From the NCBI GenBank assembly GCA_964590575.1, contig CAZPWM010000010.1, forward strand, positions 1 through 54,586: a stretch of DNA of 54,586 nucleotides, read 5' to 3'. Under the pieces are notes generated by a model. It was not told where the DNA came from. It saw only the letters and a list, made by a program, of their open reading frames with translations, and did no database searches. This document shows positions 1 through 54,586 of the stretch, piece after piece (the stretch's first letter is position 1; the number at the start of each line of letters is the position of its first letter). A program made the position numbers and the translations under genes. The DNA comes from an uncultured archaeon. Its GTDB lineage: Archaea; Asgardarchaeota; Thorarchaeia; Thorarchaeales; Thorarchaeaceae.

Positions 1-39
1 ATAGCCTCCGAGACCGGCAGGATTAAGGCTATCACATAG

Positions 40-1215
40 ATGGAGAATCTTCATCAGCATTACTCCGAAGTGGTCGCACAATGCGTGTATGGACCATCTA
101 ATCTATCTAGCTGTCAATCATATGCCAAGTGTGCAATTGGGGTTGATGAGTTGTCCGATCCTGCCTGTATCGATTTACCTGCTTACGTAAGAGATCGTGA
201 CATTTTCTATGATGTAGAAGGTCGGGTCTTTGTGGTTCTCGGATTCATTCAACCTTCTAACAGAATCCTTTCCTTTCTCAAGTACATTCCAGATTCATCA
301 GGTGAGTGGCAATCTGGTGAAATCAAATACAGGAGAATATTCTGGGGCAGTGTGAGTTCTACTGTTGATGGGATGAACCTGATTCCCTTGGACTATATAG
401 TATCGGACTCTCATTTTGGCACTGACCTTTTAGAGCCTCCTCGAAACAGTGTTACGAAATATTTCAGCCCCGAGATAAGATTGAGAGAAATTATGGAAAG
501 TGGTCCCAGTGACCCTTTAGAGGAACTAGTGAAACGTGGAGCGGATACACTTCATGATGTGCTCGGTATCCGATATGAGCACATTGGAGTAGCTGGAAGC
601 ATACTCTGGAAGGGGCACAGTCTCGAACGATCTGACATCAATATGAACATCTATGGGTTTGATGCATCTTGGACCCTTCATAATAACTACGAGGCTCTCG
701 CTACAGGAAGGAAGGATGCACGTCTACGCGAACTGGCAGACTGGAAACACGCTATGGATAGAGTTCATGATAGGGTTTCCATAATGAAATCTGAGGACTT
801 ATGTAATCTCTTCACTCGACGAAAGGCATTGTGTTTGGACGATGTCTGTATTGGGATCACTCCTATTCTCCTACCAGAAGAGGCGCCTATTCGCTACAAT
901 AATGAATCATATGTTTCCATAGAAAAGAAACCAATGACTATCAAGATGGAGATTGGAAACGCAGACTTCGGCATCTTCCATCCCGCAATCTATGAGGGTC
1001 GATCACACGCTCTTGATGTGATTGATGGTGAATCTGTGAGTCGAATCATGGTATATGATGGAGCTTTTGGAGGTCTAATCGAAACTGGCGATCAAGTGGA
1101 AGTCACTGGAACGCTTCAGAAAGTTGTTCTATCAAATGGAAAATCACCATTCTATCAGATCATGGTCGGGACTAAATCAGGAGCTGGGAAGGAGTACATC
1201 CGGTTACTTACATAG
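40..1215 (+). CDS. Predicted archaeal nucleotidyltransferase (COG1665-like)
   Basis: GVAGSIL...SDINMNIYG nucleotidyltransferase-like motif; N-terminal RDRD..F.V.G..FLKY pattern; C-terminal OB-like segment. The true start may be downstream of 40. Confidence 0.65.
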   Translation: MENLHQHYSEVVAQCVYGPSNLSSCQSYAKCAIGVDELSDPACIDLPAYVRDRDIFYDVEGRVFVVLGFIQPSNRILSFLKYIPDSSGEWQSGEIKYRRIFWGSVSSTVDGMNLIPLDYIVSDSHFGTDLLEPPRNSVTKYFSPEIRLREIMESGPSDPLEELVKRGADTLHDVLGIRYEHIGVAGSILWKGHSLERSDINMNIYGFDASWTLHNNYEALATGRKDARLRELADWKHAMDRVHDRVSIMKSEDLCNLFTRRKALCLDDVCIGITPILLPEEAPIRYNNESYVSIEKKPMTIKMEIGNADFGIFHPAIYEGRSHALDVIDGESVSRIMVYDGAFGGLIETGDQVEVTGTLQKVVLSNGKSPFYQIMVGTKSGAGKEYIRLLT

Positions 1216-1243
1216 CGTATAATCGCAAGTGTCTTAGGTCTGC

Positions 1244-2314
1244 ATGTATCCCCCCAGAATGATGTCATCAAAGAAACTCTTCCTGAAGGTTGCAATAACT
1301 GATGGAGAGCGAGCTAGGAAAGCATTACTGGATCGCAACCTTCTTGACACTAATTACAAAATTGTGTCAGAGAATGGAGCCCTCTTCATACCACTCTATG
1401 AAGAAGTTCAGAGCAATCAGCTTGATGCAGTTCTTGGTCCTATTAATTTTGAAACTGGACGGATGGAATTCGAGCCTGCCTCCCAAGGTCCTAAAAGTCT
1501 AACAAAAACTCTACAGAACTTTCTTAGTCCAGAAGAACTCGAACTAGTTCCACGGGCTTATGATTTGATAGGGGACATCGCTGTCATAGAGCTACCTGAT
1601 GAACTCTCGAGTCACAGAGAACTGATTGGACAATCTTTTCATGAGGTCCACAAGAACTTCTCTACAGTCCTCGCCAAGAGGGGTGCAGTTTCTGGAACCA
1701 CTAGAATCAGAGAATACCAGTGTATAGCTGGTGTAGATAAGACTGATACTATCCATATCGAATATGGTTGTCGTCTTGCAGTAGACCTCTCTAAAGCATA
1801 CTTTAGTCCACGATTGCTTGAAGAACACAACAGAATTGCGCAACTCGTTGAGGACAACGAGTTCGTTGTGGACATGTTCTGCGGTGTTGGTCCTTTTGCT
1901 ATTCACATTGCCCGGCAGAAGAATGCCCATATTGTCGCCATAGACATCAATCCTGATGCTATTGGTCTTCTGAATGAGAGCATCAGATTAAACAAACTAT
2001 TGGGAACAATCGAACCAATAGTCGGAAACACCAAGGATTATTCCAAGAATCATGTTGCTGACCGAGTCATAATGAATCACCCATCTGGTGCATTTGATTT
2101 CGTTTCTGATGCGTGTCGTATTCTAAAACCGCTTGGGGTGATTCATTACTACGATTTTGTGGGTGGAGAAAAACCTGAAGATACAATCACAACCAAACTC
2201 GCTCAGCTTGTAGAAAAAACAGGTCGTTCCGTAGATACAGTGAGTCTTGTGAGAAGAGTCAGAGACAGTGCCCCACATGAGTTCCAGATGGTCGTTGATG
2301 CAATCATTGCTTGA
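1244..2314 (+). CDS. trm5: tRNA (guanine37-N1)-methyltransferase, Trm5 family
   Basis: YDLIGDIAVI, YFSPRL, DMFCGVGPF SAM motif, DINP, DRVIMNHP. Confidence 0.9.
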   Translation: MYPPRMMSSKKLFLKVAITDGERARKALLDRNLLDTNYKIVSENGALFIPLYEEVQSNQLDAVLGPINFETGRMEFEPASQGPKSLTKTLQNFLSPEELELVPRAYDLIGDIAVIELPDELSSHRELIGQSFHEVHKNFSTVLAKRGAVSGTTRIREYQCIAGVDKTDTIHIEYGCRLAVDLSKAYFSPRLLEEHNRIAQLVEDNEFVVDMFCGVGPFAIHIARQKNAHIVAIDINPDAIGLLNESIRLNKLLGTIEPIVGNTKDYSKNHVADRVIMNHPSGAFDFVSDACRILKPLGVIHYYDFVGGEKPEDTITTKLAQLVEKTGRSVDTVSLVRRVRDSAPHEFQMVVDAIIA

Positions 2315-2729
2315 TATAAATCAACTCACACTCGATGACCAAACCATTCACTTTCAATCTATCCACAAATTCGCGACTAAGATCAGAAGCTGCTTTGTCT
2401 GCTTTCACCATAAGAGTACGTTCACTCTCGAATTTGCTTGTTCTGGCGACCATACTTGTTGGATCTGTGTAGGTCAGTCCAGGACTTCCAGTCCCAGTGA
2501 CTTCTTCAGTCAGTCCGTTAATACTCATTCTAAGAACTATCTTTGTACCTGATAATCGAGCCAGTTTCTTAATCTTCGGATCTAATTGGCTCAGAGTAAT
2601 ACCAGAACCAACACCCACGATACATGTTCCACGCTTTGTGAGGTGATTTTCTGAGGTGAGTTCAACTGTCGTCTTATGCTCTCCAATGATATTCTCATGT
2701 CCGTAAGCCTTGAACTGGACTTTCTGCAT
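2304..2729 (-). CDS. DUF371 family protein
   Basis: GHENI..EHKTTVELT..HLTKRGTCIVGV and ADKAASDL.R motifs; start moved to MQKVQF. Confidence 0.85.
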   Translation of the reverse strand: MQKVQFKAYGHENIIGEHKTTVELTSENHLTKRGTCIVGVGSGITLSQLDPKIKKLARLSGTKIVLRMSINGLTEEVTGTGSPGLTYTDPTSMVARTSKFESERTLMVKADKAASDLSREFVDRLKVNGLVIECELIYIKQ

Positions 2730-2787
2730 GATTATCGTATTGCGCCCAAGCCTTTTATGAATGCATGCCATTTCTATAGTGATTCAC

Positions 2788-3465
2788 ATGCCAGAGGAAC
2801 GTTTCAAGAAGACGCTTGATGATTTAGTTCGCCGTCTACGGAACAATGGTTACATCAATAGCGACGAGATGGAACGTGCTTTCAGGACAGTACCAAGAGA
2901 AGAGTTTGTGCATCCCGAAAATCGAAATCATGCATATCGTGACTCTCCGCTCCCAATCGGATTAGGTCAGACTATTTCTGCACCACATATGTGCGTGATA
3001 ATGTGCGAGGCTCTTAAACTGAAACCGGGGCTCAAAATTTTAGAAGTGGGTGCTGGCTCTGGCTACCATGCTGCGTTATGCGCAGAGATGGTCGCCCCCC
3101 GAACTAGTTCGATATCCGGTCATGTTTATACTACGGAGATAGTTGCTGGATTGATTGATTTTGCGAAAGACAACCTAGCACGTAGTGGATATGACGATCG
3201 TGTAACAGTCATTCATACGGATGGTGGAATAGGGTTACCTGAACATGCTCCATTTGATAGAATACTTGTTGCAGCAGCGGCCCCTTCTATCCCTGAACCA
3301 CTAATTGACCAACTCAGCCCTGGTGGAATCATGTTAATTCCGGTAGGTGGGAAAGGATTTTTCCAAGAACTCATGATGGTCGAGAAGGATGAAGAAGGAC
3401 GTATAGTTCAGAAACGCTGGGGAGGAGTCGCGTTTGTTCCTCTTACTGGAGCGTACGGACACTAA
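2788..3465 (+). CDS. pcm: Protein-L-isoaspartate O-methyltransferase
   Basis: VPREEFV, GQTISAPHM, LEVGAGSGY, APFDRI, FVPL. Confidence 0.95.
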   Translation: MPEERFKKTLDDLVRRLRNNGYINSDEMERAFRTVPREEFVHPENRNHAYRDSPLPIGLGQTISAPHMCVIMCEALKLKPGLKILEVGAGSGYHAALCAEMVAPRTSSISGHVYTTEIVAGLIDFAKDNLARSGYDDRVTVIHTDGGIGLPEHAPFDRILVAAAAPSIPEPLIDQLSPGGIMLIPVGGKGFFQELMMVEKDEEGRIVQKRWGGVAFVPLTGAYGH

Positions 3466-3466
3466 A

Positions 3467-4150
3467 TCAAGTAATCATATGCAATGGAATTACAGTCAAA
3501 GTAACCTTATCATTGTCTCCAATTTTAAGCGCCTTCCTGATGTGAATTGGAGCAACAACCTCTAAGATCTCTTCACTATGATGAGTACGTTGAGCAATGA
3601 CAATAGCAGCTTCTATTTTCTGATTTATCTTTACACGATAGCAGATCACGTCGCCAAATGTACGCCCTTCATGGGTGAAACCACTTAATACCAAAGGCGG
3701 CGTGTTTTTCATTCTTCCAATTGCCTTACGAGACTCATCATCCTTTATCTTCACATTCAGAGTCCCAAGATATGGTTTGAACCCAAGAACTTCTTTCAGT
3801 TTTGTCGAGTAGATATCGATATAATACGCGCCTTCACCCAAGCCTGTGACAATAGAACCCTCAATCACAATTTCATCCCCAGGAGGCGTGAAAACAACCT
3901 CTAGGTTAGATAGGACATTTAGCAGCTCTTCGCGTCCCTTGTCAGATATCTGAAGGAGCATCCCATCAGCTGTGTGTATTCTATTCAGATAACCCTGTTC
4001 AACACATTGCGCAACTCTTCTTGATGCTGTTTGCTGGCTGACATTCAGTAGTTCTCCCAGCTCTCTTGTTGTGATTGTCGTCTTACTATATATTGCACCC
4101 TTATTAGCCAAAGAATACAGTGTAAACCAGATATCCGGAATAACCATCAT
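3467..4150 (-). CDS. ribK: CTP-dependent riboflavin kinase with N-terminal winged HTH (RbkR-like)
   Basis: HTH SQQTASR; TGLGEGAYY, FKPYLGTLN, RTHH, LEVVAP. Confidence 0.9.
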   Translation of the reverse strand: MMVIPDIWFTLYSLANKGAIYSKTTITTRELGELLNVSQQTASRRVAQCVEQGYLNRIHTADGMLLQISDKGREELLNVLSNLEVVFTPPGDEIVIEGSIVTGLGEGAYYIDIYSTKLKEVLGFKPYLGTLNVKIKDDESRKAIGRMKNTPPLVLSGFTHEGRTFGDVICYRVKINQKIEAAIVIAQRTHHSEEILEVVAPIHIRKALKIGDNDKVTLTVIPLHMIT

Positions 4151-4152
4151 AA

Positions 4153-4806
4153 TCAGTCCTTCAAACGTTCCCCAGCATCGTCAAGCTTTTTCATTAGTTT
4201 ACTCTGCCCAACCGCTCTGGTGAGGTCTCCACGGGTCCGTTCGACCAGAGACCTTCCCACATCGCATTTTCTTCTCAAATCGGGAACCAGTGCATTGGGA
4301 TAATCAAATGCCTGCAATTCTTCTAGAATCTCCTCCATGAAGCCGAGGAGTGTTTCTGCTTTTTCAACATCATCATGTCGTAAAAGATCTAATGACGCCC
4401 TTCTCAGCTCCCCTACGGTGTCTGCTAATCCATTCAGATACGGTCTAGATGGAATACCATATTCTTCGGGAGGTGAGAATGTGCCATGTTCCATGAGGGC
4501 TAGAAGGTTTACAGCTTCCGCTAGTTCTTGATAGGCTACATCAAGACCCTTTGATCGTATCATAAAATCACTATCTGACACTCCATCTGAAGCTTCAATG
4601 ATTATTCGGTGCGCTTCAGAAACTTGAGCCTTTGCCTCTTCGAATTCCCCTCGATGAGTCATTTTGATGGATTCACTGCATTTTCGTACTGCCTTTCGTC
4701 CTAGTGGCAATGTCTTCTCACGAACAGCATCATCATCATCAATCTCTTTTCTGAGTGGTGTGAGGATTTCTGAAAGTTTCATCTTACTCAACCTCGGGTC
4801 TGTCAT
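4153..4806 (-). CDS. Translin/Trax family protein
   Basis: D.VRE, QELAEA, YLNGLADTVGELRR, LRRKCD. Confidence 0.88.
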   Translation of the reverse strand: MTDPRLSKMKLSEILTPLRKEIDDDDAVREKTLPLGRKAVRKCSESIKMTHRGEFEEAKAQVSEAHRIIIEASDGVSDSDFMIRSKGLDVAYQELAEAVNLLALMEHGTFSPPEEYGIPSRPYLNGLADTVGELRRASLDLLRHDDVEKAETLLGFMEEILEELQAFDYPNALVPDLRRKCDVGRSLVERTRGDLTRAVGQSKLMKKLDDAGERLKD

Positions 4807-5765
4807 AGCTTCTTAATTTGTTTACTGCGCGACAAGAGCACGACTCTACTCTCTACCTGCTCATCGAGAACATGGTATCCTGTTAATGTAGCAAGATTCT
4901 CTGAAAATGCGTGAATTTCCCTATGCGAAGGTGCATTATTTTTGTCTAGACGTCCTCTTGATAATCCCAAAAACATGTATCCTTTCACTTCGATGAAATC
5001 AGGCTCTCCCATATCGATAAGTTTCGAATATGCCCGTACATCATGCATATTTCGGTTAGCCACCATCGTCAGTCTGTTGACAGTTCTAGTGTTAAGAGAC
5101 CGCAGTGTTTGTTGTGACCTCAGAATGCGATTCCATCCATCTTTAATACCAGGCTTGCAAAGAACCTTGTAGGTGGATTCATCCGGCGCAGCCAATGTAA
5201 CATAAAGTTGCGTCGGCAAAGACATAGTCGATAGTACATCTGGTTGCGTACCGTTAGTCACAAGGAATGAAGTCATACCTCTATGATGAATTTCATCGAT
5301 GAGGTCACTAATCAGAGGATGAAGAGTTGGTTCTCCTGCTAAGGAAATGGCCACGTGTTTGGGATCCCTTGCTTCATTGTACTTCTTCTCTGGAACTGAA
5401 GCTCCCGCTTCCGGATTGTAACCTCCAAGAGATCTAAGATTTGCTATCAGTACAGCATCCATCAATTCACTCACAGGTAGTACATCTTTTTCAGAAACAT
5501 CAAGTTGGTTCCAGCTCACTCCAATATCAGCAGGAGTCACTCGCCAACAGAACTCACAGCTTTGTGTGCATTTGTCAACTACAGGTGTCATCTGTAGACA
5601 TCGATGCGATTGGATACCATAGAATTTCTGTTTGTAGCATGAAACATCATGTAGAAGTGCCTTCTTTTGCCACTGACATGCTTTATAGGCGCCTCTTCTG
5701 CCAAGTATATGATACCCTTGTTTTTCGAGCTTTTCGATCAGCTCAATTGGCATGTCAGAGTTCAA
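4803..5765 (-). CDS. taw1: 4-demethylwyosine synthase (radical SAM)
   Basis: CYKQKFYGIQSHRCLQMTP, CTQSCEFCWR, HVAISLAGEPTL, FIEVKGYM. Confidence 0.95.
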   Translation of the reverse strand: MNSDMPIELIEKLEKQGYHILGRRGAYKACQWQKKALLHDVSCYKQKFYGIQSHRCLQMTPVVDKCTQSCEFCWRVTPADIGVSWNQLDVSEKDVLPVSELMDAVLIANLRSLGGYNPEAGASVPEKKYNEARDPKHVAISLAGEPTLHPLISDLIDEIHHRGMTSFLVTNGTQPDVLSTMSLPTQLYVTLAAPDESTYKVLCKPGIKDGWNRILRSQQTLRSLNTRTVNRLTMVANRNMHDVRAYSKLIDMGEPDFIEVKGYMFLGLSRGRLDKNNAPSHREIHAFSENLATLTGYHVLDEQVESRVVLLSRSKQIKKL

Positions 5766-5825
5766 ATTAAATCGAGGGCATGTCTGCTGTGTGTCTTATC
5801 AGGCTTTGGCAAGGTCAAAGCTTGT

Positions 5826-7082
5826 CTAGGACTTGTACGAAGAAAGGTTCTCTGCCATACTTTCCTGTGTACTCCAAGAACCTGTCAGGAGCTTCTTTCT
5901 TGATAACTCGCCTAGGAGTTTCCTGCTCTCACTATCAAGTCTTCCTGGAGCCTCATTTTCGTACGCACTACCAGGTAGCGGCATGAAGACATGTCCATGA
6001 GTTTTTGCTCCAATCTCAGCGAGCGTGTAACAAAGGTCAATGCTTTCCCGCAATTCTTTTTTGGTTTCACCAGGCAGCCCGAATATCATGTCTACGTGAG
6101 GGATGAAACCACAATTCAAGGCTGTGTTGATTGCTTCCAATCCATCTTCAACGGTGTGGTGTCGATTGGTCAATTTCAATAGTCGATTACTACTGGACTG
6201 AAGACCTATCTGTAGTGTCTTATTAGCCACATAACCTTTCATCATCTCAAGAATTGGTCTAGTGACAAACTCTGGTCTGACCTCTGAAGGGAACGAACCA
6301 AAGAAGACTTCCTTCAATCCTTCCACTTTGGATGTTGCTTTCAATAGACTCTCGAGCTTGTCTTCTTCTACTGTACGACCATGTCCACCATAGGAAAGGG
6401 CATTTGGCGAGAGAAACCATGTACGGTCGAACCCGCTATTTATCACAGCTCGGTTTAACCAATGAACAATCGAATCGATGGACCGATTTCTGACCCTCCC
6501 ACCTGTGAGAAATGGAGTACAGCAGAATTTGCAAGAGTATGGACAGCCGCGTGTGACCTCAATTGGTCCTACTATATTCATACCAAGAGCAAATGGAGGA
6601 TAAATGTCAAGATTGACTGGCTCAAGGTCTCTCGGTACTGGACAATCTTGACTTGCTTCTCCAACAACTCCTGGGATCTCGAAAGGGTCCTTATCATTCA
6701 TCAAATACCAAAGCAGCTCGGGGAACGTCTTCTCTCCTTCTCCAACAACTACATAATCGAAACCATTCTCAAGTAGTTCTAAAGGTCGTGCACTACCATG
6801 GGGGCCTCCACCAATAATGGTGACAGAGTTTCCGAACTTCTCTCTTACTTCTCTGACCTCTTTGTAGACTCTATCAGTCTGTGTACTCATGACCGAATGG
6901 GCAAGTATTGTGTGTCCCTGTGCAATGCACTTTCGAATCGTATTGGTGGATAACTCAGTAGGTGCTTCTATAGCAAGTTCGGAGAGTCTATGATCAGTTT
7001 CAATCGTACCTACAAGAGCTGCTAGACTGTATCTTGATGAAGAATGTGCTCTGAAGATGAGGGTTGTCAACCGCGGCACCAA
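5826..7082 (-). CDS. B12-binding domain radical SAM protein (TIGR04013-like)
   Basis: GGPH, GEGE, PIEVTRGCPYSCKFC, FFGSFPSEVRPE, H.FMPLPG. Confidence 0.88.
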   Translation of the reverse strand: MVPRLTTLIFRAHSSSRYSLAALVGTIETDHRLSELAIEAPTELSTNTIRKCIAQGHTILAHSVMSTQTDRVYKEVREVREKFGNSVTIIGGGPHGSARPLELLENGFDYVVVGEGEKTFPELLWYLMNDKDPFEIPGVVGEASQDCPVPRDLEPVNLDIYPPFALGMNIVGPIEVTRGCPYSCKFCCTPFLTGGRVRNRSIDSIVHWLNRAVINSGFDRTWFLSPNALSYGGHGRTVEEDKLESLLKATSKVEGLKEVFFGSFPSEVRPEFVTRPILEMMKGYVANKTLQIGLQSSSNRLLKLTNRHHTVEDGLEAINTALNCGFIPHVDMIFGLPGETKKELRESIDLCYTLAEIGAKTHGHVFMPLPGSAYENEAPGRLDSESRKLLGELSRKKLLTGSWSTQESMAENLSSYKS

Positions 7083-7134
7083 CCTTGGACGAAGTTGGAC
7101 AGGTGCTTATATAGTTCACACTGGACAGTATGAT

Positions 7135-7361
7135 GTATAGTCAATCCATTACGAGAGCCAAGTAGATGAACTGACTCAACAGTCGCCGCGAGTTGCATGG
7201 AGACACAAAACGCCTGTTGGAGAGGCCGTAAGACATCAGAGGTCTTGAACCTGTGATGCAGCCTCGATGAATCAGGAACCGAACATCGATTATGGACGTC
7301 ATGTCCAAGATTGTCTAAGTTTCGGACAACGGTGTGCGAATCCACTTGTTGCACGCGCTCT
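7135..7361 (+). ncRNA. Candidate structured non-coding RNA, family unknown
   Basis: Intergenic gap with a TATA-like TTATATA at 7107-7113 followed by at least six consecutive hairpins; strand inferred from the TATA position and G-U pairs. Confidence 0.35.
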
Positions 7362-7950
7362 AGTTGACAAGTCGCTCGGTAATTCCTTTATCGGTCACAC
7401 TCATCACACGGATTTCGCCACCAGATTGAGCATCCCGTGCGATACCCGCCTTGACTGCGTTGATTGCAATCTCTTCAGCTTCCTTTACGGTCAAACTTGG
7501 CTTGTATCCGTCCTCAAGAACACCATAAGCAGATGCAGTTCCAGATCCTGTTGCTGTGAACTCGTCCGGAATTAGAGACCCACCCATGTCCATGGTAAAA
7601 AGCTGCGGTCCATCATTATCCACTCCAACCACAACAGTCTGGATGTATAATGGTGCCATACGTCTTGAATAGAGTGTGTTAGCTATCATCTTAGAGAGTG
7701 CCTTTACAGTTATGTCCTTCTTCTGATTCAGTTCATAGAGCTTGATCTGAGCCTTCAGCCTGTTTACCAGCATCTGATAATCTGAGGTGAGACCTGCAGA
7801 TGCTAGGACGATAGTATCTGTTAACTTGAACGCCTTGATACCTTTATCAGTCAAGACGAATGTGCCCCATGTGATTAATGAATCAGTAGCCACTACTACG
7901 CCATCACTACATTTCATGCCGACAACAGTTGCACCGGTTGGAAGTGACAT
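7360..7950 (-). CDS. psmB: Proteasome beta subunit, probably non-catalytic
   Basis: GATVVG..DGVVVATDS, AG..SD.Q, TGSG..AYGVLE, RDAQSG; the usual G-T-T-T autocleavage motif is replaced by GAT. Confidence 0.92.
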   Translation of the reverse strand: MSLPTGATVVGMKCSDGVVVATDSLITWGTFVLTDKGIKAFKLTDTIVLASAGLTSDYQMLVNRLKAQIKLYELNQKKDITVKALSKMIANTLYSRRMAPLYIQTVVVGVDNDGPQLFTMDMGGSLIPDEFTATGSGTASAYGVLEDGYKPSLTVKEAEEIAINAVKAGIARDAQSGGEIRVMSVTDKGITERLVN

Positions 7951-8045
7951 TATCAATAAGCCTCCGAAAGGGGGGTTAATCTGTGTTGGTCACATCCACT
8001 CGTTTTAAAACGTTTGCGAACTGTCCAATCTCACCTAGGTGGAGC

Positions 8046-9107
8046 TTGACAAGATTGCGTAAACTCAATCCCTTTGCAAACATTCCGACTATTATGACTG
8101 CAGAGGAGATTATCGAGTATGCCCATAATCGGTCTACTAGAATCAGTATGAAAAGTTCGCTCCGAATGAAGAAACTCGAACGGACTCGCATCAGAGAGAT
8201 TACTAGATTGCAGGAATTCACTAAACAGGTCAAGATAAAAATCTCCGAGGCTGTAGAACAATTTCCATCCATAGACCGACTTCATCCATTCTATTCCGAG
8301 TTATCTGAGATTCTTGTCGGTAATGATAAACTGAAACAATCCTTGGGGGCAGTATACAATTGCGTTCCTTCAATTGATGAAATTACAGACAAACACCTCC
8401 AAGCTATCAAGCTAGCAGACGAATTCCGTCAGATGAAAAGGTCAAGGAGCGCTGCCAAAGGGCGAATCTCATCGATACTTAGAGCAACCGCAAAAAATCT
8501 AGATTTCATAATTGAAGCAAAAAAGACTCTTTCCAGACTTCCAGGAATCTCACCTAATTCTCCAACAATAGTCTGCGCAGGGTTTCCAAATGTCGGAAAA
8601 TCAACACTTGTGAAAGCTGTATCAACAGCCGAACCAGAGATTGCATATTATCCTTTCACTACACGAAGTGTAATCGTAGGACACCTGAGGGTGGACAATC
8701 ATAGTGTACAGATAGTAGACACTCCAGGAATTCTTGACAGACCAATGGCTCAACGAAATGAGATTGAACGTGAAGCAATAGCCGCGTTGAAGTATCTTGC
8801 ACATGTCATTATCTTCATGGTTGACCCCTCAGAAGCATGCGGGTGGACTTTTGACCAACAACTGAATCTATTGACCGAAGTGCGGAAGATGTTCCCCACG
8901 AATCCTATCTTGATTGCTATCAACAAGGTGGATCTCACTGAACCCGAAAAACTTGTAGCAGCGAGAGAGAAACTTCCTGGGAGTCATGAGATTATTGCAA
9001 TTGAGGGAATTGGGGTTGAGAAATTGATGAAAGACGCAGTAGAAGAGGTTGATCTAACTCCACTTCAAGAAACTGTTGATGATTATCTAGCATCCCTGTC
9101 AAAGTGA
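8046..9107 (+). CDS. NOG1 family GTP-binding protein
   Basis: LHPFY, GFPNVGKS, YPFTT, DTPGILDRP, NKVD; start estimated at a TTG after AGGTGGAG. Confidence 0.92.
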   Translation: MTRLRKLNPFANIPTIMTAEEIIEYAHNRSTRISMKSSLRMKKLERTRIREITRLQEFTKQVKIKISEAVEQFPSIDRLHPFYSELSEILVGNDKLKQSLGAVYNCVPSIDEITDKHLQAIKLADEFRQMKRSRSAAKGRISSILRATAKNLDFIIEAKKTLSRLPGISPNSPTIVCAGFPNVGKSTLVKAVSTAEPEIAYYPFTTRSVIVGHLRVDNHSVQIVDTPGILDRPMAQRNEIEREAIAALKYLAHVIIFMVDPSEACGWTFDQQLNLLTEVRKMFPTNPILIAINKVDLTEPEKLVAAREKLPGSHEIIAIEGIGVEKLMKDAVEEVDLTPLQETVDDYLASLSK

Positions 9108-10160
9108 TAATCCACTACCTTCAACTAAAACCATTCCCGGTTCACCTATTTTTCCTTGTAGCTTAATTCGGGTTCCTAACACATGTTCTACCGCCCAGAT
9201 ATTCGTTATTAGATGGGAGGTAATTCTAGTCACACCAAATTTGCTATTTCCTGATGCTACAGCTAGATAGGGAATGAGCATATCACAAAGGTGAGAGTCT
9301 ACTGCCATTCCTGTCGAAACCTCAGCAACCAGTTGTGAAACTGCATCATTTCCCACTCGTTCTGCACTCTTACCACGCTCACCAAGTGCATCCGCACCTA
9401 CTCTAATCCCTTGTTCTGATTCAGCCCAGATCACAATACCGCTTCCAGGTCCCAAATGAGGGTCGTTATCTTTACGATAAGACTCGCGAACTATGTCCGA
9501 CTTCATATCTAGGTGTTTGAGAATCATCTCTTCTGCTGCCATTGCTTGTCTTTCAGCTATATGACCAGGTAGTCTTACACAATGAGATATTCCACCTATA
9601 GTTCTCAGATTCCCGGATTCGACTTTCTCAAAGGAGTTGATACTACCTATAGGCGTGACATCACAAGTGACTTTCCCTCCACCCCGTGGATAGTGCCCCC
9701 GTTTCTTCTGGAGAATCTCAATTCTGGGCCCTAGGATTTCTAACATGTGGGCGAATACATTATGTAAATAGTCGATTGGAGGACTCCAATTCACATCGGT
9801 CCCCCCATGGAGTTCAAAGCTGATTGGTTCTGGAGACAATACCGCAGGTGGTAAGGCCGCTTGAAGTACGAGTGAGATTGATCCTGCAGTACCAACATCA
9901 TAGTTTATTTTACCACCGCAGCGTTCATGTGGTACAAATTCTACTGTTGTACTACCTACCTCTAGCCCTTTTATTTCAGCATCAACAATCTTACCAGTGA
10001 CCTCGATTCCGGCAATATGTTGTCTTTTGAGACCTGGTTTTGGTCGACCTGCACGTATACTTGTTATGCGAACTGGTTTCATGGTCAGCGCGGAAAGTGA
10101 AACGGCTGTTCGTAGGATTTGACCCCCACCTTCGCCATATGAACCATCAATCTCAATCAT
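9099..10160 (-). CDS. rtcA: RNA 3'-terminal phosphate cyclase
   Basis: IDGSYGEGGGQILRT, RPKPGL..QH, GHYPRGGG, DSHLCD, SHLITN. Confidence 0.95.
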   Translation of the reverse strand: MIEIDGSYGEGGGQILRTAVSLSALTMKPVRITSIRAGRPKPGLKRQHIAGIEVTGKIVDAEIKGLEVGSTTVEFVPHERCGGKINYDVGTAGSISLVLQAALPPAVLSPEPISFELHGGTDVNWSPPIDYLHNVFAHMLEILGPRIEILQKKRGHYPRGGGKVTCDVTPIGSINSFEKVESGNLRTIGGISHCVRLPGHIAERQAMAAEEMILKHLDMKSDIVRESYRKDNDPHLGPGSGIVIWAESEQGIRVGADALGERGKSAERVGNDAVSQLVAEVSTGMAVDSHLCDMLIPYLAVASGNSKFGVTRITSHLITNIWAVEHVLGTRIKLQGKIGEPGMVLVEGSGLSL

Positions 10161-10277
10161 TCGTAGAACCTAAAGAGAATATTATCGCCCCCGTTATGAA
10201 CTTCATCATCAAGACTCTCATTTTGTCGCAGTGCTAATCCTTATTTGCGCCGCAAGTTCTCACTTAGAGCGATTACG

Positions 10278-10802
10278 ATGAAGTCACTATTCATTGGGCG
10301 TTTTCAGCCAATCCACAAGGGACACATTCATACAATAAAGCAAATCTTAGCCAAGAATGAAGACATAATCATCGTCGTTGGCAGCTCCCAATACTCTCAC
10401 ACTCCAGATAATCCATTCACAGGCGGTGAGAGACTGATGCTCATGAAGCGTGCATTGATTGATGAAAATCTCCCCCTTGAGCGTATCACGATAGTCCCCC
10501 TTTCAGACATTAATATTCATCCTCTCTGGGTAAGCCATATGCGATCCTTTGTACCTTATTTTGACAAGGCATACAGCCACAATCCCTTGGTCAAAAGACT
10601 CCTTGAGGAAGGTGGTATTAAGACAGACTCTACGAAGCTACTTGAGCGCTCCCAATACAGTGCGAGTCACATCCGTGATCTGATACGATGGGGGAATGAT
10701 GAGTGGGAATCTCTTGTTCCTGAGGGCGCAGTAGCCTTGATTAAAGAGTATAAACTAGACGAGCGCATTCGAGAAGTTGGTGAGAATCGCACGAAAAGGT
10801 AA
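10278..10802 (+). CDS. nadM: Nicotinamide-nucleotide adenylyltransferase
   Basis: FIGRFQPIHKGH, GSSQYSH..DNPFT.GER, W..LVP. Confidence 0.92.
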   Translation: MKSLFIGRFQPIHKGHIHTIKQILAKNEDIIIVVGSSQYSHTPDNPFTGGERLMLMKRALIDENLPLERITIVPLSDINIHPLWVSHMRSFVPYFDKAYSHNPLVKRLLEEGGIKTDSTKLLERSQYSASHIRDLIRWGNDEWESLVPEGAVALIKEYKLDERIREVGENRTKR

Positions 10803-10953
10803 GTTTTCTTGCCCAATTCTTTAAATAGCCGCCTCAAAGCAAGAGATTTGGTGAACGTCGATGCTAGGTGAATGCGTTCCGAAACTTCATTAAACAACTC
10901 ATTCTCAGTCCTAGTCAGTTCCATGTGTCACAAATAATGCAGAGGATGCTATC

Positions 10954-12432
10954 ATGAGCAGTGAAAAAAACGATACAAAGCAAGTCATCTTTGACATGGA
11001 CAAAGAGAACAACTTCCCTGATTGGTATACTGAAATCTGTCGAGTAGCTGAACTCGCTGATGTCAGATATGGCGTAAAAGGGTTCACTCCATTTCCACCT
11101 TGGAGCTTCATGAGCATGAACCTGATGTTTGAGATCTTGGAAGATGTTCTCCAGCGTAAGGACCACCTGCCCATGTATTTTCCTACTGTGATTCCTGAGG
11201 CTAATCTGACAAGAGAGGCTAAACATGTTGAGGGCTTTACGCCTCAAGTCTTCTGGATTGAAGAGATTGGTGCAGGTGAGAAATTGGAAGAGCGGCTAGC
11301 GTTAAGACCTACAAGTGAAACCGCTATCTATCCTATGTACTCACTCTGGGTACGTAGTTGGCGAGACCTGCCTATGAAGAGATATCAACGATGCTCTGTT
11401 TTCAGGTCAGAGATCAAGAGTACTCGCCCATTTCTTCGTGGAAGAGAATTTCTCTGGATTGAGAGTCATAATGTCTATGCCACGCATGAAGAGACCAAGG
11501 CACAGGTCATGGAAGATTTGGAAACAACAAAGGAAGTCTGTACTGATAACTTCAGACTACCTGTTATGGTGTTTCGAAGGACTCAGTGGGACAAATTCCC
11601 TGGTGGTCTAAACACGTATGCAGCAGACACGTTAATGCCCGATGGTAAGGTGATTCAATTACCCTCAACTCATGACTTAGGTGACAACTTTGCCAAGGCA
11701 TTTGACATTACGTACCTAAACAAGGACAATGAGATAGTTCATGCATGGCAGACATGCTATGGACCTGCAATCTCCAGAATCTATGGCGCGATGATTTCAG
11801 TACATGGTGACAACAAAGGACTAAGGCTACCCTACAAGGTTGCTCCCTATCAAGTTGTGATTGTACCTATCTTCAAGGGTAAAGATGTTGATGTAGTGTT
11901 GAACTACTGTTTGGACATCAAGAAAACGTTGAAGAAAGCAGGAATCCGGGTCCATCTTGATGATAGTGATGATACCCCTGGACGGAAGTACAACTACTGG
12001 GAGATGAAAGGAGTTCCCATAAGAGTAGAGGCTGGTCCTCGTGATATCAAGCAGAACAAAGTAGTCTTGTTCCGTCGTGACACACTGAAGCGTGAAACTT
12101 TGAATCTGGATCAATTGAAGAAGCGAGTACCAACGCTTGGAAAGGAGATTGATGATAACCTTCTCAAAATGGCTGAAGCCAAATTCGAAGGTCTCGTCGT
12201 CGACGCAGAACGTTTTGGCGAAATAGATGATGCTTTAGACCATGGGAAAATCGCACGAGTCCCCTTCTGTTCCATAGAAATGGATGGATATTCTTGCGCT
12301 GAACAGGTCGAGAAGAATACCAGAGGCGAGATTCGTGGAACTCGAATCGATATTGATGAAAAACCCGAAGGTCTCTGTGTTGGGTGTGGGAAAGTAGCCA
12401 AAGAGGTCGTTTATATAGCAAGGTCCTACTAG
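10954..12432 (+). CDS. proS: Proline--tRNA ligase, archaeal/eukaryotic type
   Basis: HVEGF.PQV, LRPTSET, FLRGREFLW.E.H, GVPIRVE.GPRD, C-terminal ARSY. Confidence 0.97.
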   Translation: MSSEKNDTKQVIFDMDKENNFPDWYTEICRVAELADVRYGVKGFTPFPPWSFMSMNLMFEILEDVLQRKDHLPMYFPTVIPEANLTREAKHVEGFTPQVFWIEEIGAGEKLEERLALRPTSETAIYPMYSLWVRSWRDLPMKRYQRCSVFRSEIKSTRPFLRGREFLWIESHNVYATHEETKAQVMEDLETTKEVCTDNFRLPVMVFRRTQWDKFPGGLNTYAADTLMPDGKVIQLPSTHDLGDNFAKAFDITYLNKDNEIVHAWQTCYGPAISRIYGAMISVHGDNKGLRLPYKVAPYQVVIVPIFKGKDVDVVLNYCLDIKKTLKKAGIRVHLDDSDDTPGRKYNYWEMKGVPIRVEAGPRDIKQNKVVLFRRDTLKRETLNLDQLKKRVPTLGKEIDDNLLKMAEAKFEGLVVDAERFGEIDDALDHGKIARVPFCSIEMDGYSCAEQVEKNTRGEIRGTRIDIDEKPEGLCVGCGKVAKEVVYIARSY

Positions 12433-12486
12433 AGTAAAAGTCAATGGGCTTCCAAGAATTATCAATGAGAAACCATAGGGCCTTTT

Positions 12487-13485
12487 TTGGGAGTTGAGCG
12501 GATGAAAATACTTGTTCCTTATCCTGATGAGCTTGTCAAGATTTTCAAAGATATAATTGGTGACGAAGCTGAAATTGTTCAATCAGAACTGTCGGTAGAA
12601 TCAATGCTTGAACATGGTAGGGATGTGGAAATCATAGCATCTGTTAGCGTTCCAGGTGAATATATTCGGAGAGCATCGAGTCTTCGTATGATTCAGACAT
12701 TTGGAGCTGGAATCGATAGAGTAGATCTTGATGCTGTGAGAGCGCGTGGCGATATCATTCTCTGTAATAATCATGTCAACTCTGCAGAAGTTGCTGAATA
12801 TGCAATTTCGCTACTTTTCGCGGTTGCCAAGAATCTCATTCCAAGTGATAGAGAACTTAGGATTGGGAATTGGATTCACAGATGGGGCGGCCCTGTTCCA
12901 AACCTTGAGATTCGAGGAAAGAATGTGCTCATTATTGGGTTGGGCCATATTGGTGCTGATATTGCCAAGAGGTTGAAGTCATTTGAAGTCACGATTACTG
13001 CTGCCACTCGTAGTGGAACTTCGAGGAATGATGGTCTTGTGAATCACGTCGCTAGTATAGATGAAGTTCAACCCTTTGTCAAGGACGCAGATTTTGTCAT
13101 CCTATCACTACCACTAACAGATGAGTCCGTGGGGCTTGTCAGTAGAGAGTTTCTCTCTTGGATGAAACCAACCTCCATCCTAGTGAACATATCTCGTGCT
13201 CAGATAATTGATGAGTTAGCACTCTATGATGTGCTAAAGGAAAAACGGATTCATGGTGCAGGAATTGATGTGTGGTGGAGATATCCCACAAAATGGCGCG
13301 GAACAGCAGTTCCACCAGCTGATGTACCGTTCCACGAACTCGATAACATTGTGATCTCACCCCATAGGGCAGCATACTCTGAGCATATTGAACATGAATT
13401 ATACCTGTTTGCAGCAGAAAACACACTCAGATTCATTCGTGGTGAAACTCCCATGAACATCATTGACCTCGAACGAGGCTATTAA
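12487..13485 (+). CDS. D-2-hydroxyacid dehydrogenase family protein
   Basis: GAGID, VAEY, GLGHIG, LVNISR, DVWW, SPH. Confidence 0.9.
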   Translation: MGVERMKILVPYPDELVKIFKDIIGDEAEIVQSELSVESMLEHGRDVEIIASVSVPGEYIRRASSLRMIQTFGAGIDRVDLDAVRARGDIILCNNHVNSAEVAEYAISLLFAVAKNLIPSDRELRIGNWIHRWGGPVPNLEIRGKNVLIIGLGHIGADIAKRLKSFEVTITAATRSGTSRNDGLVNHVASIDEVQPFVKDADFVILSLPLTDESVGLVSREFLSWMKPTSILVNISRAQIIDELALYDVLKEKRIHGAGIDVWWRYPTKWRGTAVPPADVPFHELDNIVISPHRAAYSEHIEHELYLFAAENTLRFIRGETPMNIIDLERGY

Positions 13486-13559
13486 CCCTCTACAGATAGA
13501 AAATGTAGGAGAACTTCAATCCCCCCGACACATCAGATTATAATAGGGAGTATAGTCTC

Positions 13560-15848
13560 ATGGCGCGTACATTATACCTCTGTGAGTCAGAGGGTCAAGA
13601 CTTTAAGGAAGACATCAATCCACGCAGAAGAAACAGGCAGTATTCGGGTGACGACACATTGACCCTAGAAAGTCTTTCAGATATACCTGGCGTAGGCGAG
13701 AAAGTAAAACAAGCTCTGATTGAGCACTTTGGGAGTGAAACAGTAGCACTCAAAGTGATTCATGATTCGCGAGTTGACCTAGTAGCTGCTGTACCAGGCA
13801 TTGGTTCAAGGCAGGCTGTTAACCTTGTCAAAGGCGCATTTGAGAAGGAATTTGGTGCTAGCTCGAATATGCTGCTAAGAAGTCAAGATATTCGGAAAAT
13901 ATACGAGTCAAGTCTTGATATCATTCGAGAGTATGCAAACACTACCTATGCAAAGGACAAGTTATTCCTCTACTTCCCACTACCTCCAAGTAAGACAGAT
14001 GTCATCCTTGAGAGACAGAAATACTTTGCTGATGCTGCTGAGATGGCAAGAGGACTTTCAAATGATCAACGGGCGAATCTAAAAAACCTACTAAGTCAGG
14101 TTAGAGGTCTCTATCGCAGGATCAAGCCTCGTAGATTAGAGGGTCGTGTGATTATCACAAACGATGACAAAGTGTTTGATAGCTTAATCAAGGAAGGAGT
14201 GGACCGGTGGTGCCCCGTGTATGTTCTGTCCGAGGGCGAGAGTGGGGCTGACTACGCTCAAGGTTATGATTTAGTTCTCTATATATCTCCCCTAGGAGTT
14301 TATGACGAGTCAGTAGACATGCTTGACAATGTAGAAATTCTTGGGAAGGATTGGTCACTCGAGGATGTTTTACCAGAGAAAACGGTGAGTTTCTACGCTC
14401 GTAACTATCGAGTGATTGATGCATCATGTCAAATTGTTGAAGCATTCAACGAAATTCCTACAAATGACTCAGTTTCTACATTCACTTCGGGTCTAGACTT
14501 CGACAAACTCAACAAGGTGGGTGAGATTCTCAGGAATCTAGATGAGAATGGAGACCTAGCTCAGGGAATCGATGCAGAACTTGATCGCTACCGAAATGCG
14601 GTAAAGGTGTTCCCAACCGCTATAGCTGAAACTGAAGCTTGGTTGAATGAGGAGATAACCTCTCGAATTTCAAAGAGCCAGGTCACACTGGGTGGTCAAC
14701 AAATCATCAGTATTCTGCAGTCAGCAGATATGGAAGGAGCCGATGGAAACGCTCTGAGAAACATGCTACCAGCTGAGATTGTTGAAACTTTCACAACTAC
14801 CCTTCAGGAAGCGGAGGACAAGCTTGTTCAAATGTTGGGTCTCACTGCACGAGAATCTGACTGGGTGACTGGTATCATCAGCGAAGAGATCTCCTTACCT
14901 GCAAAGATGATGACTGCGCAAATCAACGACCTCGAGGATAAGCTCAGACGCATTTTTGCTGACAAGCAGTTTCGACTCATCAAGAAACTCGCAAACGAGC
15001 TTGATCAACTTAAGGGAGTTGTAACAGAGACTGTCCAGACTCTTTTAGAGTTTGATCTGTTCCTTGCAGTAGGTCTATTCTCTGTGGATTATTCATTGCA
15101 CACACCTGATATCTCACTTGAATACTCAGGAGTCGGCGTACAGAAAGCCACCAATCTATTCTTGACTGAAAGTTATCTCAAAGGAAAACACGGAGTTGTT
15201 GAACCCATCGACTATTCCATTGGTAAAACGCCTTTCCAACCTGCGGGAACAAATGGAGAGAACTGTGCTATCCTATCGGGTGCAAATAGTGGTGGGAAGA
15301 CCACCGTGATACAGACCCTCGCGCAAATAGTCATATTGGCTCAATCCGGATTTCCTGTACCAGCCGAGAAGGCGTATCTTCCTGTCTTTGAGGAGCTTTA
15401 CTTCTTCTACAAGAGCAGAGGTATGGTCAGTGCTGGTGCTTTTGAAACCACTCTGAAACAGTTTGCTGAGATTGTCGTATCTGAAAAGGCGAAATTAGCA
15501 CTGTTTGATGAAGTTGAAGCAATCACAGAACCCGGTAGTGCCGCCAATGTCATTGCTGGTCTCATTGAGATTCTTCAAAGTGATCCCAACACCTCAACAG
15601 TCCTCTGTAGCCACCTTGCTAGAGAGATAGCTGAAGTGACAGACGCTCCCATCAGAGTAGATGGCATCGAAGCGAAAGGTCTTGACGAGAATCTTGAGCT
15701 TATCGTAGACAGAACTCCTAAATTTGGTGTACATGCCCGTAGCACACCTGAACTCATTGTTGAAAGACTCTCAAAACTAGCCAAAAGTCCCAAGAAGGAA
15801 GTCTACACTAAGATATTGGACAATCTCACCAGAGTTCGGACCAAATGA
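13560..15848 (+). CDS. Archaeal MutS-family ATPase with N-terminal helix-hairpin-helix
   Basis: IPGVGEK and VPGIG HhH motifs; SGANSGGKTT Walker A; AGAFE; LFDEVEAITEPG; SHL. Confidence 0.85.
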   Translation: MARTLYLCESEGQDFKEDINPRRRNRQYSGDDTLTLESLSDIPGVGEKVKQALIEHFGSETVALKVIHDSRVDLVAAVPGIGSRQAVNLVKGAFEKEFGASSNMLLRSQDIRKIYESSLDIIREYANTTYAKDKLFLYFPLPPSKTDVILERQKYFADAAEMARGLSNDQRANLKNLLSQVRGLYRRIKPRRLEGRVIITNDDKVFDSLIKEGVDRWCPVYVLSEGESGADYAQGYDLVLYISPLGVYDESVDMLDNVEILGKDWSLEDVLPEKTVSFYARNYRVIDASCQIVEAFNEIPTNDSVSTFTSGLDFDKLNKVGEILRNLDENGDLAQGIDAELDRYRNAVKVFPTAIAETEAWLNEEITSRISKSQVTLGGQQIISILQSADMEGADGNALRNMLPAEIVETFTTTLQEAEDKLVQMLGLTARESDWVTGIISEEISLPAKMMTAQINDLEDKLRRIFADKQFRLIKKLANELDQLKGVVTETVQTLLEFDLFLAVGLFSVDYSLHTPDISLEYSGVGVQKATNLFLTESYLKGKHGVVEPIDYSIGKTPFQPAGTNGENCAILSGANSGGKTTVIQTLAQIVILAQSGFPVPAEKAYLPVFEELYFFYKSRGMVSAGAFETTLKQFAEIVVSEKAKLALFDEVEAITEPGSAANVIAGLIEILQSDPNTSTVLCSHLAREIAEVTDAPIRVDGIEAKGLDENLELIVDRTPKFGVHARSTPELIVERLSKLAKSPKKEVYTKILDNLTRVRTK

Positions 15849-16420
15849 GTCAATTAGTTCTCGTCTTTGGAGACGCCCATATTCCTTCCCGAAGAGACTG
15901 CATTCCTGAGGCATTCTATAATCACATACAACAGACCACCTATGACTTAGCTCTCATTACAGGAGATTTAGTACGTGAATCTGAGATGCGTTCTGCTCTT
16001 CCTCCCCTACCCAGAAGCTTTGTCGTTGTCGGGAACATGGATTATGGTAGCCAATATAACTTTCATGAACAGATTCAATTAGATGATTTCAACGTACTAC
16101 TTCTTCATGGGACACAACTACGACCACGTGGTAACATCAAACAACTATGGGCGATTATTCAAAAGATTGGAGCGGATGTAGCTATTCATGGACATACTCA
16201 TACAGCTTCCATTGAGCTTTACAAAGACCAATTGTTTCTGAATCCTGGAACAATCACAGGAGCCACTGGTGGGTGGGGCGGCAAGACCGATGCGAGTTTC
16301 ATCGAGCTTGAAGTGAGTAAGAATGAGTTATTGGTGAAACTATACCTCACTGACTGGAAAGTCGTGAAAGAATCGACTCTTCGATTTCAGAAACAAGAAC
16401 ACAAAATCCTGCGTTTCTAG
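15845..16420 (+). CDS. YfcE/Vps29-like metallophosphoesterase
   Basis: LVLVFGDAHIP.R, TGDL, GNMD, HG.Q..P.G, GHTH, NPG..TGA. Confidence 0.85.
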   Translation: MSQLVLVFGDAHIPSRRDCIPEAFYNHIQQTTYDLALITGDLVRESEMRSALPPLPRSFVVVGNMDYGSQYNFHEQIQLDDFNVLLLHGTQLRPRGNIKQLWAIIQKIGADVAIHGHTHTASIELYKDQLFLNPGTITGATGGWGGKTDASFIELEVSKNELLVKLYLTDWKVVKESTLRFQKQEHKILRF

Positions 16421-17034
16421 TATTCTCCCCAGGGATCCGGACTCAAGAGCCGCATGTAAATCCGCTTGAGAATATTGGCACTCTGAAGTACTGCAGTTTC
16501 AACTGTTCTCTGTCTATCAACGGTTTCTGATGATCCTTTGCCTGGACCAAGGATTTTTCCTAACCTGCCTTTCTTTGTTCCACTCTTCCCAGTCGTTTTT
16601 ACTTTCTCAGGAGTGACTTTTCCAATCTCCTCTTCAGGGAAGATATCCCGTGTGAATCTGAGTTCAGAAAAGAATGCAGATAGGGTTTCCTTGACTGCTA
16701 ATTTCTCCGGAGGTTCTTCTGGCAATTCAGACACTATGTTCAAAGCTCTCTTCCTGAGGTTTGTAGACAGGATTTCTTGAATCTCTTCTGCGAGGTCACG
16801 ATTCATTGCGCAAGCGATACCTATGTTGATCATGAGAATTCTAATCCGGTCAAGAAGGACTCCTGAGTCACTACCAATAAGTGACATACCCCTCATAGAC
16901 ACCAACCAGTCTTCGTAGGTCTGATTGACCATCAGCAAATCTTCTTCGAACTCGACCAATTTTTCCATCTCTCCAGGTGGAATCAATGAGCACCAAACTG
17001 TCATTGGGACATGGTCGTTGCTTTCTGGGGGCAT
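16417..17034 (-). CDS. Hypothetical protein
   Basis: Long ORF; start moved to MPPESN to avoid overlap with the divergent gene. Confidence 0.65.
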   Translation of the reverse strand: MPPESNDHVPMTVWCSLIPPGEMEKLVEFEEDLLMVNQTYEDWLVSMRGMSLIGSDSGVLLDRIRILMINIGIACAMNRDLAEEIQEILSTNLRKRALNIVSELPEEPPEKLAVKETLSAFFSELRFTRDIFPEEEIGKVTPEKVKTTGKSGTKKGRLGKILGPGKGSSETVDRQRTVETAVLQSANILKRIYMRLLSPDPWGEY

Positions 17035-17143
17035 GGTCTGGACCTTGGTATCATCCGTTTTCAGTATTACTTGTCTATGCTTTTTGCGTTGGTGAATTCC
17101 TTCTAATACTAGATTGACAAGCGTACTAGGGTTGGTGATTGGT

Positions 17144-17425
17144 GTGGTGAAGTACAAGGTTTCAATTGAAGTAATTGATATTCTGGGAGAAGGCAACTGC
17201 TCAATGGAACAGAAAGTGGGTGATACTTACAACTATCCTGAAGATAGAGGAAAAATGTGCCCTAGTTCGTTCTATATCCTCTTTCCGTGGATAATGGTAA
17301 TGGGGTCAGGTGGTAGTTTCACTGAGGAGGGAGATGGAAGTGACTTTATGACAACAGGTTGCCCTGATTATCTGCACCAGGTTGTATACAAGATTTCACG
17401 GAGAGAAGTTGATGAACAACCATAA
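17144..17425 (+). CDS. TIGR04076-like small protein
   Basis: G.C...KVGD, MCP..F..LFP and CPD motifs; GTG start after GGTGAT. Confidence 0.7.
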   Translation: MVKYKVSIEVIDILGEGNCSMEQKVGDTYNYPEDRGKMCPSSFYILFPWIMVMGSGGSFTEEGDGSDFMTTGCPDYLHQVVYKISRREVDEQP

Positions 17426-17792
17426 TCACGAAAATCGCTACTTCATCAGTACCGACATAGAGTTTGGTCCATTGCAACTGATTGACATCCCGAACCTGAT
17501 TGAGGAATCCGAAAAAGACTGGCAAAACTTCTCCCTCTGTGAGGTAAATGATTGTGTCGTTAGATTAGGTGTTATTCGTGGCGAGTTTCACTGGCATAAA
17601 CACGATAATGAAGACGAGTTCTTCTATGTGATTAACGGGTTATTGCAAATTGAAATAGAAGACAAGACCCACAATCTAAAACCCGGACAGGGCTTTATGG
17701 TGCCAAAAGGAACCCTCCATCGGACCAAAGCACCACACCGCACATCTATCTTGATGATTGAAGGGAGAACGGTTACTCCAACCGGTGATTAG
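17412..17792 (+). CDS. Cupin domain protein
   Basis: GEFHWHKHDNEDEFFYV..G, VPKG.LHRT. Confidence 0.9.
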   Translation: MNNHNHENRYFISTDIEFGPLQLIDIPNLIEESEKDWQNFSLCEVNDCVVRLGVIRGEFHWHKHDNEDEFFYVINGLLQIEIEDKTHNLKPGQGFMVPKGTLHRTKAPHRTSILMIEGRTVTPTGD

Positions 17793-17835
17793 AAGCATTG
17801 CATTCAAAAGATTGTTGCTGTAATTATACCAAGAG

Positions 17836-18702
17836 ATGCAAAACATAAGATCTCTTCGAGCTACCGATAAAGAAGACATCCTTGAGATTGCCAAACACAC
17901 TTGGGACGGACATGACTATCTTCCCTATTTCTTTGATGCTTGGATACATGACAGAAATTCACATACTGCTGCCATTGAGAAAGATGGACATGTCATAGCT
18001 TTGGCAAACCTTAGAGTGATTGAGAATGGTCGCACCGGATGGATGGAGGGGCTCCGTGTTCATCCTGATCACAGAGAACAGGGATTTGCATCGATTCTAA
18101 CGCATCATGTCGTTAAACTGGCAAAGGAAATCCCAGTTGAACGTATTCGTTATACAACCGCTGTTGATAATGAAACATCTCTCCATCTTGGAGAAGAAGT
18201 TGGGATGAAAAGAAAATTTGATCTTGCAGTTCATTGGCAAGACAAAATAGATGAGGTATCATGGAGTCCATCAGCTAGTCCAATCAGGGATGCTTCTATA
18301 GAGGAGTTATACCCTCATCTAATTGAGGCTAAATTGCTACCTCATAATGTGATTATCTATGATTGGAAAGCTCTAGATGTTTCGTATGATGCCTTAGAAA
18401 AGATAGCATCGCTCTCAAAACTCTGGGTGCAAATAATTGATGGAGTGATGGAGTCATTCTCTCTTGGTTTCATCAATGAGGATCCAAATGGACCACAATG
18501 GAGCTTCACAATCTATGCAAGAGATGACGCAAAATTCCTTGATCAGCTTGCACATCATATGAAGATGACTTCTGCTGCTGAATGCAAGACCATCTTTATG
18601 ACGTACCAAATGGACTTTGTAGACACACTCTATTCGCTTGATTGGGTGCACCCATTTGAGGACGAGGCGATGGCACTGACTCTTCTAGAGAGAGTTCTAT
18701 AG
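17836..18702 (+). CDS. GNAT family N-acetyltransferase
   Basis: W.GHDYLP, WMEGLRVHPDHREQGFAS acetyl-CoA binding motif. Confidence 0.85.
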   Translation: MQNIRSLRATDKEDILEIAKHTWDGHDYLPYFFDAWIHDRNSHTAAIEKDGHVIALANLRVIENGRTGWMEGLRVHPDHREQGFASILTHHVVKLAKEIPVERIRYTTAVDNETSLHLGEEVGMKRKFDLAVHWQDKIDEVSWSPSASPIRDASIEELYPHLIEAKLLPHNVIIYDWKALDVSYDALEKIASLSKLWVQIIDGVMESFSLGFINEDPNGPQWSFTIYARDDAKFLDQLAHHMKMTSAAECKTIFMTYQMDFVDTLYSLDWVHPFEDEAMALTLLERVL

Positions 18703-18719
18703 AAACTAAAATGAAGAAA

Positions 18720-18734
18720 TGGCACCGTGGTGGG
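18720..18734 (-). repeat. Degenerate tRNA 3'-end-like repeat (A0)
   Basis: Minus strand CCCACCACGGTGCCA then TTTCTTCAT; flank resembles that of A1. Confidence 0.4.
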
Positions 18735-18774
18735 CTAGCCACAATCAACATATGGGGTTTCCACTTCCCTAAAC

Positions 18775-19770
18775 TTGAAGAAAATGAGCGGGTTCAAAGT
18801 GGTCCTGGCAAGTGGTGCTGAGCATCTGAGAACAAGATTCTCTGAACTTGGGTTCCAAGTCTTCTCATCAGAGATGAACTTTGATGAAAAACGGTTCTTC
18901 CCTAACTCCGACCTCTATGTAAAAATAGCTAACATCGAAGAACTTGCTGACCAGAGGGTTGTTGTCGTTCAGAGCTGTACAGGTTCATCACCAGCTGCGA
19001 ATGAGTATTTTACGACATCTGACCGTATTCAAGAACTCATTCTTATCTTTGATATTCTAAAAAACCCCTGCAAGGTCGAAAAGATAGCTCACAAGACATA
19101 CAAAACCCACTCTCTAGCACAACCTAGAAGCATTGATGTTGTACTCACTTTCCAGCCTTTTGCACTTCAGGATAAAGCGTTCAGCACTGGAGAGGCAGTG
19201 TCAAGTCGGTGTGCAATGCAATCAATTGCAAATCTCTGTGATAGACTGTGGCTTGTAGAACCGGTTGTAGACAGAGCTCTGCCTTGGGTCGAAGAACTAG
19301 CTGCGCAAGGAAAGTATCAGATGATTAACTTCACTCAGGACATCATTGAATATGCCGCAGCTAAATTCGGGTTCACGGAATATGTCTTAACGGCTCCTGA
19401 TGAAGGCGCACAGAAAAGATTCGGGGTGCCTGGCTTTAGCAAACGCCGCTCTGATTCCTTTACGATAGATATGACAGGAGAGCTCGATGTTTCAGGCAAA
19501 AACGTCATCATTTTGGATGACCTCACTAAGAGTGGGAAGACGCTCCTAAGAGCTGCAGACATGATGCGAAATCAAGGAGCCGCTGATGTTGGGTTCATCG
19601 TCCTGCATGTAACACCTATTCGTGATGGGGGTGAGAGATTGTTGACAGACCTGATTGCTAAGAGCAACAACAAAATCATTACCTCAAATACCGTTCATAC
19701 TGTGGCTTTCTGTGATGAGAACCCAGAACTCGTGTATGACATAGTCGAGAAACTTGTAGACAATCTCTAG
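18775..19770 (+). CDS. Divergent ribose-phosphate pyrophosphokinase-like phosphoribosyltransferase
   Basis: FPNSDLYVKI, VVQS, ALQDKAF..GEAVS, APDEGA, IILDDLTKSGKTL PRPP-binding loop. Confidence 0.75.
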   Translation: MKKMSGFKVVLASGAEHLRTRFSELGFQVFSSEMNFDEKRFFPNSDLYVKIANIEELADQRVVVVQSCTGSSPAANEYFTTSDRIQELILIFDILKNPCKVEKIAHKTYKTHSLAQPRSIDVVLTFQPFALQDKAFSTGEAVSSRCAMQSIANLCDRLWLVEPVVDRALPWVEELAAQGKYQMINFTQDIIEYAAAKFGFTEYVLTAPDEGAQKRFGVPGFSKRRSDSFTIDMTGELDVSGKNVIILDDLTKSGKTLLRAADMMRNQGAADVGFIVLHVTPIRDGGERLLTDLIAKSNNKIITSNTVHTVAFCDENPELVYDIVEKLVDNL

Positions 19771-19791
19771 CTACATTGAAAGATGAAGAGA

Positions 19792-19806
19792 TGGCGCCGC
19801 CGGTAG
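19792..19806 (-). repeat. tRNA-Asn 3'-end fragment (A1)
   Basis: CTACCGGCGGCGCCA, 14/15 match to tRNA-Asn 26053-26067, followed by a pyrimidine tract. Confidence 0.9.
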
Positions 19807-19886
19807 TCACTCATCCAAAAATTGACTCAACTCAACCTTTGGCGATTCAACCCAATCGAAATTCTTGTCCTGAGTGACCAATGGTT
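19807..19886 (-). pseudogene. Possible C-terminal gene remnant (PIN-like tail) ending at A1
   Basis: Frame PLVTQDKNFDWVESPKVELSQFLDE*; its TGA abuts the repeat. Confidence 0.35.
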
Positions 19887-21353
19887 TTATTCCATCAAAC
19901 CCAATCTTGATAGTCTAGTTGAGCCGAAACCTAGGCTTGCCACCAAATCGTCGATGATTTGTTTGATTGGATCTGCGAAATACATCAGAAGGAAAATGAA
20001 AATGAAGATGGATATCATGATTGCCCATCTCATGTACCGTTCCCTGCGTTGATCTGAGAAATTGCGCGCCAGCTCTGCAAGGTCCCTCGCCCTAGTCCGA
20101 TAATACCACGCGAGGCCTCGATTGGTGATGGAATAACGCCTTTCTCGCTCAGCGATGAGCCCGCTCCTCTCGGCCTGTCTTATATTCTTCATAATGCCTC
20201 TCTGCTTTATGTTGTGGAATCCAATCACGGCTTGAACATCGTAGTACCGATGACCGAGGTTGACTCCTCTGAGAAAATCGTGTTCAATGACATCTGCTTC
20301 CTTGGGGCCGGTTGCGAGCCTTCCGAGAACCCAATACGTCATGAGGTCCTCATACATCTCATTTGCGCCGAGACGAATTGTGTCTACATCAATCTCGTCA
20401 CCTGCAGCTCGCAGTTCTCTGAGGGTAGATATGCTCTCCCATAGGATAATCCCGGATATCGCAAGCGCAACCAGCCCGTCTACAAAGTAGTATCCGAAGA
20501 TTGAGAAGGTGAAACCAATCATAACACCGTAGGCGACCTTGATGTGGGAGGTGTCCTCTTTGGCATCCCCAATTAAAGCCAAATTCCCTGAGCTCCGCCC
20601 GACCATCACCTTCAACCAGATGAGACCTCTATTGATTACTATGGACAAGAACTCTACATAATAGGCCTGAACCGACCATTGAACGGGTTCATTTGACAAT
20701 AGACCAGCAATTGCACCCACTGCAAGTAGTGCCCCAGTCATTGTCATTACTGTGATGATTGCTAGAGCGCCAAGTCTATCCCGCTTGTACTTGATGCTGA
20801 ATGCGATTATACCTACAACAAGAAGATCTGTCAGATTCTCAATGCCTTCGTTCAATATAGCATCACTATGAATTGACAGGCCAATCCAAATCTTCACCGA
20901 AGCCAGAAGAAGCAGAGCAAGCGTAGAGAGAACAAGTACAATACGCTCCGTAAGTAAACGCCTCATCCAGTACCCCTGATGGACTATCTCGAGCCTGCCA
21001 TATCGAATCGTTTCACGTCCACGATGACTGAGGCTATAACGACCTTCAGATTCTTGGATTAGGTCGTCATTCAAACCATGCTGGATGGCCTCATCAATGT
21101 CGATTGAGGTCATGGTGGGTCGTCGAAGCCTGAGTGCAAATATGCCGTCCAGATGGTCATAGAGTCCTTCGCGTGTATTGATTCCTTCGTGGATCGCACA
21201 TAGTATTGCATAGAGGAGTGAAATGGCCGGCTCACTCCTTAGAATGCTTCTAACTGGGAAACTGTAGTGTCCCTGTCTGATTTCTTGATGACTAAAGCTC
21301 CAGAGTTCTCTAAATGGGTCCGCGGAACCTTCAATCACCGGTGGATTAGCCAC
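19887..21353 (-). CDS. Cation diffusion facilitator-like membrane protein flanked by winged-helix-like domains
   Basis: Six TM segments with S.A(I)L.EG.E..TD and N.AL..DA.ED..H in CDF register; RYSLSHRG and RYSITNRG wing motifs. Confidence 0.65.
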   Translation of the reverse strand: MANPPVIEGSADPFRELWSFSHQEIRQGHYSFPVRSILRSEPAISLLYAILCAIHEGINTREGLYDHLDGIFALRLRRPTMTSIDIDEAIQHGLNDDLIQESEGRYSLSHRGRETIRYGRLEIVHQGYWMRRLLTERIVLVLSTLALLLLASVKIWIGLSIHSDAILNEGIENLTDLLVVGIIAFSIKYKRDRLGALAIITVMTMTGALLAVGAIAGLLSNEPVQWSVQAYYVEFLSIVINRGLIWLKVMVGRSSGNLALIGDAKEDTSHIKVAYGVMIGFTFSIFGYYFVDGLVALAISGIILWESISTLRELRAAGDEIDVDTIRLGANEMYEDLMTYWVLGRLATGPKEADVIEHDFLRGVNLGHRYYDVQAVIGFHNIKQRGIMKNIRQAERSGLIAERERRYSITNRGLAWYYRTRARDLAELARNFSDQRRERYMRWAIMISIFIFIFLLMYFADPIKQIIDDLVASLGFGSTRLSRLGLME

Positions 21354-21533
21354 TCGAAGGCCTCCATTCCAAGCGAATTAGCCAATAATACATCACTGCG
21401 CTGCTAAATATCTTATGCAGAGTGACATTCGGAGAAGGAGTGGACCATTCGGCGATACGACAGTCAGATTTGGTTATGATTAACAAAATTGGTTCTCTTG
21501 GTAAGGTTTTTTGTAAATTAGAAAGGAAAGAAA

Positions 21534-21548
21534 TGGCCCCGCCGGGAG
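21534..21548 (-). repeat. tRNA-Asn 3'-end fragment (A2)
   Basis: CTCCCGGCGGGGCCA, 14/15 match to the tRNA-Asn 3' end, followed by TTTCTTTCCTTT. Confidence 0.8.
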
Positions 21549-21596
21549 TTATGCCTCCAATAAACTGTGCAAAATGCGATGTCTTTCACAATCAGC

Positions 21597-23552
21597 TTAG
21601 GATGCTCTTCTTCGAATGTATCCAACTACGATAATTGTTATAGTCGCAATCACAGCAATTACTCCAAGACCTACTACAAGGGGGAACTCCCCGGCTATCT
21701 GAATGTTTCTGGTCGATAGAGAATGAATACCTTGCTCCGCTAGTTCGACAAGGATATAGTCATCATAGAGTAAGATCACCTCATCGGGCTCTCCTGTCAC
21801 TTCAAGAGTCAGAGTAGTCGTGCCATTTATCCACACGACTCTGTCATTCAGAACCTCACCCGCAGAGCCAAGGACTTTGATGGGAACCTGCTGTGAGTAA
21901 GAATATGGATTATAGACCTCATTTTCATCCTCAACGGTCACCAATAGAGTGCCCTCCTCTCTATCATAGACAGCTCCAGTGAATGAATAGTCAGGTAAGC
22001 GGGGATTGTTAAACCATGGTAGAAAGAACCAATCCAAAGACCCCCCACACACCGTCTCCAGCGCAGCTTGTAGACCTGCCAATGTGCCAACTCTGAAGTA
22101 ATTCTGCTTCAAGAAGAGCGAGAGGCCCTCGATAAACTTCTGGTGACCTATCTCGACACGCATCTTCTCAAGCACGAGTGGAGCCTTAACATACTCAAGG
22201 TATGTCACCAACTCAGGCATATCATAGTTTGACTGGTTTATTGCAGCGTCTATCCCATTTTCTATATAGAACACCCTCACAGTATCTAGATATCGATCAT
22301 ATTGGAAGTACTCCCAGTCTTGATGATAGTACTCGCCAAAGTAGTTGTGAGACCAGCAGGTCATTCCCTCGTCAAGAAAGCCCCAGTCAATGCTGTCTAT
22401 TCCCACAAGTTGCGACCACCATTGATGAATCACCTCATGAACAACCACTAACTCAAGATAATTGGGGGGTAGGTTTCCTAGTTTCATTGCCTGAAGGATG
22501 CCATTTGTTGCATACACCTGGCAGGGATATTCCATGCCGCCGTAGAATGCGAACTGCTCCACAACGTTGAGCGTTGAATAGGGATAGATGCCATAGGTTG
22601 TGTTGAAAAGCAATAGGGTTTCACTTGCCCAGTTCAGTACATCGTCTTCCCACTCTGTCTGAGAGTCTGGGATGTAAAAGCTTGATACCTTGACAGACCC
22701 TACCATCATAGACTCCATGACATAGTATCGAGAGGCTGAGAATGTGACCTCGCGTACCGGCAAGCCAGGACTGAAATGGTAAGTAGTGTCGCCTTCATCG
22801 CTATAGCTCTCAATTAATTGACCCGTTGCCGCGACCACCATGTCATTAGGGACTTCAACCAAGAACTCATAGAATGCCATATCAAGGTAGAAGGGGTCCC
22901 CGAAATTGACATACCCATCGGTGTTCCAGCCATCATACTCATCGTAGACGCATGGCATGGGATAGCAACTGGCAAACGTGAATATTCTCGATTGGTCGAT
23001 GTCACTACCCTGAGAGTTGGCTCTGTCTAGACCATCAGGTAGAGTGGTCTTGAATGAGATCTGAAACGAGGTGGTGCCACCTGATTCCACAGGCGCCGGA
23101 AGATTGACCCACATGATCTCGCCCTCCGACACGATATTGTAAGACAAAGGAACCTCAGGAGCATCGATTGTGGTCACATTGAAGATCTCGATGGCTCCCT
23201 GTCTACTAGTGTAATTCATACCGGAAGGATAGAGGTGGAACGGAATACTTGAGAAGGCAATTGGGTCGTCATTGTAATACTCAATGGATAGATTACCAGC
23301 AACAGTTGATTGAGTATCATCCAGCGTGACAGACAAATTGATGTGCGAGAAACTAGTCCCTGTGAAGTTTCCCCTTGAGAACCAGTTGTAGTCACCGAGG
23401 TCTGCCTGACTCAGCGAGGGCTGAATGTCTGTTCCCAGATTTCTCTGAAGGCTTGGTAGTGCCGAAACTGGAAGCATTATGGAAAAACCAGTGGACACAA
23501 TCATAAGAGCTATTGAGAAGACAAGGACTCTCTTCAAAATTACAACGACCAC
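21597..23552 (-). CDS. Secreted, membrane-anchored M1 family zinc aminopeptidase
   Basis: Signal peptide, GGMEYP, HEVIHQWW then LDEG gluzincin motif, Y.K, C-terminal TM followed by RRR. Confidence 0.9.
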   Translation of the reverse strand: MVVVILKRVLVFSIALMIVSTGFSIMLPVSALPSLQRNLGTDIQPSLSQADLGDYNWFSRGNFTGTSFSHINLSVTLDDTQSTVAGNLSIEYYNDDPIAFSSIPFHLYPSGMNYTSRQGAIEIFNVTTIDAPEVPLSYNIVSEGEIMWVNLPAPVESGGTTSFQISFKTTLPDGLDRANSQGSDIDQSRIFTFASCYPMPCVYDEYDGWNTDGYVNFGDPFYLDMAFYEFLVEVPNDMVVAATGQLIESYSDEGDTTYHFSPGLPVREVTFSASRYYVMESMMVGSVKVSSFYIPDSQTEWEDDVLNWASETLLLFNTTYGIYPYSTLNVVEQFAFYGGMEYPCQVYATNGILQAMKLGNLPPNYLELVVVHEVIHQWWSQLVGIDSIDWGFLDEGMTCWSHNYFGEYYHQDWEYFQYDRYLDTVRVFYIENGIDAAINQSNYDMPELVTYLEYVKAPLVLEKMRVEIGHQKFIEGLSLFLKQNYFRVGTLAGLQAALETVCGGSLDWFFLPWFNNPRLPDYSFTGAVYDREEGTLLVTVEDENEVYNPYSYSQQVPIKVLGSAGEVLNDRVVWINGTTTLTLEVTGEPDEVILLYDDYILVELAEQGIHSLSTRNIQIAGEFPLVVGLGVIAVIATITIIVVGYIRRRAS

Positions 23553-23694
23553 CTGTCACTTTATCCTGAAGAATCAGCTCAAAACGCATTAAGACTACCG
23601 ACTCAAGCAATCAAAAGGTGATTATGTGGATGAATGCTGGAATCTGTCTGTTTCTTCCTATCTTTGGCTATGATTGACAGACCATGAGAAGAGA

Positions 23695-23709
23695 TGGCGC
23701 CGCCGGTAG
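23695..23709 (-). repeat. tRNA-Asn 3'-end fragment (A3)
   Basis: CTACCGGCGGCGCCA followed by TCTCTTCTC. Confidence 0.9.
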
Positions 23710-23761
23710 CAAATATTGATGTGTCTTCAAAGCAATTCACATCAAGAAGGGAGTTTTAGAA

Positions 23762-24010
23762 ATGGAAGCAACTGAGAAATGTCCATCTTGTGGTGAGGAC
23801 ATGGACCCCGGTTTCATTGTGTCTCAAAGAACTATCTCTTGGTGCGACCTCGTTCCTAAAGTGATCTGTTACTGTGGAGAACCTCTGTCGAAGGGGTATG
23901 CTATCTGTGCATGTGTGTCTGGTTATCGATGTAAAAGATGCAAAATCATCCTTTATCAGGAAGTTGAAAAAGCACCAAGAAAGGAAACAGATGATTGGCC
24001 CGCCGGCTGA
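23762..24010 (+). CDS. Small Zn-ribbon protein (DUF6487-like)
   Basis: KCPSCGEDMDPGF...W...YRCKRCKII pattern. Confidence 0.7.
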   Translation: MEATEKCPSCGEDMDPGFIVSQRTISWCDLVPKVICYCGEPLSKGYAICACVSGYRCKRCKIILYQEVEKAPRKETDDWPAG

Positions 24011-24029
24011 CCCAAAAATGAATTAGAAG

Positions 24030-24044
24030 TGGCGCCGCCGGTAG
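24030..24044 (-). repeat. tRNA-Asn 3'-end fragment (A4)
   Basis: CTACCGGCGGCGCCA, 1 nt after the TAA of the 24046-24693 gene. Confidence 0.9.
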
Positions 24045-24045
24045 T

Positions 24046-24693
24046 TTATGAGATAATTCCTACCATCGCAGTTTCGATATACTTTAGTCTCTCAATGTGT
24101 TCATCGTTGTACACAAACTCGTATTCAGATTTGGGTACTGCTGCAAGTTTTCGTAATGCACTAAGGAATGAAGAATCACTTCTTGCAGCTTCCAAATCTG
24201 CTTCCATCTTCTTTGAGTTTGATTTCCTATGTTTCAAATAATAAATAATTCCTGAAACTATCATTATTGGGTATGATGCAAGAGCCATTTCAAGATTGTA
24301 AGGTATCGGTGGATATGATAATATATAGTCAATCACCTCAAAGCCCGTGAATGCTGATCCCCATAATATACTCGCAAACAATAGATAAAATGCTACCCGC
24401 TCTGAAAGGTCAACACACTGCTTTCTCCTCAGTTGCACCCTTATGTATGATAGGAGTTCAGAAGGATTCAGTGCATCTATTTGCCATTTTTCAAGAATGA
24501 GAATTTCCTTTCCCTCTTTATTCTTGACCATATATGGATCATTATCCAAATTCTCATCATCAAAGTGTTGATGTTCGACTATGCACTCCCTATAATTTGG
24601 ATCATCACTAAGAATTTCTTCTAATTGCTTGCATTTGTCATCTCGATAGAACCCACTATATTTTACTTCAGAACTATCGATATCAACACGCAT
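24046..24693 (-). CDS. Hypothetical membrane protein (2 TM)
   Basis: 215-aa AT-rich ORF with two hydrophobic segments; weak resemblance to an M48-like layout without HEXXH. Confidence 0.65.
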   Translation of the reverse strand: MRVDIDSSEVKYSGFYRDDKCKQLEEILSDDPNYRECIVEHQHFDDENLDNDPYMVKNKEGKEILILEKWQIDALNPSELLSYIRVQLRRKQCVDLSERVAFYLLFASILWGSAFTGFEVIDYILSYPPIPYNLEMALASYPIMIVSGIIYYLKHRKSNSKKMEADLEAARSDSSFLSALRKLAAVPKSEYEFVYNDEHIERLKYIETAMVGIIS

Positions 24694-24775
24694 TCTCTTT
24701 CACACCCACTCCACAATAACAGGAGTCACTTGAAAACTAATGAGGATTTCTGAAAAAGGAAAGTTAGAGGAGAAG

Positions 24776-24790
24776 TGGCGCCGCCGGTAG
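24776..24790 (-). repeat. tRNA-Asn 3'-end fragment (A5)
   Basis: CTACCGGCGGCGCCA immediately after the TAG of the 24791-25780 gene. Confidence 0.9.
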
Positions 24791-25780
24791 CTACTTCTTC
24801 GACTTCGCGAATCTACTTTCAAAAGCCATATCGAATGCATTATCAAAATACACTTGAGCTTGAGATACAGTTCTCGGATCGTTTGTACAGATTCCTGCCT
24901 CCAAATTCCTGTCCATGGAGGGCGCCACTAGATTTGCAGAACCAATGTAAAGTTCCTTGTCATCGACAATCACAATCTTTGCATGAAGATGGTCCGCTGT
25001 TTCGATACTGAACTTTCTTTTGTGAAATCCTCTGACTGTTTCCTCGTGGTATGGGTCATCACCCGCTCTTCGGGTCAGAATTCTAATTGATACGTTCCTT
25101 TCGTCCCTTACTTGAGTCAATTTATCTTCTATCTCTTTTATACCCCATATCCACGGAGAAGCAATGAGAATCGTCTTCTCCGCCTTATCAATCATCTCAA
25201 GAAGCTTGCCGAGTATTTCTCTGTCCTTTACAAAGGACACATCCGTGGATGTTGGTTCTGGATCCGGGATATCAACCAATTCCATGGCATAGGACTGGAC
25301 TTGTTCACGTATCTCATCAGCAATCCCTAAGACATCAGAATATCGACTCAGGTCGTATCTGTCATCAGAGAAATGCAGTCCGTTCTTTGCAATGTCCTCC
25401 AGCTGAGCAGACCACTCTTGCAACTGCTGCTTGGGCAAGTAGACCAATGGTTTCTCCAAGTCTTTCCATATCTCACGGAAATCACCCTGTATCTCCATGA
25501 TTTCATTATAGCGTTCCAAGTCATAATCGGTGGCTGCGTATTCCTCTGCAATCTTCACAATCCTAAAGAGCCTCTTCCCCCATCGTTCCAGAAGTTCTCT
25601 CTGCAACATTATTATGTCGCTATCTTGTTTTTCCTCCTTACATACGGAGCAACCTTCCACTTTGAGGTACCATTTTCCACAGTCTTTGCACTTGACGACT
25701 AGGCCTTGGTCACGCATTCCAAAGTGTTCTGCACAGAGTGGATAGAACCCACTTCGTTTTCCACATATCTGACAGACCAA
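24791..25780 (-). CDS. Zn-finger, tandem Nudix_N-like, phospholipase D (HKD) domain protein
   Basis: CxxC clusters; two W...L..IA....YDL.RY repeats; SPW and HAKIVIVD..YIGSANL..N.EAG single HKD motif. Confidence 0.75.
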   Translation of the reverse strand: MVCQICGKRSGFYPLCAEHFGMRDQGLVVKCKDCGKWYLKVEGCSVCKEEKQDSDIIMLQRELLERWGKRLFRIVKIAEEYAATDYDLERYNEIMEIQGDFREIWKDLEKPLVYLPKQQLQEWSAQLEDIAKNGLHFSDDRYDLSRYSDVLGIADEIREQVQSYAMELVDIPDPEPTSTDVSFVKDREILGKLLEMIDKAEKTILIASPWIWGIKEIEDKLTQVRDERNVSIRILTRRAGDDPYHEETVRGFHKRKFSIETADHLHAKIVIVDDKELYIGSANLVAPSMDRNLEAGICTNDPRTVSQAQVYFDNAFDMAFESRFAKSKK

Positions 25781-25856
25781 TCAAACCACCTCCGGTCCCG
25801 TTGATGACTAGGTCGTGTCCGGGTATTAAGACCATCGCCTTTTCACGAAACAACTC

Positions 25857-25873
25857 GACAGCAATGTTAATAT
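25857..25873 (+). promoter_or_regulatory. BRE/TATA-like promoter of tRNA-Asn
   Basis: ACAGCAATGTTAATAT about 30 nt upstream of the tRNA; the same motif is conserved upstream of both 5' fragments. Confidence 0.6.
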
Positions 25874-25898
25874 TGAAACTAGGAAAATCAGCCGAACA

Positions 25899-26067
25899 GC
25901 CGCCGTGGCTCAGTAGGTAGAGCGACAGTAGTTGTACGCGAACAGCGTCATACCGCTAAAGCCTGTTACCTTTCGATTCTGGTAATCGAGAGCCAGACAG
26001 TTGTTGGTCGGAGGTTCGAGAAACTTCATGACTTCCATGACGTTTGAAGACCCTCCCGGCGGCGCCA
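25899..26067 (+). tRNA. tRNA-Asn(GTT) with three introns
   Basis: Acceptor GCCGCCG/CGGCGGC, G73, CCA encoded. Removing about 25929-25961, 25969-25998 and 26021-26050 gives a 76-nt cloverleaf with GTT at 25965-25967. Confidence 0.92.
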
Positions 26068-26096
26068 TTAACCATAGTTAATTATCTTTGACCAAT

Positions 26097-26690
26097 TCAT
26101 CTCTCTCTACGGTCTAATTTCCTGCGAGTTTTTTCATCAAGTTCTCTTAGCCCCTTTTTGTACTCCTCAGATTTTTCATCTTCGGGAATCAGGTAGTGGA
26201 ATTGAGTGAATTCCCCATCTACTGTCTTGAAGAAATCGTCAACTCTGTCTGGAATATAGGGTACTAACTCCAAATCGTGCCCTCTTTCATGTAAAGCCTT
26301 GAGAACATCTCTTGTCCGAACTACACCGAGTGTTCCATCAGTCTTGGATTTACGTAGAATCTTTAGAAGGCACTTAGCCTTATCAGGTAAGTTACGGAGA
26401 ATCTCAGCTTCTTTTTCATTTAAGATACGGATGAACCAGACCGGCTTCCCTATTGAATCTTCAGAGCTATCATCATAATCAAGAATCTTGTCGACTATCC
26501 AATTATCAAGAGCGTATTCAATAACTGTGCTAGCATCTGTATTAGCTCCCGGGTTGTCTTGAAGCGTTTTATGAAGCCTATTCACCAAATCCCTCTTAGA
26601 CATCTGTTTCGTTTTTGTATTTTCCAGTAATTCAATGAGGATAGCGACAGCTTCAGATTCAGTTGTGTTCATTTTCCATCGTCCCACCAT
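26097..26690 (-). CDS. Hypothetical protein
   Basis: 197-aa ORF overlapping the end of the upstream gene; possible winged-helix segments. Confidence 0.65.
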   Translation of the reverse strand: MVGRWKMNTTESEAVAILIELLENTKTKQMSKRDLVNRLHKTLQDNPGANTDASTVIEYALDNWIVDKILDYDDSSEDSIGKPVWFIRILNEKEAEILRNLPDKAKCLLKILRKSKTDGTLGVVRTRDVLKALHERGHDLELVPYIPDRVDDFFKTVDGEFTQFHYLIPEDEKSEEYKKGLRELDEKTRRKLDRRER

Positions 26691-28720
26691 TTGTTTACTT
26701 CAAACTCGTGATCCCTAAATTGCTTCGTTGCCTCTGCTACATATTTCGGATGTTTCTTTATTATGTCCTTCATAATCTCTTTTTTGACTGCATCATTGGG
26801 AGCCGCTATCATTCCTAGCTTAACTGATTCGAGTAATGTTTCTGGTTCAGCTGTCCAAGCAACAGAAACTCGACTTGTTCTCTCGTGAAAACGAATTGTA
26901 TATGGTTTCGAACGATAGTCAATTCCCAAACTTCTAACAATCTCAATTTGATCCTGAATCAATCTATTGGGATTCTCATATATGCAATTCCACAGGCTTT
27001 CTGCAGTATTTCGAACTTGAGTAGATTCTGAATGCCTTAAATCTTGTAACTTACCATAGTTAAGTACCCAACTGTAACTTTCCTTTTTGCCACTATCTTT
27101 AATCAAATCGATTTCTCTTTTCCCGACTTTCGGTTCGATTCCATAGACTTCAGCTTTACTAGCAGCATCAAGGATGTTGGTATGTGTCCACTGTATTCGC
27201 TTCTTGCTAATAGTTCCATCTTGGGGAACCAAATCTTCAATCAATGCGCATCTTGCCCTCGTTGAGAACTCCTTGATTGCTGAAAAAAGTCCTGGATTTT
27301 GGACAGATCTGTCTCCTGAAGGAATACCAAGACGTTCTAGCATTACGCCCAGTGGTGTTGGGAGGTACGAAACATATAGATTATCGCGCTCTCTGAACTT
27401 AGGGTTAAGTTTGATATCTCCAAAAATCTGCAGATCCCTCTCAACAATTCTAATTCTGCTCATTCTTGATTCAGCGTACTCCAAAGTTCCATTTGGTTTG
27501 AGGTGGCAATCGCTTATAGCTATTGCAGTAAGTCGAGATAAAGCCACCTCGAATTCTTCCCCCTCTGGAAATCTTGGATTTGTAATTCCTCCTCTCCCAC
27601 TAGCTTTAGTAAGCTTTGATACTTCTCCATTAAGATCGCATAGAGTCTTCCCGGATACGTCATTCATCAAGTTGACATAATCTCCACGAATTCGTTGAAG
27701 TTCATGATTGAAACAGGAATACTTCGAGTCTTCCACAATCATCTGAGGGAGTAGTTCATGCAAATGCTTCACAATCGCGCCGCAGTTATTATCTTGAAGT
27801 TCTAGAGATTCTCCAACATCTTCTACGTACCTATCAAATGTTGTTTCGTCACGAAAGTAATAGTATAGACTATCATAGACATTTTCAAGACTCGTTGAAT
27901 CAAGGTCGGGTTTCCAAACATAGATTCGTTCCTCAACTAGCCCAAATCGAACTTCCTCATTTTCGTCAAGACTTTCTTTTGCTTGGTAAAATGCCTGTTT
28001 GAATGCATCAAGTTCCTGAGACGAAACTCCCAAGCTCCTATTGATGTCTATGTAGAACGTCCTTTCTGACTCTGGTAGACTGTTACCGATTTCCGATAAA
28101 AGCTCAGTAAGATTCTCTCGATTCAATTCCTTAGAATCTAGATCTGAAAAAACATCTCTCACCCAACTTTCATCCAGTTCTTGAATTCTAGTTGGCACCA
28201 CCTCCACTATGTCTTGTTCTTCGCGATTCTCACGAAGCTTGAGTTCCGAATGATTTTCTACAGCGTGGTCGAACTCCTCTTTCGTTCGAATCTCACCGAG
28301 ACGAGGTTCCTGCTCTTCTTCATGTCCCTCCAATGATTTATGTGTGAGTTTCTCCTTTTCTGCAACCTTCTCCTCCGAATCGTCAATGTTCGCCAGAGCC
28401 TCCCTGAGCTTGTCTTCAGTTGACTCGCTGGCTCTCTCCATCTCATTTAGTTCCTCAAAAGCATCTTCCAGCTTACTGCTTATTTGCCCCTCTTCTGCCT
28501 CGCTTTTCTTCAGTTTCTCCATTGCATACTGTAGCAGCTCAGAGGCCGATAGTTCATCTACCTCCTCAGATTCGGAACTCTCATTCTGCGCCTCACGAAT
28601 ACGTCGACTTTCCGAGACCAACTCGGCAGCAGTCAAGTCCTCAGCATGGGTTTCCTCAGATTCCTCACCGTACTCCCTTCTACGACGCCTCACACCCTCA
28701 CCGGATACACCCTCCACCAT
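26669..28720 (-). CDS. Protein with acidic coiled-coil N-terminus and C-terminal LAGLIDADG-like endonuclease domain
   Basis: LSRLTAIAISDCHL and ALIEDLVPQDGTI about 90 aa apart, with LERLGIPSGDR between them, as in two-motif LAGLIDADG domains. Confidence 0.6.
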   Translation of the reverse strand: MVEGVSGEGVRRRRREYGEESEETHAEDLTAAELVSESRRIREAQNESSESEEVDELSASELLQYAMEKLKKSEAEEGQISSKLEDAFEELNEMERASESTEDKLREALANIDDSEEKVAEKEKLTHKSLEGHEEEQEPRLGEIRTKEEFDHAVENHSELKLRENREEQDIVEVVPTRIQELDESWVRDVFSDLDSKELNRENLTELLSEIGNSLPESERTFYIDINRSLGVSSQELDAFKQAFYQAKESLDENEEVRFGLVEERIYVWKPDLDSTSLENVYDSLYYYFRDETTFDRYVEDVGESLELQDNNCGAIVKHLHELLPQMIVEDSKYSCFNHELQRIRGDYVNLMNDVSGKTLCDLNGEVSKLTKASGRGGITNPRFPEGEEFEVALSRLTAIAISDCHLKPNGTLEYAESRMSRIRIVERDLQIFGDIKLNPKFRERDNLYVSYLPTPLGVMLERLGIPSGDRSVQNPGLFSAIKEFSTRARCALIEDLVPQDGTISKKRIQWTHTNILDAASKAEVYGIEPKVGKREIDLIKDSGKKESYSWVLNYGKLQDLRHSESTQVRNTAESLWNCIYENPNRLIQDQIEIVRSLGIDYRSKPYTIRFHERTSRVSVAWTAEPETLLESVKLGMIAAPNDAVKKEIMKDIIKKHPKYVAEATKQFRDHEFEVNKWWDDGK

Positions 28721-28728
28721 GAAACCCC

Positions 28729-31461
28729 CTAGGCTTCAACACCCTTGATGGCAACCAGAATGTCTGCGAGTATAGCGGTCTCCTTTGGCTCTTGCAACAT
28801 TCCCGCAGCGTGAAGCAGGAGTCGCTCAGCGAAGGGTATCTGCTCAGATTTATTGGAACAGAACTTTTCGGCCACCACCGTCAACATCCTTGCTACTGGA
28901 CCAGGGTTTCCCCTAGATGCTGAACCAACACGACTCATGTACTCGTCAACGAAGAGAGGGGTGTTGACGATCTCAGAGATGTCGGTCTCATGGTCCCGTG
29001 CAATCTGGACGGCCTGCATTTCGGGCTGTACTATGATTGGAGCGCTCGGCTTAATACCTCTAAGCAGGTCCTTCATCTCGTCGGTGAGGGGGTGGCTCTC
29101 TGCAAGTTCAGGATTGGCCTCAAAGACCTCTCTCATAGCATCTCTCACCATATCGTCAGTCCACTCCCGCTCAGGCAGTGGGTTCGTGAGCAGATAGTTG
29201 AGGGGTGCCACCTGCACATTGGTTGGTACACTCGCGGTCTTGATTCGTGTCACCACCTCGCCAATTCCCATACCCCCGATGTGCTCGATCTGGGCATCAC
29301 TGCAGAGTGCTTGACGACCAGCAAGCAGACGTTCCTCAAGGTCGGTCAGGGTGTGGATGATAATGTTAGAAGGTAGTTTGACTATCTCCGGAGGAAGACT
29401 GCTTATGAGCTGGTCCACGATGGCTAAGGCCAGACCTGTTCCCCTCTGTGTTCGTAGCATCTCTGCGATGTTGGAGACCGCCTTCAGCGTGGACGTGGGC
29501 TCTGCATACCCTCCCTGATTCTGCGTTCCTTTGAGGAATTGGTGAGCCTCCTCCAGCACAAGGAGATGACTCACCTCCTTCTTTGGATTAGCGACCAGAT
29601 ACTCACTGATTCCCACCGTGAGAGCACCAATCAGGAGCGCTCTGTCCTCAGGGGAGAGGTCTCGCATCTCGATGATTGTGGGATGAGCAAGGAGTTCGGG
29701 GATTGTCAGACCCTTAGGGGTGTTGAACATGTCCACCAGGATCTCGTTCCTGAGCATACTCCTGAGTCTAGCGTCAAGTGCCCCATAGAAGTCCTTCTTG
29801 AGGTCCTCACCATAATCTAGGTGAGTCTTGGCCACTTGTTGAACTGCCTCATAGAGGTCTGAGAGAAGAATGGGTCGACCTCTGATGTTACCCATGCGGG
29901 ACCAGCCACAGTTCTCATACATAGTGTTGAAGATGTCATCAAAGTGCATAGAGATGACGCCGTCGGTTGGGAGAGCTGCCACATGGACATCTATCATCCT
30001 GTCGATGAATTTTCCCACTGGAACCTTTGGTGGGACATTCCACATGTTATAACGGAGAGGAGCGATGTCAGGGGTTCCAGCAGTGAATATGCGGAACTCA
30101 GGATAAAGATCCTTCAGAACTCGCCAGTCATTGACATTTCCAGGTGTGAGGATGATGGGGGTGACGTCGTTCCTGTAAGCCTGAGCAACAAGACTAACAC
30201 AGGTGGTGGTCTTTCCGTATCCTGTGTTCCCGTAGATTCCAATATGAGAACCAAGCAATTCTCGGACTAGTCCATAGGGTTGAGTTTTCTGAGGTGTACC
30301 GTTTCGTATCGCATACCCAAGGAGGATGAGTTGTTTCTGAGAGAACTGCCAGACAGAATCTGAATTGTTGTGAGTACTCCTGTTCCTAGGAATGAGAGCT
30401 TTCTTGGGAGTGGGTTGTATTGGTTTGACTTCAAGCTGGAGGTTGGTTTCCTTCTCCTTCTCCATCTCTGACAGATCAACACTCGCGACAGAGAAGTTCT
30501 CCCGTCGAGAGACCCTGATGCCGAGGTCTACGCGTGGGAGGGCAAAGTAGGTAGCGGTCTCCTCTGGAGTGAGAACTGTGTGGTCGCCCACGGGTCTACC
30601 TGCTAGTGCCTTCTCGAAATCCTTTCGTCTCTTCTTGATGACGACCCGAAGGTCCTCCTCCTTGTCAGCTGGGGTTATTCCACTCATGAGGATGGACATC
30701 ATTCGTTTTGCTTGTGTTTCAGCGTATTTCTTGTCCTGATGCCAATGAGTGACGGTCACTGAAACTTTTCCTAGGTATCGACTGCTCAACCGCTTGACCT
30801 GTCTACTGAGGCGTTCAGCCTCCCGGGAGGCGCTAGCACTCACTCTAGTGGTGGACTGTTGTGAGTCGGGAGAGAAGAATCCCGGAGCTGAGACCACCCT
30901 CTGAGACCGTTCCATGGCATTCTCATAGGCGCGTTCCATTGCTCGGACATGTCGTTTTCCAGACTTTGTTGGTTCGATGAAGACTTGGAGGATGACATTG
31001 TCTAGACTCTGGAGTACCTCTCCGGCGGCATCCATTGGATCAATCTGGACTGTGTGGTGTCCAGTTTCTTCAGGGGTTTCGGGTTCTCCAAGAAGACACG
31101 CGGTGACTCCGCTAAACTCAAGATTGACATTATGTCCCTTGAACTCCTTGGCTGGAGCGAGGATAAACTTCGGTAGGTAAGCTGCCACAGAAGTTGTTAG
31201 TGTAGTGAGATTCTTATTCAGTTCTTCCTGTTTTCGTGTCCAAGTGAGAAAGAATACCCGGGTTTTTTCGTTGATGTGCTCAAGTCGAAGACCCACAGGA
31301 ACCTCAGCATGAATCATACCTCTGAGGATGCTCATGAACGATTTTCTATAGTTGGTATCCCGATTCTCTGCATCCGATGTCCTCAGGTAGTCTTCTGGAA
31401 TCTCAACTACCTCCACCGCTCCGACTTGGAAATCACCCATCCATGACTCTAACATAACCAT
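28729..31461 (-). CDS. HerA/VirB4/TraG-like P-loop ATPase
   Basis: HIGIYGNTGYGKTT Walker A, LLVLEEAHQ Walker B, R..G....VDQ; long N-terminal domain. Confidence 0.85.
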   Translation of the reverse strand: MVMLESWMGDFQVGAVEVVEIPEDYLRTSDAENRDTNYRKSFMSILRGMIHAEVPVGLRLEHINEKTRVFFLTWTRKQEELNKNLTTLTTSVAAYLPKFILAPAKEFKGHNVNLEFSGVTACLLGEPETPEETGHHTVQIDPMDAAGEVLQSLDNVILQVFIEPTKSGKRHVRAMERAYENAMERSQRVVSAPGFFSPDSQQSTTRVSASASREAERLSRQVKRLSSRYLGKVSVTVTHWHQDKKYAETQAKRMMSILMSGITPADKEEDLRVVIKKRRKDFEKALAGRPVGDHTVLTPEETATYFALPRVDLGIRVSRRENFSVASVDLSEMEKEKETNLQLEVKPIQPTPKKALIPRNRSTHNNSDSVWQFSQKQLILLGYAIRNGTPQKTQPYGLVRELLGSHIGIYGNTGYGKTTTCVSLVAQAYRNDVTPIILTPGNVNDWRVLKDLYPEFRIFTAGTPDIAPLRYNMWNVPPKVPVGKFIDRMIDVHVAALPTDGVISMHFDDIFNTMYENCGWSRMGNIRGRPILLSDLYEAVQQVAKTHLDYGEDLKKDFYGALDARLRSMLRNEILVDMFNTPKGLTIPELLAHPTIIEMRDLSPEDRALLIGALTVGISEYLVANPKKEVSHLLVLEEAHQFLKGTQNQGGYAEPTSTLKAVSNIAEMLRTQRGTGLALAIVDQLISSLPPEIVKLPSNIIIHTLTDLEERLLAGRQALCSDAQIEHIGGMGIGEVVTRIKTASVPTNVQVAPLNYLLTNPLPEREWTDDMVRDAMREVFEANPELAESHPLTDEMKDLLRGIKPSAPIIVQPEMQAVQIARDHETDISEIVNTPLFVDEYMSRVGSASRGNPGPVARMLTVVAEKFCSNKSEQIPFAERLLLHAAGMLQEPKETAILADILVAIKGVEA

Positions 31462-31728
31462 ACCTTCTTCGGACTATGGTTACAATATTGTTCTTGAATA
31501 TCCAAATCCCTTTCCACAGACACGTATACTGTTCGACATCCTTTGTATTCCTGAAAATCAGGACCAAAACTGAAGCGGTCGGATTATGGGCTGTTTTGGT
31601 GGAGAATCCAAGTTTTACAGAGTTATGGACTTTTATTGGAGATAAGTTATGGTCATTTGTGCACTCGAAAATGACGGATATGATGAAAATCGGAGAATTT
31701 AAGTCAAACACTCTATTAACAAATTGAA

Positions 31729-32427
31729 TTGGAGGTTCGTATATTGCGTCAAGTAGGAGCAATTATTGTATGCATCTTCTTATTGTCCTTGGTAAACTCT
31801 GGATATGTAGTCAGTGAAGTTCATGGATTGTCTATTGGATTCTCTGAAGGTGCAGAGTTTCATTATACATTTCCTGATCATCCACAAATGGATGACTACT
31901 ACATAGTAGTAGATGAAATTGGCGCACTTCCTGATAATATAACTGATACCAGTCATGTGAGTGTGGATTCACACATTGTGAATTTTACCGGCTATTGGTC
32001 TAATGGAACTGAGATGCCTGAGAACTATGATATGATGGCGTTTTGGGGATTTCTCCCAATTGGAAATTGGACTTATATTAAGACACTCAACCCTACAATT
32101 CTGACCTTAATTGATACAGAGGATCTTTTTGGTTATGATAGATCAACTGAGGGACATCCGGATTATGGCACTTATTGGAAAGCAGATGGAGCATTATATG
32201 AGCTTCACGTGGTTTGGGGCGCCGAGTGGCACATCTTGCGGACAGATGATTCAACGAGTACAACCACTACACCTGAAACTACAACTACTACGCCAACAAC
32301 CAGTACAGAACCAACCGATGGTACCTCGGGTCCTTCTCTCTTTGACATGCCTGAGATTCTATTGATTTCGTTTGCTGGAGTTGGAGTAATTCTAATCGTT
32401 GCTATAGTTCTCATAAAGAAACGATGA
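31729..32427 (+). CDS. Secreted protein with Thr-rich linker and C-terminal membrane anchor
   Basis: Signal peptide, TSTTTTPETTTTTPTT linker, TM followed by KKR. Confidence 0.8.
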   Translation: MEVRILRQVGAIIVCIFLLSLVNSGYVVSEVHGLSIGFSEGAEFHYTFPDHPQMDDYYIVVDEIGALPDNITDTSHVSVDSHIVNFTGYWSNGTEMPENYDMMAFWGFLPIGNWTYIKTLNPTILTLIDTEDLFGYDRSTEGHPDYGTYWKADGALYELHVVWGAEWHILRTDDSTSTTTTPETTTTTPTTSTEPTDGTSGPSLFDMPEILLISFAGVGVILIVAIVLIKKR

Positions 32428-32502
32428 ATCAGATCTGGATGGATTAATTTTCTAATGTTAGCAAAGGATGTGATGGAAAAAACAGTTAGTGATGTAACCC
32501 TG

Positions 32503-32572
32503 CTACCAACTGAGCCACGGCGGCATGTTCTCGAGGTCACCCTTCAGAATCGAATATTAACATTACTGTTTA
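32503..32572 (-). repeat. tRNA-Asn promoter plus 5' fragment (B1)
   Basis: Minus strand GCCGCCGTGGCTCAGTTGGTAG (32503-32524), 21/22 match to tRNA nt 1-22; upstream ACAGTAATGTTAATATT; 70-bp direct repeat with B2. Confidence 0.9.
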
Positions 32573-32591
32573 TCGATTATTCACATCACAG

Positions 32592-32757
32592 TCATTTCTT
32601 GCGAATAATGATCATCACAATTATGACAACAACCCCACCGCCAACTCCTAGCAAGAGCAGAAGCTCCATAGGAAAAATGAATCCATCAGTTGAAGTTGTT
32701 GGAGATGTTGCTGTGGTTGTTGGTGTAGTATGTCTGGGAACTTCAAGCAGAATATCT
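32592..32757 (-). pseudogene. C-terminal remnant of a Thr-rich membrane-anchored protein
   Basis: TTPTTTATSPTTSTDG, TM, RKK*; the upstream part is replaced by the MFS gene. Confidence 0.6.
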
Positions 32758-33969
32758 CTACTGACTGACTTTTCTAGAAGGTCTACCGAGGAACAGATAG
32801 AGAATAGCGGACAGGAGAGGTACAACAGCTCCTAGGAGTAGTGCGCTCTGCCACCCAAAGATACTATACGCGAATCCCGAAATCGGAGCCCCAATGGCCA
32901 CACCGCCTACGTTCATTGCGTAGAACACACCCGTAGCCAGTCCTCTGTCCTCCTCATCCGCTCTATCGCGAACGAGCGCTGCGCTCGTGGGGAAGACCAT
33001 TCCGTGTCCGAGGCCAAGTACTGCCATTCCCAAAATCGCGTAGTGTAGCTCAAGGGACAGTGAGAGAACTATGAAGGAAAGAGCCGCCACGAGGAGACCC
33101 ACTATACTGATGCGAGGTTTCCCGAACTTGTCGCTAGCCATTCCGGCAGGGTAGTGAACGAGTAGCGATACAAGCACCATAACTGCTAACAACATCCCTA
33201 TCTGGCTGGCAGGGTATCCGACTGCACTCAATATGATGGCGTATGATACTGTTATGATGCCGAGGTTGAAGTAGATTGCCAAGACCGCCACGTACGGAAG
33301 AAGTGTTACATTCTTGACAATTGTTTCTGCGAAGGTCCTGAACTCTTCCCTTACTGAAACGCCCTTTCTCGTCGGGATATCATCAGGTGGCAGCACAGAG
33401 GAAACCAGACTCATCACCAACATCATTACTGCGACAGCTAGGAATAGTGACTGATATCCGATTCTCTCAGCAAAGACACCACCTATGCTGAACCCGAACA
33501 ACATCGACAGAGCAATTGAGATGCCGTAGAGCGCCATTCCTCGGCCGCTCCGTTCCTTGGGAACATTATCGCTGAGATATGACATAGTCGATGGACCGCC
33601 AATCCCTCCTCCAATTCCGTGAATCATACGGGAGAACAACAGAAAGACTGGTGTATTTGCTACGAAGTACAGGAGCATGGCAATACCGTCAAGGAAAAGA
33701 CCTACTGGAACTGTAGGTTTCCTCCCGAATCTATCAACGACTCGTCCCATAAGGATGTTCGATGGGATGTGAACCATAGAATAGACTCCAACAATGATTC
33801 CAGCAAGAATAGAAGATGCACCTAGACTGATTGAGTAGTTTGCCATTATAGGAATGACAACTGCACTATCGAAGTTCACGAGAAAGGAAGCCATCAGCAG
33901 GATTGTCAAATGGCTCCTTCTCAAGGGGGTTCTGGGTTTCTCGTTACCCGCCTCCATCAAGTCACTCAA
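32758..33969 (-). CDS. MFS transporter
   Basis: GRVVDRFGRK motif A, GMASDKFGK, 12 TM segments. Confidence 0.92.
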   Translation of the reverse strand: MSDLMEAGNEKPRTPLRRSHLTILLMASFLVNFDSAVVIPIMANYSISLGASSILAGIIVGVYSMVHIPSNILMGRVVDRFGRKPTVPVGLFLDGIAMLLYFVANTPVFLLFSRMIHGIGGGIGGPSTMSYLSDNVPKERSGRGMALYGISIALSMLFGFSIGGVFAERIGYQSLFLAVAVMMLVMSLVSSVLPPDDIPTRKGVSVREEFRTFAETIVKNVTLLPYVAVLAIYFNLGIITVSYAIILSAVGYPASQIGMLLAVMVLVSLLVHYPAGMASDKFGKPRISIVGLLVAALSFIVLSLSLELHYAILGMAVLGLGHGMVFPTSAALVRDRADEEDRGLATGVFYAMNVGGVAIGAPISGFAYSIFGWQSALLLGAVVPLLSAILYLFLGRPSRKVSQ

Positions 33970-33978
33970 TCTGCTCTC

Positions 33979-34233
33979 TCACCTTACCCAGTTCTCTTTG
34001 CTCAAACCATGAACTTCCGCGTGCCGCCCTTTCCCCATACCTATTTCTTCAGACATTGCTTCCATGAAATGTTCATTGACTTTGGCCAATCCACTCTCCC
34101 TTGCTTTCTCTTCAATTGATCTCTTCGCTAATTCCAGGGGGAATTGGGAAATCCTATGGAGTATCTTGAGAGCCCCTGATATCCAAGAGAGCGGCTCTTG
34201 CTCACGGAGCGCTGGAACATATATGGCAAACTG
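33979..34233 (-). pseudogene. 5'-truncated gene remnant with a PCP_red-like C-terminal domain
   Basis: Open frame with no start codon upstream of the domain: LSWISGALKILHRISQFPLELAKRSIEEKARESGLAKVNEHFM. Confidence 0.55.
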
Positions 34234-34288
34234 CTAATAAAGTGTTTGAAAACCTTCACAACAAATAATCTGATTTTAAAAGATAGAA

Positions 34289-34358
34289 CTACCTACTGAG
34301 CCACGACGGCTTGTTCTCGAGGTCACGCTTCGGAATCGAATATTAAGATTGCTGTTTA
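34289..34358 (-). repeat. tRNA-Asn promoter plus 5' fragment (B2)
   Basis: Minus strand GCCGTCGTGGCTCAGTAGGTAG (34289-34310), 21/22 match to tRNA nt 1-22; upstream ACAGCAATCTTAATATT. Confidence 0.9.
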
Positions 34359-34379
34359 ACTATAGGAACTAGCTTTGAT

Positions 34380-35570
34380 TCAGAAATCTTCAGTCATCCA
34401 CATATCCGTCTTGGGAAACCATTGTGAAAGAATGGGAGGAACTGGTCCATCAATCCAGCCAAAACAGACAAGAGTGTCAACTTGAGCAGTTCCATAGACG
34501 AGGGCTGTTATACCTTCGATTGTGACTAATGTGTCACATTCGAGATTTTCAACTTTCTCGGTGTGAAGCATTGAATCCTCTTGATAGATCTTGAATGCCT
34601 GATTGTTCCAATCACAATGCTTGTCCTGTACTCGCAGACAGACTTCACCCTCAATGGATGATGGAAGACCCTCAATTGCTTTTTCTACATCAATCACTCT
34701 TGCCATGTAGCTTCTTCTCGCTCTAATCGTTGGGATGTTCCGATCTTGAACCCAGTGATAATAATCATCAGTCATCGGATTGATGGGAATTGAAACATTG
34801 ATGATTTGGTCTGCGTGAAGATAGATGTAGTTGAGCATCGCTGTTCTTGCTTTGCAACTCAAGCAGTACCATTCTCTAACAATCATTGTACCTACAGTCT
34901 TGCTATCACCAAATTGACTGTAGCCTTTGTTCTGATACAACATGAGACCTTCAGGTTCGCCATCCCTTCCAAACACAATCACTATCTCATACTTGTCTCC
35001 AATTGTCATCTCAGCCCATCTTTTGTCATTTCTCCTTACTGCTCCCTGATGCTTTTCTGCAGATCGTTCATGGACGTACTTGAAGAAATCAAGACCTTCC
35101 TTAATTGGTGCTCTTTGAAAGTTATAACCGTGAGGTATCTTACAACCTCTCAATTGTATCGGGTTAACGGAAACGCTCAGGATTGGAGGACAATTGATGT
35201 AACCAAAGGTTGAGTAGAATGTATCTTTGAACGGATACAACATGCTCGTTGCATATCCACTTTGATGCATTAGTTCGATTCCAAAGTCCATCATGTCCCT
35301 AGCATATCCTTTTCTACGAATTTCAGGGGATGTTGCTAGTTCTCCTAGTCCCCCCATACTTTTCCAAGATGTTCTTATGTTCTGATCAAAACGAATCAGA
35401 CGTCCTGTTCCAACTACCTTTCCATCATCTTCAAGGACATAATATTCATTGAAAGAGCTCTTAAAATTCTCTTTTACAAGATTGATATGCGTTGTCGGAT
35501 AGTCATATGCATAGCGTTCTAAATCAAAAATAGCATTTGAGTCGGCCAGTGCCGCCTGACGTATCGCCAT
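34380..35570 (-). CDS. Eis-like GNAT acetyltransferase
   Basis: ATSPEIRRKGYA, LYPF..FY..FGY, MARVIDVEKA, V.D..C.WN, C-terminal EDF. Confidence 0.88.
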   Translation of the reverse strand: MAIRQAALADSNAIFDLERYAYDYPTTHINLVKENFKSSFNEYYVLEDDGKVVGTGRLIRFDQNIRTSWKSMGGLGELATSPEIRRKGYARDMMDFGIELMHQSGYATSMLYPFKDTFYSTFGYINCPPILSVSVNPIQLRGCKIPHGYNFQRAPIKEGLDFFKYVHERSAEKHQGAVRRNDKRWAEMTIGDKYEIVIVFGRDGEPEGLMLYQNKGYSQFGDSKTVGTMIVREWYCLSCKARTAMLNYIYLHADQIINVSIPINPMTDDYYHWVQDRNIPTIRARRSYMARVIDVEKAIEGLPSSIEGEVCLRVQDKHCDWNNQAFKIYQEDSMLHTEKVENLECDTLVTIEGITALVYGTAQVDTLVCFGWIDGPVPPILSQWFPKTDMWMTEDF

Positions 35571-35708
35571 GAGCTCACAGCCAATATTTTACTGTCACTT
35601 CATCCCTATATAAACGGGTTTTAAGGCAAATAGTGTATGATGCAACTATATGCTCAACGTGATTCTCTCACTTAAGATGATCTCATAGATGCAAACAAAT
35701 ATTGACTA

Positions 35709-36182
35709 CTATTTCTTCCTCATACTCAGGAGTCGTGGTCCATACTTGGCAAGTATTAGAACCGCAACCAGTGCTACTATTCCAATAATGATTATGTTAC
35801 TTACAATACCTCCAAGGAACGTGACTTGTATGGTCGCATAGTATCCTGCTCCAACATCATCCACACCAAACAGAGTGATGTTGGTAGACCCACTTGGATA
35901 ATCGTCAGTATTGAATTGCCATGCAATGCTGTTCCCAGAGGCAAAGTGGACCTCATCTCCATTGAAGTATACTGTCAGGTTCTGAACAGCCTCAGGACCA
36001 CTTCCCCTTAGCGTGAATGTTCCTTGGATTAAGCTCCCGAAAGCCATCCCGATATTGCGATCTATTGAGAGGGTCAAGGAGCCCTGTCCCGCTACATTCA
36101 ATGGAATAATGGACACAAATCCAACAACCAACAAAAAGACTCCAATGTATTTCAGATTATGTCGATGCAATTTCAGAATCAT
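35709..36182 (-). CDS. Hypothetical membrane-anchored protein
   Basis: N- and C-terminal TM segments flanking a beta-rich domain. Confidence 0.7.
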   Translation of the reverse strand: MILKLHRHNLKYIGVFLLVVGFVSIIPLNVAGQGSLTLSIDRNIGMAFGSLIQGTFTLRGSGPEAVQNLTVYFNGDEVHFASGNSIAWQFNTDDYPSGSTNITLFGVDDVGAGYYATIQVTFLGGIVSNIIIIGIVALVAVLILAKYGPRLLSMRKK

Positions 36183-36190
36183 CTCGAATA

Positions 36191-36982
36191 TTAACCTCCG
36201 AAAAGAAACGAGAAAATATTGTCAAGTGTCATCATGATGACAAACCCTATCATTATGCCCCATGTAGCCACACGTGCATTTCCGCTCGAGTGACTTTCGG
36301 GTATCATCTCATCTCCCACTACAAAGATCATGGCTCCAGCTGCAAAAGCTAGACCATAAGGTAGCAGAAACGTCGCGATTGAAACTATTGATACACCGAG
36401 AAGGCCACCAATAGGCTCCACAAGTCCAGTTCCCAGTGCTAACAAGGCTGCCTTTCCTCTGGGATAGCCTTCTCTCACAAGAGGCGCAGCCACTGCAAGC
36501 CCCTCAGGCATGTTTTGGAGTCCTATTGCCACCGCAACTGAGATTCCAGTCAATGGGTCATCTACTCCAAACGAAACTCCAACAGCCAATCCTTCAGGGA
36601 AGTTATGGATTGTTATTGCTAGAATCAGAAGCCACACTCTTGCCATCGCCGATGAGGGGCCCTCAACTCCTTTTTCGAAATGAGCATGTGGGATATACTT
36701 GTCTGCCAGATGTACGAATACGCCTCCTAATGCAAATCCAAGCACTACAATAGTCAGTACGTCAGTCCAATCATTAACAAGTGGGTCTTCCAAGGCTGGT
36801 ACTAGGAGACTGAACGCTGATGCGGCAAGCATGACTCCTGCAGCAAACCCCAGCATTATGTCCAGAGTTCTTCGGCTGAAGTCACGTTTGATAAGAATAG
36901 GAAGTGCTCCAACTCCTGTTGCCGCTCCTGCTATCAGGCTGGCAACTGCACCAAGCACTATAGGGTCACTGACGAACTGCAT
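36191..36982 (-). CDS. ZIP family metal transporter (GufA/ZupT-like)
   Basis: GFAAGVML, HNFPEGLAVG, QNMPEG, EPIG, EMIPESH. Confidence 0.93.
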   Translation of the reverse strand: MQFVSDPIVLGAVASLIAGAATGVGALPILIKRDFSRRTLDIMLGFAAGVMLAASAFSLLVPALEDPLVNDWTDVLTIVVLGFALGGVFVHLADKYIPHAHFEKGVEGPSSAMARVWLLILAITIHNFPEGLAVGVSFGVDDPLTGISVAVAIGLQNMPEGLAVAAPLVREGYPRGKAALLALGTGLVEPIGGLLGVSIVSIATFLLPYGLAFAAGAMIFVVGDEMIPESHSSGNARVATWGIMIGFVIMMTLDNIFSFLFGG

Positions 36983-37075
36983 GGAAAAAGCAGTTTCCCC
37001 CTCTCTCTTAAGGAAACCGTTATGTGATTCTGTATCTTAAGAACATGTGTTCCAAGTAATCGAGGAAGTGATACA

Positions 37076-37549
37076 ATGTCCGAAAAACAAGAGAGATGGC
37101 GTAGATCCCCTGAACTTCTTGAGGATGCATTTAGAGCATGGCGCAAGGCAGATGGGGAACTCAATCCCAGTTCTGTTGTTGCTACGGTCGATGAGGATGG
37201 GTGTCCACATATTGCACCATTTGGTAGTATGCGTGCAGTCACCCCTAGGTTGATGCGTTTTATTGTTCATCGGTACCATGACACCTTAAGCAATCTAAAA
37301 CGTGATGCTCGGGTTATGGTTGCTATGATTTCTGACCCTGATATTGCAGTAAGTATCAAAGGAAATGCGAGGGTAGTCGAAGAACCGTTCATACTGGATG
37401 AGAACTATGCCTTGGTTGAAATCGATATTAATGAAGTGAAGAATGATATGCCTATCAAGATAGGGATAGAAACAGGGATAGCGATTTCACCAAGCGGTCC
37501 ATTTGTTGAATGGTGGAAACAGCTCTGGAAGAGAATGAGTCAAGACTAG
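37076..37549 (+). CDS. Pyridoxamine 5'-phosphate oxidase-like split-barrel protein
   Basis: VATVDEDGCPH.AP, TLSNLK...V, SIKG.A. Confidence 0.8.
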   Translation: MSEKQERWRRSPELLEDAFRAWRKADGELNPSSVVATVDEDGCPHIAPFGSMRAVTPRLMRFIVHRYHDTLSNLKRDARVMVAMISDPDIAVSIKGNARVVEEPFILDENYALVEIDINEVKNDMPIKIGIETGIAISPSGPFVEWWKQLWKRMSQD

Positions 37550-37566
37550 TTACTTTGTCAAGCCAG

Positions 37567-38046
37567 TCAGTCTGAGGGGCTGATTCTCCAAGAAGCCACT
37601 TCCCTTGCAAGAAGCCCGTAGAAGGGAGGAGATATCAGAGTAGCCACAAGGGCCAACTGAATCTGAAAGAACGGATCAACCTGTGGCCCTCCTGCTATTT
37701 GGACTACGAAGACTGTTGTAGCACCAGAGAGAACAATCATGCAGATGAACAACAGAACTGCCCCTTGTCCAAGAACTGTAAGACCAGAAAATCTATGTTC
37801 TTGAGCCCAGAAACGCATTGAAACTCTAGAGTTCAGTGTGCCAAGTATACATGAACCGGCTAGAAAACCAAGCAAGAACCCGGTCGTTTTGTAGTCGAGG
37901 GGAAGCCACATGACAAGCACATAGTGCAGTAATCCGAAGACGGCAACAACCAATCCCTGCAAATAGATTTTCAGGGCTTTCATCAGAAGTGAATATGTCC
38001 ATGCCATTGAATCATAAGTTACTCCTTGTTCAGGTTCTACTGTCAT
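37567..38046 (-). CDS. Hypothetical membrane protein
   Basis: About four hydrophobic segments; GAGGGTGA ribosome-binding site upstream. Confidence 0.7.
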   Translation of the reverse strand: MTVEPEQGVTYDSMAWTYSLLMKALKIYLQGLVVAVFGLLHYVLVMWLPLDYKTTGFLLGFLAGSCILGTLNSRVSMRFWAQEHRFSGLTVLGQGAVLLFICMIVLSGATTVFVVQIAGGPQVDPFFQIQLALVATLISPPFYGLLAREVASWRISPSD

Positions 38047-38170
38047 GAAATATCACCCTCCGTGAAATGATTATTATTAGATGTTGATTTAGGTTAAGGC
38101 TTCCGGAGTCCTAAAACCGCATGGAATTCTGAGAAGGAACAGAACAAGGATGCGGTGCTTTGAGGGGGTA

Positions 38171-38194
38171 TGGTGAGCCCGGCGCGATTTGAAC
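38171..38194 (-). repeat. tRNA 3'-end fragment (T loop to CCA), att-like
   Basis: GTTCAAATCGCGCCGGGCTCACCA with no upstream tRNA body. Confidence 0.75.
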
Positions 38195-38300
38195 TTGTCT
38201 GGTTTTGGAAGAATCTCACCAAGATATCAGCAAACCACATGGAATTTGCGCTAGTCTTAGTTTATAAATTCGGAATGACCTAGTCCAATCCTGAAAAATC

Positions 38301-39203
38301 ATGCCAATCACTGGATTGCATCTTCTTCTAACATACAAATGCAATTTCGCATGTGACCATTGTTTTGTTTACAGCAGTCCTCATGCCAAAGGTGTGATGA
38401 GAATATCTGATGTACGCCAAATACTCGATGAAGCAGAAAAACTTGGCAACATAAATTGGATATTCTTTGAGGGTGGTGAACCCTTCCTTTATTATCAGAC
38501 TATGTTGTGGGGGCTGCGCGAAGCCAAGAAAAGGGGGTTCAAAATTGGAATCGTGACGAACTCCTATTGGGCCACCTCAGTTGAGGATGCAAGAGAATGG
38601 CTCCTCCCAATCTCAAAGATTGATGTTGATGCTTTATCGATTAGTGATGATGCCTATCATTATGGTGAAAATGAGGAGAACTTTGCCAAGTATGCTCATG
38701 AAGCTGCAATAGAACTCGGTATACCGGTTGACACGATAACAATAGATGATCCGAAAGAGTACATGAAAGATATTGAATGGAAAGGCAAACCTGTTGTGGA
38801 AGGCAGTGTCCAGTTCAAGGGTAGAGCAGTGGAAAAACTCACTGAGGGATTGCCAAGAAAATCTTGGGTAGAATTCAATAAGTGTTTGGATGAAGACTTC
38901 ACTAATCAGAGCCGAGTGCACATTGATCCTTTTGGCTATGTTCATCTTTGTCAAGGCATTACAATGGGCAATATGAAGAAGATTCCCTTACACAAGCTGT
39001 TTGAAGATTATAACCCAGAAAAGCATCCGATTTGCGCACCTTTATTGAAGGGAGGACCAGCAGAACTTGTCAGAGAATATCAAGTAGACCATGAAGAAGA
39101 CTACATTGACGAATGTCACTTATGTTATTCAACCCGTCTGAAACTGAGAAACAAGTTTCCAGAAATTCTTGCCCCGGATGAAGTATATGGAATCCAAGAA
39201 TAG
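38301..39203 (+). CDS. Radical SAM protein
   Basis: TYKCNFACDHC, GGEPFL, TNSYWA, C-terminal C..CQG..ECHLC. Confidence 0.9.
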   Translation: MPITGLHLLLTYKCNFACDHCFVYSSPHAKGVMRISDVRQILDEAEKLGNINWIFFEGGEPFLYYQTMLWGLREAKKRGFKIGIVTNSYWATSVEDAREWLLPISKIDVDALSISDDAYHYGENEENFAKYAHEAAIELGIPVDTITIDDPKEYMKDIEWKGKPVVEGSVQFKGRAVEKLTEGLPRKSWVEFNKCLDEDFTNQSRVHIDPFGYVHLCQGITMGNMKKIPLHKLFEDYNPEKHPICAPLLKGGPAELVREYQVDHEEDYIDECHLCYSTRLKLRNKFPEILAPDEVYGIQE

Positions 39204-39205
39204 AA

Positions 39206-39312
39206 TGGTGGGCCCGAGGGGAGTTGAACCCCTGACCGTTCCCCTATCCGAACGAAATGTCCAGATATACAGGTTATGAGCCTGGTGCTCTACCAAACTG
39301 AGCTACGGGCCC
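39206..39312 (-). tRNA. tRNA-Ile2(CAT) with about 30-nt intron at the variable loop
   Basis: GGGCCCG acceptor, A73, CCA; loop CTCATAA; hairpin insert at about 39238-39267. Ile2 is preferred over Met because of the acceptor stem. Confidence 0.85.
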
Positions 39313-39521
39313 TTAAGTAAAGACAGAGCATCTGCTTTGTATTTGAGTTATTAAAGTTGCGAATGGTTTCTAGCTTGTCCTTCAGAACATCCTGACTCAG
39401 TGACGACTGACGATATCCAGATTGTCAAGAAATTGTTCTGATCAAAAGGTTTCAAGATGAACTTTTTCGGACTTTATATCCAATCAAAGAAACTACGAGG
39501 CAACTCTAAGGCGATGATTAC

Positions 39522-39875
39522 ATGATTCTACTGTTTACATCAGATAACTGCACATGGTGTGGCGTACTCAAGTCAATGCTAGAGGATGAAAGTGAAACTC
39601 TTGGCACTGAACAAAACATCTACGAGGTTGATGTTGACAGACAATATAGAATCGCGGAAGCGTATGGTATCTTGGCAGTACCAACCCTTGTTGCAGGTGC
39701 CTATAAAATCTCAGGAGTCCCATCAGCAAGTGATTTGCGTTCATTCTTACTTCAGGCAGTGTCAGGGGGATTTCTCCATTATGGTGGGAAAAGCGTCAAA
39801 TCTGTTCTTCGTGACGTTCGTAGAATCAAATCATCTGAATTGTCTGGAAATCAGGTTCTTCGTACAATCACCTAG
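39522..39875 (+). CDS. Thioredoxin family protein
   Basis: CTWC motif, AYGILAVPTL, G.P. Confidence 0.85.
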   Translation: MILLFTSDNCTWCGVLKSMLEDESETLGTEQNIYEVDVDRQYRIAEAYGILAVPTLVAGAYKISGVPSASDLRSFLLQAVSGGFLHYGGKSVKSVLRDVRRIKSSELSGNQVLRTIT

Positions 39876-39935
39876 ACCAGACGCGACCTCTACGTAATCT
39901 TAATAACCGCATGACAAAGTTCTCGATGCTACATG

Positions 39936-40043
39936 GCCCCGGTAGTGTAGACCGGCCCAGCATCTAGGGTTTTCGACCCTATGGTTGTTTAGAATTCCTA
40001 AACAGCGGGGAAGACCCGGGTTCGAATCCCGGCCGGGGCACCA
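39936..40043 (+). tRNA. tRNA-Glu(TTC) with about 30-nt intron near position 43/44
   Basis: GCCCCGG/CCGGGGC acceptor; TAGGG-TTTTCGA-CCCTA; hairpin insert at about 39982-40011; GGTTCGAATCC; CCA. Confidence 0.92.
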
Positions 40044-40055
40044 TCCTATTTTCAA

Positions 40056-40919
40056 TCAATTCATTGACAAGAGCATGTTGAAGTCTGAGGATTTGTAAGA
40101 ATGGGTCAATGCTCCAGATGATAATACATCCACTCCAGTCCTTGCATAATCCCTGATGTTATCCTCATCGACCCCTCCCGAAACCTCTAGTACCACTCTA
40201 TCCCTTGTACCTTCAGCTTTCAGAACCTCAATGAGTCCACCAACATCTTTTGGCTTGAAGTTGTCTAGCAGGATTATATCTGCCCCTGCTCCGATGGCTT
40301 CTTGCACTTCCTGAAGTGTGCGAGCTTCGCATGATACTTTTTTACTGAACGAAACTTTCTCTTTGGCCACTTTCACAGCTGCGCGTACTCCCCCAGCCGC
40401 TGTGATATGGTTGTTCTTTATCAACACCATATCATCAAGCGCATAGCGATGTGGATCTCCACCACCAATAACCACAGCGCGTTTTTCAAAGAATCTGAAA
40501 CCAGGGGTTGTTTTACGAGTAGCTGCAACTTTGACACTTGGATTTCCTTCTCTTGCAGCACTGACCATTCTGTAAACCTTGGTCGCGATTCCACTCATTC
40601 TCTGAACGATGTTCAGACACACTCTTTCCACTGTTAGGAGAGTCCATGCTGAACCCTTCAAACGCATCACAGGTTGTTGAGGATCTACCCAATTCCCTTC
40701 GTAGGCGAGAATCTCATAGGTAAGCCCTGAGAACTCTGCAATTGCTGCCACCTCTTCCATCCCTGCTAGCACAGACCGTTCTTTCGCATAGATTGTAGCC
40801 AACGCGGTGGTATCCTCTGGTATCGTCAATTCAGTCGTGAGGTCTCCGGACCTGACATCCTCTTCTATGAATCTCTTCAGGGCTTCTATCGCTTCAGGAG
40901 GAAGGTTACCGTATCTCAT
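40056..40919 (-). CDS. nadC: Nicotinate-nucleotide diphosphorylase (carboxylating)
   Basis: TRKTTPG, HRYALDDMVLIKNNH, ILLDN, EVSGG. Confidence 0.96.
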   Translation of the reverse strand: MRYGNLPPEAIEALKRFIEEDVRSGDLTTELTIPEDTTALATIYAKERSVLAGMEEVAAIAEFSGLTYEILAYEGNWVDPQQPVMRLKGSAWTLLTVERVCLNIVQRMSGIATKVYRMVSAAREGNPSVKVAATRKTTPGFRFFEKRAVVIGGGDPHRYALDDMVLIKNNHITAAGGVRAAVKVAKEKVSFSKKVSCEARTLQEVQEAIGAGADIILLDNFKPKDVGGLIEVLKAEGTRDRVVLEVSGGVDEDNIRDYARTGVDVLSSGALTHSYKSSDFNMLLSMN

Positions 40920-41552
40920 TCAATCACATCTTGGATGTTTTGGATTTCTCACAATGTTGCCTCTTGGCTTCTCTTCACCAAAGATTTCTGCCTGAAACGA
41001 CATAAACTCAGTCTCAGGGTCCTTCCACGAGTTAATTGGCAGTCCAGCCTTATTACAGGTATGTTCCAAGAACTCTTTGGTGTCCCATTTCCAGTCAACT
41101 GGTACCTGCGGAAGAAGGAGTCCGCGGAACATGCCTCTGATTGCAATCAACCCATCTCGTCCAACCTTTACGAGATCCAATAACTCCTCGGGTTTCGAAT
41201 ATTCAATCTTCTTTGGAGGTGTTAGGACACTCAAATCCACCAGAATCGTATCAAGCTCCTTCGGAGTGACAGCTGGAAAGCGCGGATCATTGATTGCAGA
41301 GTCAACAGCAGAATCAATGGTGGCTTCGACAAGAGGCTGGGAAGGATAGGGGCGACCAATACAGCCTCTCAGATTGACACGTTCACTTAAAATGGAGTTC
41401 AATGTCACAAATACACCTGATTTTTCACGAAGATGCTCTGGTGTATCTTGTGGAGTCTCTGGTTTTTGTTTTGTCTTTACAATCTCATCCACAGTTTTTC
41501 TAGCTAAAGTAACGAGAAAGACCCCGTCATTGTCTGAGTAGATATGTGACAC
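40920..41552 (-). CDS. AMMECR1 domain protein (TIGR00296)
   Basis: GVFVTL, LRGCIG, DPRF, GLLLPQV, KAGL. Confidence 0.93.
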   Translation of the reverse strand: MSHIYSDNDGVFLVTLARKTVDEIVKTKQKPETPQDTPEHLREKSGVFVTLNSILSERVNLRGCIGRPYPSQPLVEATIDSAVDSAINDPRFPAVTPKELDTILVDLSVLTPPKKIEYSKPEELLDLVKVGRDGLIAIRGMFRGLLLPQVPVDWKWDTKEFLEHTCNKAGLPINSWKDPETEFMSFQAEIFGEEKPRGNIVRNPKHPRCD

Positions 41553-41608
41553 TAGGCATCAACTCCGTACTCACTGTGCTAGTTCATCGTTATTTATTCT
41601 TGTACTAT

Positions 41609-42922
41609 TCAGGATTTCTGGACTGGTACCTTTCCTGCAATGCTTGGACCTGTAACAAACTCGCCTTCATCAAAAACGATTACTCCTCCGACGATTGTAG
41701 TTACTATACGGGCGAGGACCCGTTTCCCTTCAAATGGAGTTATTTTTGCTTTCGAGAAGAAATTCTTACCCGAAATAGTACCTTCCTGAATTCGTGCCAG
41801 AACAATGTCTGCATCGTAACCCTTCGTGAGTATCCCTTTGTTTTCCAGTCCGAGAATTCTTGCAGGCGCTGAAGAACAGACCCTCAGATAGTCTATCCAT
41901 GCCATTCGCTTCTCAAAGACCTCTGTCAGCATGAGTGGTAGTGTGGTTTCGAGACCTGGTATCCCTGATGATGCTTTCAGAAAGGGTGCCGTCTTCTCCC
42001 ACTTTTTGTGAGGAGCGTGATCTGAAGCGACACAGTCAATTGCCATCGTCTGACATAATGCCTGCATCAACATCCTATTGTCATATGGGGACCTCAATGG
42101 GGGGAGCATCTTGGCTAAACCATCATCATGAGGGAAATCACCCCCAGTTAGGAATAAGTGGTGTGGGGTGACTTCTGCGGTCAGTGTGTCCTCTGCTCTA
42201 TTTTCAAAGATTAGTCTAGCAGTTGCTGCGCAGCTGACATGACATACATGCAATCTAGCTTCATACTCGACTCTTGCATCTATGAATGATTGAACTGCTT
42301 TTACTTCATCCTCGCAACTATGTGCAAGGAAGAACTCTTCCATATTTGTTGGCAACTCGTTCCGAGCAGGCATATCTGGATGGAACAGAAGAGGGATTTC
42401 ACTAGCTACAGCTAGTTTTGTGCACTCCCTGATTCGATCTTTCGTGTACTCTACGTTCTTGTCAAGTGGTGCATGAGGATACACTTTCAGTCCCAGAATA
42501 TCTCGAAGCATCTGAACATCGAAATCTTCGATATTATAGGGTATTCCCGCATAGAAACCCACATTTACATAACTCGACTCTTGAGCTCTGGAAATCTTCT
42601 CATCAAGTATCTTTTTGTTTAGAACTGGAGGATCTGAGTTTGGCATGTCAACGACTGTAGTAACACCCCCAGCAGCAGCTGCCATAGTGCCGCTTTCGTA
42701 GTCCTCCTGGTCAGACTGATTAAGATCTCGAAGATGAACATGGATGTCTATCAGACCTGGGAGAATATAGAGTCCCCTGCAATCAACAGATTTTTGGTGC
42801 TTTGGTTCACTTCCATGCTTGTAAATACCTTCAATCTTTCCAGCATCGATTGCCACAGAGCGTATTGTTTCTCGACCATTCTCTATGAAAATACCATCTT
42901 TGAGCACCATATCAACGGCCAT
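41609..42922 (-). CDS. pyrC: Dihydroorotase
   Basis: DIHVHLRD, DMPN, EVTPHHL, PPLR, SDHAPH. Confidence 0.85.
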   Translation of the reverse strand: MAVDMVLKDGIFIENGRETIRSVAIDAGKIEGIYKHGSEPKHQKSVDCRGLYILPGLIDIHVHLRDLNQSDQEDYESGTMAAAAGGVTTVVDMPNSDPPVLNKKILDEKISRAQESSYVNVGFYAGIPYNIEDFDVQMLRDILGLKVYPHAPLDKNVEYTKDRIRECTKLAVASEIPLLFHPDMPARNELPTNMEEFFLAHSCEDEVKAVQSFIDARVEYEARLHVCHVSCAATARLIFENRAEDTLTAEVTPHHLFLTGGDFPHDDGLAKMLPPLRSPYDNRMLMQALCQTMAIDCVASDHAPHKKWEKTAPFLKASSGIPGLETTLPLMLTEVFEKRMAWIDYLRVCSSAPARILGLENKGILTKGYDADIVLARIQEGTISGKNFFSKAKITPFEGKRVLARIVTTIVGGVIVFDEGEFVTGPSIAGKVPVQKS

Positions 42923-42972
42923 GTGACATCAACGCCGGTGTTGCCAGCGTTTGGTTGACGCTGAACCAACCT

Positions 42973-43791
42973 TCATTCAGATGCTTCAGGGACCTTAAAC
43001 TTGTTTGCAACAAATCTTGTGAAATCTGTTGTGCTAATCATCCCTACAAGTCTGTTACCATCACCTACAACAGGCAAGGTATTCAGTTTTGCGTCCAACA
43101 TCTTAACTGAGGCGTCTGCAATCGATTCATCTGGTGTTGCAAGAGGGGGCTGTTGAAGCATTGCATCCACTACGCGAATTTGCCTGACTTGGTTTGCACG
43201 ATGTTTGTCCGGTACTTCTACCGTAAAACGTGCCATGGCCTCAGCAACCATGCGTTCCGTGATTAGTCCTAGTACTCGCCCTCCATCAGTGACTGGCATA
43301 CCAGAATATCCTGCGGCAAGCATATCGCCTCTAGCTTTCACAAGACGTGCTACTGGATTGACCTGGAGAATATCTGCAGTGGTCATGAGTTCCTTAACTT
43401 TGACATCTTTGAACTTTTGAACTAGCTGAGCTATCTGCACCTTTGTGATAACTCCGACAAGAGCCCCCTCATCATCCACTACCGGACAACCACTCATTCC
43501 TCTTTCAACCATGAGCTGGGCAACATCTGTCACTTCCTCATCAGGACCCACTGTGATGACAGTATCAGTCATTGCACTGGATACATGGAGCCTCTTTATT
43601 GAGAGGGCTACTACTTTACTTACGCCCAATCTGTCTGCGATATCGGCATATGTGAGGATGCCTTTAACATCATCCTTCTCAACGACAATCAGTCTTTCTA
43701 CTCCTTTCTTCTCTAACTGCTCGAGCGCATAGGACAATCTCTGGTCCTTATCAATCGTAACGGGCTCGACCATAATTTGGCTCACTTTCAT
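42973..43791 (-). CDS. CBS domain protein (four CBS repeats)
   Basis: Repeated M...P/PVV..G.LVG.IT patterns. Confidence 0.9.
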   Translation of the reverse strand: MKVSQIMVEPVTIDKDQRLSYALEQLEKKGVERLIVVEKDDVKGILTYADIADRLGVSKVVALSIKRLHVSSAMTDTVITVGPDEEVTDVAQLMVERGMSGCPVVDDEGALVGVITKVQIAQLVQKFKDVKVKELMTTADILQVNPVARLVKARGDMLAAGYSGMPVTDGGRVLGLITERMVAEAMARFTVEVPDKHRANQVRQIRVVDAMLQQPPLATPDESIADASVKMLDAKLNTLPVVGDGNRLVGMISTTDFTRFVANKFKVPEASE

Positions 43792-43855
43792 GACAATAGT
43801 CTCCTATCACACCGGTAATTACACAATACAAGTTGGTTAATGATTGTGTGACCAA

Positions 43856-44422
43856 CTAACTACGACAATTTTCACACAGATACTCGCCATCTTCATAAAT
43901 CAAATCGGTCGAATATTCTCCACAGCTATCACACTCGCCTCCGTAGGCTATGTCTTCGTCATCGTCTTCTTCTTTGACACCCTCACTCCTGAGGCGTAAT
44001 GACTCCACAAGGATGTCGATGAGCTCTGGAGACCAACGAAGTAGGTCTCTTGAAGTGATGATTCCTGCTAAGGAGTCGTTCTTCAAAACTGCCACACGAC
44101 GAATGTTACTTCGTGCCATCACACGCATTGCTTCAGTTAGCGCTGTTCCGGGCTCCACATGAATTATTGGTGATGACATGATCTCTCGTGCTGCTGTGGT
44201 CTTTGGATCCTTCTCATCTGCTATGACGCGTCTAACAATGTCGGACTCTGTAATAATTCCAAGAGGATGGTCCTGATCTGTGATGATTATAGAACCAACG
44301 TCCATCTTAGACATCAATCTGGCTACATCGAAGACTGTTGCATCCGGAGACATCGTAATGACGTTAACAGACATGATGTCTCTCACAAACATTGAATGAG
44401 AGGGGTCAGACATTTGTTTCAC
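43856..44422 (-). CDS. CBS domain protein with C-terminal Zn ribbon
   Basis: Two CBS repeats, acidic linker, CDSC...CENC. Confidence 0.9.
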   Translation of the reverse strand: MKQMSDPSHSMFVRDIMSVNVITMSPDATVFDVARLMSKMDVGSIIITDQDHPLGIITESDIVRRVIADEKDPKTTAAREIMSSPIIHVEPGTALTEAMRVMARSNIRRVAVLKNDSLAGIITSRDLLRWSPELIDILVESLRLRSEGVKEEDDDEDIAYGGECDSCGEYSTDLIYEDGEYLCENCRS

Positions 44423-44549
44423 CCTATATTATCAGAAGTTGGTCCGACGCCCAGCCAACCAACTGGCAGAGTGTCTTCTCGAGCTGGAATGCCACCTGTC
44501 TGATTTTAAATGTGTCTGTATCATTGTATATTGAAACACCTGATAGTTC

Positions 44550-46565
44550 TTAGCGGTCTATTTTGCCGCCCCCCGCAGGCAATACACGCATCATATCTTC
44601 TTGTGGAATCTGACTAACCAGAGTCACTTGATCATCAGGAACTAGTGCCTTTAGTCGGATAAGTACCTCCTTGACGAGTTCTCCTTTCTTCATGTCACCC
44701 GGTATCACACGTACATAGAACTCGGTTTGTGTAGACACCGCAGAAATTGGCCCAGAGATTGGAATTGCACTTTCTTCTTCGAGGATGACTCCTACTGCTA
44801 GCTCCACTGGCATTTTACGTATGTAATTCTTTGTGCCGTAGAGCATCACACCCCCTGTGGGTAAATACTCTCCTGATGGTGGACTGAAGCTCACCTGTTC
44901 TGGATTTACCCAGAATGCATCACCGCTAGATAGACTATCTTGCCAAGCTCTCGAGAACGTGACAGCAAACTGCGCCGCTTCTTCCAACGTTGGCTGTCCC
45001 GGCGGCTCATCTGGAACCTTGATTATCGTGTATGGAGCACCATGAAGTGCCGCATGCAAGAAGACATCATTAGCTCCCATTTGGCGCTTTGCAAGACTCT
45101 CGTTACTCTTCACATCACGCCCTCCTAACACAAGAAAACCTTCAGATGATATGAACCATCGGAACTTTTCATACCATCTTTTCTTCCTTGACTTCACGGG
45201 GGCTCTCTTAACCTCAGGTTCAGCCGCTTTCGCATCTAGTTTTTCCAACTTTTCCTTTGTCTTCACAATCTGTTTCTTAGCGCCTTCTATTTTGGACTCT
45301 GATTTCTTGGCTTGGTCATAGGCAAGGGCGGCGTTATCTTGAGCTGTAAGGCGTATGTCCAACGTCACATCAGTACTATTCAGTTTCACGATGATCTGAC
45401 CTTGTGATGGTATTATTCTCTGTATCAACTGAGCGGATGGTATTCCTTGTTTCCGTCCTTCATCAATCTTAGCAATGATATCATCCCATTGAAGTCCTCC
45501 AGACCTGGCTTTTGTGACTGTTTCTAAAACTTCCTGAATTAAAGTGAAATGTGAGTATATCAACTCCCCATCGATCCTGAGGGCTTCCGCCTTTGCTGCT
45601 AATTTTTCAATACCCTCATTCTGTTTGTCTATTATCCTCTGTAGTCTTTTTTGTTCAATTGAAAGAGCATCTTGTTCCTGTTCATCCTCAAGCTCGCTTT
45701 CAGATACTCCTGAGAATTCGTCAATAGCTTGACTGAAAGTATCAAAGGTTTCTGCAGGTAATTCTTTGTAAAGTTCAAATCGAAATGGCAAGAATGCGAT
45801 AAATTCGGGTTCTTCGCCTTCAGCAGGTTCATCATCAAGGACTATGCTTGGTTCGTTCACACCAGTCTTTAACTTATCAACAAAGTGTGCCATTCCCATC
45901 TGGAGATCTGATAAAGTCTGGCTATCTATCTCTGGACTCATTACTTTCGGTGAAACCTTTCCTAATGCACAAATTTCCTCACAGCTCGAGGAATCAAGAT
46001 TAAGTCGACTAGCTAAAGTTCGAACAATATTTGCGTTTGAATCTGCGATAATTTCTTGAAGCGAGTCTGGTTCAAGATTGAGCACATCTGTTCCTCGCGC
46101 TGGTGGGAACTCATAAAGGGCTTTTGGCACAACATCGCGGTCTTTCATCCTTTTGTATCGCATGGCTACAAAGATAGTATCCTTTGGATCTAAGAGGAGC
46201 AGGTTCCCACTGCCAAATAGTTCAGCAACAAGTTTGTATGAGTTCTCTTCATCTCCAACCTCTATTACTACAATTCTATCCAGCTCATATTGTTTTACCG
46301 AGCTGATTCGTTTATCTCTAAGATATTTCCTTAATACTGTACAGAACTTGGGAGGAGTTCTTGGTGCCTTCCGTGCAAACTCCGTGAGATGGATACGATG
46401 ACCTGGATGAATCAGTAGTTGTGATGTACCACCACCTGGTTGATAGAGTTTGAGGACAAAGATGTCACCATATTGGTACACGTTCTTGATGAAAGCACCT
46501 TCTGCAGACTCACGCAACTCTGGTAGAATAAGCCTGATGTCAACGTTACTCATTGAGTCCTTCAT
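44550..46565 (-). CDS. rqcH: Ribosome quality control protein RqcH/NEMF (NFACT family)
   Basis: LRKYL, DRIV, ELF..GN, WYEKFRWFISS, GGRD..SNE, SGEYL..G. Confidence 0.93.
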   Translation of the reverse strand: MKDSMSNVDIRLILPELRESAEGAFIKNVYQYGDIFVLKLYQPGGGTSQLLIHPGHRIHLTEFARKAPRTPPKFCTVLRKYLRDKRISSVKQYELDRIVVIEVGDEENSYKLVAELFGSGNLLLLDPKDTIFVAMRYKRMKDRDVVPKALYEFPPARGTDVLNLEPDSLQEIIADSNANIVRTLASRLNLDSSSCEEICALGKVSPKVMSPEIDSQTLSDLQMGMAHFVDKLKTGVNEPSIVLDDEPAEGEEPEFIAFLPFRFELYKELPAETFDTFSQAIDEFSGVSESELEDEQEQDALSIEQKRLQRIIDKQNEGIEKLAAKAEALRIDGELIYSHFTLIQEVLETVTKARSGGLQWDDIIAKIDEGRKQGIPSAQLIQRIIPSQGQIIVKLNSTDVTLDIRLTAQDNAALAYDQAKKSESKIEGAKKQIVKTKEKLEKLDAKAAEPEVKRAPVKSRKKRWYEKFRWFISSEGFLVLGGRDVKSNESLAKRQMGANDVFLHAALHGAPYTIIKVPDEPPGQPTLEEAAQFAVTFSRAWQDSLSSGDAFWVNPEQVSFSPPSGEYLPTGGVMLYGTKNYIRKMPVELAVGVILEEESAIPISGPISAVSTQTEFYVRVIPGDMKKGELVKEVLIRLKALVPDDQVTLVSQIPQEDMMRVLPAGGGKIDR

Positions 46566-46637
46566 ATCATCTCACCTAGCATTCAAACCGACATGATTAT
46601 AACCTCGTCGATTGAACCAGCCATAATCAGGCAGTGA

Positions 46638-46994
46638 TTGGAAATGAATCTCACTCCGTTAAAGAACCTCTTCAATCGTATGTTCGGAAAATGGGATAAC
46701 TCTCCCAATGACCAACAATACTATGTGAAGATTTTCTTTGCTTTAATCAGCGCTTTGGTCTGTGGTCTTGCTGGACCATTCTTTGCTGGGACTCGAGGAG
46801 TCATCTTCGGTTTTCTTGTCTATATTCTATCTCTCTTTGCCATTCGTTACCTATTAGAAATTGACTTGGTTACCCTTGGTGGAACACAGAAGATGATCAC
46901 AAACTCTCTCGTATCTTACCTGATGCTTTGGGTCGTGCTGTGGACTCTGATGTATGCTTTCTCGATTCCCCCTGAGATTATAGCAACACTCTGA
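46638..46994 (+). CDS. EMC6/RAB5IF(OPTI)-like three-TM protein
   Basis: EID....GGT...TNSLVSY..LW...WTL.Y resembles the RAB5IF/EMC6 C-terminus. Confidence 0.7.
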   Translation: MEMNLTPLKNLFNRMFGKWDNSPNDQQYYVKIFFALISALVCGLAGPFFAGTRGVIFGFLVYILSLFAIRYLLEIDLVTLGGTQKMITNSLVSYLMLWVVLWTLMYAFSIPPEIIATL

Positions 46995-47069
46995 TTCTTG
47001 ATTGTGAGAATCACGAGAATTCTTGTCTTCAAGGGTCAATTCTAGCATCATTTTATTCTCAAATAATAC

Positions 47070-47555
47070 CTAGAACAATGCCAATACTTGAATTGCCAGA
47101 AACCCCACTAGGAGAAAAGGCAACAGTGGTGGTGTTACATTCTCACTATTCCTTTTGATTCTCCAATATAGATAGCCTCCTAGAAGCATAACAATTAATT
47201 CTCCCCCCAGGCCAATGATGGCTTCCAAGATTGGCTGGTTCCAAATTCCTAATTCAATTCCTGGACTGATAAGCGCCACAACAAATAGGACTTTGGCATC
47301 AGCCCCTCCAATTGAACCAAATCTAAACAGAATGTATGATAATGGCATAACTAACAACAGAGCGGTCAGATGCAAAACCAAGTTGGAAGCAAAGTGGCTG
47401 GTAAGAATCAAAACAATACAACCAACAACGCCCCCTTCAACAACAACCTCGTTCATTACTTTTCTATCACGGATATCCAGAAATGAATAGATTAAGAGAA
47501 GAGATAGGATGGTAACAAATGACACAATGGATGCAAAAGAAAGGTCAAGAACCAT
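47070..47555 (-). CDS. Prepilin peptidase, A24 family
   Basis: S..DIRDRKV and GGADAK aspartate motifs, C-terminal PLLPFL. Confidence 0.85.
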   Translation of the reverse strand: MVLDLSFASIVSFVTILSLLLIYSFLDIRDRKVMNEVVVEGGVVGCIVLILTSHFASNLVLHLTALLLVMPLSYILFRFGSIGGADAKVLFVVALISPGIELGIWNQPILEAIIGLGGELIVMLLGGYLYWRIKRNSENVTPPLLPFLLVGFLAIQVLALF

Positions 47556-47714
47556 TAATCATCACATTCCTATCTTTCAATCTGCAAACGCTCGTATATA
47601 GTCATAGCCTTTGGTCTTGATAGTAACACAGATTAGGAACCCATTGATTTTCGCGCTCTATGTGTTGGGACGTATCTGCGGACCTCACATATTCACAGTT
47701 CAGAAGCTGATCGA

Positions 47715-48602
47715 ATGGAAGACCCGTACCAAGTAATTCATGATACTACCTTTCGTTTGTTGAAGAAAGCAGTCACTGAATTACCTCCGGACATTAAAGC
47801 AGCTCTTGAGGCTGCTTTTAAGAATGAAACAGATGAAACAGCAAAGACCCAGCTCTCTGCTATTCTGACAAACCTAGACATAGCTGAAACAGGCGTTCCA
47901 ATGTGTCAAGATACAGGAATCATGATTTTCTATGTCAAAGCGGGTGCTAAATTCCCGTTCATGGGTGATATCAAAGAAGCCCTCACACAAGCTAGCCGAA
48001 AGGCAACCAAAGAGGTTCCAATCAGACCAAATGCAGTCAATCCCATCGTTGGAGGAAACTCTGGTGATAACACCGGTGTGAAGATTCCATGGATAAACTG
48101 GGAGATTGTAGATGGTGACTCTGTACAAATCACTGTATTTCCAAAAGGTGGAGGTAGTGAAAACGCCTGTATTGTGGGAATGCTCAAGCCTGGCGTTGGT
48201 TTAACAGGTGTGAAGAAACTTGTAGTAGACAATGCTTTGTCCTATATGGGTAAAGCATGTTCGCCCAACATCATCGGTGTAGGTATCGGTGGTGGATCAG
48301 ATATTGCAATCAAGATTGCTAAACAACAACTCCTGCGGCCTCTCAACGACAAACACCCGGAGCCAGAAGTTGCCAAGATAGAAGAGGAGCTCATGGATGC
48401 CATCAATTCTACTGGGATTGGACCCATGGGCCTTGGTGGAAAGACCACGGTTCTCGGTGTGAAGGTCGATTACGCAATGCGTCATCCCGCCAGCCTGCCG
48501 GTAGGTGTAGCTGTACAATGTTGGGCTGCGCGACAAAGTACAGCAATAATCACGAAAGACCTGAAGGTCACATACTTGACACATCCGATGGAGGGTAACT
48601 AA
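47715..48602 (+). CDS. Class I fumarate hydratase, alpha subunit
   Basis: PMCQDTG, PKGGGSEN, ACSP, GIGPMGLGG, HPASLPV, CWA. Confidence 0.92.
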   Translation: MEDPYQVIHDTTFRLLKKAVTELPPDIKAALEAAFKNETDETAKTQLSAILTNLDIAETGVPMCQDTGIMIFYVKAGAKFPFMGDIKEALTQASRKATKEVPIRPNAVNPIVGGNSGDNTGVKIPWINWEIVDGDSVQITVFPKGGGSENACIVGMLKPGVGLTGVKKLVVDNALSYMGKACSPNIIGVGIGGGSDIAIKIAKQQLLRPLNDKHPEPEVAKIEEELMDAINSTGIGPMGLGGKTTVLGVKVDYAMRHPASLPVGVAVQCWAARQSTAIITKDLKVTYLTHPMEGN

Positions 48603-48603
48603 G

Positions 48604-49212
48604 ATGGTAGAATATCATTACACAACCCCGATTTCAGAAGAAGACGCTCGAAAACTGAAGGTTGGTGATGTGATATATGTCACTGGCGAGCATGTCTATA
48701 CTGCACGTGATGAGGCACATGAACGAGCTCTCCACATGTTTGAGAAGGGCGAAAAACCTCCTGTGGACTTTGAAGGTAGTGTAGTCTATCATGTTGGTCC
48801 CGTAGCTTGGCAAAAGGATGGTAAGTGGGTCATTGTTTCAGCTGGTCCCACAACAAGCGGCCGATTGGAGATGTTCGAAGACGAATTTCTCCGAAAGTAC
48901 AAGGCTCGAATCATTGTAGGCAAGGGTGGAATGGGAAAGAAGACCCTTGATGCGCTCAAAGAAGTTGGAGCAGTCTACTGCAGTTACACAGGTGGTTGCG
49001 GTGCTCTAGCGGCGAAAGGCCTCAAAGAAGTAAGAAGTTACGAATGGCAAGATCTTGGCATGCCTGAGGCACTCTGGGTAATCACCGCTGAAGAGTTTGG
49101 ACCCCTACTTGTCACGATGGACTCCCATGGTAATAGCATGCATGATGACATGGACAAATTAGTCGCCAGTCGAAAGGCAGATGTCTATGCAAAAATCGGA
49201 GTCAAAGAGTGA
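48604..49212 (+). CDS. Class I fumarate hydratase, beta subunit
   Basis: TARDEAH, GPTTS.R, GKGGM, DLGMPEA, DSHG. Confidence 0.92.
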   Translation: MVEYHYTTPISEEDARKLKVGDVIYVTGEHVYTARDEAHERALHMFEKGEKPPVDFEGSVVYHVGPVAWQKDGKWVIVSAGPTTSGRLEMFEDEFLRKYKARIIVGKGGMGKKTLDALKEVGAVYCSYTGGCGALAAKGLKEVRSYEWQDLGMPEALWVITAEEFGPLLVTMDSHGNSMHDDMDKLVASRKADVYAKIGVKE

Positions 49213-49223
49213 TTCTATTAGCT

Positions 49224-49261
49224 GGCAGACCTTGGTCTGCCTCTCTCTTTCCTTTTCGTTT
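49224..49261 (+). terminator. Hairpin plus pyrimidine tract after the fumarase genes
   Basis: GGCAGAC-CTTG-GTCTGCC followed by TCTCTCTTTCCTTTT. Confidence 0.55.
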
Positions 49262-49337
49262 CAATAGTAACTCTTAAAGAGCAGCGTAAGTCCCGACGGC
49301 TTAACCACGGAGAGAGCTCTCCATTGGAGGACTGTAG

Positions 49338-51026
49338 TTGGACTACAAGACAATCATGTGCGACGTTCTTGTTGTTGGTGCTGGCGGCGCTGGCTGTCGT
49401 GCAGCAATTGAGGCATCAAATCACAACTTGGACGTTATCATGCTAAGCAAAGAGCTGCTCGGTAAGGCTCATACAGCCATGGCTGAGGGCGGTTATAATG
49501 TATCTCTGGGTAATGTAGACCCAGATGATGACCCTGAAACCCACTTCAAGGACACAATTACTGGTGGCAACTACCTGAACAATCAGAACCTTGCAGAGAT
49601 TTTAGTGAGAGATGCCCCGCAGAGAATCTTTGATCTGGAGGACATGGGTGCTGTCTTCGATAGGACCCCTGAGGGTAAAATTGCACAGCGACCGTTCGGT
49701 AAACAGAGCTGGCGTAGAACTGCCTACGCTTCTGACAGAACAGGTTCTGAGATAATGGTCACTCTTACAGAGGCGATTCGTAAGTCATCCGTGCGGGTGT
49801 TTGACGAAGTGTTTGCCACCAGACTCTTGACAACAGATGGTAAGATCTCTGGTGTCTGTGCTGTAGACCTCAAATATGGTGACTATCTCGTTTTCCGAGC
49901 AAAATCTGTTGTCATGGCCACTGGTGGTGCTGGTCGAATCTATAGTGTTACCAGTAACGCACAGTTGGATGTTGGCGATGGGTATGGAATGGCCTATGAA
50001 GCTGGCTGTGAGATGATTGACATGGAAATGATTCAGTTCCATCCTACAGGAATGGTCAAACCTGAATCTGCCAAGGGTCGCTTGGTCACAGAAGCTGTTC
50101 GCGGTGAGGGAGGTATTCTTCTGAACAACAAAGGCGAGCGGTTCATGAACCGATACTATCCAGAAGTCATGGAGCTTGCTGGACGTGACCAGGTTGCACG
50201 GTCAATCATGACAGAGGTCAAAGAAGGAAGAGGTTCTCCTGATGGAGGGGTCTATCTAAGTATCGCACACCTTCCCCGTTCAATCATCGAATTTAGATTG
50301 GAGAGCATGATTGAGCAGTTCGGGGATGCCGGTGTTGATATCCGCGAGGAACCTATGCAAGTTTCACCCACTGCCCATCATTTCATGGGTGGCATTAAAA
50401 TCGACGAGAACTCGGGTACCAATATTCCTGGACTCTATGCTTCAGGTGAATGCACAGGAGGTGTCCATGGTGGGAACAGACTTGGTGGAAACGCACTTGC
50501 AGACACTCAAGTATATGGCGCTCTCTCTGGCGAAAAAGCTGCAGAATACGCTAAAGAAACCAGTCATCTGGGTGTGGACCGTGAGGAGATCAAGGCTGAG
50601 TTTGAAAGACTTGAAGCGATGCTCAACCGTAAGGAAGGTGTTTCTCCTGCAGACGCTCGTGAAGAGCTCACCGAACTTATGTGGGCAAAGGTCCAGATCT
50701 TCAGAAAAGAAGATGAGATGCAATATGCAGTCAAAGAACTCAGACGAATAGAGAAAGAAGTGGTGCCTAAAATCAAAGTTGATGTTCCTGTGAAACGCTT
50801 CAATCCCGGCTGGCACCAAGCAATAGAATTTGTGCACATGATCACAACAGCCAGAATGGTCGCTGAAGCTGCGGTGATGCGAAAGGGAAGTAGAGGCGCT
50901 CACTACCGTGTTGATGCTGACCCCAATGATAAGGGCTATTACAATATCGTCATCCGCAAAGGTAAGGACGGCAAGATGGAGCTGCGAAAGGAAGAACTTG
51001 TGATTACCAAGATCACTCCACCATAA
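49338..51026 (+). CDS. tfrA: Thiol:fumarate reductase flavoprotein subunit
   Basis: GAGGAG, AHTAMAEGG, QFHPTG, EAVRGEG, HHFMGG, HGGNRLGGN. Confidence 0.88.
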   Translation: MDYKTIMCDVLVVGAGGAGCRAAIEASNHNLDVIMLSKELLGKAHTAMAEGGYNVSLGNVDPDDDPETHFKDTITGGNYLNNQNLAEILVRDAPQRIFDLEDMGAVFDRTPEGKIAQRPFGKQSWRRTAYASDRTGSEIMVTLTEAIRKSSVRVFDEVFATRLLTTDGKISGVCAVDLKYGDYLVFRAKSVVMATGGAGRIYSVTSNAQLDVGDGYGMAYEAGCEMIDMEMIQFHPTGMVKPESAKGRLVTEAVRGEGGILLNNKGERFMNRYYPEVMELAGRDQVARSIMTEVKEGRGSPDGGVYLSIAHLPRSIIEFRLESMIEQFGDAGVDIREEPMQVSPTAHHFMGGIKIDENSGTNIPGLYASGECTGGVHGGNRLGGNALADTQVYGALSGEKAAEYAKETSHLGVDREEIKAEFERLEAMLNRKEGVSPADAREELTELMWAKVQIFRKEDEMQYAVKELRRIEKEVVPKIKVDVPVKRFNPGWHQAIEFVHMITTARMVAEAAVMRKGSRGAHYRVDADPNDKGYYNIVIRKGKDGKMELRKEELVITKITPP

Positions 51027-51038
51027 GGAGGCAAAAAG

Positions 51039-52601
51039 ATGGCAAAGACATTCAAAACAAGCGTGCAGCGATATAATCCAGACAATGATGACGCACCATA
51101 CTTCCAAGAGTTCGATGTCGAATATGAACCTGGAATGACTGTTCTGGATGCGTTGCTCTATATTCAGGACAAGTTCGATTCAAGTCTAGCGTTCCGTTGG
51201 GAGTGCAGAGGCGGCCAGTGTGGCGCGTGTGCTGTAAAGGTCAACAAAATCGCTCGAATTGCATGCCGAACCAAAGTAAATCCAGAAGAGGCCCTCTTTC
51301 TCGAACCACTAGATAAGATGCCAGTCATCAAGGATTTAGTCACTGATATGGCCCAGACGACCTATCGCATCAGGCGAATTCGTCCATATGTTGCACGTGA
51401 CAAACAACCACAGCATCCAGAAATCATCCATGCAGAGGAGATTGAGAAACTCAGAGAAATCAGAAAATGCATCGAATGTAATGCATGCCTGTCGAACTGT
51501 CCCATTGTACATGAAACTTGGGACTATCCAGGTCCTATGATCATCCGACAGCTTGCCAGACTGGAACTCGATCCACGAGATGTCGAGGACCGTGTTGCAA
51601 TGGCAATGAATGAAGCAATCTACAGTTGCACAACCTGCAAGATGTGCGAGGACATATGTCCCAAGAAAATCAAGATTCCTTCTCTTGCAGTCGAACTTCT
51701 GCGGGCAAAGGCGGTCGAAGCAGGATACCCACTAGCTGAAGGTCAACAAGGTTTCATTGATTCAGTAAATACTACAGGTCGTGCTGTTCCCGAGAAGGAC
51801 ACTCCACTTCTGTCTGAGCTTGAAACAGAGGAGTTCTTTGTGGACAAACCCCGGGGTCGAGTTGCCTTCTTCACAGGATGCCTCATTGACTATCGGATGC
51901 AGAGCACTGGTAAGGCATTGATTGATGTCTTAAACCGCAATAATATCGATGTAGTCGTTCCGAAGGAACAATGGTGTTGTGCAAGTCCGGCCTTCCGAAC
52001 TGGAGATTTGAATACCGCATACGCAGCTGCAAGAAGGGTAACTGAAATCTTTGAAACCGCCATGGAGAAGTACAACTTTGATACAGTGGTCGTTGCATGT
52101 GCTGGTTGCGGTAAGACACTTAGAGAAGACCATTATCCTCTCATCGAGGAAGAACGTGGCACACCTCCCAAATTCAAGGTCTATGACTTGGCTGAGTATC
52201 TATTGGATGTCATTGGTAAGGAAAATATAGTTCCACCAAAAGGCGAGATCAAGCTGAAAATCACATATCATGAACCATGCCACCTTGGCAGAGGCCAGGG
52301 TGTTATTGATCAACCAATAGAACTGCTTAAGATGATTCCTGGTGTTGAATACATCGATGACCCCTACAAGAACCGTTGTTGTGGTGCAGGTGGTGGACTT
52401 CGTGCAGGCCAACGTGAGTTATCTATGAAAATTGCCTTGACAAGGAAGGAATACATTGAAGCAACAGGTGCGGATATGGTGACTACAGAATGTCCCTTCT
52501 GTACAATCCAACTCAACGATATGATGAAAGATACTGAGATGAAAGTTCGATATATTCCTGACCTACTTGCTGAGTCCTACCGAAAGGGGGATGAAAAGTA
52601 A
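51039..52601 (+). CDS. tfrB: Thiol:fumarate reductase Fe-S/CCG subunit
   Basis: CRGGQCGAC 2Fe-2S, two 4Fe-4S motifs, C-terminal CCA/CCG (HdrD-like) domains. Confidence 0.88.
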   Translation: MAKTFKTSVQRYNPDNDDAPYFQEFDVEYEPGMTVLDALLYIQDKFDSSLAFRWECRGGQCGACAVKVNKIARIACRTKVNPEEALFLEPLDKMPVIKDLVTDMAQTTYRIRRIRPYVARDKQPQHPEIIHAEEIEKLREIRKCIECNACLSNCPIVHETWDYPGPMIIRQLARLELDPRDVEDRVAMAMNEAIYSCTTCKMCEDICPKKIKIPSLAVELLRAKAVEAGYPLAEGQQGFIDSVNTTGRAVPEKDTPLLSELETEEFFVDKPRGRVAFFTGCLIDYRMQSTGKALIDVLNRNNIDVVVPKEQWCCASPAFRTGDLNTAYAAARRVTEIFETAMEKYNFDTVVVACAGCGKTLREDHYPLIEEERGTPPKFKVYDLAEYLLDVIGKENIVPPKGEIKLKITYHEPCHLGRGQGVIDQPIELLKMIPGVEYIDDPYKNRCCGAGGGLRAGQRELSMKIALTRKEYIEATGADMVTTECPFCTIQLNDMMKDTEMKVRYIPDLLAESYRKGDEK

Positions 52602-52658
52602 CTTATGAGAGGGTCTATCCTTCTCATTCTATTTTCATAAAATGAAATGAGTGTGTAA

Positions 52659-53930
52659 TCACCACTCACTCAGATGCTTTCGAAGCATTCTGTGAACCTG
52701 AAGCGTAACTAAATCACTAGGTATCAGACCATAATCTACAAGGTTCCATGCTGCATGGGTGAATATCATCACATGAGAAGCCCGTGGTTCGCTTAGAAGC
52801 GTCGCCATAATGTATTGACAACACCGAACGAGTGACCACTCGCCATCAAAGTCAGCAATTTTGTTTTCAAACTCACTTGACTTTTCATGAGTCATTGCAT
52901 TCCACATTTCAGAAACATCACTCGTGCTGACCCATTCTTGAATGTCCTTTGTGTGAGGGAGCCTAATTATCTCCGGATGCTGACTCCAGTCCGCCTCGGA
53001 ATCTCTCTTCAGAATCTTATCAAAGACCAGCTCATTCTCAGATGCCATTTTGCCACCAATGTTCTGTTCCAACCTGTCAATAAGCCAACGAGTCATCTCT
53101 TTTGTAACAAGGCCCCTTTGGTTAGCGTCTACAATTCTCTGTGCAAAGATTGTATTGTGTCCAAGAATTCCATAATTCGCGACAGAGTTAATGAAGATGT
53201 TTCGATAAATGGTCAGATCAGTTGGTTTCGCTAGTTTTGATAGGTTATCATCGTGAGTGAAACCATCTGGTGCTTTTGAGGGAACTTTCCGTACAAGATA
53301 TTCCATGAGGTGCCACAAAGACACAATCTGTGGTCTAGTATACTCAGCTCCTGGTAATTCAGTGATGAGGGAAACAGGCAGGATGAATGCATGTCCTAAT
53401 CTATCAGGATCTTCTGCTGCAAGCGACGTAATAACGCGCCTTAACCTAACAGGGTCCTCTTTTGATGCTAGGATAACTGATGCTTCCCAAGATCCGACCA
53501 GACTCTTTTGTCGTATGGTACTTTCTAGCTTTCGAACTGCGTTATCGGGGGAATCTATACTCCTCCCGACGTTGTAACTTGGACCTTTCTCTAGATTCCA
53601 ATGATCAATATCTGCCAAATGAAGTGCTAAGCGTTCAATCAATAGCTCTTGTAGTTCCGTCTTCCGATCATTTTCAAGCGGGATTCTAGCCAGCTCTGAT
53701 GAAGTACCAGGGGCAAGTCCGGAATGACTACCTAAGTCCTTAATCATTCCATGAATTGAATTAACCAAGATTGTCGAATGTGGTGTATCATATGTTCGCT
53801 GTTCATGCCATGCCGCGCCATGCATAAGGACTGCCCAAATAGCAGATGGTCGCGCAGAAGGAATCATCTTCTTGATACCATTTACAGCCTGTCGATTATC
53901 TGCTTTCAGACATGCCTGAAAGAAGTCCAT
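52659..53930 (-). CDS. Hypothetical helical protein with repeated HxxI motifs
   Basis: PHSTIL, GHAFIL, GHNTIF, SHVMIF. Confidence 0.7.
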   Translation of the reverse strand: MDFFQACLKADNRQAVNGIKKMIPSARPSAIWAVLMHGAAWHEQRTYDTPHSTILVNSIHGMIKDLGSHSGLAPGTSSELARIPLENDRKTELQELLIERLALHLADIDHWNLEKGPSYNVGRSIDSPDNAVRKLESTIRQKSLVGSWEASVILASKEDPVRLRRVITSLAAEDPDRLGHAFILPVSLITELPGAEYTRPQIVSLWHLMEYLVRKVPSKAPDGFTHDDNLSKLAKPTDLTIYRNIFINSVANYGILGHNTIFAQRIVDANQRGLVTKEMTRWLIDRLEQNIGGKMASENELVFDKILKRDSEADWSQHPEIIRLPHTKDIQEWVSTSDVSEMWNAMTHEKSSEFENKIADFDGEWSLVRCCQYIMATLLSEPRASHVMIFTHAAWNLVDYGLIPSDLVTLQVHRMLRKHLSEW

Positions 53931-53950
53931 TTACTCTCACCTAGAATATA

Positions 53951-54499
53951 TCACGATATAATGAACGATTCTCTGCACATAGTGCATGTCACGGTTTCCC
54001 CCTTGACAGCGATTCGCTTGAGATCATTCCTACAAAATGGACATACTGCAATAGTTTTTGGTGGGGGTCCACTCCCGGTTCCAAGGATGAAGTCACCTCT
54101 GTCATGGTCGATTCTTCCAGATAATTCCCTGCCATCAATAAGATCATTGAGAATCTTGGTAACATTCATTATGGATACACCTGCCTCTTGTGCGATTCTC
54201 TCCAAGGCAAGTCTTCTCATTCCCTCTACAGTTCTCTTCACTGCTGTGACGGGATCGACTGTAGCTTTTCTCTCGATTAGCGGCGGCTGAAGTTTAGTAG
54301 CTTGTAATTCCGAGGGCTGGATTCTTTGAACCGCTGATAGCGCCTGAGTTGACCCTCCTGCATATTCCAATTGCTGCCTCAGGTCAGTCATCTTTCTATT
54401 GTACTCTTCTTCTGACACTAATCCACGCATATAGTCTAGGTCAAGATCCTTGATTTCCATCTCAATTTTTGCAATCTCGTCCTTAGAGGAATCGTTCAA
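53951..54499 (-). CDS. Protein with SHOCT-like N-terminus, PCI-like winged helix and Zn ribbon
   Basis: GLVSEEEY..K; IAQEAGV..V.KIL.DLI....LSGRID...G; CPFC...CTMC. Confidence 0.65.
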   Translation of the reverse strand: MNDSSKDEIAKIEMEIKDLDLDYMRGLVSEEEYNRKMTDLRQQLEYAGGSTQALSAVQRIQPSELQATKLQPPLIERKATVDPVTAVKRTVEGMRRLALERIAQEAGVSIMNVTKILNDLIDGRELSGRIDHDRGDFILGTGSGPPPKTIAVCPFCRNDLKRIAVKGETVTCTMCRESFIIS

Positions 54500-54586
54500 G
54501 ATAGTGGTTCTCCGTCTACTCTACTAACATTTACCTGACATCTTTCAATATAAGCGGAATGCATTTGAATACATCACATCATTAGA

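What the first reader, a model, noticed from the sequence alone, without database searches (positions are those of the whole stretch)
18720..25898. Integron-like array of single-gene cassettes delimited by tRNA-Asn 3'-end repeats
Seen: TGGCGCCGCCGGTAG occurs at 19792, 23695, 24030 and 24776, with a variant at 21534 and a degenerate copy at 18720. On the minus strand this is the last 15 nt of the nearby tRNA-Asn including CCA (14/15 identity), followed by a pyrimidine-rich, terminator-like tract. Each interval (about 0.3-2.2 kb) holds exactly one intact gene, and the genes are unrelated: Prs-like, CDF-like, M1 peptidase, Zn ribbon, membrane protein, PLD fusion. Known: integration at tRNA 3' ends leaves att fragments, but normally around large integrase-carrying elements. 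Inference: serial site-specific capture of small non-autonomous gene cassettes at a tRNA by a recombinase acting in trans, analogous to an integron.
Basis: partly seen in the sequence, partly recalled or inferred. Interest (0 to 1): 0.9.

Follow-up and report, generated by a model that had tools for sequence, protein, structure and literature searches.

The report
Single-gene cassette arrays at tRNA ends
In this Thorarchaeota (Asgard archaeon) genome, single genes sit in a row, each separated by a short copy of the end of a tRNA gene; the row differs between related genomes and its units are exchanged between lineages, much like an integron, but no known recombination enzyme is in sight.

Summary
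TGGCGCCGCCGGTAG is exact at 19792, 23695, 24030 and 24776, with a 2-mismatch copy at 21534. It occurs nowhere else in the 3.4-Mb assembly.

- **Repeat:** it is the reverse complement of the last 15 nt (with CCA) of a three-intron tRNA-Asn at 25899-26067. On the minus strand a pyrimidine tract follows each copy.
- **Units:** each interval holds one gene.
- **Relatives:** 19 of 27 other genomes of the genus carry the repeat, often in arrays. The flanks are conserved, a sister genus has an empty site, and the contents differ.
- **Exchange:** homology between shared cassettes stops at the repeat. The peptidase and CDF cassettes are 85-90% identical to copies in genomes whose core gene is 68-70% identical.
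- **Other tRNAs:** similar arrays sit at tRNA-Leu and on a third contig of this genome.
here the repeats are inverted relative to the intact tRNA. Their cognate tRNA appears disrupted, leaving 5' fragments at 32500-32571 and 34286-34357.
- **Integron features:** no recombinase adjoins any array; this assembly holds one unlinked resolvase. No attC-like fold or gene co-orientation was found.

Best reading: repeat-dependent serial insertion and exchange of single-gene cassettes by an enzyme acting in trans, not yet identified.

The parts
18720..18734 (-). possible decayed repeat copy (10 of 15 bases) at the distal end of the array
   Evidence: read; preceded by the purine tract AAAATGAAGAAA; not statistically supported on its own
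18775..19770 (+). cassette gene: phosphoribosyltransferase-like, 331 aa
   Evidence: Pfam PF00156; divergent paralogue (51% aa) on contig C65; tracks the core genome in relatives (67-77% nt)
19792..19806 (-). repeat R, exact (CTACCGGCGGCGCCA on the minus strand) followed by a pyrimidine tract
19887..21353 (-). cassette gene: cation-efflux (CDF) family, 488 aa
   Evidence: Pfam PF01545; 87-90% nt identical to copies in distant lineages L066, L091, L093 whose core gene is 69-70% identical
21534..21548 (-). repeat R, variant with 2 mismatches
   Evidence: the orthologous copy is also degenerate in L066, L070, L054 and L094
21597..23552 (-). cassette gene: M1-family peptidase, 651 aa
   Evidence: Pfam PF01433; cassette homology W 21525-23706 vs L066 runs from repeat to repeat; identities
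23695..23709 (-). repeat R, exact; lies between divergently transcribed genes
   Evidence: homology with other genomes breaks just after this repeat
23762..24010 (+). cassette gene: DUF6487 zinc-ribbon protein, 82 aa; recurs in most arrays
   Evidence: Pfam; W 23689-24049 aligns to L006 and W 23695-24044 to L002, repeat to repeat
24030..24044 (-). repeat R, exact
24046..24693 (-). cassette gene: 215-aa membrane protein of no known family; recurs in most arrays
   Evidence: no Pfam or PADLOC hit
24776..24790 (-). repeat R, exact; probably the 3' end left from the disrupted ancestral tRNA-Asn
   Evidence: same strand as the 5' fragments at 32500-32571 and 34286-34357
24791..25780 (-). gene: zinc ribbon + PLD-family nuclease-like protein, 329 aa (NucT/DrmC-like)
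   Evidence: stop codon abuts the repeat
25899..26067 (+). intact tRNA-Asn(GTT) with three introns; a different allele (T stem GGAGG/CCTCC) and opposite strand from the repeats
   Evidence: the only complete copy in the assembly
26097..31461 (-). three-gene block next to the tRNA 3' end: 197 aa, 683 aa (no family), 910-aa HerA-like ATPase; shared with G005 and partly with G002
32500..32571 (-). promoter plus first 22 nt of a tRNA-Asn gene (5' fragment), then unrelated sequence and a T6 run
   Evidence: 96% identical to the promoter and 5' end of the G018 tRNA-Asn
32758..33969 (-). single gene (MFS transporter, 403 aa) between the two 5' fragments
34286..34357 (-). second promoter + 5' tRNA-Asn fragment, direct repeat of the first
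34380..35570 (-). single gene (GNAT/Eis-like acetyltransferase with SCP2 domain, 396 aa) beyond the second 5' fragment
15845..17792 (.). conserved left flank (metallophosphoesterase, 259-aa protein, 103-aa protein, cupin)
   Evidence: synteny in L001-L004, L015, L016; Pfam
35709..36982 (-). conserved right flank (157-aa protein and ZIP zinc transporter), which adjoins the tRNA 5' side in relatives with the simple arrangement

Best explanation
This is a tRNA-anchored cassette array: a hypervariable island made of single-gene modules.

**Module structure.** Read on the window's minus strand, each module begins with a copy of the last 12-15 nt of tRNA-Asn (CCA included) plus a pyrimidine-rich trailer. 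After that come the gene's own promoter and one gene, in either orientation.

**Proposed mechanism.** Modules are inserted one after another at the tRNA 3' end. They are later lost, reordered and exchanged between Thorarchaeota lineages by recombination at these repeats. This is most simply explained by integration and excision of circles that each carry one repeat.

**The enzyme.** It is not encoded in or next to the arrays, so it must act in trans. It may come from an unbinned mobile element or belong to an unrecognised family.

**This window.** The array's original tRNA-Asn (minus strand) has been split. Its promoter and first 22 nt remain at 32500-32571, with a second copy at 34286-34357. 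Its 3' end survives as the repeat at 24776-24790. A 7.7-kb block now lies between them and carries a different, intact tRNA-Asn allele in the opposite orientation.

**Shown:** the repeats, their uniqueness to the locus, one gene per unit, variable content with breakpoints at the repeats, cassette identities at odds with the core genome, and the same design at other tRNAs.

**Inferred:** site-specific recombination, circular intermediates, action in trans, and the history of the tRNA disruption.
For: **Non-random and locus-specific.** 7 matches against 0.18 expected. At <=2 mismatches all 6 sites in the 3.4-Mb assembly lie in this locus. The 11-mer core occurs only there.

**Conserved across species.** 19 of 27 other genomes of the genus carry the 15-mer at <=1 mismatch, often 3-5 copies within a few kb and often at contig ends. 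Further arrays appear in metagenome contigs, for example L121 with 5 exact copies and L123 with 6.

**Repeat is kept independently of the resident tRNA.** It stays CTACCGGCGGCGCCA even where the resident tRNA end differs: the window has CTCCC..., G017 has CTCCCGATGGCGCC, and G005 lacks CCA.

**An island between conserved flanks.** A sister genus (L016) has tRNA-Asn directly between the ZIP-transporter side and the left-flank genes, with no cassettes. Genus members have 2-6 cassettes there.

**One gene per unit.**
- tRNA-Asn arrays: 24 of 27 intervals, 309-2523 bp.
- tRNA-Leu arrays: 22 of 25 intervals.

**Modularity.**
- Zinc-ribbon cassette homology runs repeat to repeat (W 23689-24049 vs L006; W 23695-24044 vs L002), and the cassette has different neighbours in six genomes.
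- At the peptidase cassette, five genomes share sequence up to the end of the repeat and diverge just after it.
- Order is peptidase then CDF in L066, but CDF then peptidase here.

**Horizontal exchange.**
- Where the core gene is 68-70% identical (L066, L070, L091, L093): peptidase cassette 85-90%, CDF cassette 87-90%.
- Where the core gene is about 80% identical (L049, L068, L094): peptidase cassette 79-80%.

**The pyrimidine tract travels with the cassette** and follows nearly every repeat (0.86 vs 0.52). This fits each cassette having once supplied the tRNA's trailer. All 29 tRNA genes checked have encoded CCA and such a trailer.

**Generality.**
- Exact 22-nt tRNA-Leu 3'-end repeats form arrays on C19 (5 copies) and C4.
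- The same is seen in G014, G015 and G017, and in another genus, G220.
- A third array lies on C69.

**Cargo is accessory or defence-like**. Examples are a beta-lactamase-fold protein, APH, methyltransferase, M55 peptidase, OLD nuclease with AbiV, and a PLD nuclease.

**Assembly.** Independent Logan contigs bridge the junctions.
Against: **No recombinase found.**
- This assembly (91% complete): PF00589 0 hits; an HMM built from 15 tyrosine recombinases of the genus gave a best E of 0.048 over 10,512 ORFs; Cas1 0; RVT_1 0; IS110 0; Y1 transposase 0; one small resolvase on C123, unlinked.
- Across the genus: tyrosine recombinases in 9 of 28 genomes and resolvases in 8 of 28. Neither occurs in G014, G027, G016, G017, G021, G002 or G005, all of which have arrays.
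- The 15 recombinase contigs of the genus carry no copy of either repeat and no tRNA.
- No tyrosine recombinase in any array locus fetched.
- None of 47 array-region proteins scanned against Pfam (7; 10 each; a few lie just outside the repeats) has a recombinase or transposase domain.

**No excision or circle junction shown.** Only contigs could be laid.

**Several specificities would be needed.** Arrays at several tRNAs with different repeat sequences would need several recombinases or a generic mechanism.

**Orientation in this window.** The repeats are inverted relative to the only intact tRNA-Asn, so the array is not in the product configuration of integration into that gene. The disruption history is a reconstruction.

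**Repeats do decay.** There are 2-3 mismatches in all four inverted copies of G027, so not every array is active.

**Data quality.** All genomes are metagenome-assembled.
Confidence: 0.55

Rival explanations
1. Same architecture, but no dedicated enzyme. Cassettes are gained, lost and swapped by the cell's general homologous recombination. It uses the 15-22-bp repeats, and the conserved tRNA exons, as short homology arms after DNA uptake from relatives (Campbell-type insertion and loop-out).
For: - No recombinase of any known family is linked to the arrays.
- The repeats' inner boundary lies 1-2 nt inside the last exon in both tRNAs. For tRNA-Asn the T-loop intron is at 59/60 and the repeat starts at 62. 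For tRNA-Leu the intron is at about 53/54 and the repeat starts at 54/55.
- The 5' fragments end at the D-arm intron site.
- This boundary pattern is what homology limited to conserved exons would give, since the introns differ between species.
- It works for any tRNA.
Against: - 12-22 bp is very short for homologous recombination.
- It does not explain how a gene first acquires a tRNA-end repeat plus trailer.
- It does not explain why only tRNA 3' ends, and not other short repeats, delimit units.
- The asparagine and leucine arrays share almost no cassette families: 3 weak protein pairs, none clearly cassette to cassette.
Confidence: 0.15
2. The repeats are ordinary att scars of conventional integrative elements (viruses, plasmids, islands) that entered the tRNA one after another. 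Each then decayed until one gene was left.
For: - Integration at tRNA 3' ends with partial tRNA duplications is common in archaea. Passages of van der Gulik et al. (10.1101/2022.07.05.498093) describe 9-23-kb elements with 44-bp repeats, and an inversion that separated partial and full copies.
- Prochlorococcus islands hold scattered partial tRNAs from serial integration (passages of 10.1101/2020.12.28.424599).
- One duplication in this genome (C6 25941/30275) looks conventional: 4.3 kb apart, identity of at least 34 nt.
Against: - 46 of 52 intervals hold exactly one intact gene.
- No integrase fragments were found in any array locus or in 47 array-region proteins scanned.
- The same small units recur intact in several genomes with the same boundaries.
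- The repeat is more conserved (many exact copies across species) than the flanking genes, which are 65-82% identical.
Confidence: 0.1
3. Each repeat is a target-site duplication. It would be made by a transposase or casposase-like integrase that cuts the tRNA 3' end with a 15-22-nt stagger and inserts any gene-sized DNA, as a CRISPR repeat is duplicated at each spacer insertion.
For: - Identical short direct repeats with unrelated DNA between them.
- Genes in either orientation (16 vs 15 and 13 vs 17).
- No attC-like structure.
- The tRNA could serve as a 'leader'.
- Casposons are known to target tRNA 3' ends with 14-15-bp duplications (recalled from the literature, not from a call).
Against: - No Cas1 in the genome.
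- No terminal inverted repeats: local score 5.9 against 6.4 in the control.
- Repeats differ from the resident tRNA end in the window and in G017.
- The pyrimidine tract and the repeat travel with the cassette between genomes.
Confidence: 0.08
4. The repeat is a cis-acting signal, such as a terminator or RNA-processing or protein-binding site borrowed from the tRNA end. It would be kept because it serves the neighbouring genes, and the array would be a cluster of ordinary genes.
For: - The repeat plus pyrimidine tract resembles the end and trailer of every tRNA gene in this genome.
- It directly follows the stop codons of the genes at 24046-24693 and 24791-25780.
Against: - The copy at 23695 lies between two divergent gene starts.
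- Gene orientation relative to the repeat is random.
- The motif is absent from the rest of the genome.
- Content and order vary between genomes, with breaks at the repeat.
Confidence: 0.05

Closest known systems
Integrons, including integrase-less cassette clusters (CALINs) reported in Asgard archaea (Ghaly et al. 2022, PMC9668308; passages seen)
   Same: - Arrays of mostly single-gene cassettes, each bounded by a recombination-type site.
- Variable content between relatives.
- Accessory or defence-type cargo.
- Arrays often found without an integrase.
   Different: - The site is 12-22 nt of a tRNA 3' end plus a pyrimidine trailer, not a 50-150-nt folded attC.
- The anchor is a tRNA gene, not attI beside intI.
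- No IntI or other tyrosine recombinase.
- Genes lie in either orientation and appear to have their own promoters.
- Several anchors per genome, each with its own repeat.
Tycheposon-built genomic islands of Prochlorococcus (Hackl et al., bioRxiv 10.1101/2020.12.28.424599; passages seen)
   Same: - Islands next to tRNA genes.
- Serial integration at one tRNA that pushes older insertions outward.
- Partial tRNAs scattered through the island.
- Several tRNAs used per genome.
- Cargo for adaptation and defence.
   Different: - Tycheposons carry tyrosine recombinases and replication modules and are several kb long.
- Here no integrase-bearing element was found, units are 0.3-2.5 kb with one gene, and the repeats are regularly spaced at every gene boundary.
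Conventional archaeal integrative elements at tRNA genes (van der Gulik et al., 10.1101/2022.07.05.498093, abstract and passages seen; aloposons and HeimV1 in Heimdallarchaeum, PMC8813620, passages seen)
   Same: - Duplication of the tRNA 3' part as direct repeats.
- Later inversion can put partial and full copies on opposite strands, as in this window.
   Different: Those elements are 9-44 kb, have repeats of about 44 bp, and carry integrases or viral genes.
Cis-mobilisable elements and tandem accretion at att sites in bacteria (recalled, not from a call)
   Same: Integrase-less DNA bounded by att sites, which a related element's integrase can move in trans.
   Different: - They are described as decayed conjugative elements of several kb.
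- They are not reported as regular arrays of single genes at several tRNAs.
Casposons and CRISPR arrays (recalled, not from a call)
   Same: - Short identical direct repeats separating unrelated inserts next to a fixed 'leader'.
- tRNA 3' ends are used as targets by some casposons.
   Different: - No Cas1.
- No terminal inverted repeats.
- The inserts are whole genes.
- The repeat travels with the insert.

Membership tests
Integron | Integron integrase (IntI, a tyrosine recombinase) next to the array or in the genome | tested here: not met
   PF00589 gave 0 hits in the assembly. A genus-specific HMM gave a best E of 0.048. None in any array locus. The assembly is 91% complete, so absence is not proven.
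Integron | attC sites: imperfect palindromes that fold as single strands | tested here: not met
   95-nt stretches around all five repeats fold no better than shuffles (z from -0.78 to +1.24). The conserved unit is 12-15 nt plus a pyrimidine tract.
Integron | Cassettes co-oriented and mostly promoterless, read from a common promoter | tested here: not met
   Gene orientation relative to the repeat is 16 same and 15 opposite (Asn), and 13 same and 17 opposite (Leu).
Integron | Array of mostly single-ORF cassettes, each bounded by the recombination site, variable between relatives | tested here: met
   24 of 27 and 22 of 25 intervals hold one gene. Content and order differ between genomes.
tRNA-targeting integrative element or genomic island (including tycheposon-type) | Inserted DNA flanked by direct repeats identical to the 3' part of the target tRNA | tested here: met
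   The repeats are direct and start at the tRNA's own 3' end in G014, G018 and G017. In the window they are direct with the 5' fragments of the disrupted tRNA but inverted relative to the intact tRNA.
tRNA-targeting integrative element or genomic island (including tycheposon-type) | Element-encoded integrase and other mobility or replication genes | tested here: not met
   47 array-region proteins scanned (a few lie just outside the repeats); none is a recombinase, replicase or capsid protein. No tyrosine recombinase in any array locus.
Casposon / CRISPR-like target duplication | Cas1-family integrase | tested here: not met
   PF01867 gave 0 hits in the assembly. Not searched in relatives.
Casposon / CRISPR-like target duplication | Terminal inverted repeats on the inserted element | tested here: not met
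   First 40 nt against the reverse complement of the last 40 nt in 52 cassettes: mean local score 5.94, against 6.37 for mismatched ends.
REP-like or terminator-like dispersed repeat | Copies scattered over the genome at many gene ends | tested here: not met
   All 6 copies at <=2 mismatches lie in this locus. Analogous repeats of other tRNAs are likewise clustered beside their tRNA.
Site-specific recombination system (any family) | Excised circles or empty sites joined at one repeat within a population | not testable with these tools
   Only Logan contigs were served, not reads. One back-joint in run X5 (21422 to 19789) is better read as tandem related cassettes.

The most novel reading that the evidence does not exclude
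Thorarchaeota may possess a previously undescribed gene-capture system that uses the 3' ends of several tRNA genes as integron-like platforms.

A recombinase of an unrecognised family, or one guided by the tRNA's own 3' end pairing with the repeat, would insert and excise single-gene cassettes. Each cassette would carry a 12-22-nt tRNA-end tag plus a pyrimidine trailer.

One generic mechanism would then serve tRNA-Asn, tRNA-Leu and other tRNAs. It would also explain why no tyrosine or serine recombinase, Cas1, reverse transcriptase or IS110/IS200-type enzyme accompanies the arrays.
Probability: 0.25. Interest if true: 0.9.

Novelty: new variant of a known kind. Interest (0 to 1): 0.74.

Why it matters
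Asgard archaea have large, gene-rich genomes with much horizontally acquired DNA. How single genes enter and circulate in them is poorly known.

These arrays show a concrete route. Gene-sized modules tagged with a tRNA end accumulate at tRNA genes, differ between species, and cross genus boundaries. Cassettes are 85-90% identical where core genes are 68-70% identical.

If an enzyme is found, it would be a second, independent invention of the integron principle, or a new recombinase class. It would have a compact 12-22-bp site and no requirement for a folded attC.

The boundaries of the repeats also coincide, within 1-2 nt, with tRNA intron positions. This bears on the old idea that archaeal tRNA introns and gene integration interact.

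Practically, such arrays break metagenome assemblies (many repeats lie at contig ends). They also hide multi-intron tRNAs from standard finders.

Tried and rejected
**Chance or misassembly.** Rejected. Shuffles, uniqueness to the locus, recurrence in 19 of 27 genus genomes and bridging contigs from three runs all argue against it.

**RNA-mediated origin** (a cDNA of mature tRNA with added CCA, or a primer-binding-site and polypurine-tract analogy). Set aside for three reasons. CCA and the pyrimidine trailer are genome-encoded at all 29 tRNA genes checked. The repeat unit crosses the tRNA/trailer boundary. No reverse transcriptase was found.

**Split-tRNA or alternative 3'-exon reading.** The repeats start 1-2 nt inside the last exon, and their upstream sequences are unrelated. 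No support.

**PLD-family protein at 24791-25780 as the recombinase.** It resembles NucT/DrmC nucleases. Among the fetched loci, homologues appear only in G021 and in L097. Treated as cargo.

**The 215-aa membrane protein and the zinc-ribbon protein as array 'core' functions.** They recur in most arrays, and the former is confined to this archaeal family (14 of 201 genomes sampled in the phylum). Nothing indicates DNA chemistry.

**The 683-aa protein beside the tRNA.** No Pfam, PDB or PADLOC match. There is a weak LAGLIDADG-like lead at 0.85, below the tool's reliability line. It is a multi-copy family present in 17 of 28 genus genomes but absent from the array-rich G014, G016 and G018. Not pursued.

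**Viral contigs.**
- The asparagine repeat plus trailer hit 12 contigs. Eleven are one bacterial prophage coding context and one is unrelated. None is tRNA-like.
- The leucine repeat gave 0 hits.

**Metagenome contigs.** 27 loci were returned. Those with G+C of 64-72% are chance hits. Most of the low-G+C ones are more Thorarchaeota-like arrays without a recombinase.

**Complete Thorarchaeota chromosomes of other genera.** Only the baseline tRNA-Leu copies, no arrays. They could not settle whether a recombinase is truly absent.

**Reads.** Only contigs were available. Parts without cover in run X5 (about 23.5-25.5 kb, 28.8-29.4 kb and 31.4-32.8 kb) are not evidence. The X5 back-joint 21422 to 19789, with loose ends at 19836 and 21465, suggests a different junction at the CDF cassette in a related strain. 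It does not show a circle.

**Other limits.**
- Supplementary files of papers were not consulted. Supplementary tables of the papers on tRNA fragments and on archaeal integrons might list similar loci.
- Literature searches returned no description of single-gene arrays bounded by tRNA 3' ends in archaea. This covers only the held library and those terms.

Full report
**1. The observation**

The 15-mer TGGCGCCGCCGGTAG is exact at 19792, 23695, 24030 and 24776 on the + strand. A 2-mismatch copy lies at 21534, and a 1-mismatch copy lies on the other strand at 26053-26067. That is 7 matches at up to 3 mismatches against 0.18 expected, and no shuffle reached 7. The seventh match, at 29955 with 3 mismatches, lies inside a long ORF and is probably chance.

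In the whole assembly (3.40 Mb, 194 contigs, 91% complete; the window is all of contig C10), every copy at up to 2 mismatches lies in this locus. The 11-nt core occurs nowhere else.

**2. The tRNA**

ARAGORN finds no tRNA in the window. Rfam finds two others at 39.2 and 39.9 kb and gives only a 14.9-bit partial hit here.

A relative has an intronless tRNA-Asn (L009 5106-5181, anticodon loop CTGTTAA). Aligned to it, window 25899-26067 is a tRNA-Asn(GTT) with three introns, at about 30/31, 37/38 and 59/60. The stretch folds with a closed acceptor stem. Removing the inferred introns in a script gave the same sequence as the relative, apart from the T stem and one ambiguous base.

It is the only complete tRNA-Asn in the assembly. 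It lies on the + strand, whereas the repeats are tRNA 3' ends on the - strand.

**3. The repeat unit**

On the minus strand the unit is CTACCGGCGGCGCCA followed by a pyrimidine tract (consensus CTTCTTC). Sequence upstream of it is unrelated between copies.
- In more distant lineages the conserved core shrinks to CCGGCGGCGCCA plus the tract.
- Across 52 cassettes, the first 10 nt after a repeat are 86% pyrimidine, against 52% before the next repeat. There are no terminal inverted repeats.
- All 29 tRNA genes checked in this genome encode CCA followed by such a trailer. The unit is thus a DNA copy of 'tRNA end plus trailer'.
- The surrounding DNA does not fold better than shuffles.

**4. Genes in the window's array**

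Each interval holds one ORF:

| Coordinates | Strand | Product |
|---|---|---|
| 18775-19770 | + | phosphoribosyltransferase-like |
| 19887-21353 | - | CDF transporter |
| 21597-23552 | - | M1 peptidase |
| 23762-24010 | + | DUF6487 zinc ribbon |
| 24046-24693 | - | 215-aa membrane protein, no family |
| 24791-25780 | - | zinc ribbon + PLD nuclease-like |

The repeat at 23695 lies between two divergent gene starts, so it is not simply a terminator.

**5. Relatives**

Record titles name the organisms Candidatus Thorarchaeota.

Of 27 other genomes of the genus, 19 carry the 15-mer at up to 1 mismatch. Several have 3-5 copies within a few kb, and many copies lie at contig ends.

Mapping 16 loci gave the following.
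- **Flanks.** The left flank is conserved (metallophosphoesterase, cupin and neighbours), as is the right flank (a 157-aa protein and a ZIP transporter).
- **Empty site.** A sister genus (L016) has tRNA-Asn directly between these flanks with no cassette.
- **Simple arrangement.** In G014, G018, G017, G023 and G024 the array starts at the tRNA's own 3' end, in direct orientation.
- **Inverted arrangement.** In the window, G005, G002, G027 and G021 the tRNA is inverted relative to the array. The inversion is therefore not an assembly error.
- **Metagenome contigs.** They add more arrays, for example L121 with four exact copies plus an inverted tRNA, and L123 with six copies.

**6. One gene per unit**

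With a mechanical gene call, 24 of 27 intervals in asparagine arrays hold one gene, two hold two and one holds three. Interval size is 309-2523 bp, median 788 bp. Gene orientation relative to the repeat is 16 same and 15 opposite.

**7. Modularity and exchange**

- **Zinc-ribbon cassette.** It aligns repeat to repeat between genomes (W 23689-24049 vs L006; W 23695-24044 vs L002) and has different neighbours in six genomes.
- **Peptidase cassette.** At its upstream end, five genomes share sequence through the pyrimidine/purine tract and the repeat, then diverge immediately.
- **Order.** It differs between genomes: peptidase then CDF in L066, CDF then peptidase here.
- **Identities at odds with the core genome**:

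| Compared loci | Core gene (762-aa protein) | Peptidase cassette | CDF cassette |
|---|---|---|---|
| L066, L070, L091, L093 | 68-70% nt | 85-90% | 87-90% |
| L049, L068, L094 | about 80% nt | 79-80% | not present |

- The phosphoribosyltransferase and GNAT genes track the core.
- I compared pairwise identities only and built no trees.

**8. The disrupted cognate tRNA**

On the minus strand, the same strand as the repeats, the window holds two roughly 72-nt direct repeats at 32500-32571 and 34286-34357. Each consists of a tRNA promoter and the first 22 nt of tRNA-Asn.
- They are 94-96% identical to the promoter and 5' end of the G018 gene. They differ from the leader of the window's intact tRNA.
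- They flank single genes: an MFS transporter and an Eis-like acetyltransferase.
- G002 has the same layout: an inverted tRNA, a relative of the 683-aa protein, then a 5' fragment facing the ZIP side.

My reconstruction, which is inference, runs as follows. The original tRNA-Asn was on the minus strand, with its 3' end at 24776-24790. A block of about 7.7 kb now separates its ends. The block carries the PLD gene, a foreign tRNA-Asn allele, and a module of a 197-aa protein, a 683-aa protein and a HerA-like ATPase.

The fragments end at the D-arm intron site seen in other alleles. The 3' repeats start 2 nt inside the last exon.

**9. Not only tRNA-Asn**

- **tRNA-Leu, this genome.** On C19, a tRNA-Leu(GAG) is followed by four further exact copies of its last 22 nt, TCAAATCTCGCCCTCCGCACCA. 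Each has a pyrimidine tract, and each interval of 400-605 bp holds one small gene. C4 has one such unit.
- **tRNA-Leu, other genomes.** Every genome of the family has 2-4 copies from its tRNA-Leu genes. G000 (8), G014 (8), G015 (13) and G220 of another genus (10) have excess copies in arrays.
- **Census.** 22 of 25 leucine intervals hold one gene, counting two intervals that include tRNA sequence.
- **A third array.** It lies on C69 (four copies, one gene per interval). Single duplications lie on C57, C32 and C6.
- **Boundary.** The leucine repeat starts 1 nt inside the last exon of that tRNA.
- **Separate pools.** The asparagine and leucine arrays share almost no cassette families.

**10. The missing enzyme**

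- **This assembly.** No PF00589. Nothing was found with an HMM built from 15 recombinases of the genus (best E 0.048 over 10,512 ORFs). No Cas1, reverse transcriptase, IS110 or Y1 transposase. There is one small resolvase on an unrelated contig.
- **The genus.** Tyrosine recombinases occur in 9 of 28 genomes and resolvases in 8 of 28. Neither occurs in G014, G027, G016, G017, G021, G002 or G005, which have arrays.
- **Recombinase contigs.** The 15 in the genus hold neither repeat nor a tRNA.
- **Array-region proteins.** None of 47 scanned (a few lie just outside the repeats) is a recombinase. No array locus has one.
- **Caveat.** All genomes are metagenome-assembled, and mobile elements are often not binned. 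A trans-acting integrase on a virus or plasmid remains the simplest guess.
- **Collections searched.** Viral contigs gave nothing relevant.

**11. Population data**

Fifteen runs hold part of the stretch, mostly salt-marsh metagenomes, but only as contigs. Contigs of X1, X2 and X4 bridge all repeats and the tRNA junction.

In X5, a related strain, one contig joins 21422 back to 19789, with loose ends at 19836 and 21465. I read this as a different junction, probably tandem CDF-like cassettes. It is not a circle.

**12. Comparison with what is known**

- **Integrons.** The architecture matches in one respect: arrays of single-gene units bounded by a site, variable between relatives. It fails the three other defining features tested (integrase, attC fold, co-orientation).
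- **Archaeal integrons.** They are reported with classical attC sites and do not involve tRNA in the passages seen (PMC9668308).
- **Tycheposon islands.** This is the nearest known process: serial integration at tRNA genes that leaves partial tRNAs. Those elements carry integrases and are much larger.
- **Other archaeal tRNA-targeting elements.** They are 9-44 kb with repeats of about 44 bp.
- **Literature.** My searches found no description of arrays like these.

**13. Verdict**

The feature is real, conserved and general. Single-gene cassettes tagged by tRNA 3' ends accumulate at several tRNA genes of Thorarchaeota and are exchanged between lineages.

I rate it a new variant of a known kind (tRNA-anchored integration islands, integron-like arrays). 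There is a substantial chance that the enzyme is new.

Noticed in passing
window 25899-26067; L001, L002, L005, L007-L009, L011, L014-L016: The tRNA-Asn gene has between 0 and 3 introns in different species of one genus, at D-arm, anticodon-stem, anticodon-loop and T-loop positions. G018 has an intronless copy 1.2 kb downstream of a decayed intron-bearing copy with the same promoter. Standard tRNA finders miss the three-intron form.
   Followed up: partly
window 32500-32571 and 34286-34357 (minus strand): Orphan tRNA promoters with the first 22 nt of tRNA-Asn. One is followed by a T6 run; the other points into an MFS transporter gene. They might still be transcribed or drive the neighbouring gene.
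   Followed up: partly
window 26097-31461 (minus strand): A module of a 197-aa protein, a 683-aa protein of no known family and a 910-aa HerA-like ATPase lies next to the tRNA 3' end. The 683-aa family has up to 7 copies per genome in 17 of 28 genus genomes, and a fragment lies beside the tRNA in G017. There is only a weak LAGLIDADG-like lead. It may be a defence system or a mobile module.
   Followed up: partly
genome contig C19 22487-24542; C4 7638-8438; C69 160-2473; C57 772-2532; C32 18384-21569; C6 25941-30288: Further tRNA 3'-end repeat arrays or single duplications elsewhere in the same genome: tRNA-Leu(GAG), another tRNA-Leu, and tRNAs not identified. The C6 pair has a longer identity (at least 34 nt, 4.3 kb apart) and looks like a conventional integrated element.
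   Followed up: partly
whole genome (29 tRNA genes): Every tRNA gene checked encodes its CCA end and is followed by a pyrimidine-rich trailer.
   Followed up: no
genus-wide: 19 of 28 genomes of the genus show no tyrosine recombinase at all, so no XerA-type enzyme was detected, and 20 of 28 show no resolvase. This may reflect incomplete assemblies or a real loss.
   Followed up: no
genome contigs C102 (1078, 1947, 4155) and C137 (6602): Four copies of a conserved element of about 70 nt (...AAAAGGGTGCTCAACA...GGGAAAGGTCCCGTTAGCCAACCCCGCCC...), spaced 0.9-2.2 kb apart on C102. Its nature is unknown.
   Followed up: no
window 18775-19770 and 19887-21353: The phosphoribosyltransferase-like and CDF cassette genes have divergent paralogues elsewhere in the genome (51% aa on C65, 46% aa on C12). 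The cassettes therefore carry second copies of housekeeping-type functions.
   Followed up: no
window 23996-24010: The last codons of the zinc-ribbon gene read TGGCCCGCCGGCTGA, a near-copy of the repeat with one base missing, 20 nt from the true repeat. In relatives the same codons are less repeat-like, so this is probably coincidence.
   Followed up: partly

Follow-up and report, generated by a model that had tools for sequence, protein, structure and literature searches.

Copies of a tRNA-Asn gene end bound a probable array of one-gene cassettes in an uncultured Thorarchaeaceae archaeon

We report that six short repeats (blocks A0 to A5) in a 54,586-nucleotide stretch of DNA from an uncultured archaeon of the Thorarchaeaceae (GCA_964590575.1, contig CAZPWM010000010.1; hereafter the window) are copies of the 3' end of a neighbouring tRNA-Asn gene, and that they are probably att-site copies left by site-specific recombination that targets this tRNA end and builds an array of one-gene cassettes. 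Stop codons lie at the block edges more often than expected; we consider this mostly a by-product of compaction, and it does not point to RNA-mediated capture. The route by which Asgard archaea gain their large sets of accessory genes is poorly understood, and the locus provides a concrete and repeated architecture for gene gain, i.e. single-gene cassettes packed into dense arrays beside tRNA genes. If active, the system would represent an equivalent of integrons and tycheposons in Archaea and could supply short recombination sites (23 bp). A literature search covering sources other than subscription journals returned no description of single-gene cassette arrays bounded by tRNA ends in Asgard archaea.

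The 15-nt core of the block corresponds to positions 62-76 of tRNA-Asn, and the last 15 nt of the gene in the window (26053-26067) carry this sequence in inverted orientation relative to A0-A5 (Table 1). With at most three mismatches allowed, the 15-mer is present in seven copies in the window compared with 0.21 expected from shuffled sequences, and in the 3.4-Mb assembly it is confined to the tRNA-Asn array locus; A0, the core of which matches at 9 of 15 positions (counted by eye), falls outside the results of these searches. Across 29 junction types the conserved block reaches +22/23, i.e. 8 nt beyond the CCA (consensus CTACCGGCGGCGCCA-yTTCTTCT), and the trailer cttcttc also follows the intact tRNA-Asn genes of three relatives (G006, G010 and G014). 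Since the block runs approximately 8 nt into the trailer of the tRNA gene it copies the gene and not the mature tRNA, and A0-A5 look like DNA-level att sites and not like mature-tRNA tails. No frame of the block contains a stop codon. No hairpin was detected at the block, and five 62-nt regions fold no better than shuffles (DNA-fold z-scores +1.1, +0.6, +1.4, -1.3 and +1.0).

Table 1. Block copies and genes of the tRNA-Asn array locus (positions are those of the window)
Feature	Position	Strand	Remarks
A0, degenerate distal block	18713..18734	-	core 18720-18734 CCCACCACGGTGCCA + trailer TTTCTTC; TAG 18735-18737 directly before
Ribose-phosphate diphosphokinase-like ORF, 331 aa	18775..19770	+	opposite-strand cassette gene between A1 and A0
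A1 block	19785..19806	-	core 19792-19806 + trailer TCTCTTC
UbiD-family decarboxylase gene remnant	19807..19914	-	last 35 codons + TGA; from sequence comparison
Cation-diffusion-facilitator (CDF)-like ORF, 488 aa	19887..21353	-	3' end read out of UbiD remnant
A2 block	21527..21548	-	core CTCCCGGCGGGGCCA at 21534-21548, 2 mismatches, + trailer TTTCTTT
48-nt spacer, M1 peptidase stop to A2	21549..21596	-	15-codon frame, TAA at block
M1-family peptidase ORF, 651 aa	21597..23552	-	cassette gene
A3 block	23688..23709	-	core 23695-23709; no preceding stop (..atatttg)
DUF6487 zinc-ribbon ORF, 82 aa	23762..24010	+	opposite-strand cassette gene; cassette in 6 genomes
A4 block	24023..24044	-	core 24030-24044
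F1-family membrane-protein ORF, 215 aa	24046..24693	-	TAA 1 nt before A4
A5 block	24769..24790	-	core 24776-24790
PLD-family (DrmC-like) ORF, 329 aa	24791..25780	-	TAG abuts A5
tRNA-Asn(GTT) gene	25899-26067	+	three introns, encoded CCA

The tRNA-Asn introns lie at approximately 25929-25961, 25969-25998 and 26021-26050. The tRNA is recognised by ARAGORN on exons joined by script; the intact gene was called neither by ARAGORN nor by Rfam at the gathering threshold. An intron-less ortholog of the gene is present in G018. A reading of the copies as pieces of a split, trans-spliced tRNA was dropped: genes end in the flanks upstream of the copies, and of the acceptor stem they contain only the 3' strand.

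The blocks in the window are spaced 335-2161 bp apart with one ORF per interval, and upstream regions of approximately 70 nt or more lie ahead of the co-oriented cassette ORFs. A reading made from the sequence alone (the sequence-only reading) had taken the repeats as cassette boundaries comparable to those of integrons, and this analogy is apt, since block-bounded single-gene units are common to several species and occur in different order. Specifically, the DUF6487 cassette (unit 324-413 bp) has different neighbours in the genomes that carry it, and the F1 unit (approximately 730 bp), with blocks on both sides, recurs between species; the M1, methyltransferase and PRC-barrel cassettes are likewise common to several genomes. 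The M1 cassette is 85% identical to that of G027 at the DNA level over 2.1 kb, compared with 72-74% for the flanking GNAT and F5 regions. The ribose-phosphate diphosphokinase-like ORF had no homolog at the loci of the relatives.

The locus is syntenic among relatives, between MutS/GNAT and ZIP, and in G031, a member of another genus, the order is ZIP-tRNA-F5-MutS and the array is absent, i.e. an empty site. Arrays lie directly downstream of tRNA-Asn in G014, G006 and G018, where the tRNA and the block copies have the same orientation, and on both sides of it in G027; G002, like the window, has the inverted orientation, which is also that of the left arm in G027. Compared with G006 the tRNA body is inverted in the window, while A4-F1-A5 stays collinear. 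Three further tRNA-end arrays were found in the source genome, giving at least four tRNA loci in all, and a second block family is multi-copy in all 24 genomes of the genus that were searched.

In further public runs contigs are interrupted or differently joined at the blocks; these variant joints were seen in low-depth assembled contigs (2.2-13x), not in reads. In such a contig from run X5 position 21422 is joined to 19789, which represents a tandem or a circular CDF cassette, two forms that this contig does not distinguish; also in X5, at low depth, PLD and the core are followed by different DNA, and a low-depth minor contig from run X1 has the M1 cassette placed before the A4 core. A search of genome contigs with the F1 protein gave two loci, one of them the G006 contig; in a protein-cluster atlas F5 had no match and F1 matched hypothetical archaeal membrane-protein clusters only. 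A metagenome scan with the 15-mer gave at least 120 single chance matches, mostly on unrelated G+C-rich contigs, together with a few tRNA-Asn genes, and no arrays among the matches listed.

The sequence-only reading had noted that the blocks sit directly behind stop codons and had suggested that cassette ends form precisely at ORF ends, through RNA-linked capture or strong compaction. On the minus strand a stop triplet directly precedes A5 (TAG), A2 (TAA), A1 (TGA) and A0 (TAG), A4 is preceded by TAA plus 1 nt, and A3 is the exception, all as first described. A stop at offset 0-1 is present in four of five blocks in the window (P approximately 0.001, with the positional background taken from these flanks). 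The enrichment extends to the genus, with 12 of 30 junction types having a stop at this offset compared with 3.6 expected (P approximately 1e-4), these types being not fully independent because the array genomes are close kin; with the window's own types removed the count is 8 of 25 (P 0.007). In 11 of the 30 types an ORF of at least 75 codons has its end between -1 and +7, and stops directly abut the block in G017a, G022 and G027 as well. The stop offset of a single cassette family varies between species, with values of -1, -1, +1, +2 and +58 nt (+58 derived from array coordinates). Moreover, in a second tRNA-end array family of the same genus boundary stops number 3 of 33 with 3.5 expected, i.e. 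no enrichment, and precise capture at ORF ends is thus not supported while compaction is. No demonstrable gene is closed by the stops before A2 and A0 or by those of several short frames in relatives, and live gene ends thus account for only part of the enrichment. Of the two routes proposed for cassette formation at ORF ends, strong compaction agrees with the data, while RNA-linked capture or precise formation is not supported, given the trailer, the opposite-strand genes, the drift in stop offset, the leftover gene ends and the second family.

Capture through RNA would mean that an mRNA was joined to, or primed from, a tRNA 3' fragment and reverse-transcribed into the locus, with ends at the ORF or transcript end followed by CCA. 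It would account for stops that abut the block at A5, A1, A2 and in the three relatives named above and for a tRNA-derived core that ends in CCA, and we nevertheless give it almost no credence, since the block goes 8 nt past a CCA that is itself gene-encoded and matches the gene trailer, two cassettes of the window (A3/A4 and A1/A0) hold opposite-strand genes and others contain upstream regions, and both the variable stop offset and the second array family argue against it. In addition, the 3' end of an mRNA would lie beyond the stop codon, after a 3' UTR. It is also very unlikely, if somewhat less so, that selection places the block at gene ends for a role of its own, as a terminator or RNA-processing signal that was borrowed from the tRNA gene and spread for that function. 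Its position right after stops fits such a role, as does the pyrimidine- and T-rich trailer (88% pyrimidines over the first 12 nt), where a T-run of at least four within 40 nt after the CCA occurs in 14 of 29 junction types compared with 40 of 183 (22%) control ORF ends. Against this, the copies occur solely beside the tRNA gene, no hairpin forms, blocks A3 and A0 come after the starts of opposite-strand genes, and exact tRNA identity is more than a terminator would require; the G+C-rich 15-mer is not known to act as a terminator. That the tRNA tail supplies a terminator, as the sequence-only reading proposed, is at this level plausible only.

The leftover gene ends at the blocks bear on another explanation. 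The frame before A1 had been described as PIN-tail-like and in fact encodes the last 35 residues of a decarboxylase of the UbiD family: 19 of 35 residues are identical to the C-terminus of a 435-aa protein on contig C8 of G000 (pairwise E 3e-11), which has the Pfam domains UbiD, UbiD_C and UbiD_N, and a tblastn search of the whole genome gave a UbiD match at E 1.3e-7. The remnant overlaps the last nine codons of the CDF ORF in another frame. The proposed search for homologs of the short frames hence succeeded for A1, while for A2 no homolog was found; tblastn with PAM30 against the whole genome returned the A2 frame itself and next a 7-mer (E 0.06), this frame of 15 codons being too short to decide, and the short frames of G014 and G027 gave nothing convincing under the same settings. 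The A2 spacer is not homologous to its G027 counterpart, and an approximately 75% similar version (by eye), ending with TGA, precedes an A4-type core in the X1 minor contig. The TAG before A0 lies upstream of a plus-strand gene and terminates no ORF. By these comparisons the present gene at A1 and A2 does not itself end at the block but is followed by what is left of an earlier 3' end, to which it has been joined.

Such leftovers (the UbiD tail fused to the CDF ORF and the spacer at A2) would be expected if the array were debris from large viruses or plasmids that repeatedly integrated at tRNA-Asn and were eroded by deletions, the stops being the ends of the elements' last genes. The degenerate distal copies (A0, and 5533 and 7689 in G027) and the lack of an integrase in the arrays point the same way, and tyrosine-recombinase elements are known to form arrays by using one site repeatedly (PMC6563490; bioRxiv 10.1101/2020.12.28.424599). 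We judge this origin unlikely, since independent decay would not yield identical, very small two-block units such as those of DUF6487 and F1 in several species with different neighbours; a single origin followed by vertical descent is a possible source of such units. The M1 cassette, more alike between species than its flanks, and the tandem or circular joint of a single CDF cassette (low-depth contig) likewise speak against debris.

Recombination at the tRNA end, which we favour, would use an att site composed of tRNA positions 62-76 and approximately 8 nt of gene trailer. A small circular DNA with its own block would integrate there, whereby the tRNA is rebuilt and the older copy is pushed outward, and repeated integration would give an array in which a block terminates every one-gene cassette. 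Recombination between oppositely oriented blocks may have flipped the tRNA body in the source genome, and such an inversion would be why the array is now upstream of the tRNA and inverted. Genes would stop at the block partly because the cassettes are compact and tightly packed, and partly because the block is constrained and must be able to serve as tRNA end: with no stop in any frame, an ORF running into it gains a tail that depends on the neighbour. As the Asn-family block is short, the last free stop position would lie right at its edge.

The recombinase was sought in several ways. The source genome (91% complete) has no match to PF00589 or PF16795, and the one match to PF00239 is a serine resolvase of small size, encoded on an unrelated contig of 2.2 kb. 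Recombinase domains are absent from all array ORFs scanned, and no tycheposon-type recombinase or replication module was seen among them. The 12 integrase loci in 9 of 28 genomes of the genus contain no copy of any of four blocks, and a pattern scan of viral contigs for a virus or plasmid with a matching attP gave no matches. A broader reading, which we offer tentatively and regard as possible rather than probable, is that Thorarchaeota of this genus run an integron-like cassette system without a resident integrase, in which the tRNA 3' exon or end serves as universal joint. Single-gene cassettes would pass between species and accumulate at several tRNA genes, a tRNA body between opposite blocks could flip so that cassettes lie on both sides of an intact tRNA, and the recombinase might come in trans from transient elements or represent an unrecognised family. 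The T-loop introns, which lie 2 nt from the edge of the block and change the left half of the target, may for this reason have a part in such a conflict.

Elements and islands that target tRNA genes form tandem arrays by re-use of one att site (PMC4383910; PMC6563490), with a median att length of 17 bp in Thaumarchaeota (PMC6563490). The present locus resembles these in that direct tRNA 3' copies mark the joints and the att is short and, on the reading we favour, in that an intact tRNA is regenerated and the site is used repeatedly; the units here are instead mostly single genes of 0.3-2.2 kb without integrase, replication or structural genes, and the tRNA body is inverted between block copies. 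Tycheposon islands of Prochlorococcus lie beside specific tRNA genes with scattered partial tRNAs, accessory cargo and inversions, grow by successive integration at the tRNA-proximal end, and stem from elements that carry tyrosine recombinases and replication modules and are few per genome (bioRxiv 10.1101/2020.12.28.424599). An accessory-gene array at a tRNA gene with partial tRNA copies is common to both, whereas this Asgard archaeon has partial tRNAs at a high density, one every 0.3-2.2 kb, and such recombinase and replication genes were not found.

Integrons are reported in Archaea too (bioRxiv 10.1101/2022.02.06.479319 / PMC9668308). Compact, mostly one-gene cassettes, a site right after or overlapping the stop, and the sharing and reordering of cassettes are features that our locus has in common with them. 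An integron attC is a folded site of 57-141 nt, whereas the site here is a 23-nt copy of a tRNA end without hairpin; furthermore, we found no intI, attI or Pc, the array head is a tRNA gene, and the cassettes occur in both orientations with room for their own promoters. In Thermococcales, integrase-driven chromosomal inversions take place between tRNA-derived sites (PMC5495485). The inversion that we propose would likewise lie between opposite copies of tRNA sequence in an archaeal chromosome; unlike that case, a plasmid integrase was not identified here and the inverted segment would be small, i.e. the tRNA body in G027 or the tRNA body and the PLD gene in the window. Taken with these comparisons, we regard the locus as a variant of tRNA-anchored integrative islands that is integron-like in form.

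The stop codons found in front of the repeat copies of the window (A0 to A5 with the exception of A3, see the table) are a statistically supported feature of this repeat family, and they are best explained by compaction of the arrays at a constrained att block. The window carries five minus-strand copies of CTACCGGCGGCGCCA, and a sixth, plus-strand match is the 3' end of a tRNA-Asn gene, so the repeat corresponds to tRNA positions 62-76. Altogether seven matches with at most three mismatches were detected against 0.21 expected; the seventh, within an ORF for a HerA-like protein, was taken as a chance match. Every copy is followed by a pyrimidine-rich trailer, giving 22-nt copies, and in this genome (G000) the repeat is confined to this one locus. 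A weak extra core match within the DUF6487 gene end may be due to chance or represent a second decayed copy.

Positions of repeat copies and associated features, in the window unless another contig (C6, C19, C22, C102) of the same genome is named
Feature	Position	Strand	Description	Stop codon in front (offset)	Frame closed
A0	18720-18734	-	degenerate copy of CTACCGGCGGCGCCA, 9/15 matches, trailer TTTCTTC	TAG (0)	no ORF
A1	19792-19806	-	copy of CTACCGGCGGCGCCA	TGA (0)	35-codon frame
CDF-like ORF	19887-21353				
A2	21534-21548	-	copy of CTACCGGCGGCGCCA, 2 mismatches	TAA (0)	15-codon frame only
A3	23695-23709	-	copy of CTACCGGCGGCGCCA	none	
Extra core match	23995-24006	-	CCGGCGGGCCAA, 3 mismatches, 17 nt after A4		
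A4	24030-24044	-	copy of CTACCGGCGGCGCCA	TAA (+1)	215-aa ORF
Inverted repeat around A5	24749-24810	-	7-8 bp		
A5	24776-24790	-	copy of CTACCGGCGGCGCCA	TAG (0)	329-aa PLD ORF
tRNA-Asn(GTT) gene	25899-26067	+	three introns, CCA encoded		
tRNA-Asn(GTT) introns	~25929-25961, 25969-25998, 26021-26050				
Sixth match to CTACCGGCGGCGCCA	26053-26067	+	3' end of tRNA gene		
Three-gene module	26097-31461	-	directly after tRNA 3' end		
Seventh match to CTACCGGCGGCGCCA	29955		3 mismatches		
tRNA gene	39209-39312	-	~104 nt, intron-containing		
tRNA gene	39936-40040	+	~104 nt, intron-containing		
C19 array	C19:22487-25284		5 copies of 22-nt block		
C22 array	C22:27522-36232		3 copies, inverted relative to their tRNA		
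C6 array	C6:25922-30288		2 copies plus tRNA		
C102 dispersed repeat	C102:1096-7506	-	seven copies of AAGGGTGCTCAACA, 0.7-1.5 kb spacing		

The sequence-only reading placed the repeats directly behind stop codons, and this was confirmed at A0, A1, A2, A4 and A5, with A3 as the exception; the TAG before A0 is located upstream of a plus-strand gene. The frame before A1 had been regarded as the tail of a PIN-like protein, an identity that is excluded since its 35 residues represent the C-terminus of a UbiD-family decarboxylase (54% identity end to end with the C-terminus of a 435-aa protein having Pfam UbiD domains and encoded on another contig of G000; E-value 3e-11 pairwise and 1.3e-7 in a whole-genome tblastn). 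This remnant overlaps, in another frame, the final 9 codons of the CDF-like ORF, so the present gene is a fusion with what remains of an older gene's 3' end. For the 15-codon frame before A2, our search detected no homolog. The inverted repeat around A5 is formed by the final codons of PLD, GAAGAAGTAG, and the complementary trailer of the block (CTTCTCC); it is absent at the other copies and probably due to chance.

The exact motif was present in 16 of the 61 genomes searched, G000 included, apart from which it was detected in 14 of the 27 further genomes from this genus and, as tRNA only, in one of nine from other genera of the family. To obtain a set of junctions, 18 regions were scanned allowing three mismatches or fewer. 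Reverse complements of the tRNA 5' end (containing GAGCCA), three isolated matches of low similarity (at window 29955, G027 2988 and G002 3309, the latter two in relatives' genomes), 10 tRNA genes (TTCGAG upstream) and two junctions with <60 nt upstream sequence were dropped; the set does not include A0. The 40 remaining junctions were clustered into 30 types (≥60% flank identity). A stop codon is positioned at offset 0 in seven types and at offset 0-1 in 12, compared to 3.6 expected from offsets 2-56 of the same flanks (P ~1e-4) and 4.6 in shuffled flanks (P 0.001), and the 25 types that remain without the five represented in the window have four and eight, respectively, the latter compared to ~3.0 expected (25 x 0.121, derived; P 0.007), where all P-values are indicative only, given the relatedness of the genomes and the arbitrary threshold used for clustering. 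The enrichment that the window copies had led one to expect is thus seen in related genomes, although it is absent in 18 of the 30 types. In 11 of the 30 types, an ORF of at least 75 codons stops between -1 and +7 (manual count). Within the family of cassettes encoding the uncharacterised membrane protein F1 the stop offset is +1 in G000, +2 in G006, -1 in G014 and G018, and +58 in G027 (derived from coordinates).

The stretch conserved in 29 junction types extends from the C of CTACC to approximately +22/23, i.e. ~8 nt past the CCA (yTTCTTCT), and intact tRNA-Asn genes in three relatives (G006, G010 and G014) carry an identical trailer. Together, this indicates that the copies derive from the gene plus its flank, which points to an att site acting at the DNA level. 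The sequence is CTACC in four of the five copies in the window, whereas the G000 tRNA has CTCCC with a matching T-stem, and tRNAs of the CTACC type are present in several relatives; this hints that cassettes were imported from CTACC-type lineages. With respect to the tRNA tail as terminator, as proposed in the sequence-only reading, the trailer is 88% pyrimidine in its first 12 nt, and within 40 nt past the CCA T-runs ≥4 were found in 14 of 29 types compared to 40 of 183 control ORF ends (≥5: 7/29 and 13/183). Transcription in archaea can terminate at oligo-T, which makes a terminator role of the trailer plausible; hairpins beyond chance were not found in the block regions.

ARAGORN and Rfam (gathering threshold) both missed the tRNA-Asn gene, and the call was made using ARAGORN on the four exons joined by coordinates in a script; for the intron-less ortholog in G018, ARAGORN predicted tRNA-Asn without such joining. 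The end of the third intron (T-loop, 59/60) and the start of the att block are 2 nt apart, and six of ten relatives' tRNA-Asn genes have an unrelated insertion at the same T-loop place. This intron may mask the left half of the integration target or change it. Two other tRNA genes in the window were predicted by Rfam and missed by ARAGORN.

A k-mer screen of the genome identified three further arrays (on C19, C22 and C6) that consist of tRNA 3'-end copies and small cassettes, and where co-oriented ORFs stop 6-27 nt, and in one case 191 nt, before the block. The C19 block is multi-copy in all 24 genus genomes searched. From 20 array regions together with C19 we obtained 70 matches, of which a heuristic T-stem filter took out 26 as tRNA genes, and the remaining 44 junctions formed 33 types. 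In this family a stop codon at offset 0-1 from the block edge was present in three of the 33 types vs 3.5 expected (P 0.70), and long ORFs end 1-22 nt away from the block. Abutting stops therefore characterise the Asn family, which has the shortest block, and do not reflect a rule of cassette formation. The dispersed repeat on C102, each copy of which is followed by a similar 'gg..gggaaaggtcccgttagcc' stretch, may represent a 5' region common to a family of paralogous genes.

The sequence-only reading was that cassette ends are formed precisely at ORF ends, through either an RNA-linked capture step or strong compaction. Evidence against formation at ORF ends comes from the C19 family, the trailer, cassette genes on the opposite strand, the drifting stop offsets and the gene leftovers. 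The block is without a stop codon in any frame (read by eye), and the pattern fits compaction together with ORFs that end before a constrained block. The earlier interpretation is thereby supported in part, for compaction and not for formation at ORF ends.

The units between blocks in the window are 335-2161 bp with one ORF each, encoding F1, an M1 peptidase, a CDF-like transporter and, on the opposite strand, a DUF6487 zinc ribbon and a ribose-phosphate-diphosphokinase-like protein; a PLD/DrmC-like gene abuts A5. Relatives' cassettes encode methyltransferases, PRC-barrel, M55 peptidase, beta-helix, serine-hydrolase (beta-lactamase family), APH-family phosphotransferase, flavin reductase, radical SAM and deaminase proteins; no recombinase was found among those scanned. 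The DUF6487 unit is present in six genomes with differing neighbours. Over 2.1 kb, the M1 cassette and its G027 counterpart share 85% identity, compared to 72-74% for the flanking GNAT and F5 regions, which suggests exchange; unequal constraint could also produce the higher identity of the cassette. Homology between these two M1 cassettes ends 8 nt past the M1 stop codon, and the two genomes have different sequences in the 40-48 nt that separate the stop from the block.

Across the genus the locus is syntenic, with MutS-like, metallophosphoesterase, F5 and GNAT genes on one side and F15 and a ZIP transporter on the other, and in G031, of another genus, no array is present and the tRNA is directly flanked by ZIP and F5/MutS. 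G014, G006 and G018 have direct copies downstream of the tRNA, G027 has copies on either side of it, and in the window and G002 the array has the opposite orientation to the tRNA. Compared to G006, A4-F1-A5 is collinear and the tRNA body reversed and displaced by the PLD gene, a layout that matches recombination between oppositely oriented blocks and that an inversion would explain. The three-gene module next to the tRNA encodes a 197-aa unknown protein, a 683-aa coiled-coil protein (F30, a family that also adjoins the tRNA in G002) and a 910-aa HerA-like ATPase. A distal block copy was not detected for this module, which may serve in defence or DNA translocation and may have been imported at the same site.

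Contigs of four public DNA runs were aligned to window 18500-27000. In X5, from a different study, a contig (depth 5.3) joins 21422 to 19789 with five extra letters, in the order CDF 3' end, UbiD tail, block and CDF upstream region, and is a tandem or circular CDF cassette; a second contig (depth 13) has PLD and block followed by DNA unlike the window. In X1, possibly the source sample, the A4 core of a minor contig (depth 2.2) is preceded by the M1 cassette, with a 33-nt link that resembles the A2 spacer and ends in TGA directly at CTACC. This variant has a TAG two codons upstream of the TGA, showing that the A2-spacer frame is not conserved. Breakpoints coincide with blocks in these low-depth assembled contigs, while rates and mechanisms are beyond such contigs.

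Neither PF00589 nor PF16795 gave a match in the 91%-complete G000 assembly, tyrosine recombinases of the Xer type included in this absence from PF00589, and its one small serine resolvase is on an unrelated 2.2-kb contig. PF00589 matches were detected in nine of 28 genus genomes, mostly on small contigs; none of 12 such loci carries any of the four blocks, nor was block plus trailer found in the viral contigs scanned. The recombinase would then be supplied in trans by transient elements or belong to an unrecognised family. The array system itself, pervasive in the genus and with no integrase found, is the more interesting object.

Tyrosine-recombinase elements of archaea and bacteria have been described to form arrays by repeated use of a single att site, and short att sites are reported for Thaumarchaeota (PMC6563490); the tycheposon report describes partial tRNAs scattered in tRNA-proximal islands (bioRxiv 10.1101/2020.12.28.424599). 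The Heimdallarchaeum paper (PMC8813620) deals with large elements that integrate at tRNA genes rather than with arrays of small cassettes, and for Asgard archaea our literature search found no description of single-gene cassettes in dense arrays with tRNA ends as boundaries. The array resembles an integron in how it works, but it is without intI and folded attC sites, the defining features of integrons, and we file the Asn array as a variant of tRNA-anchored integrative islands.
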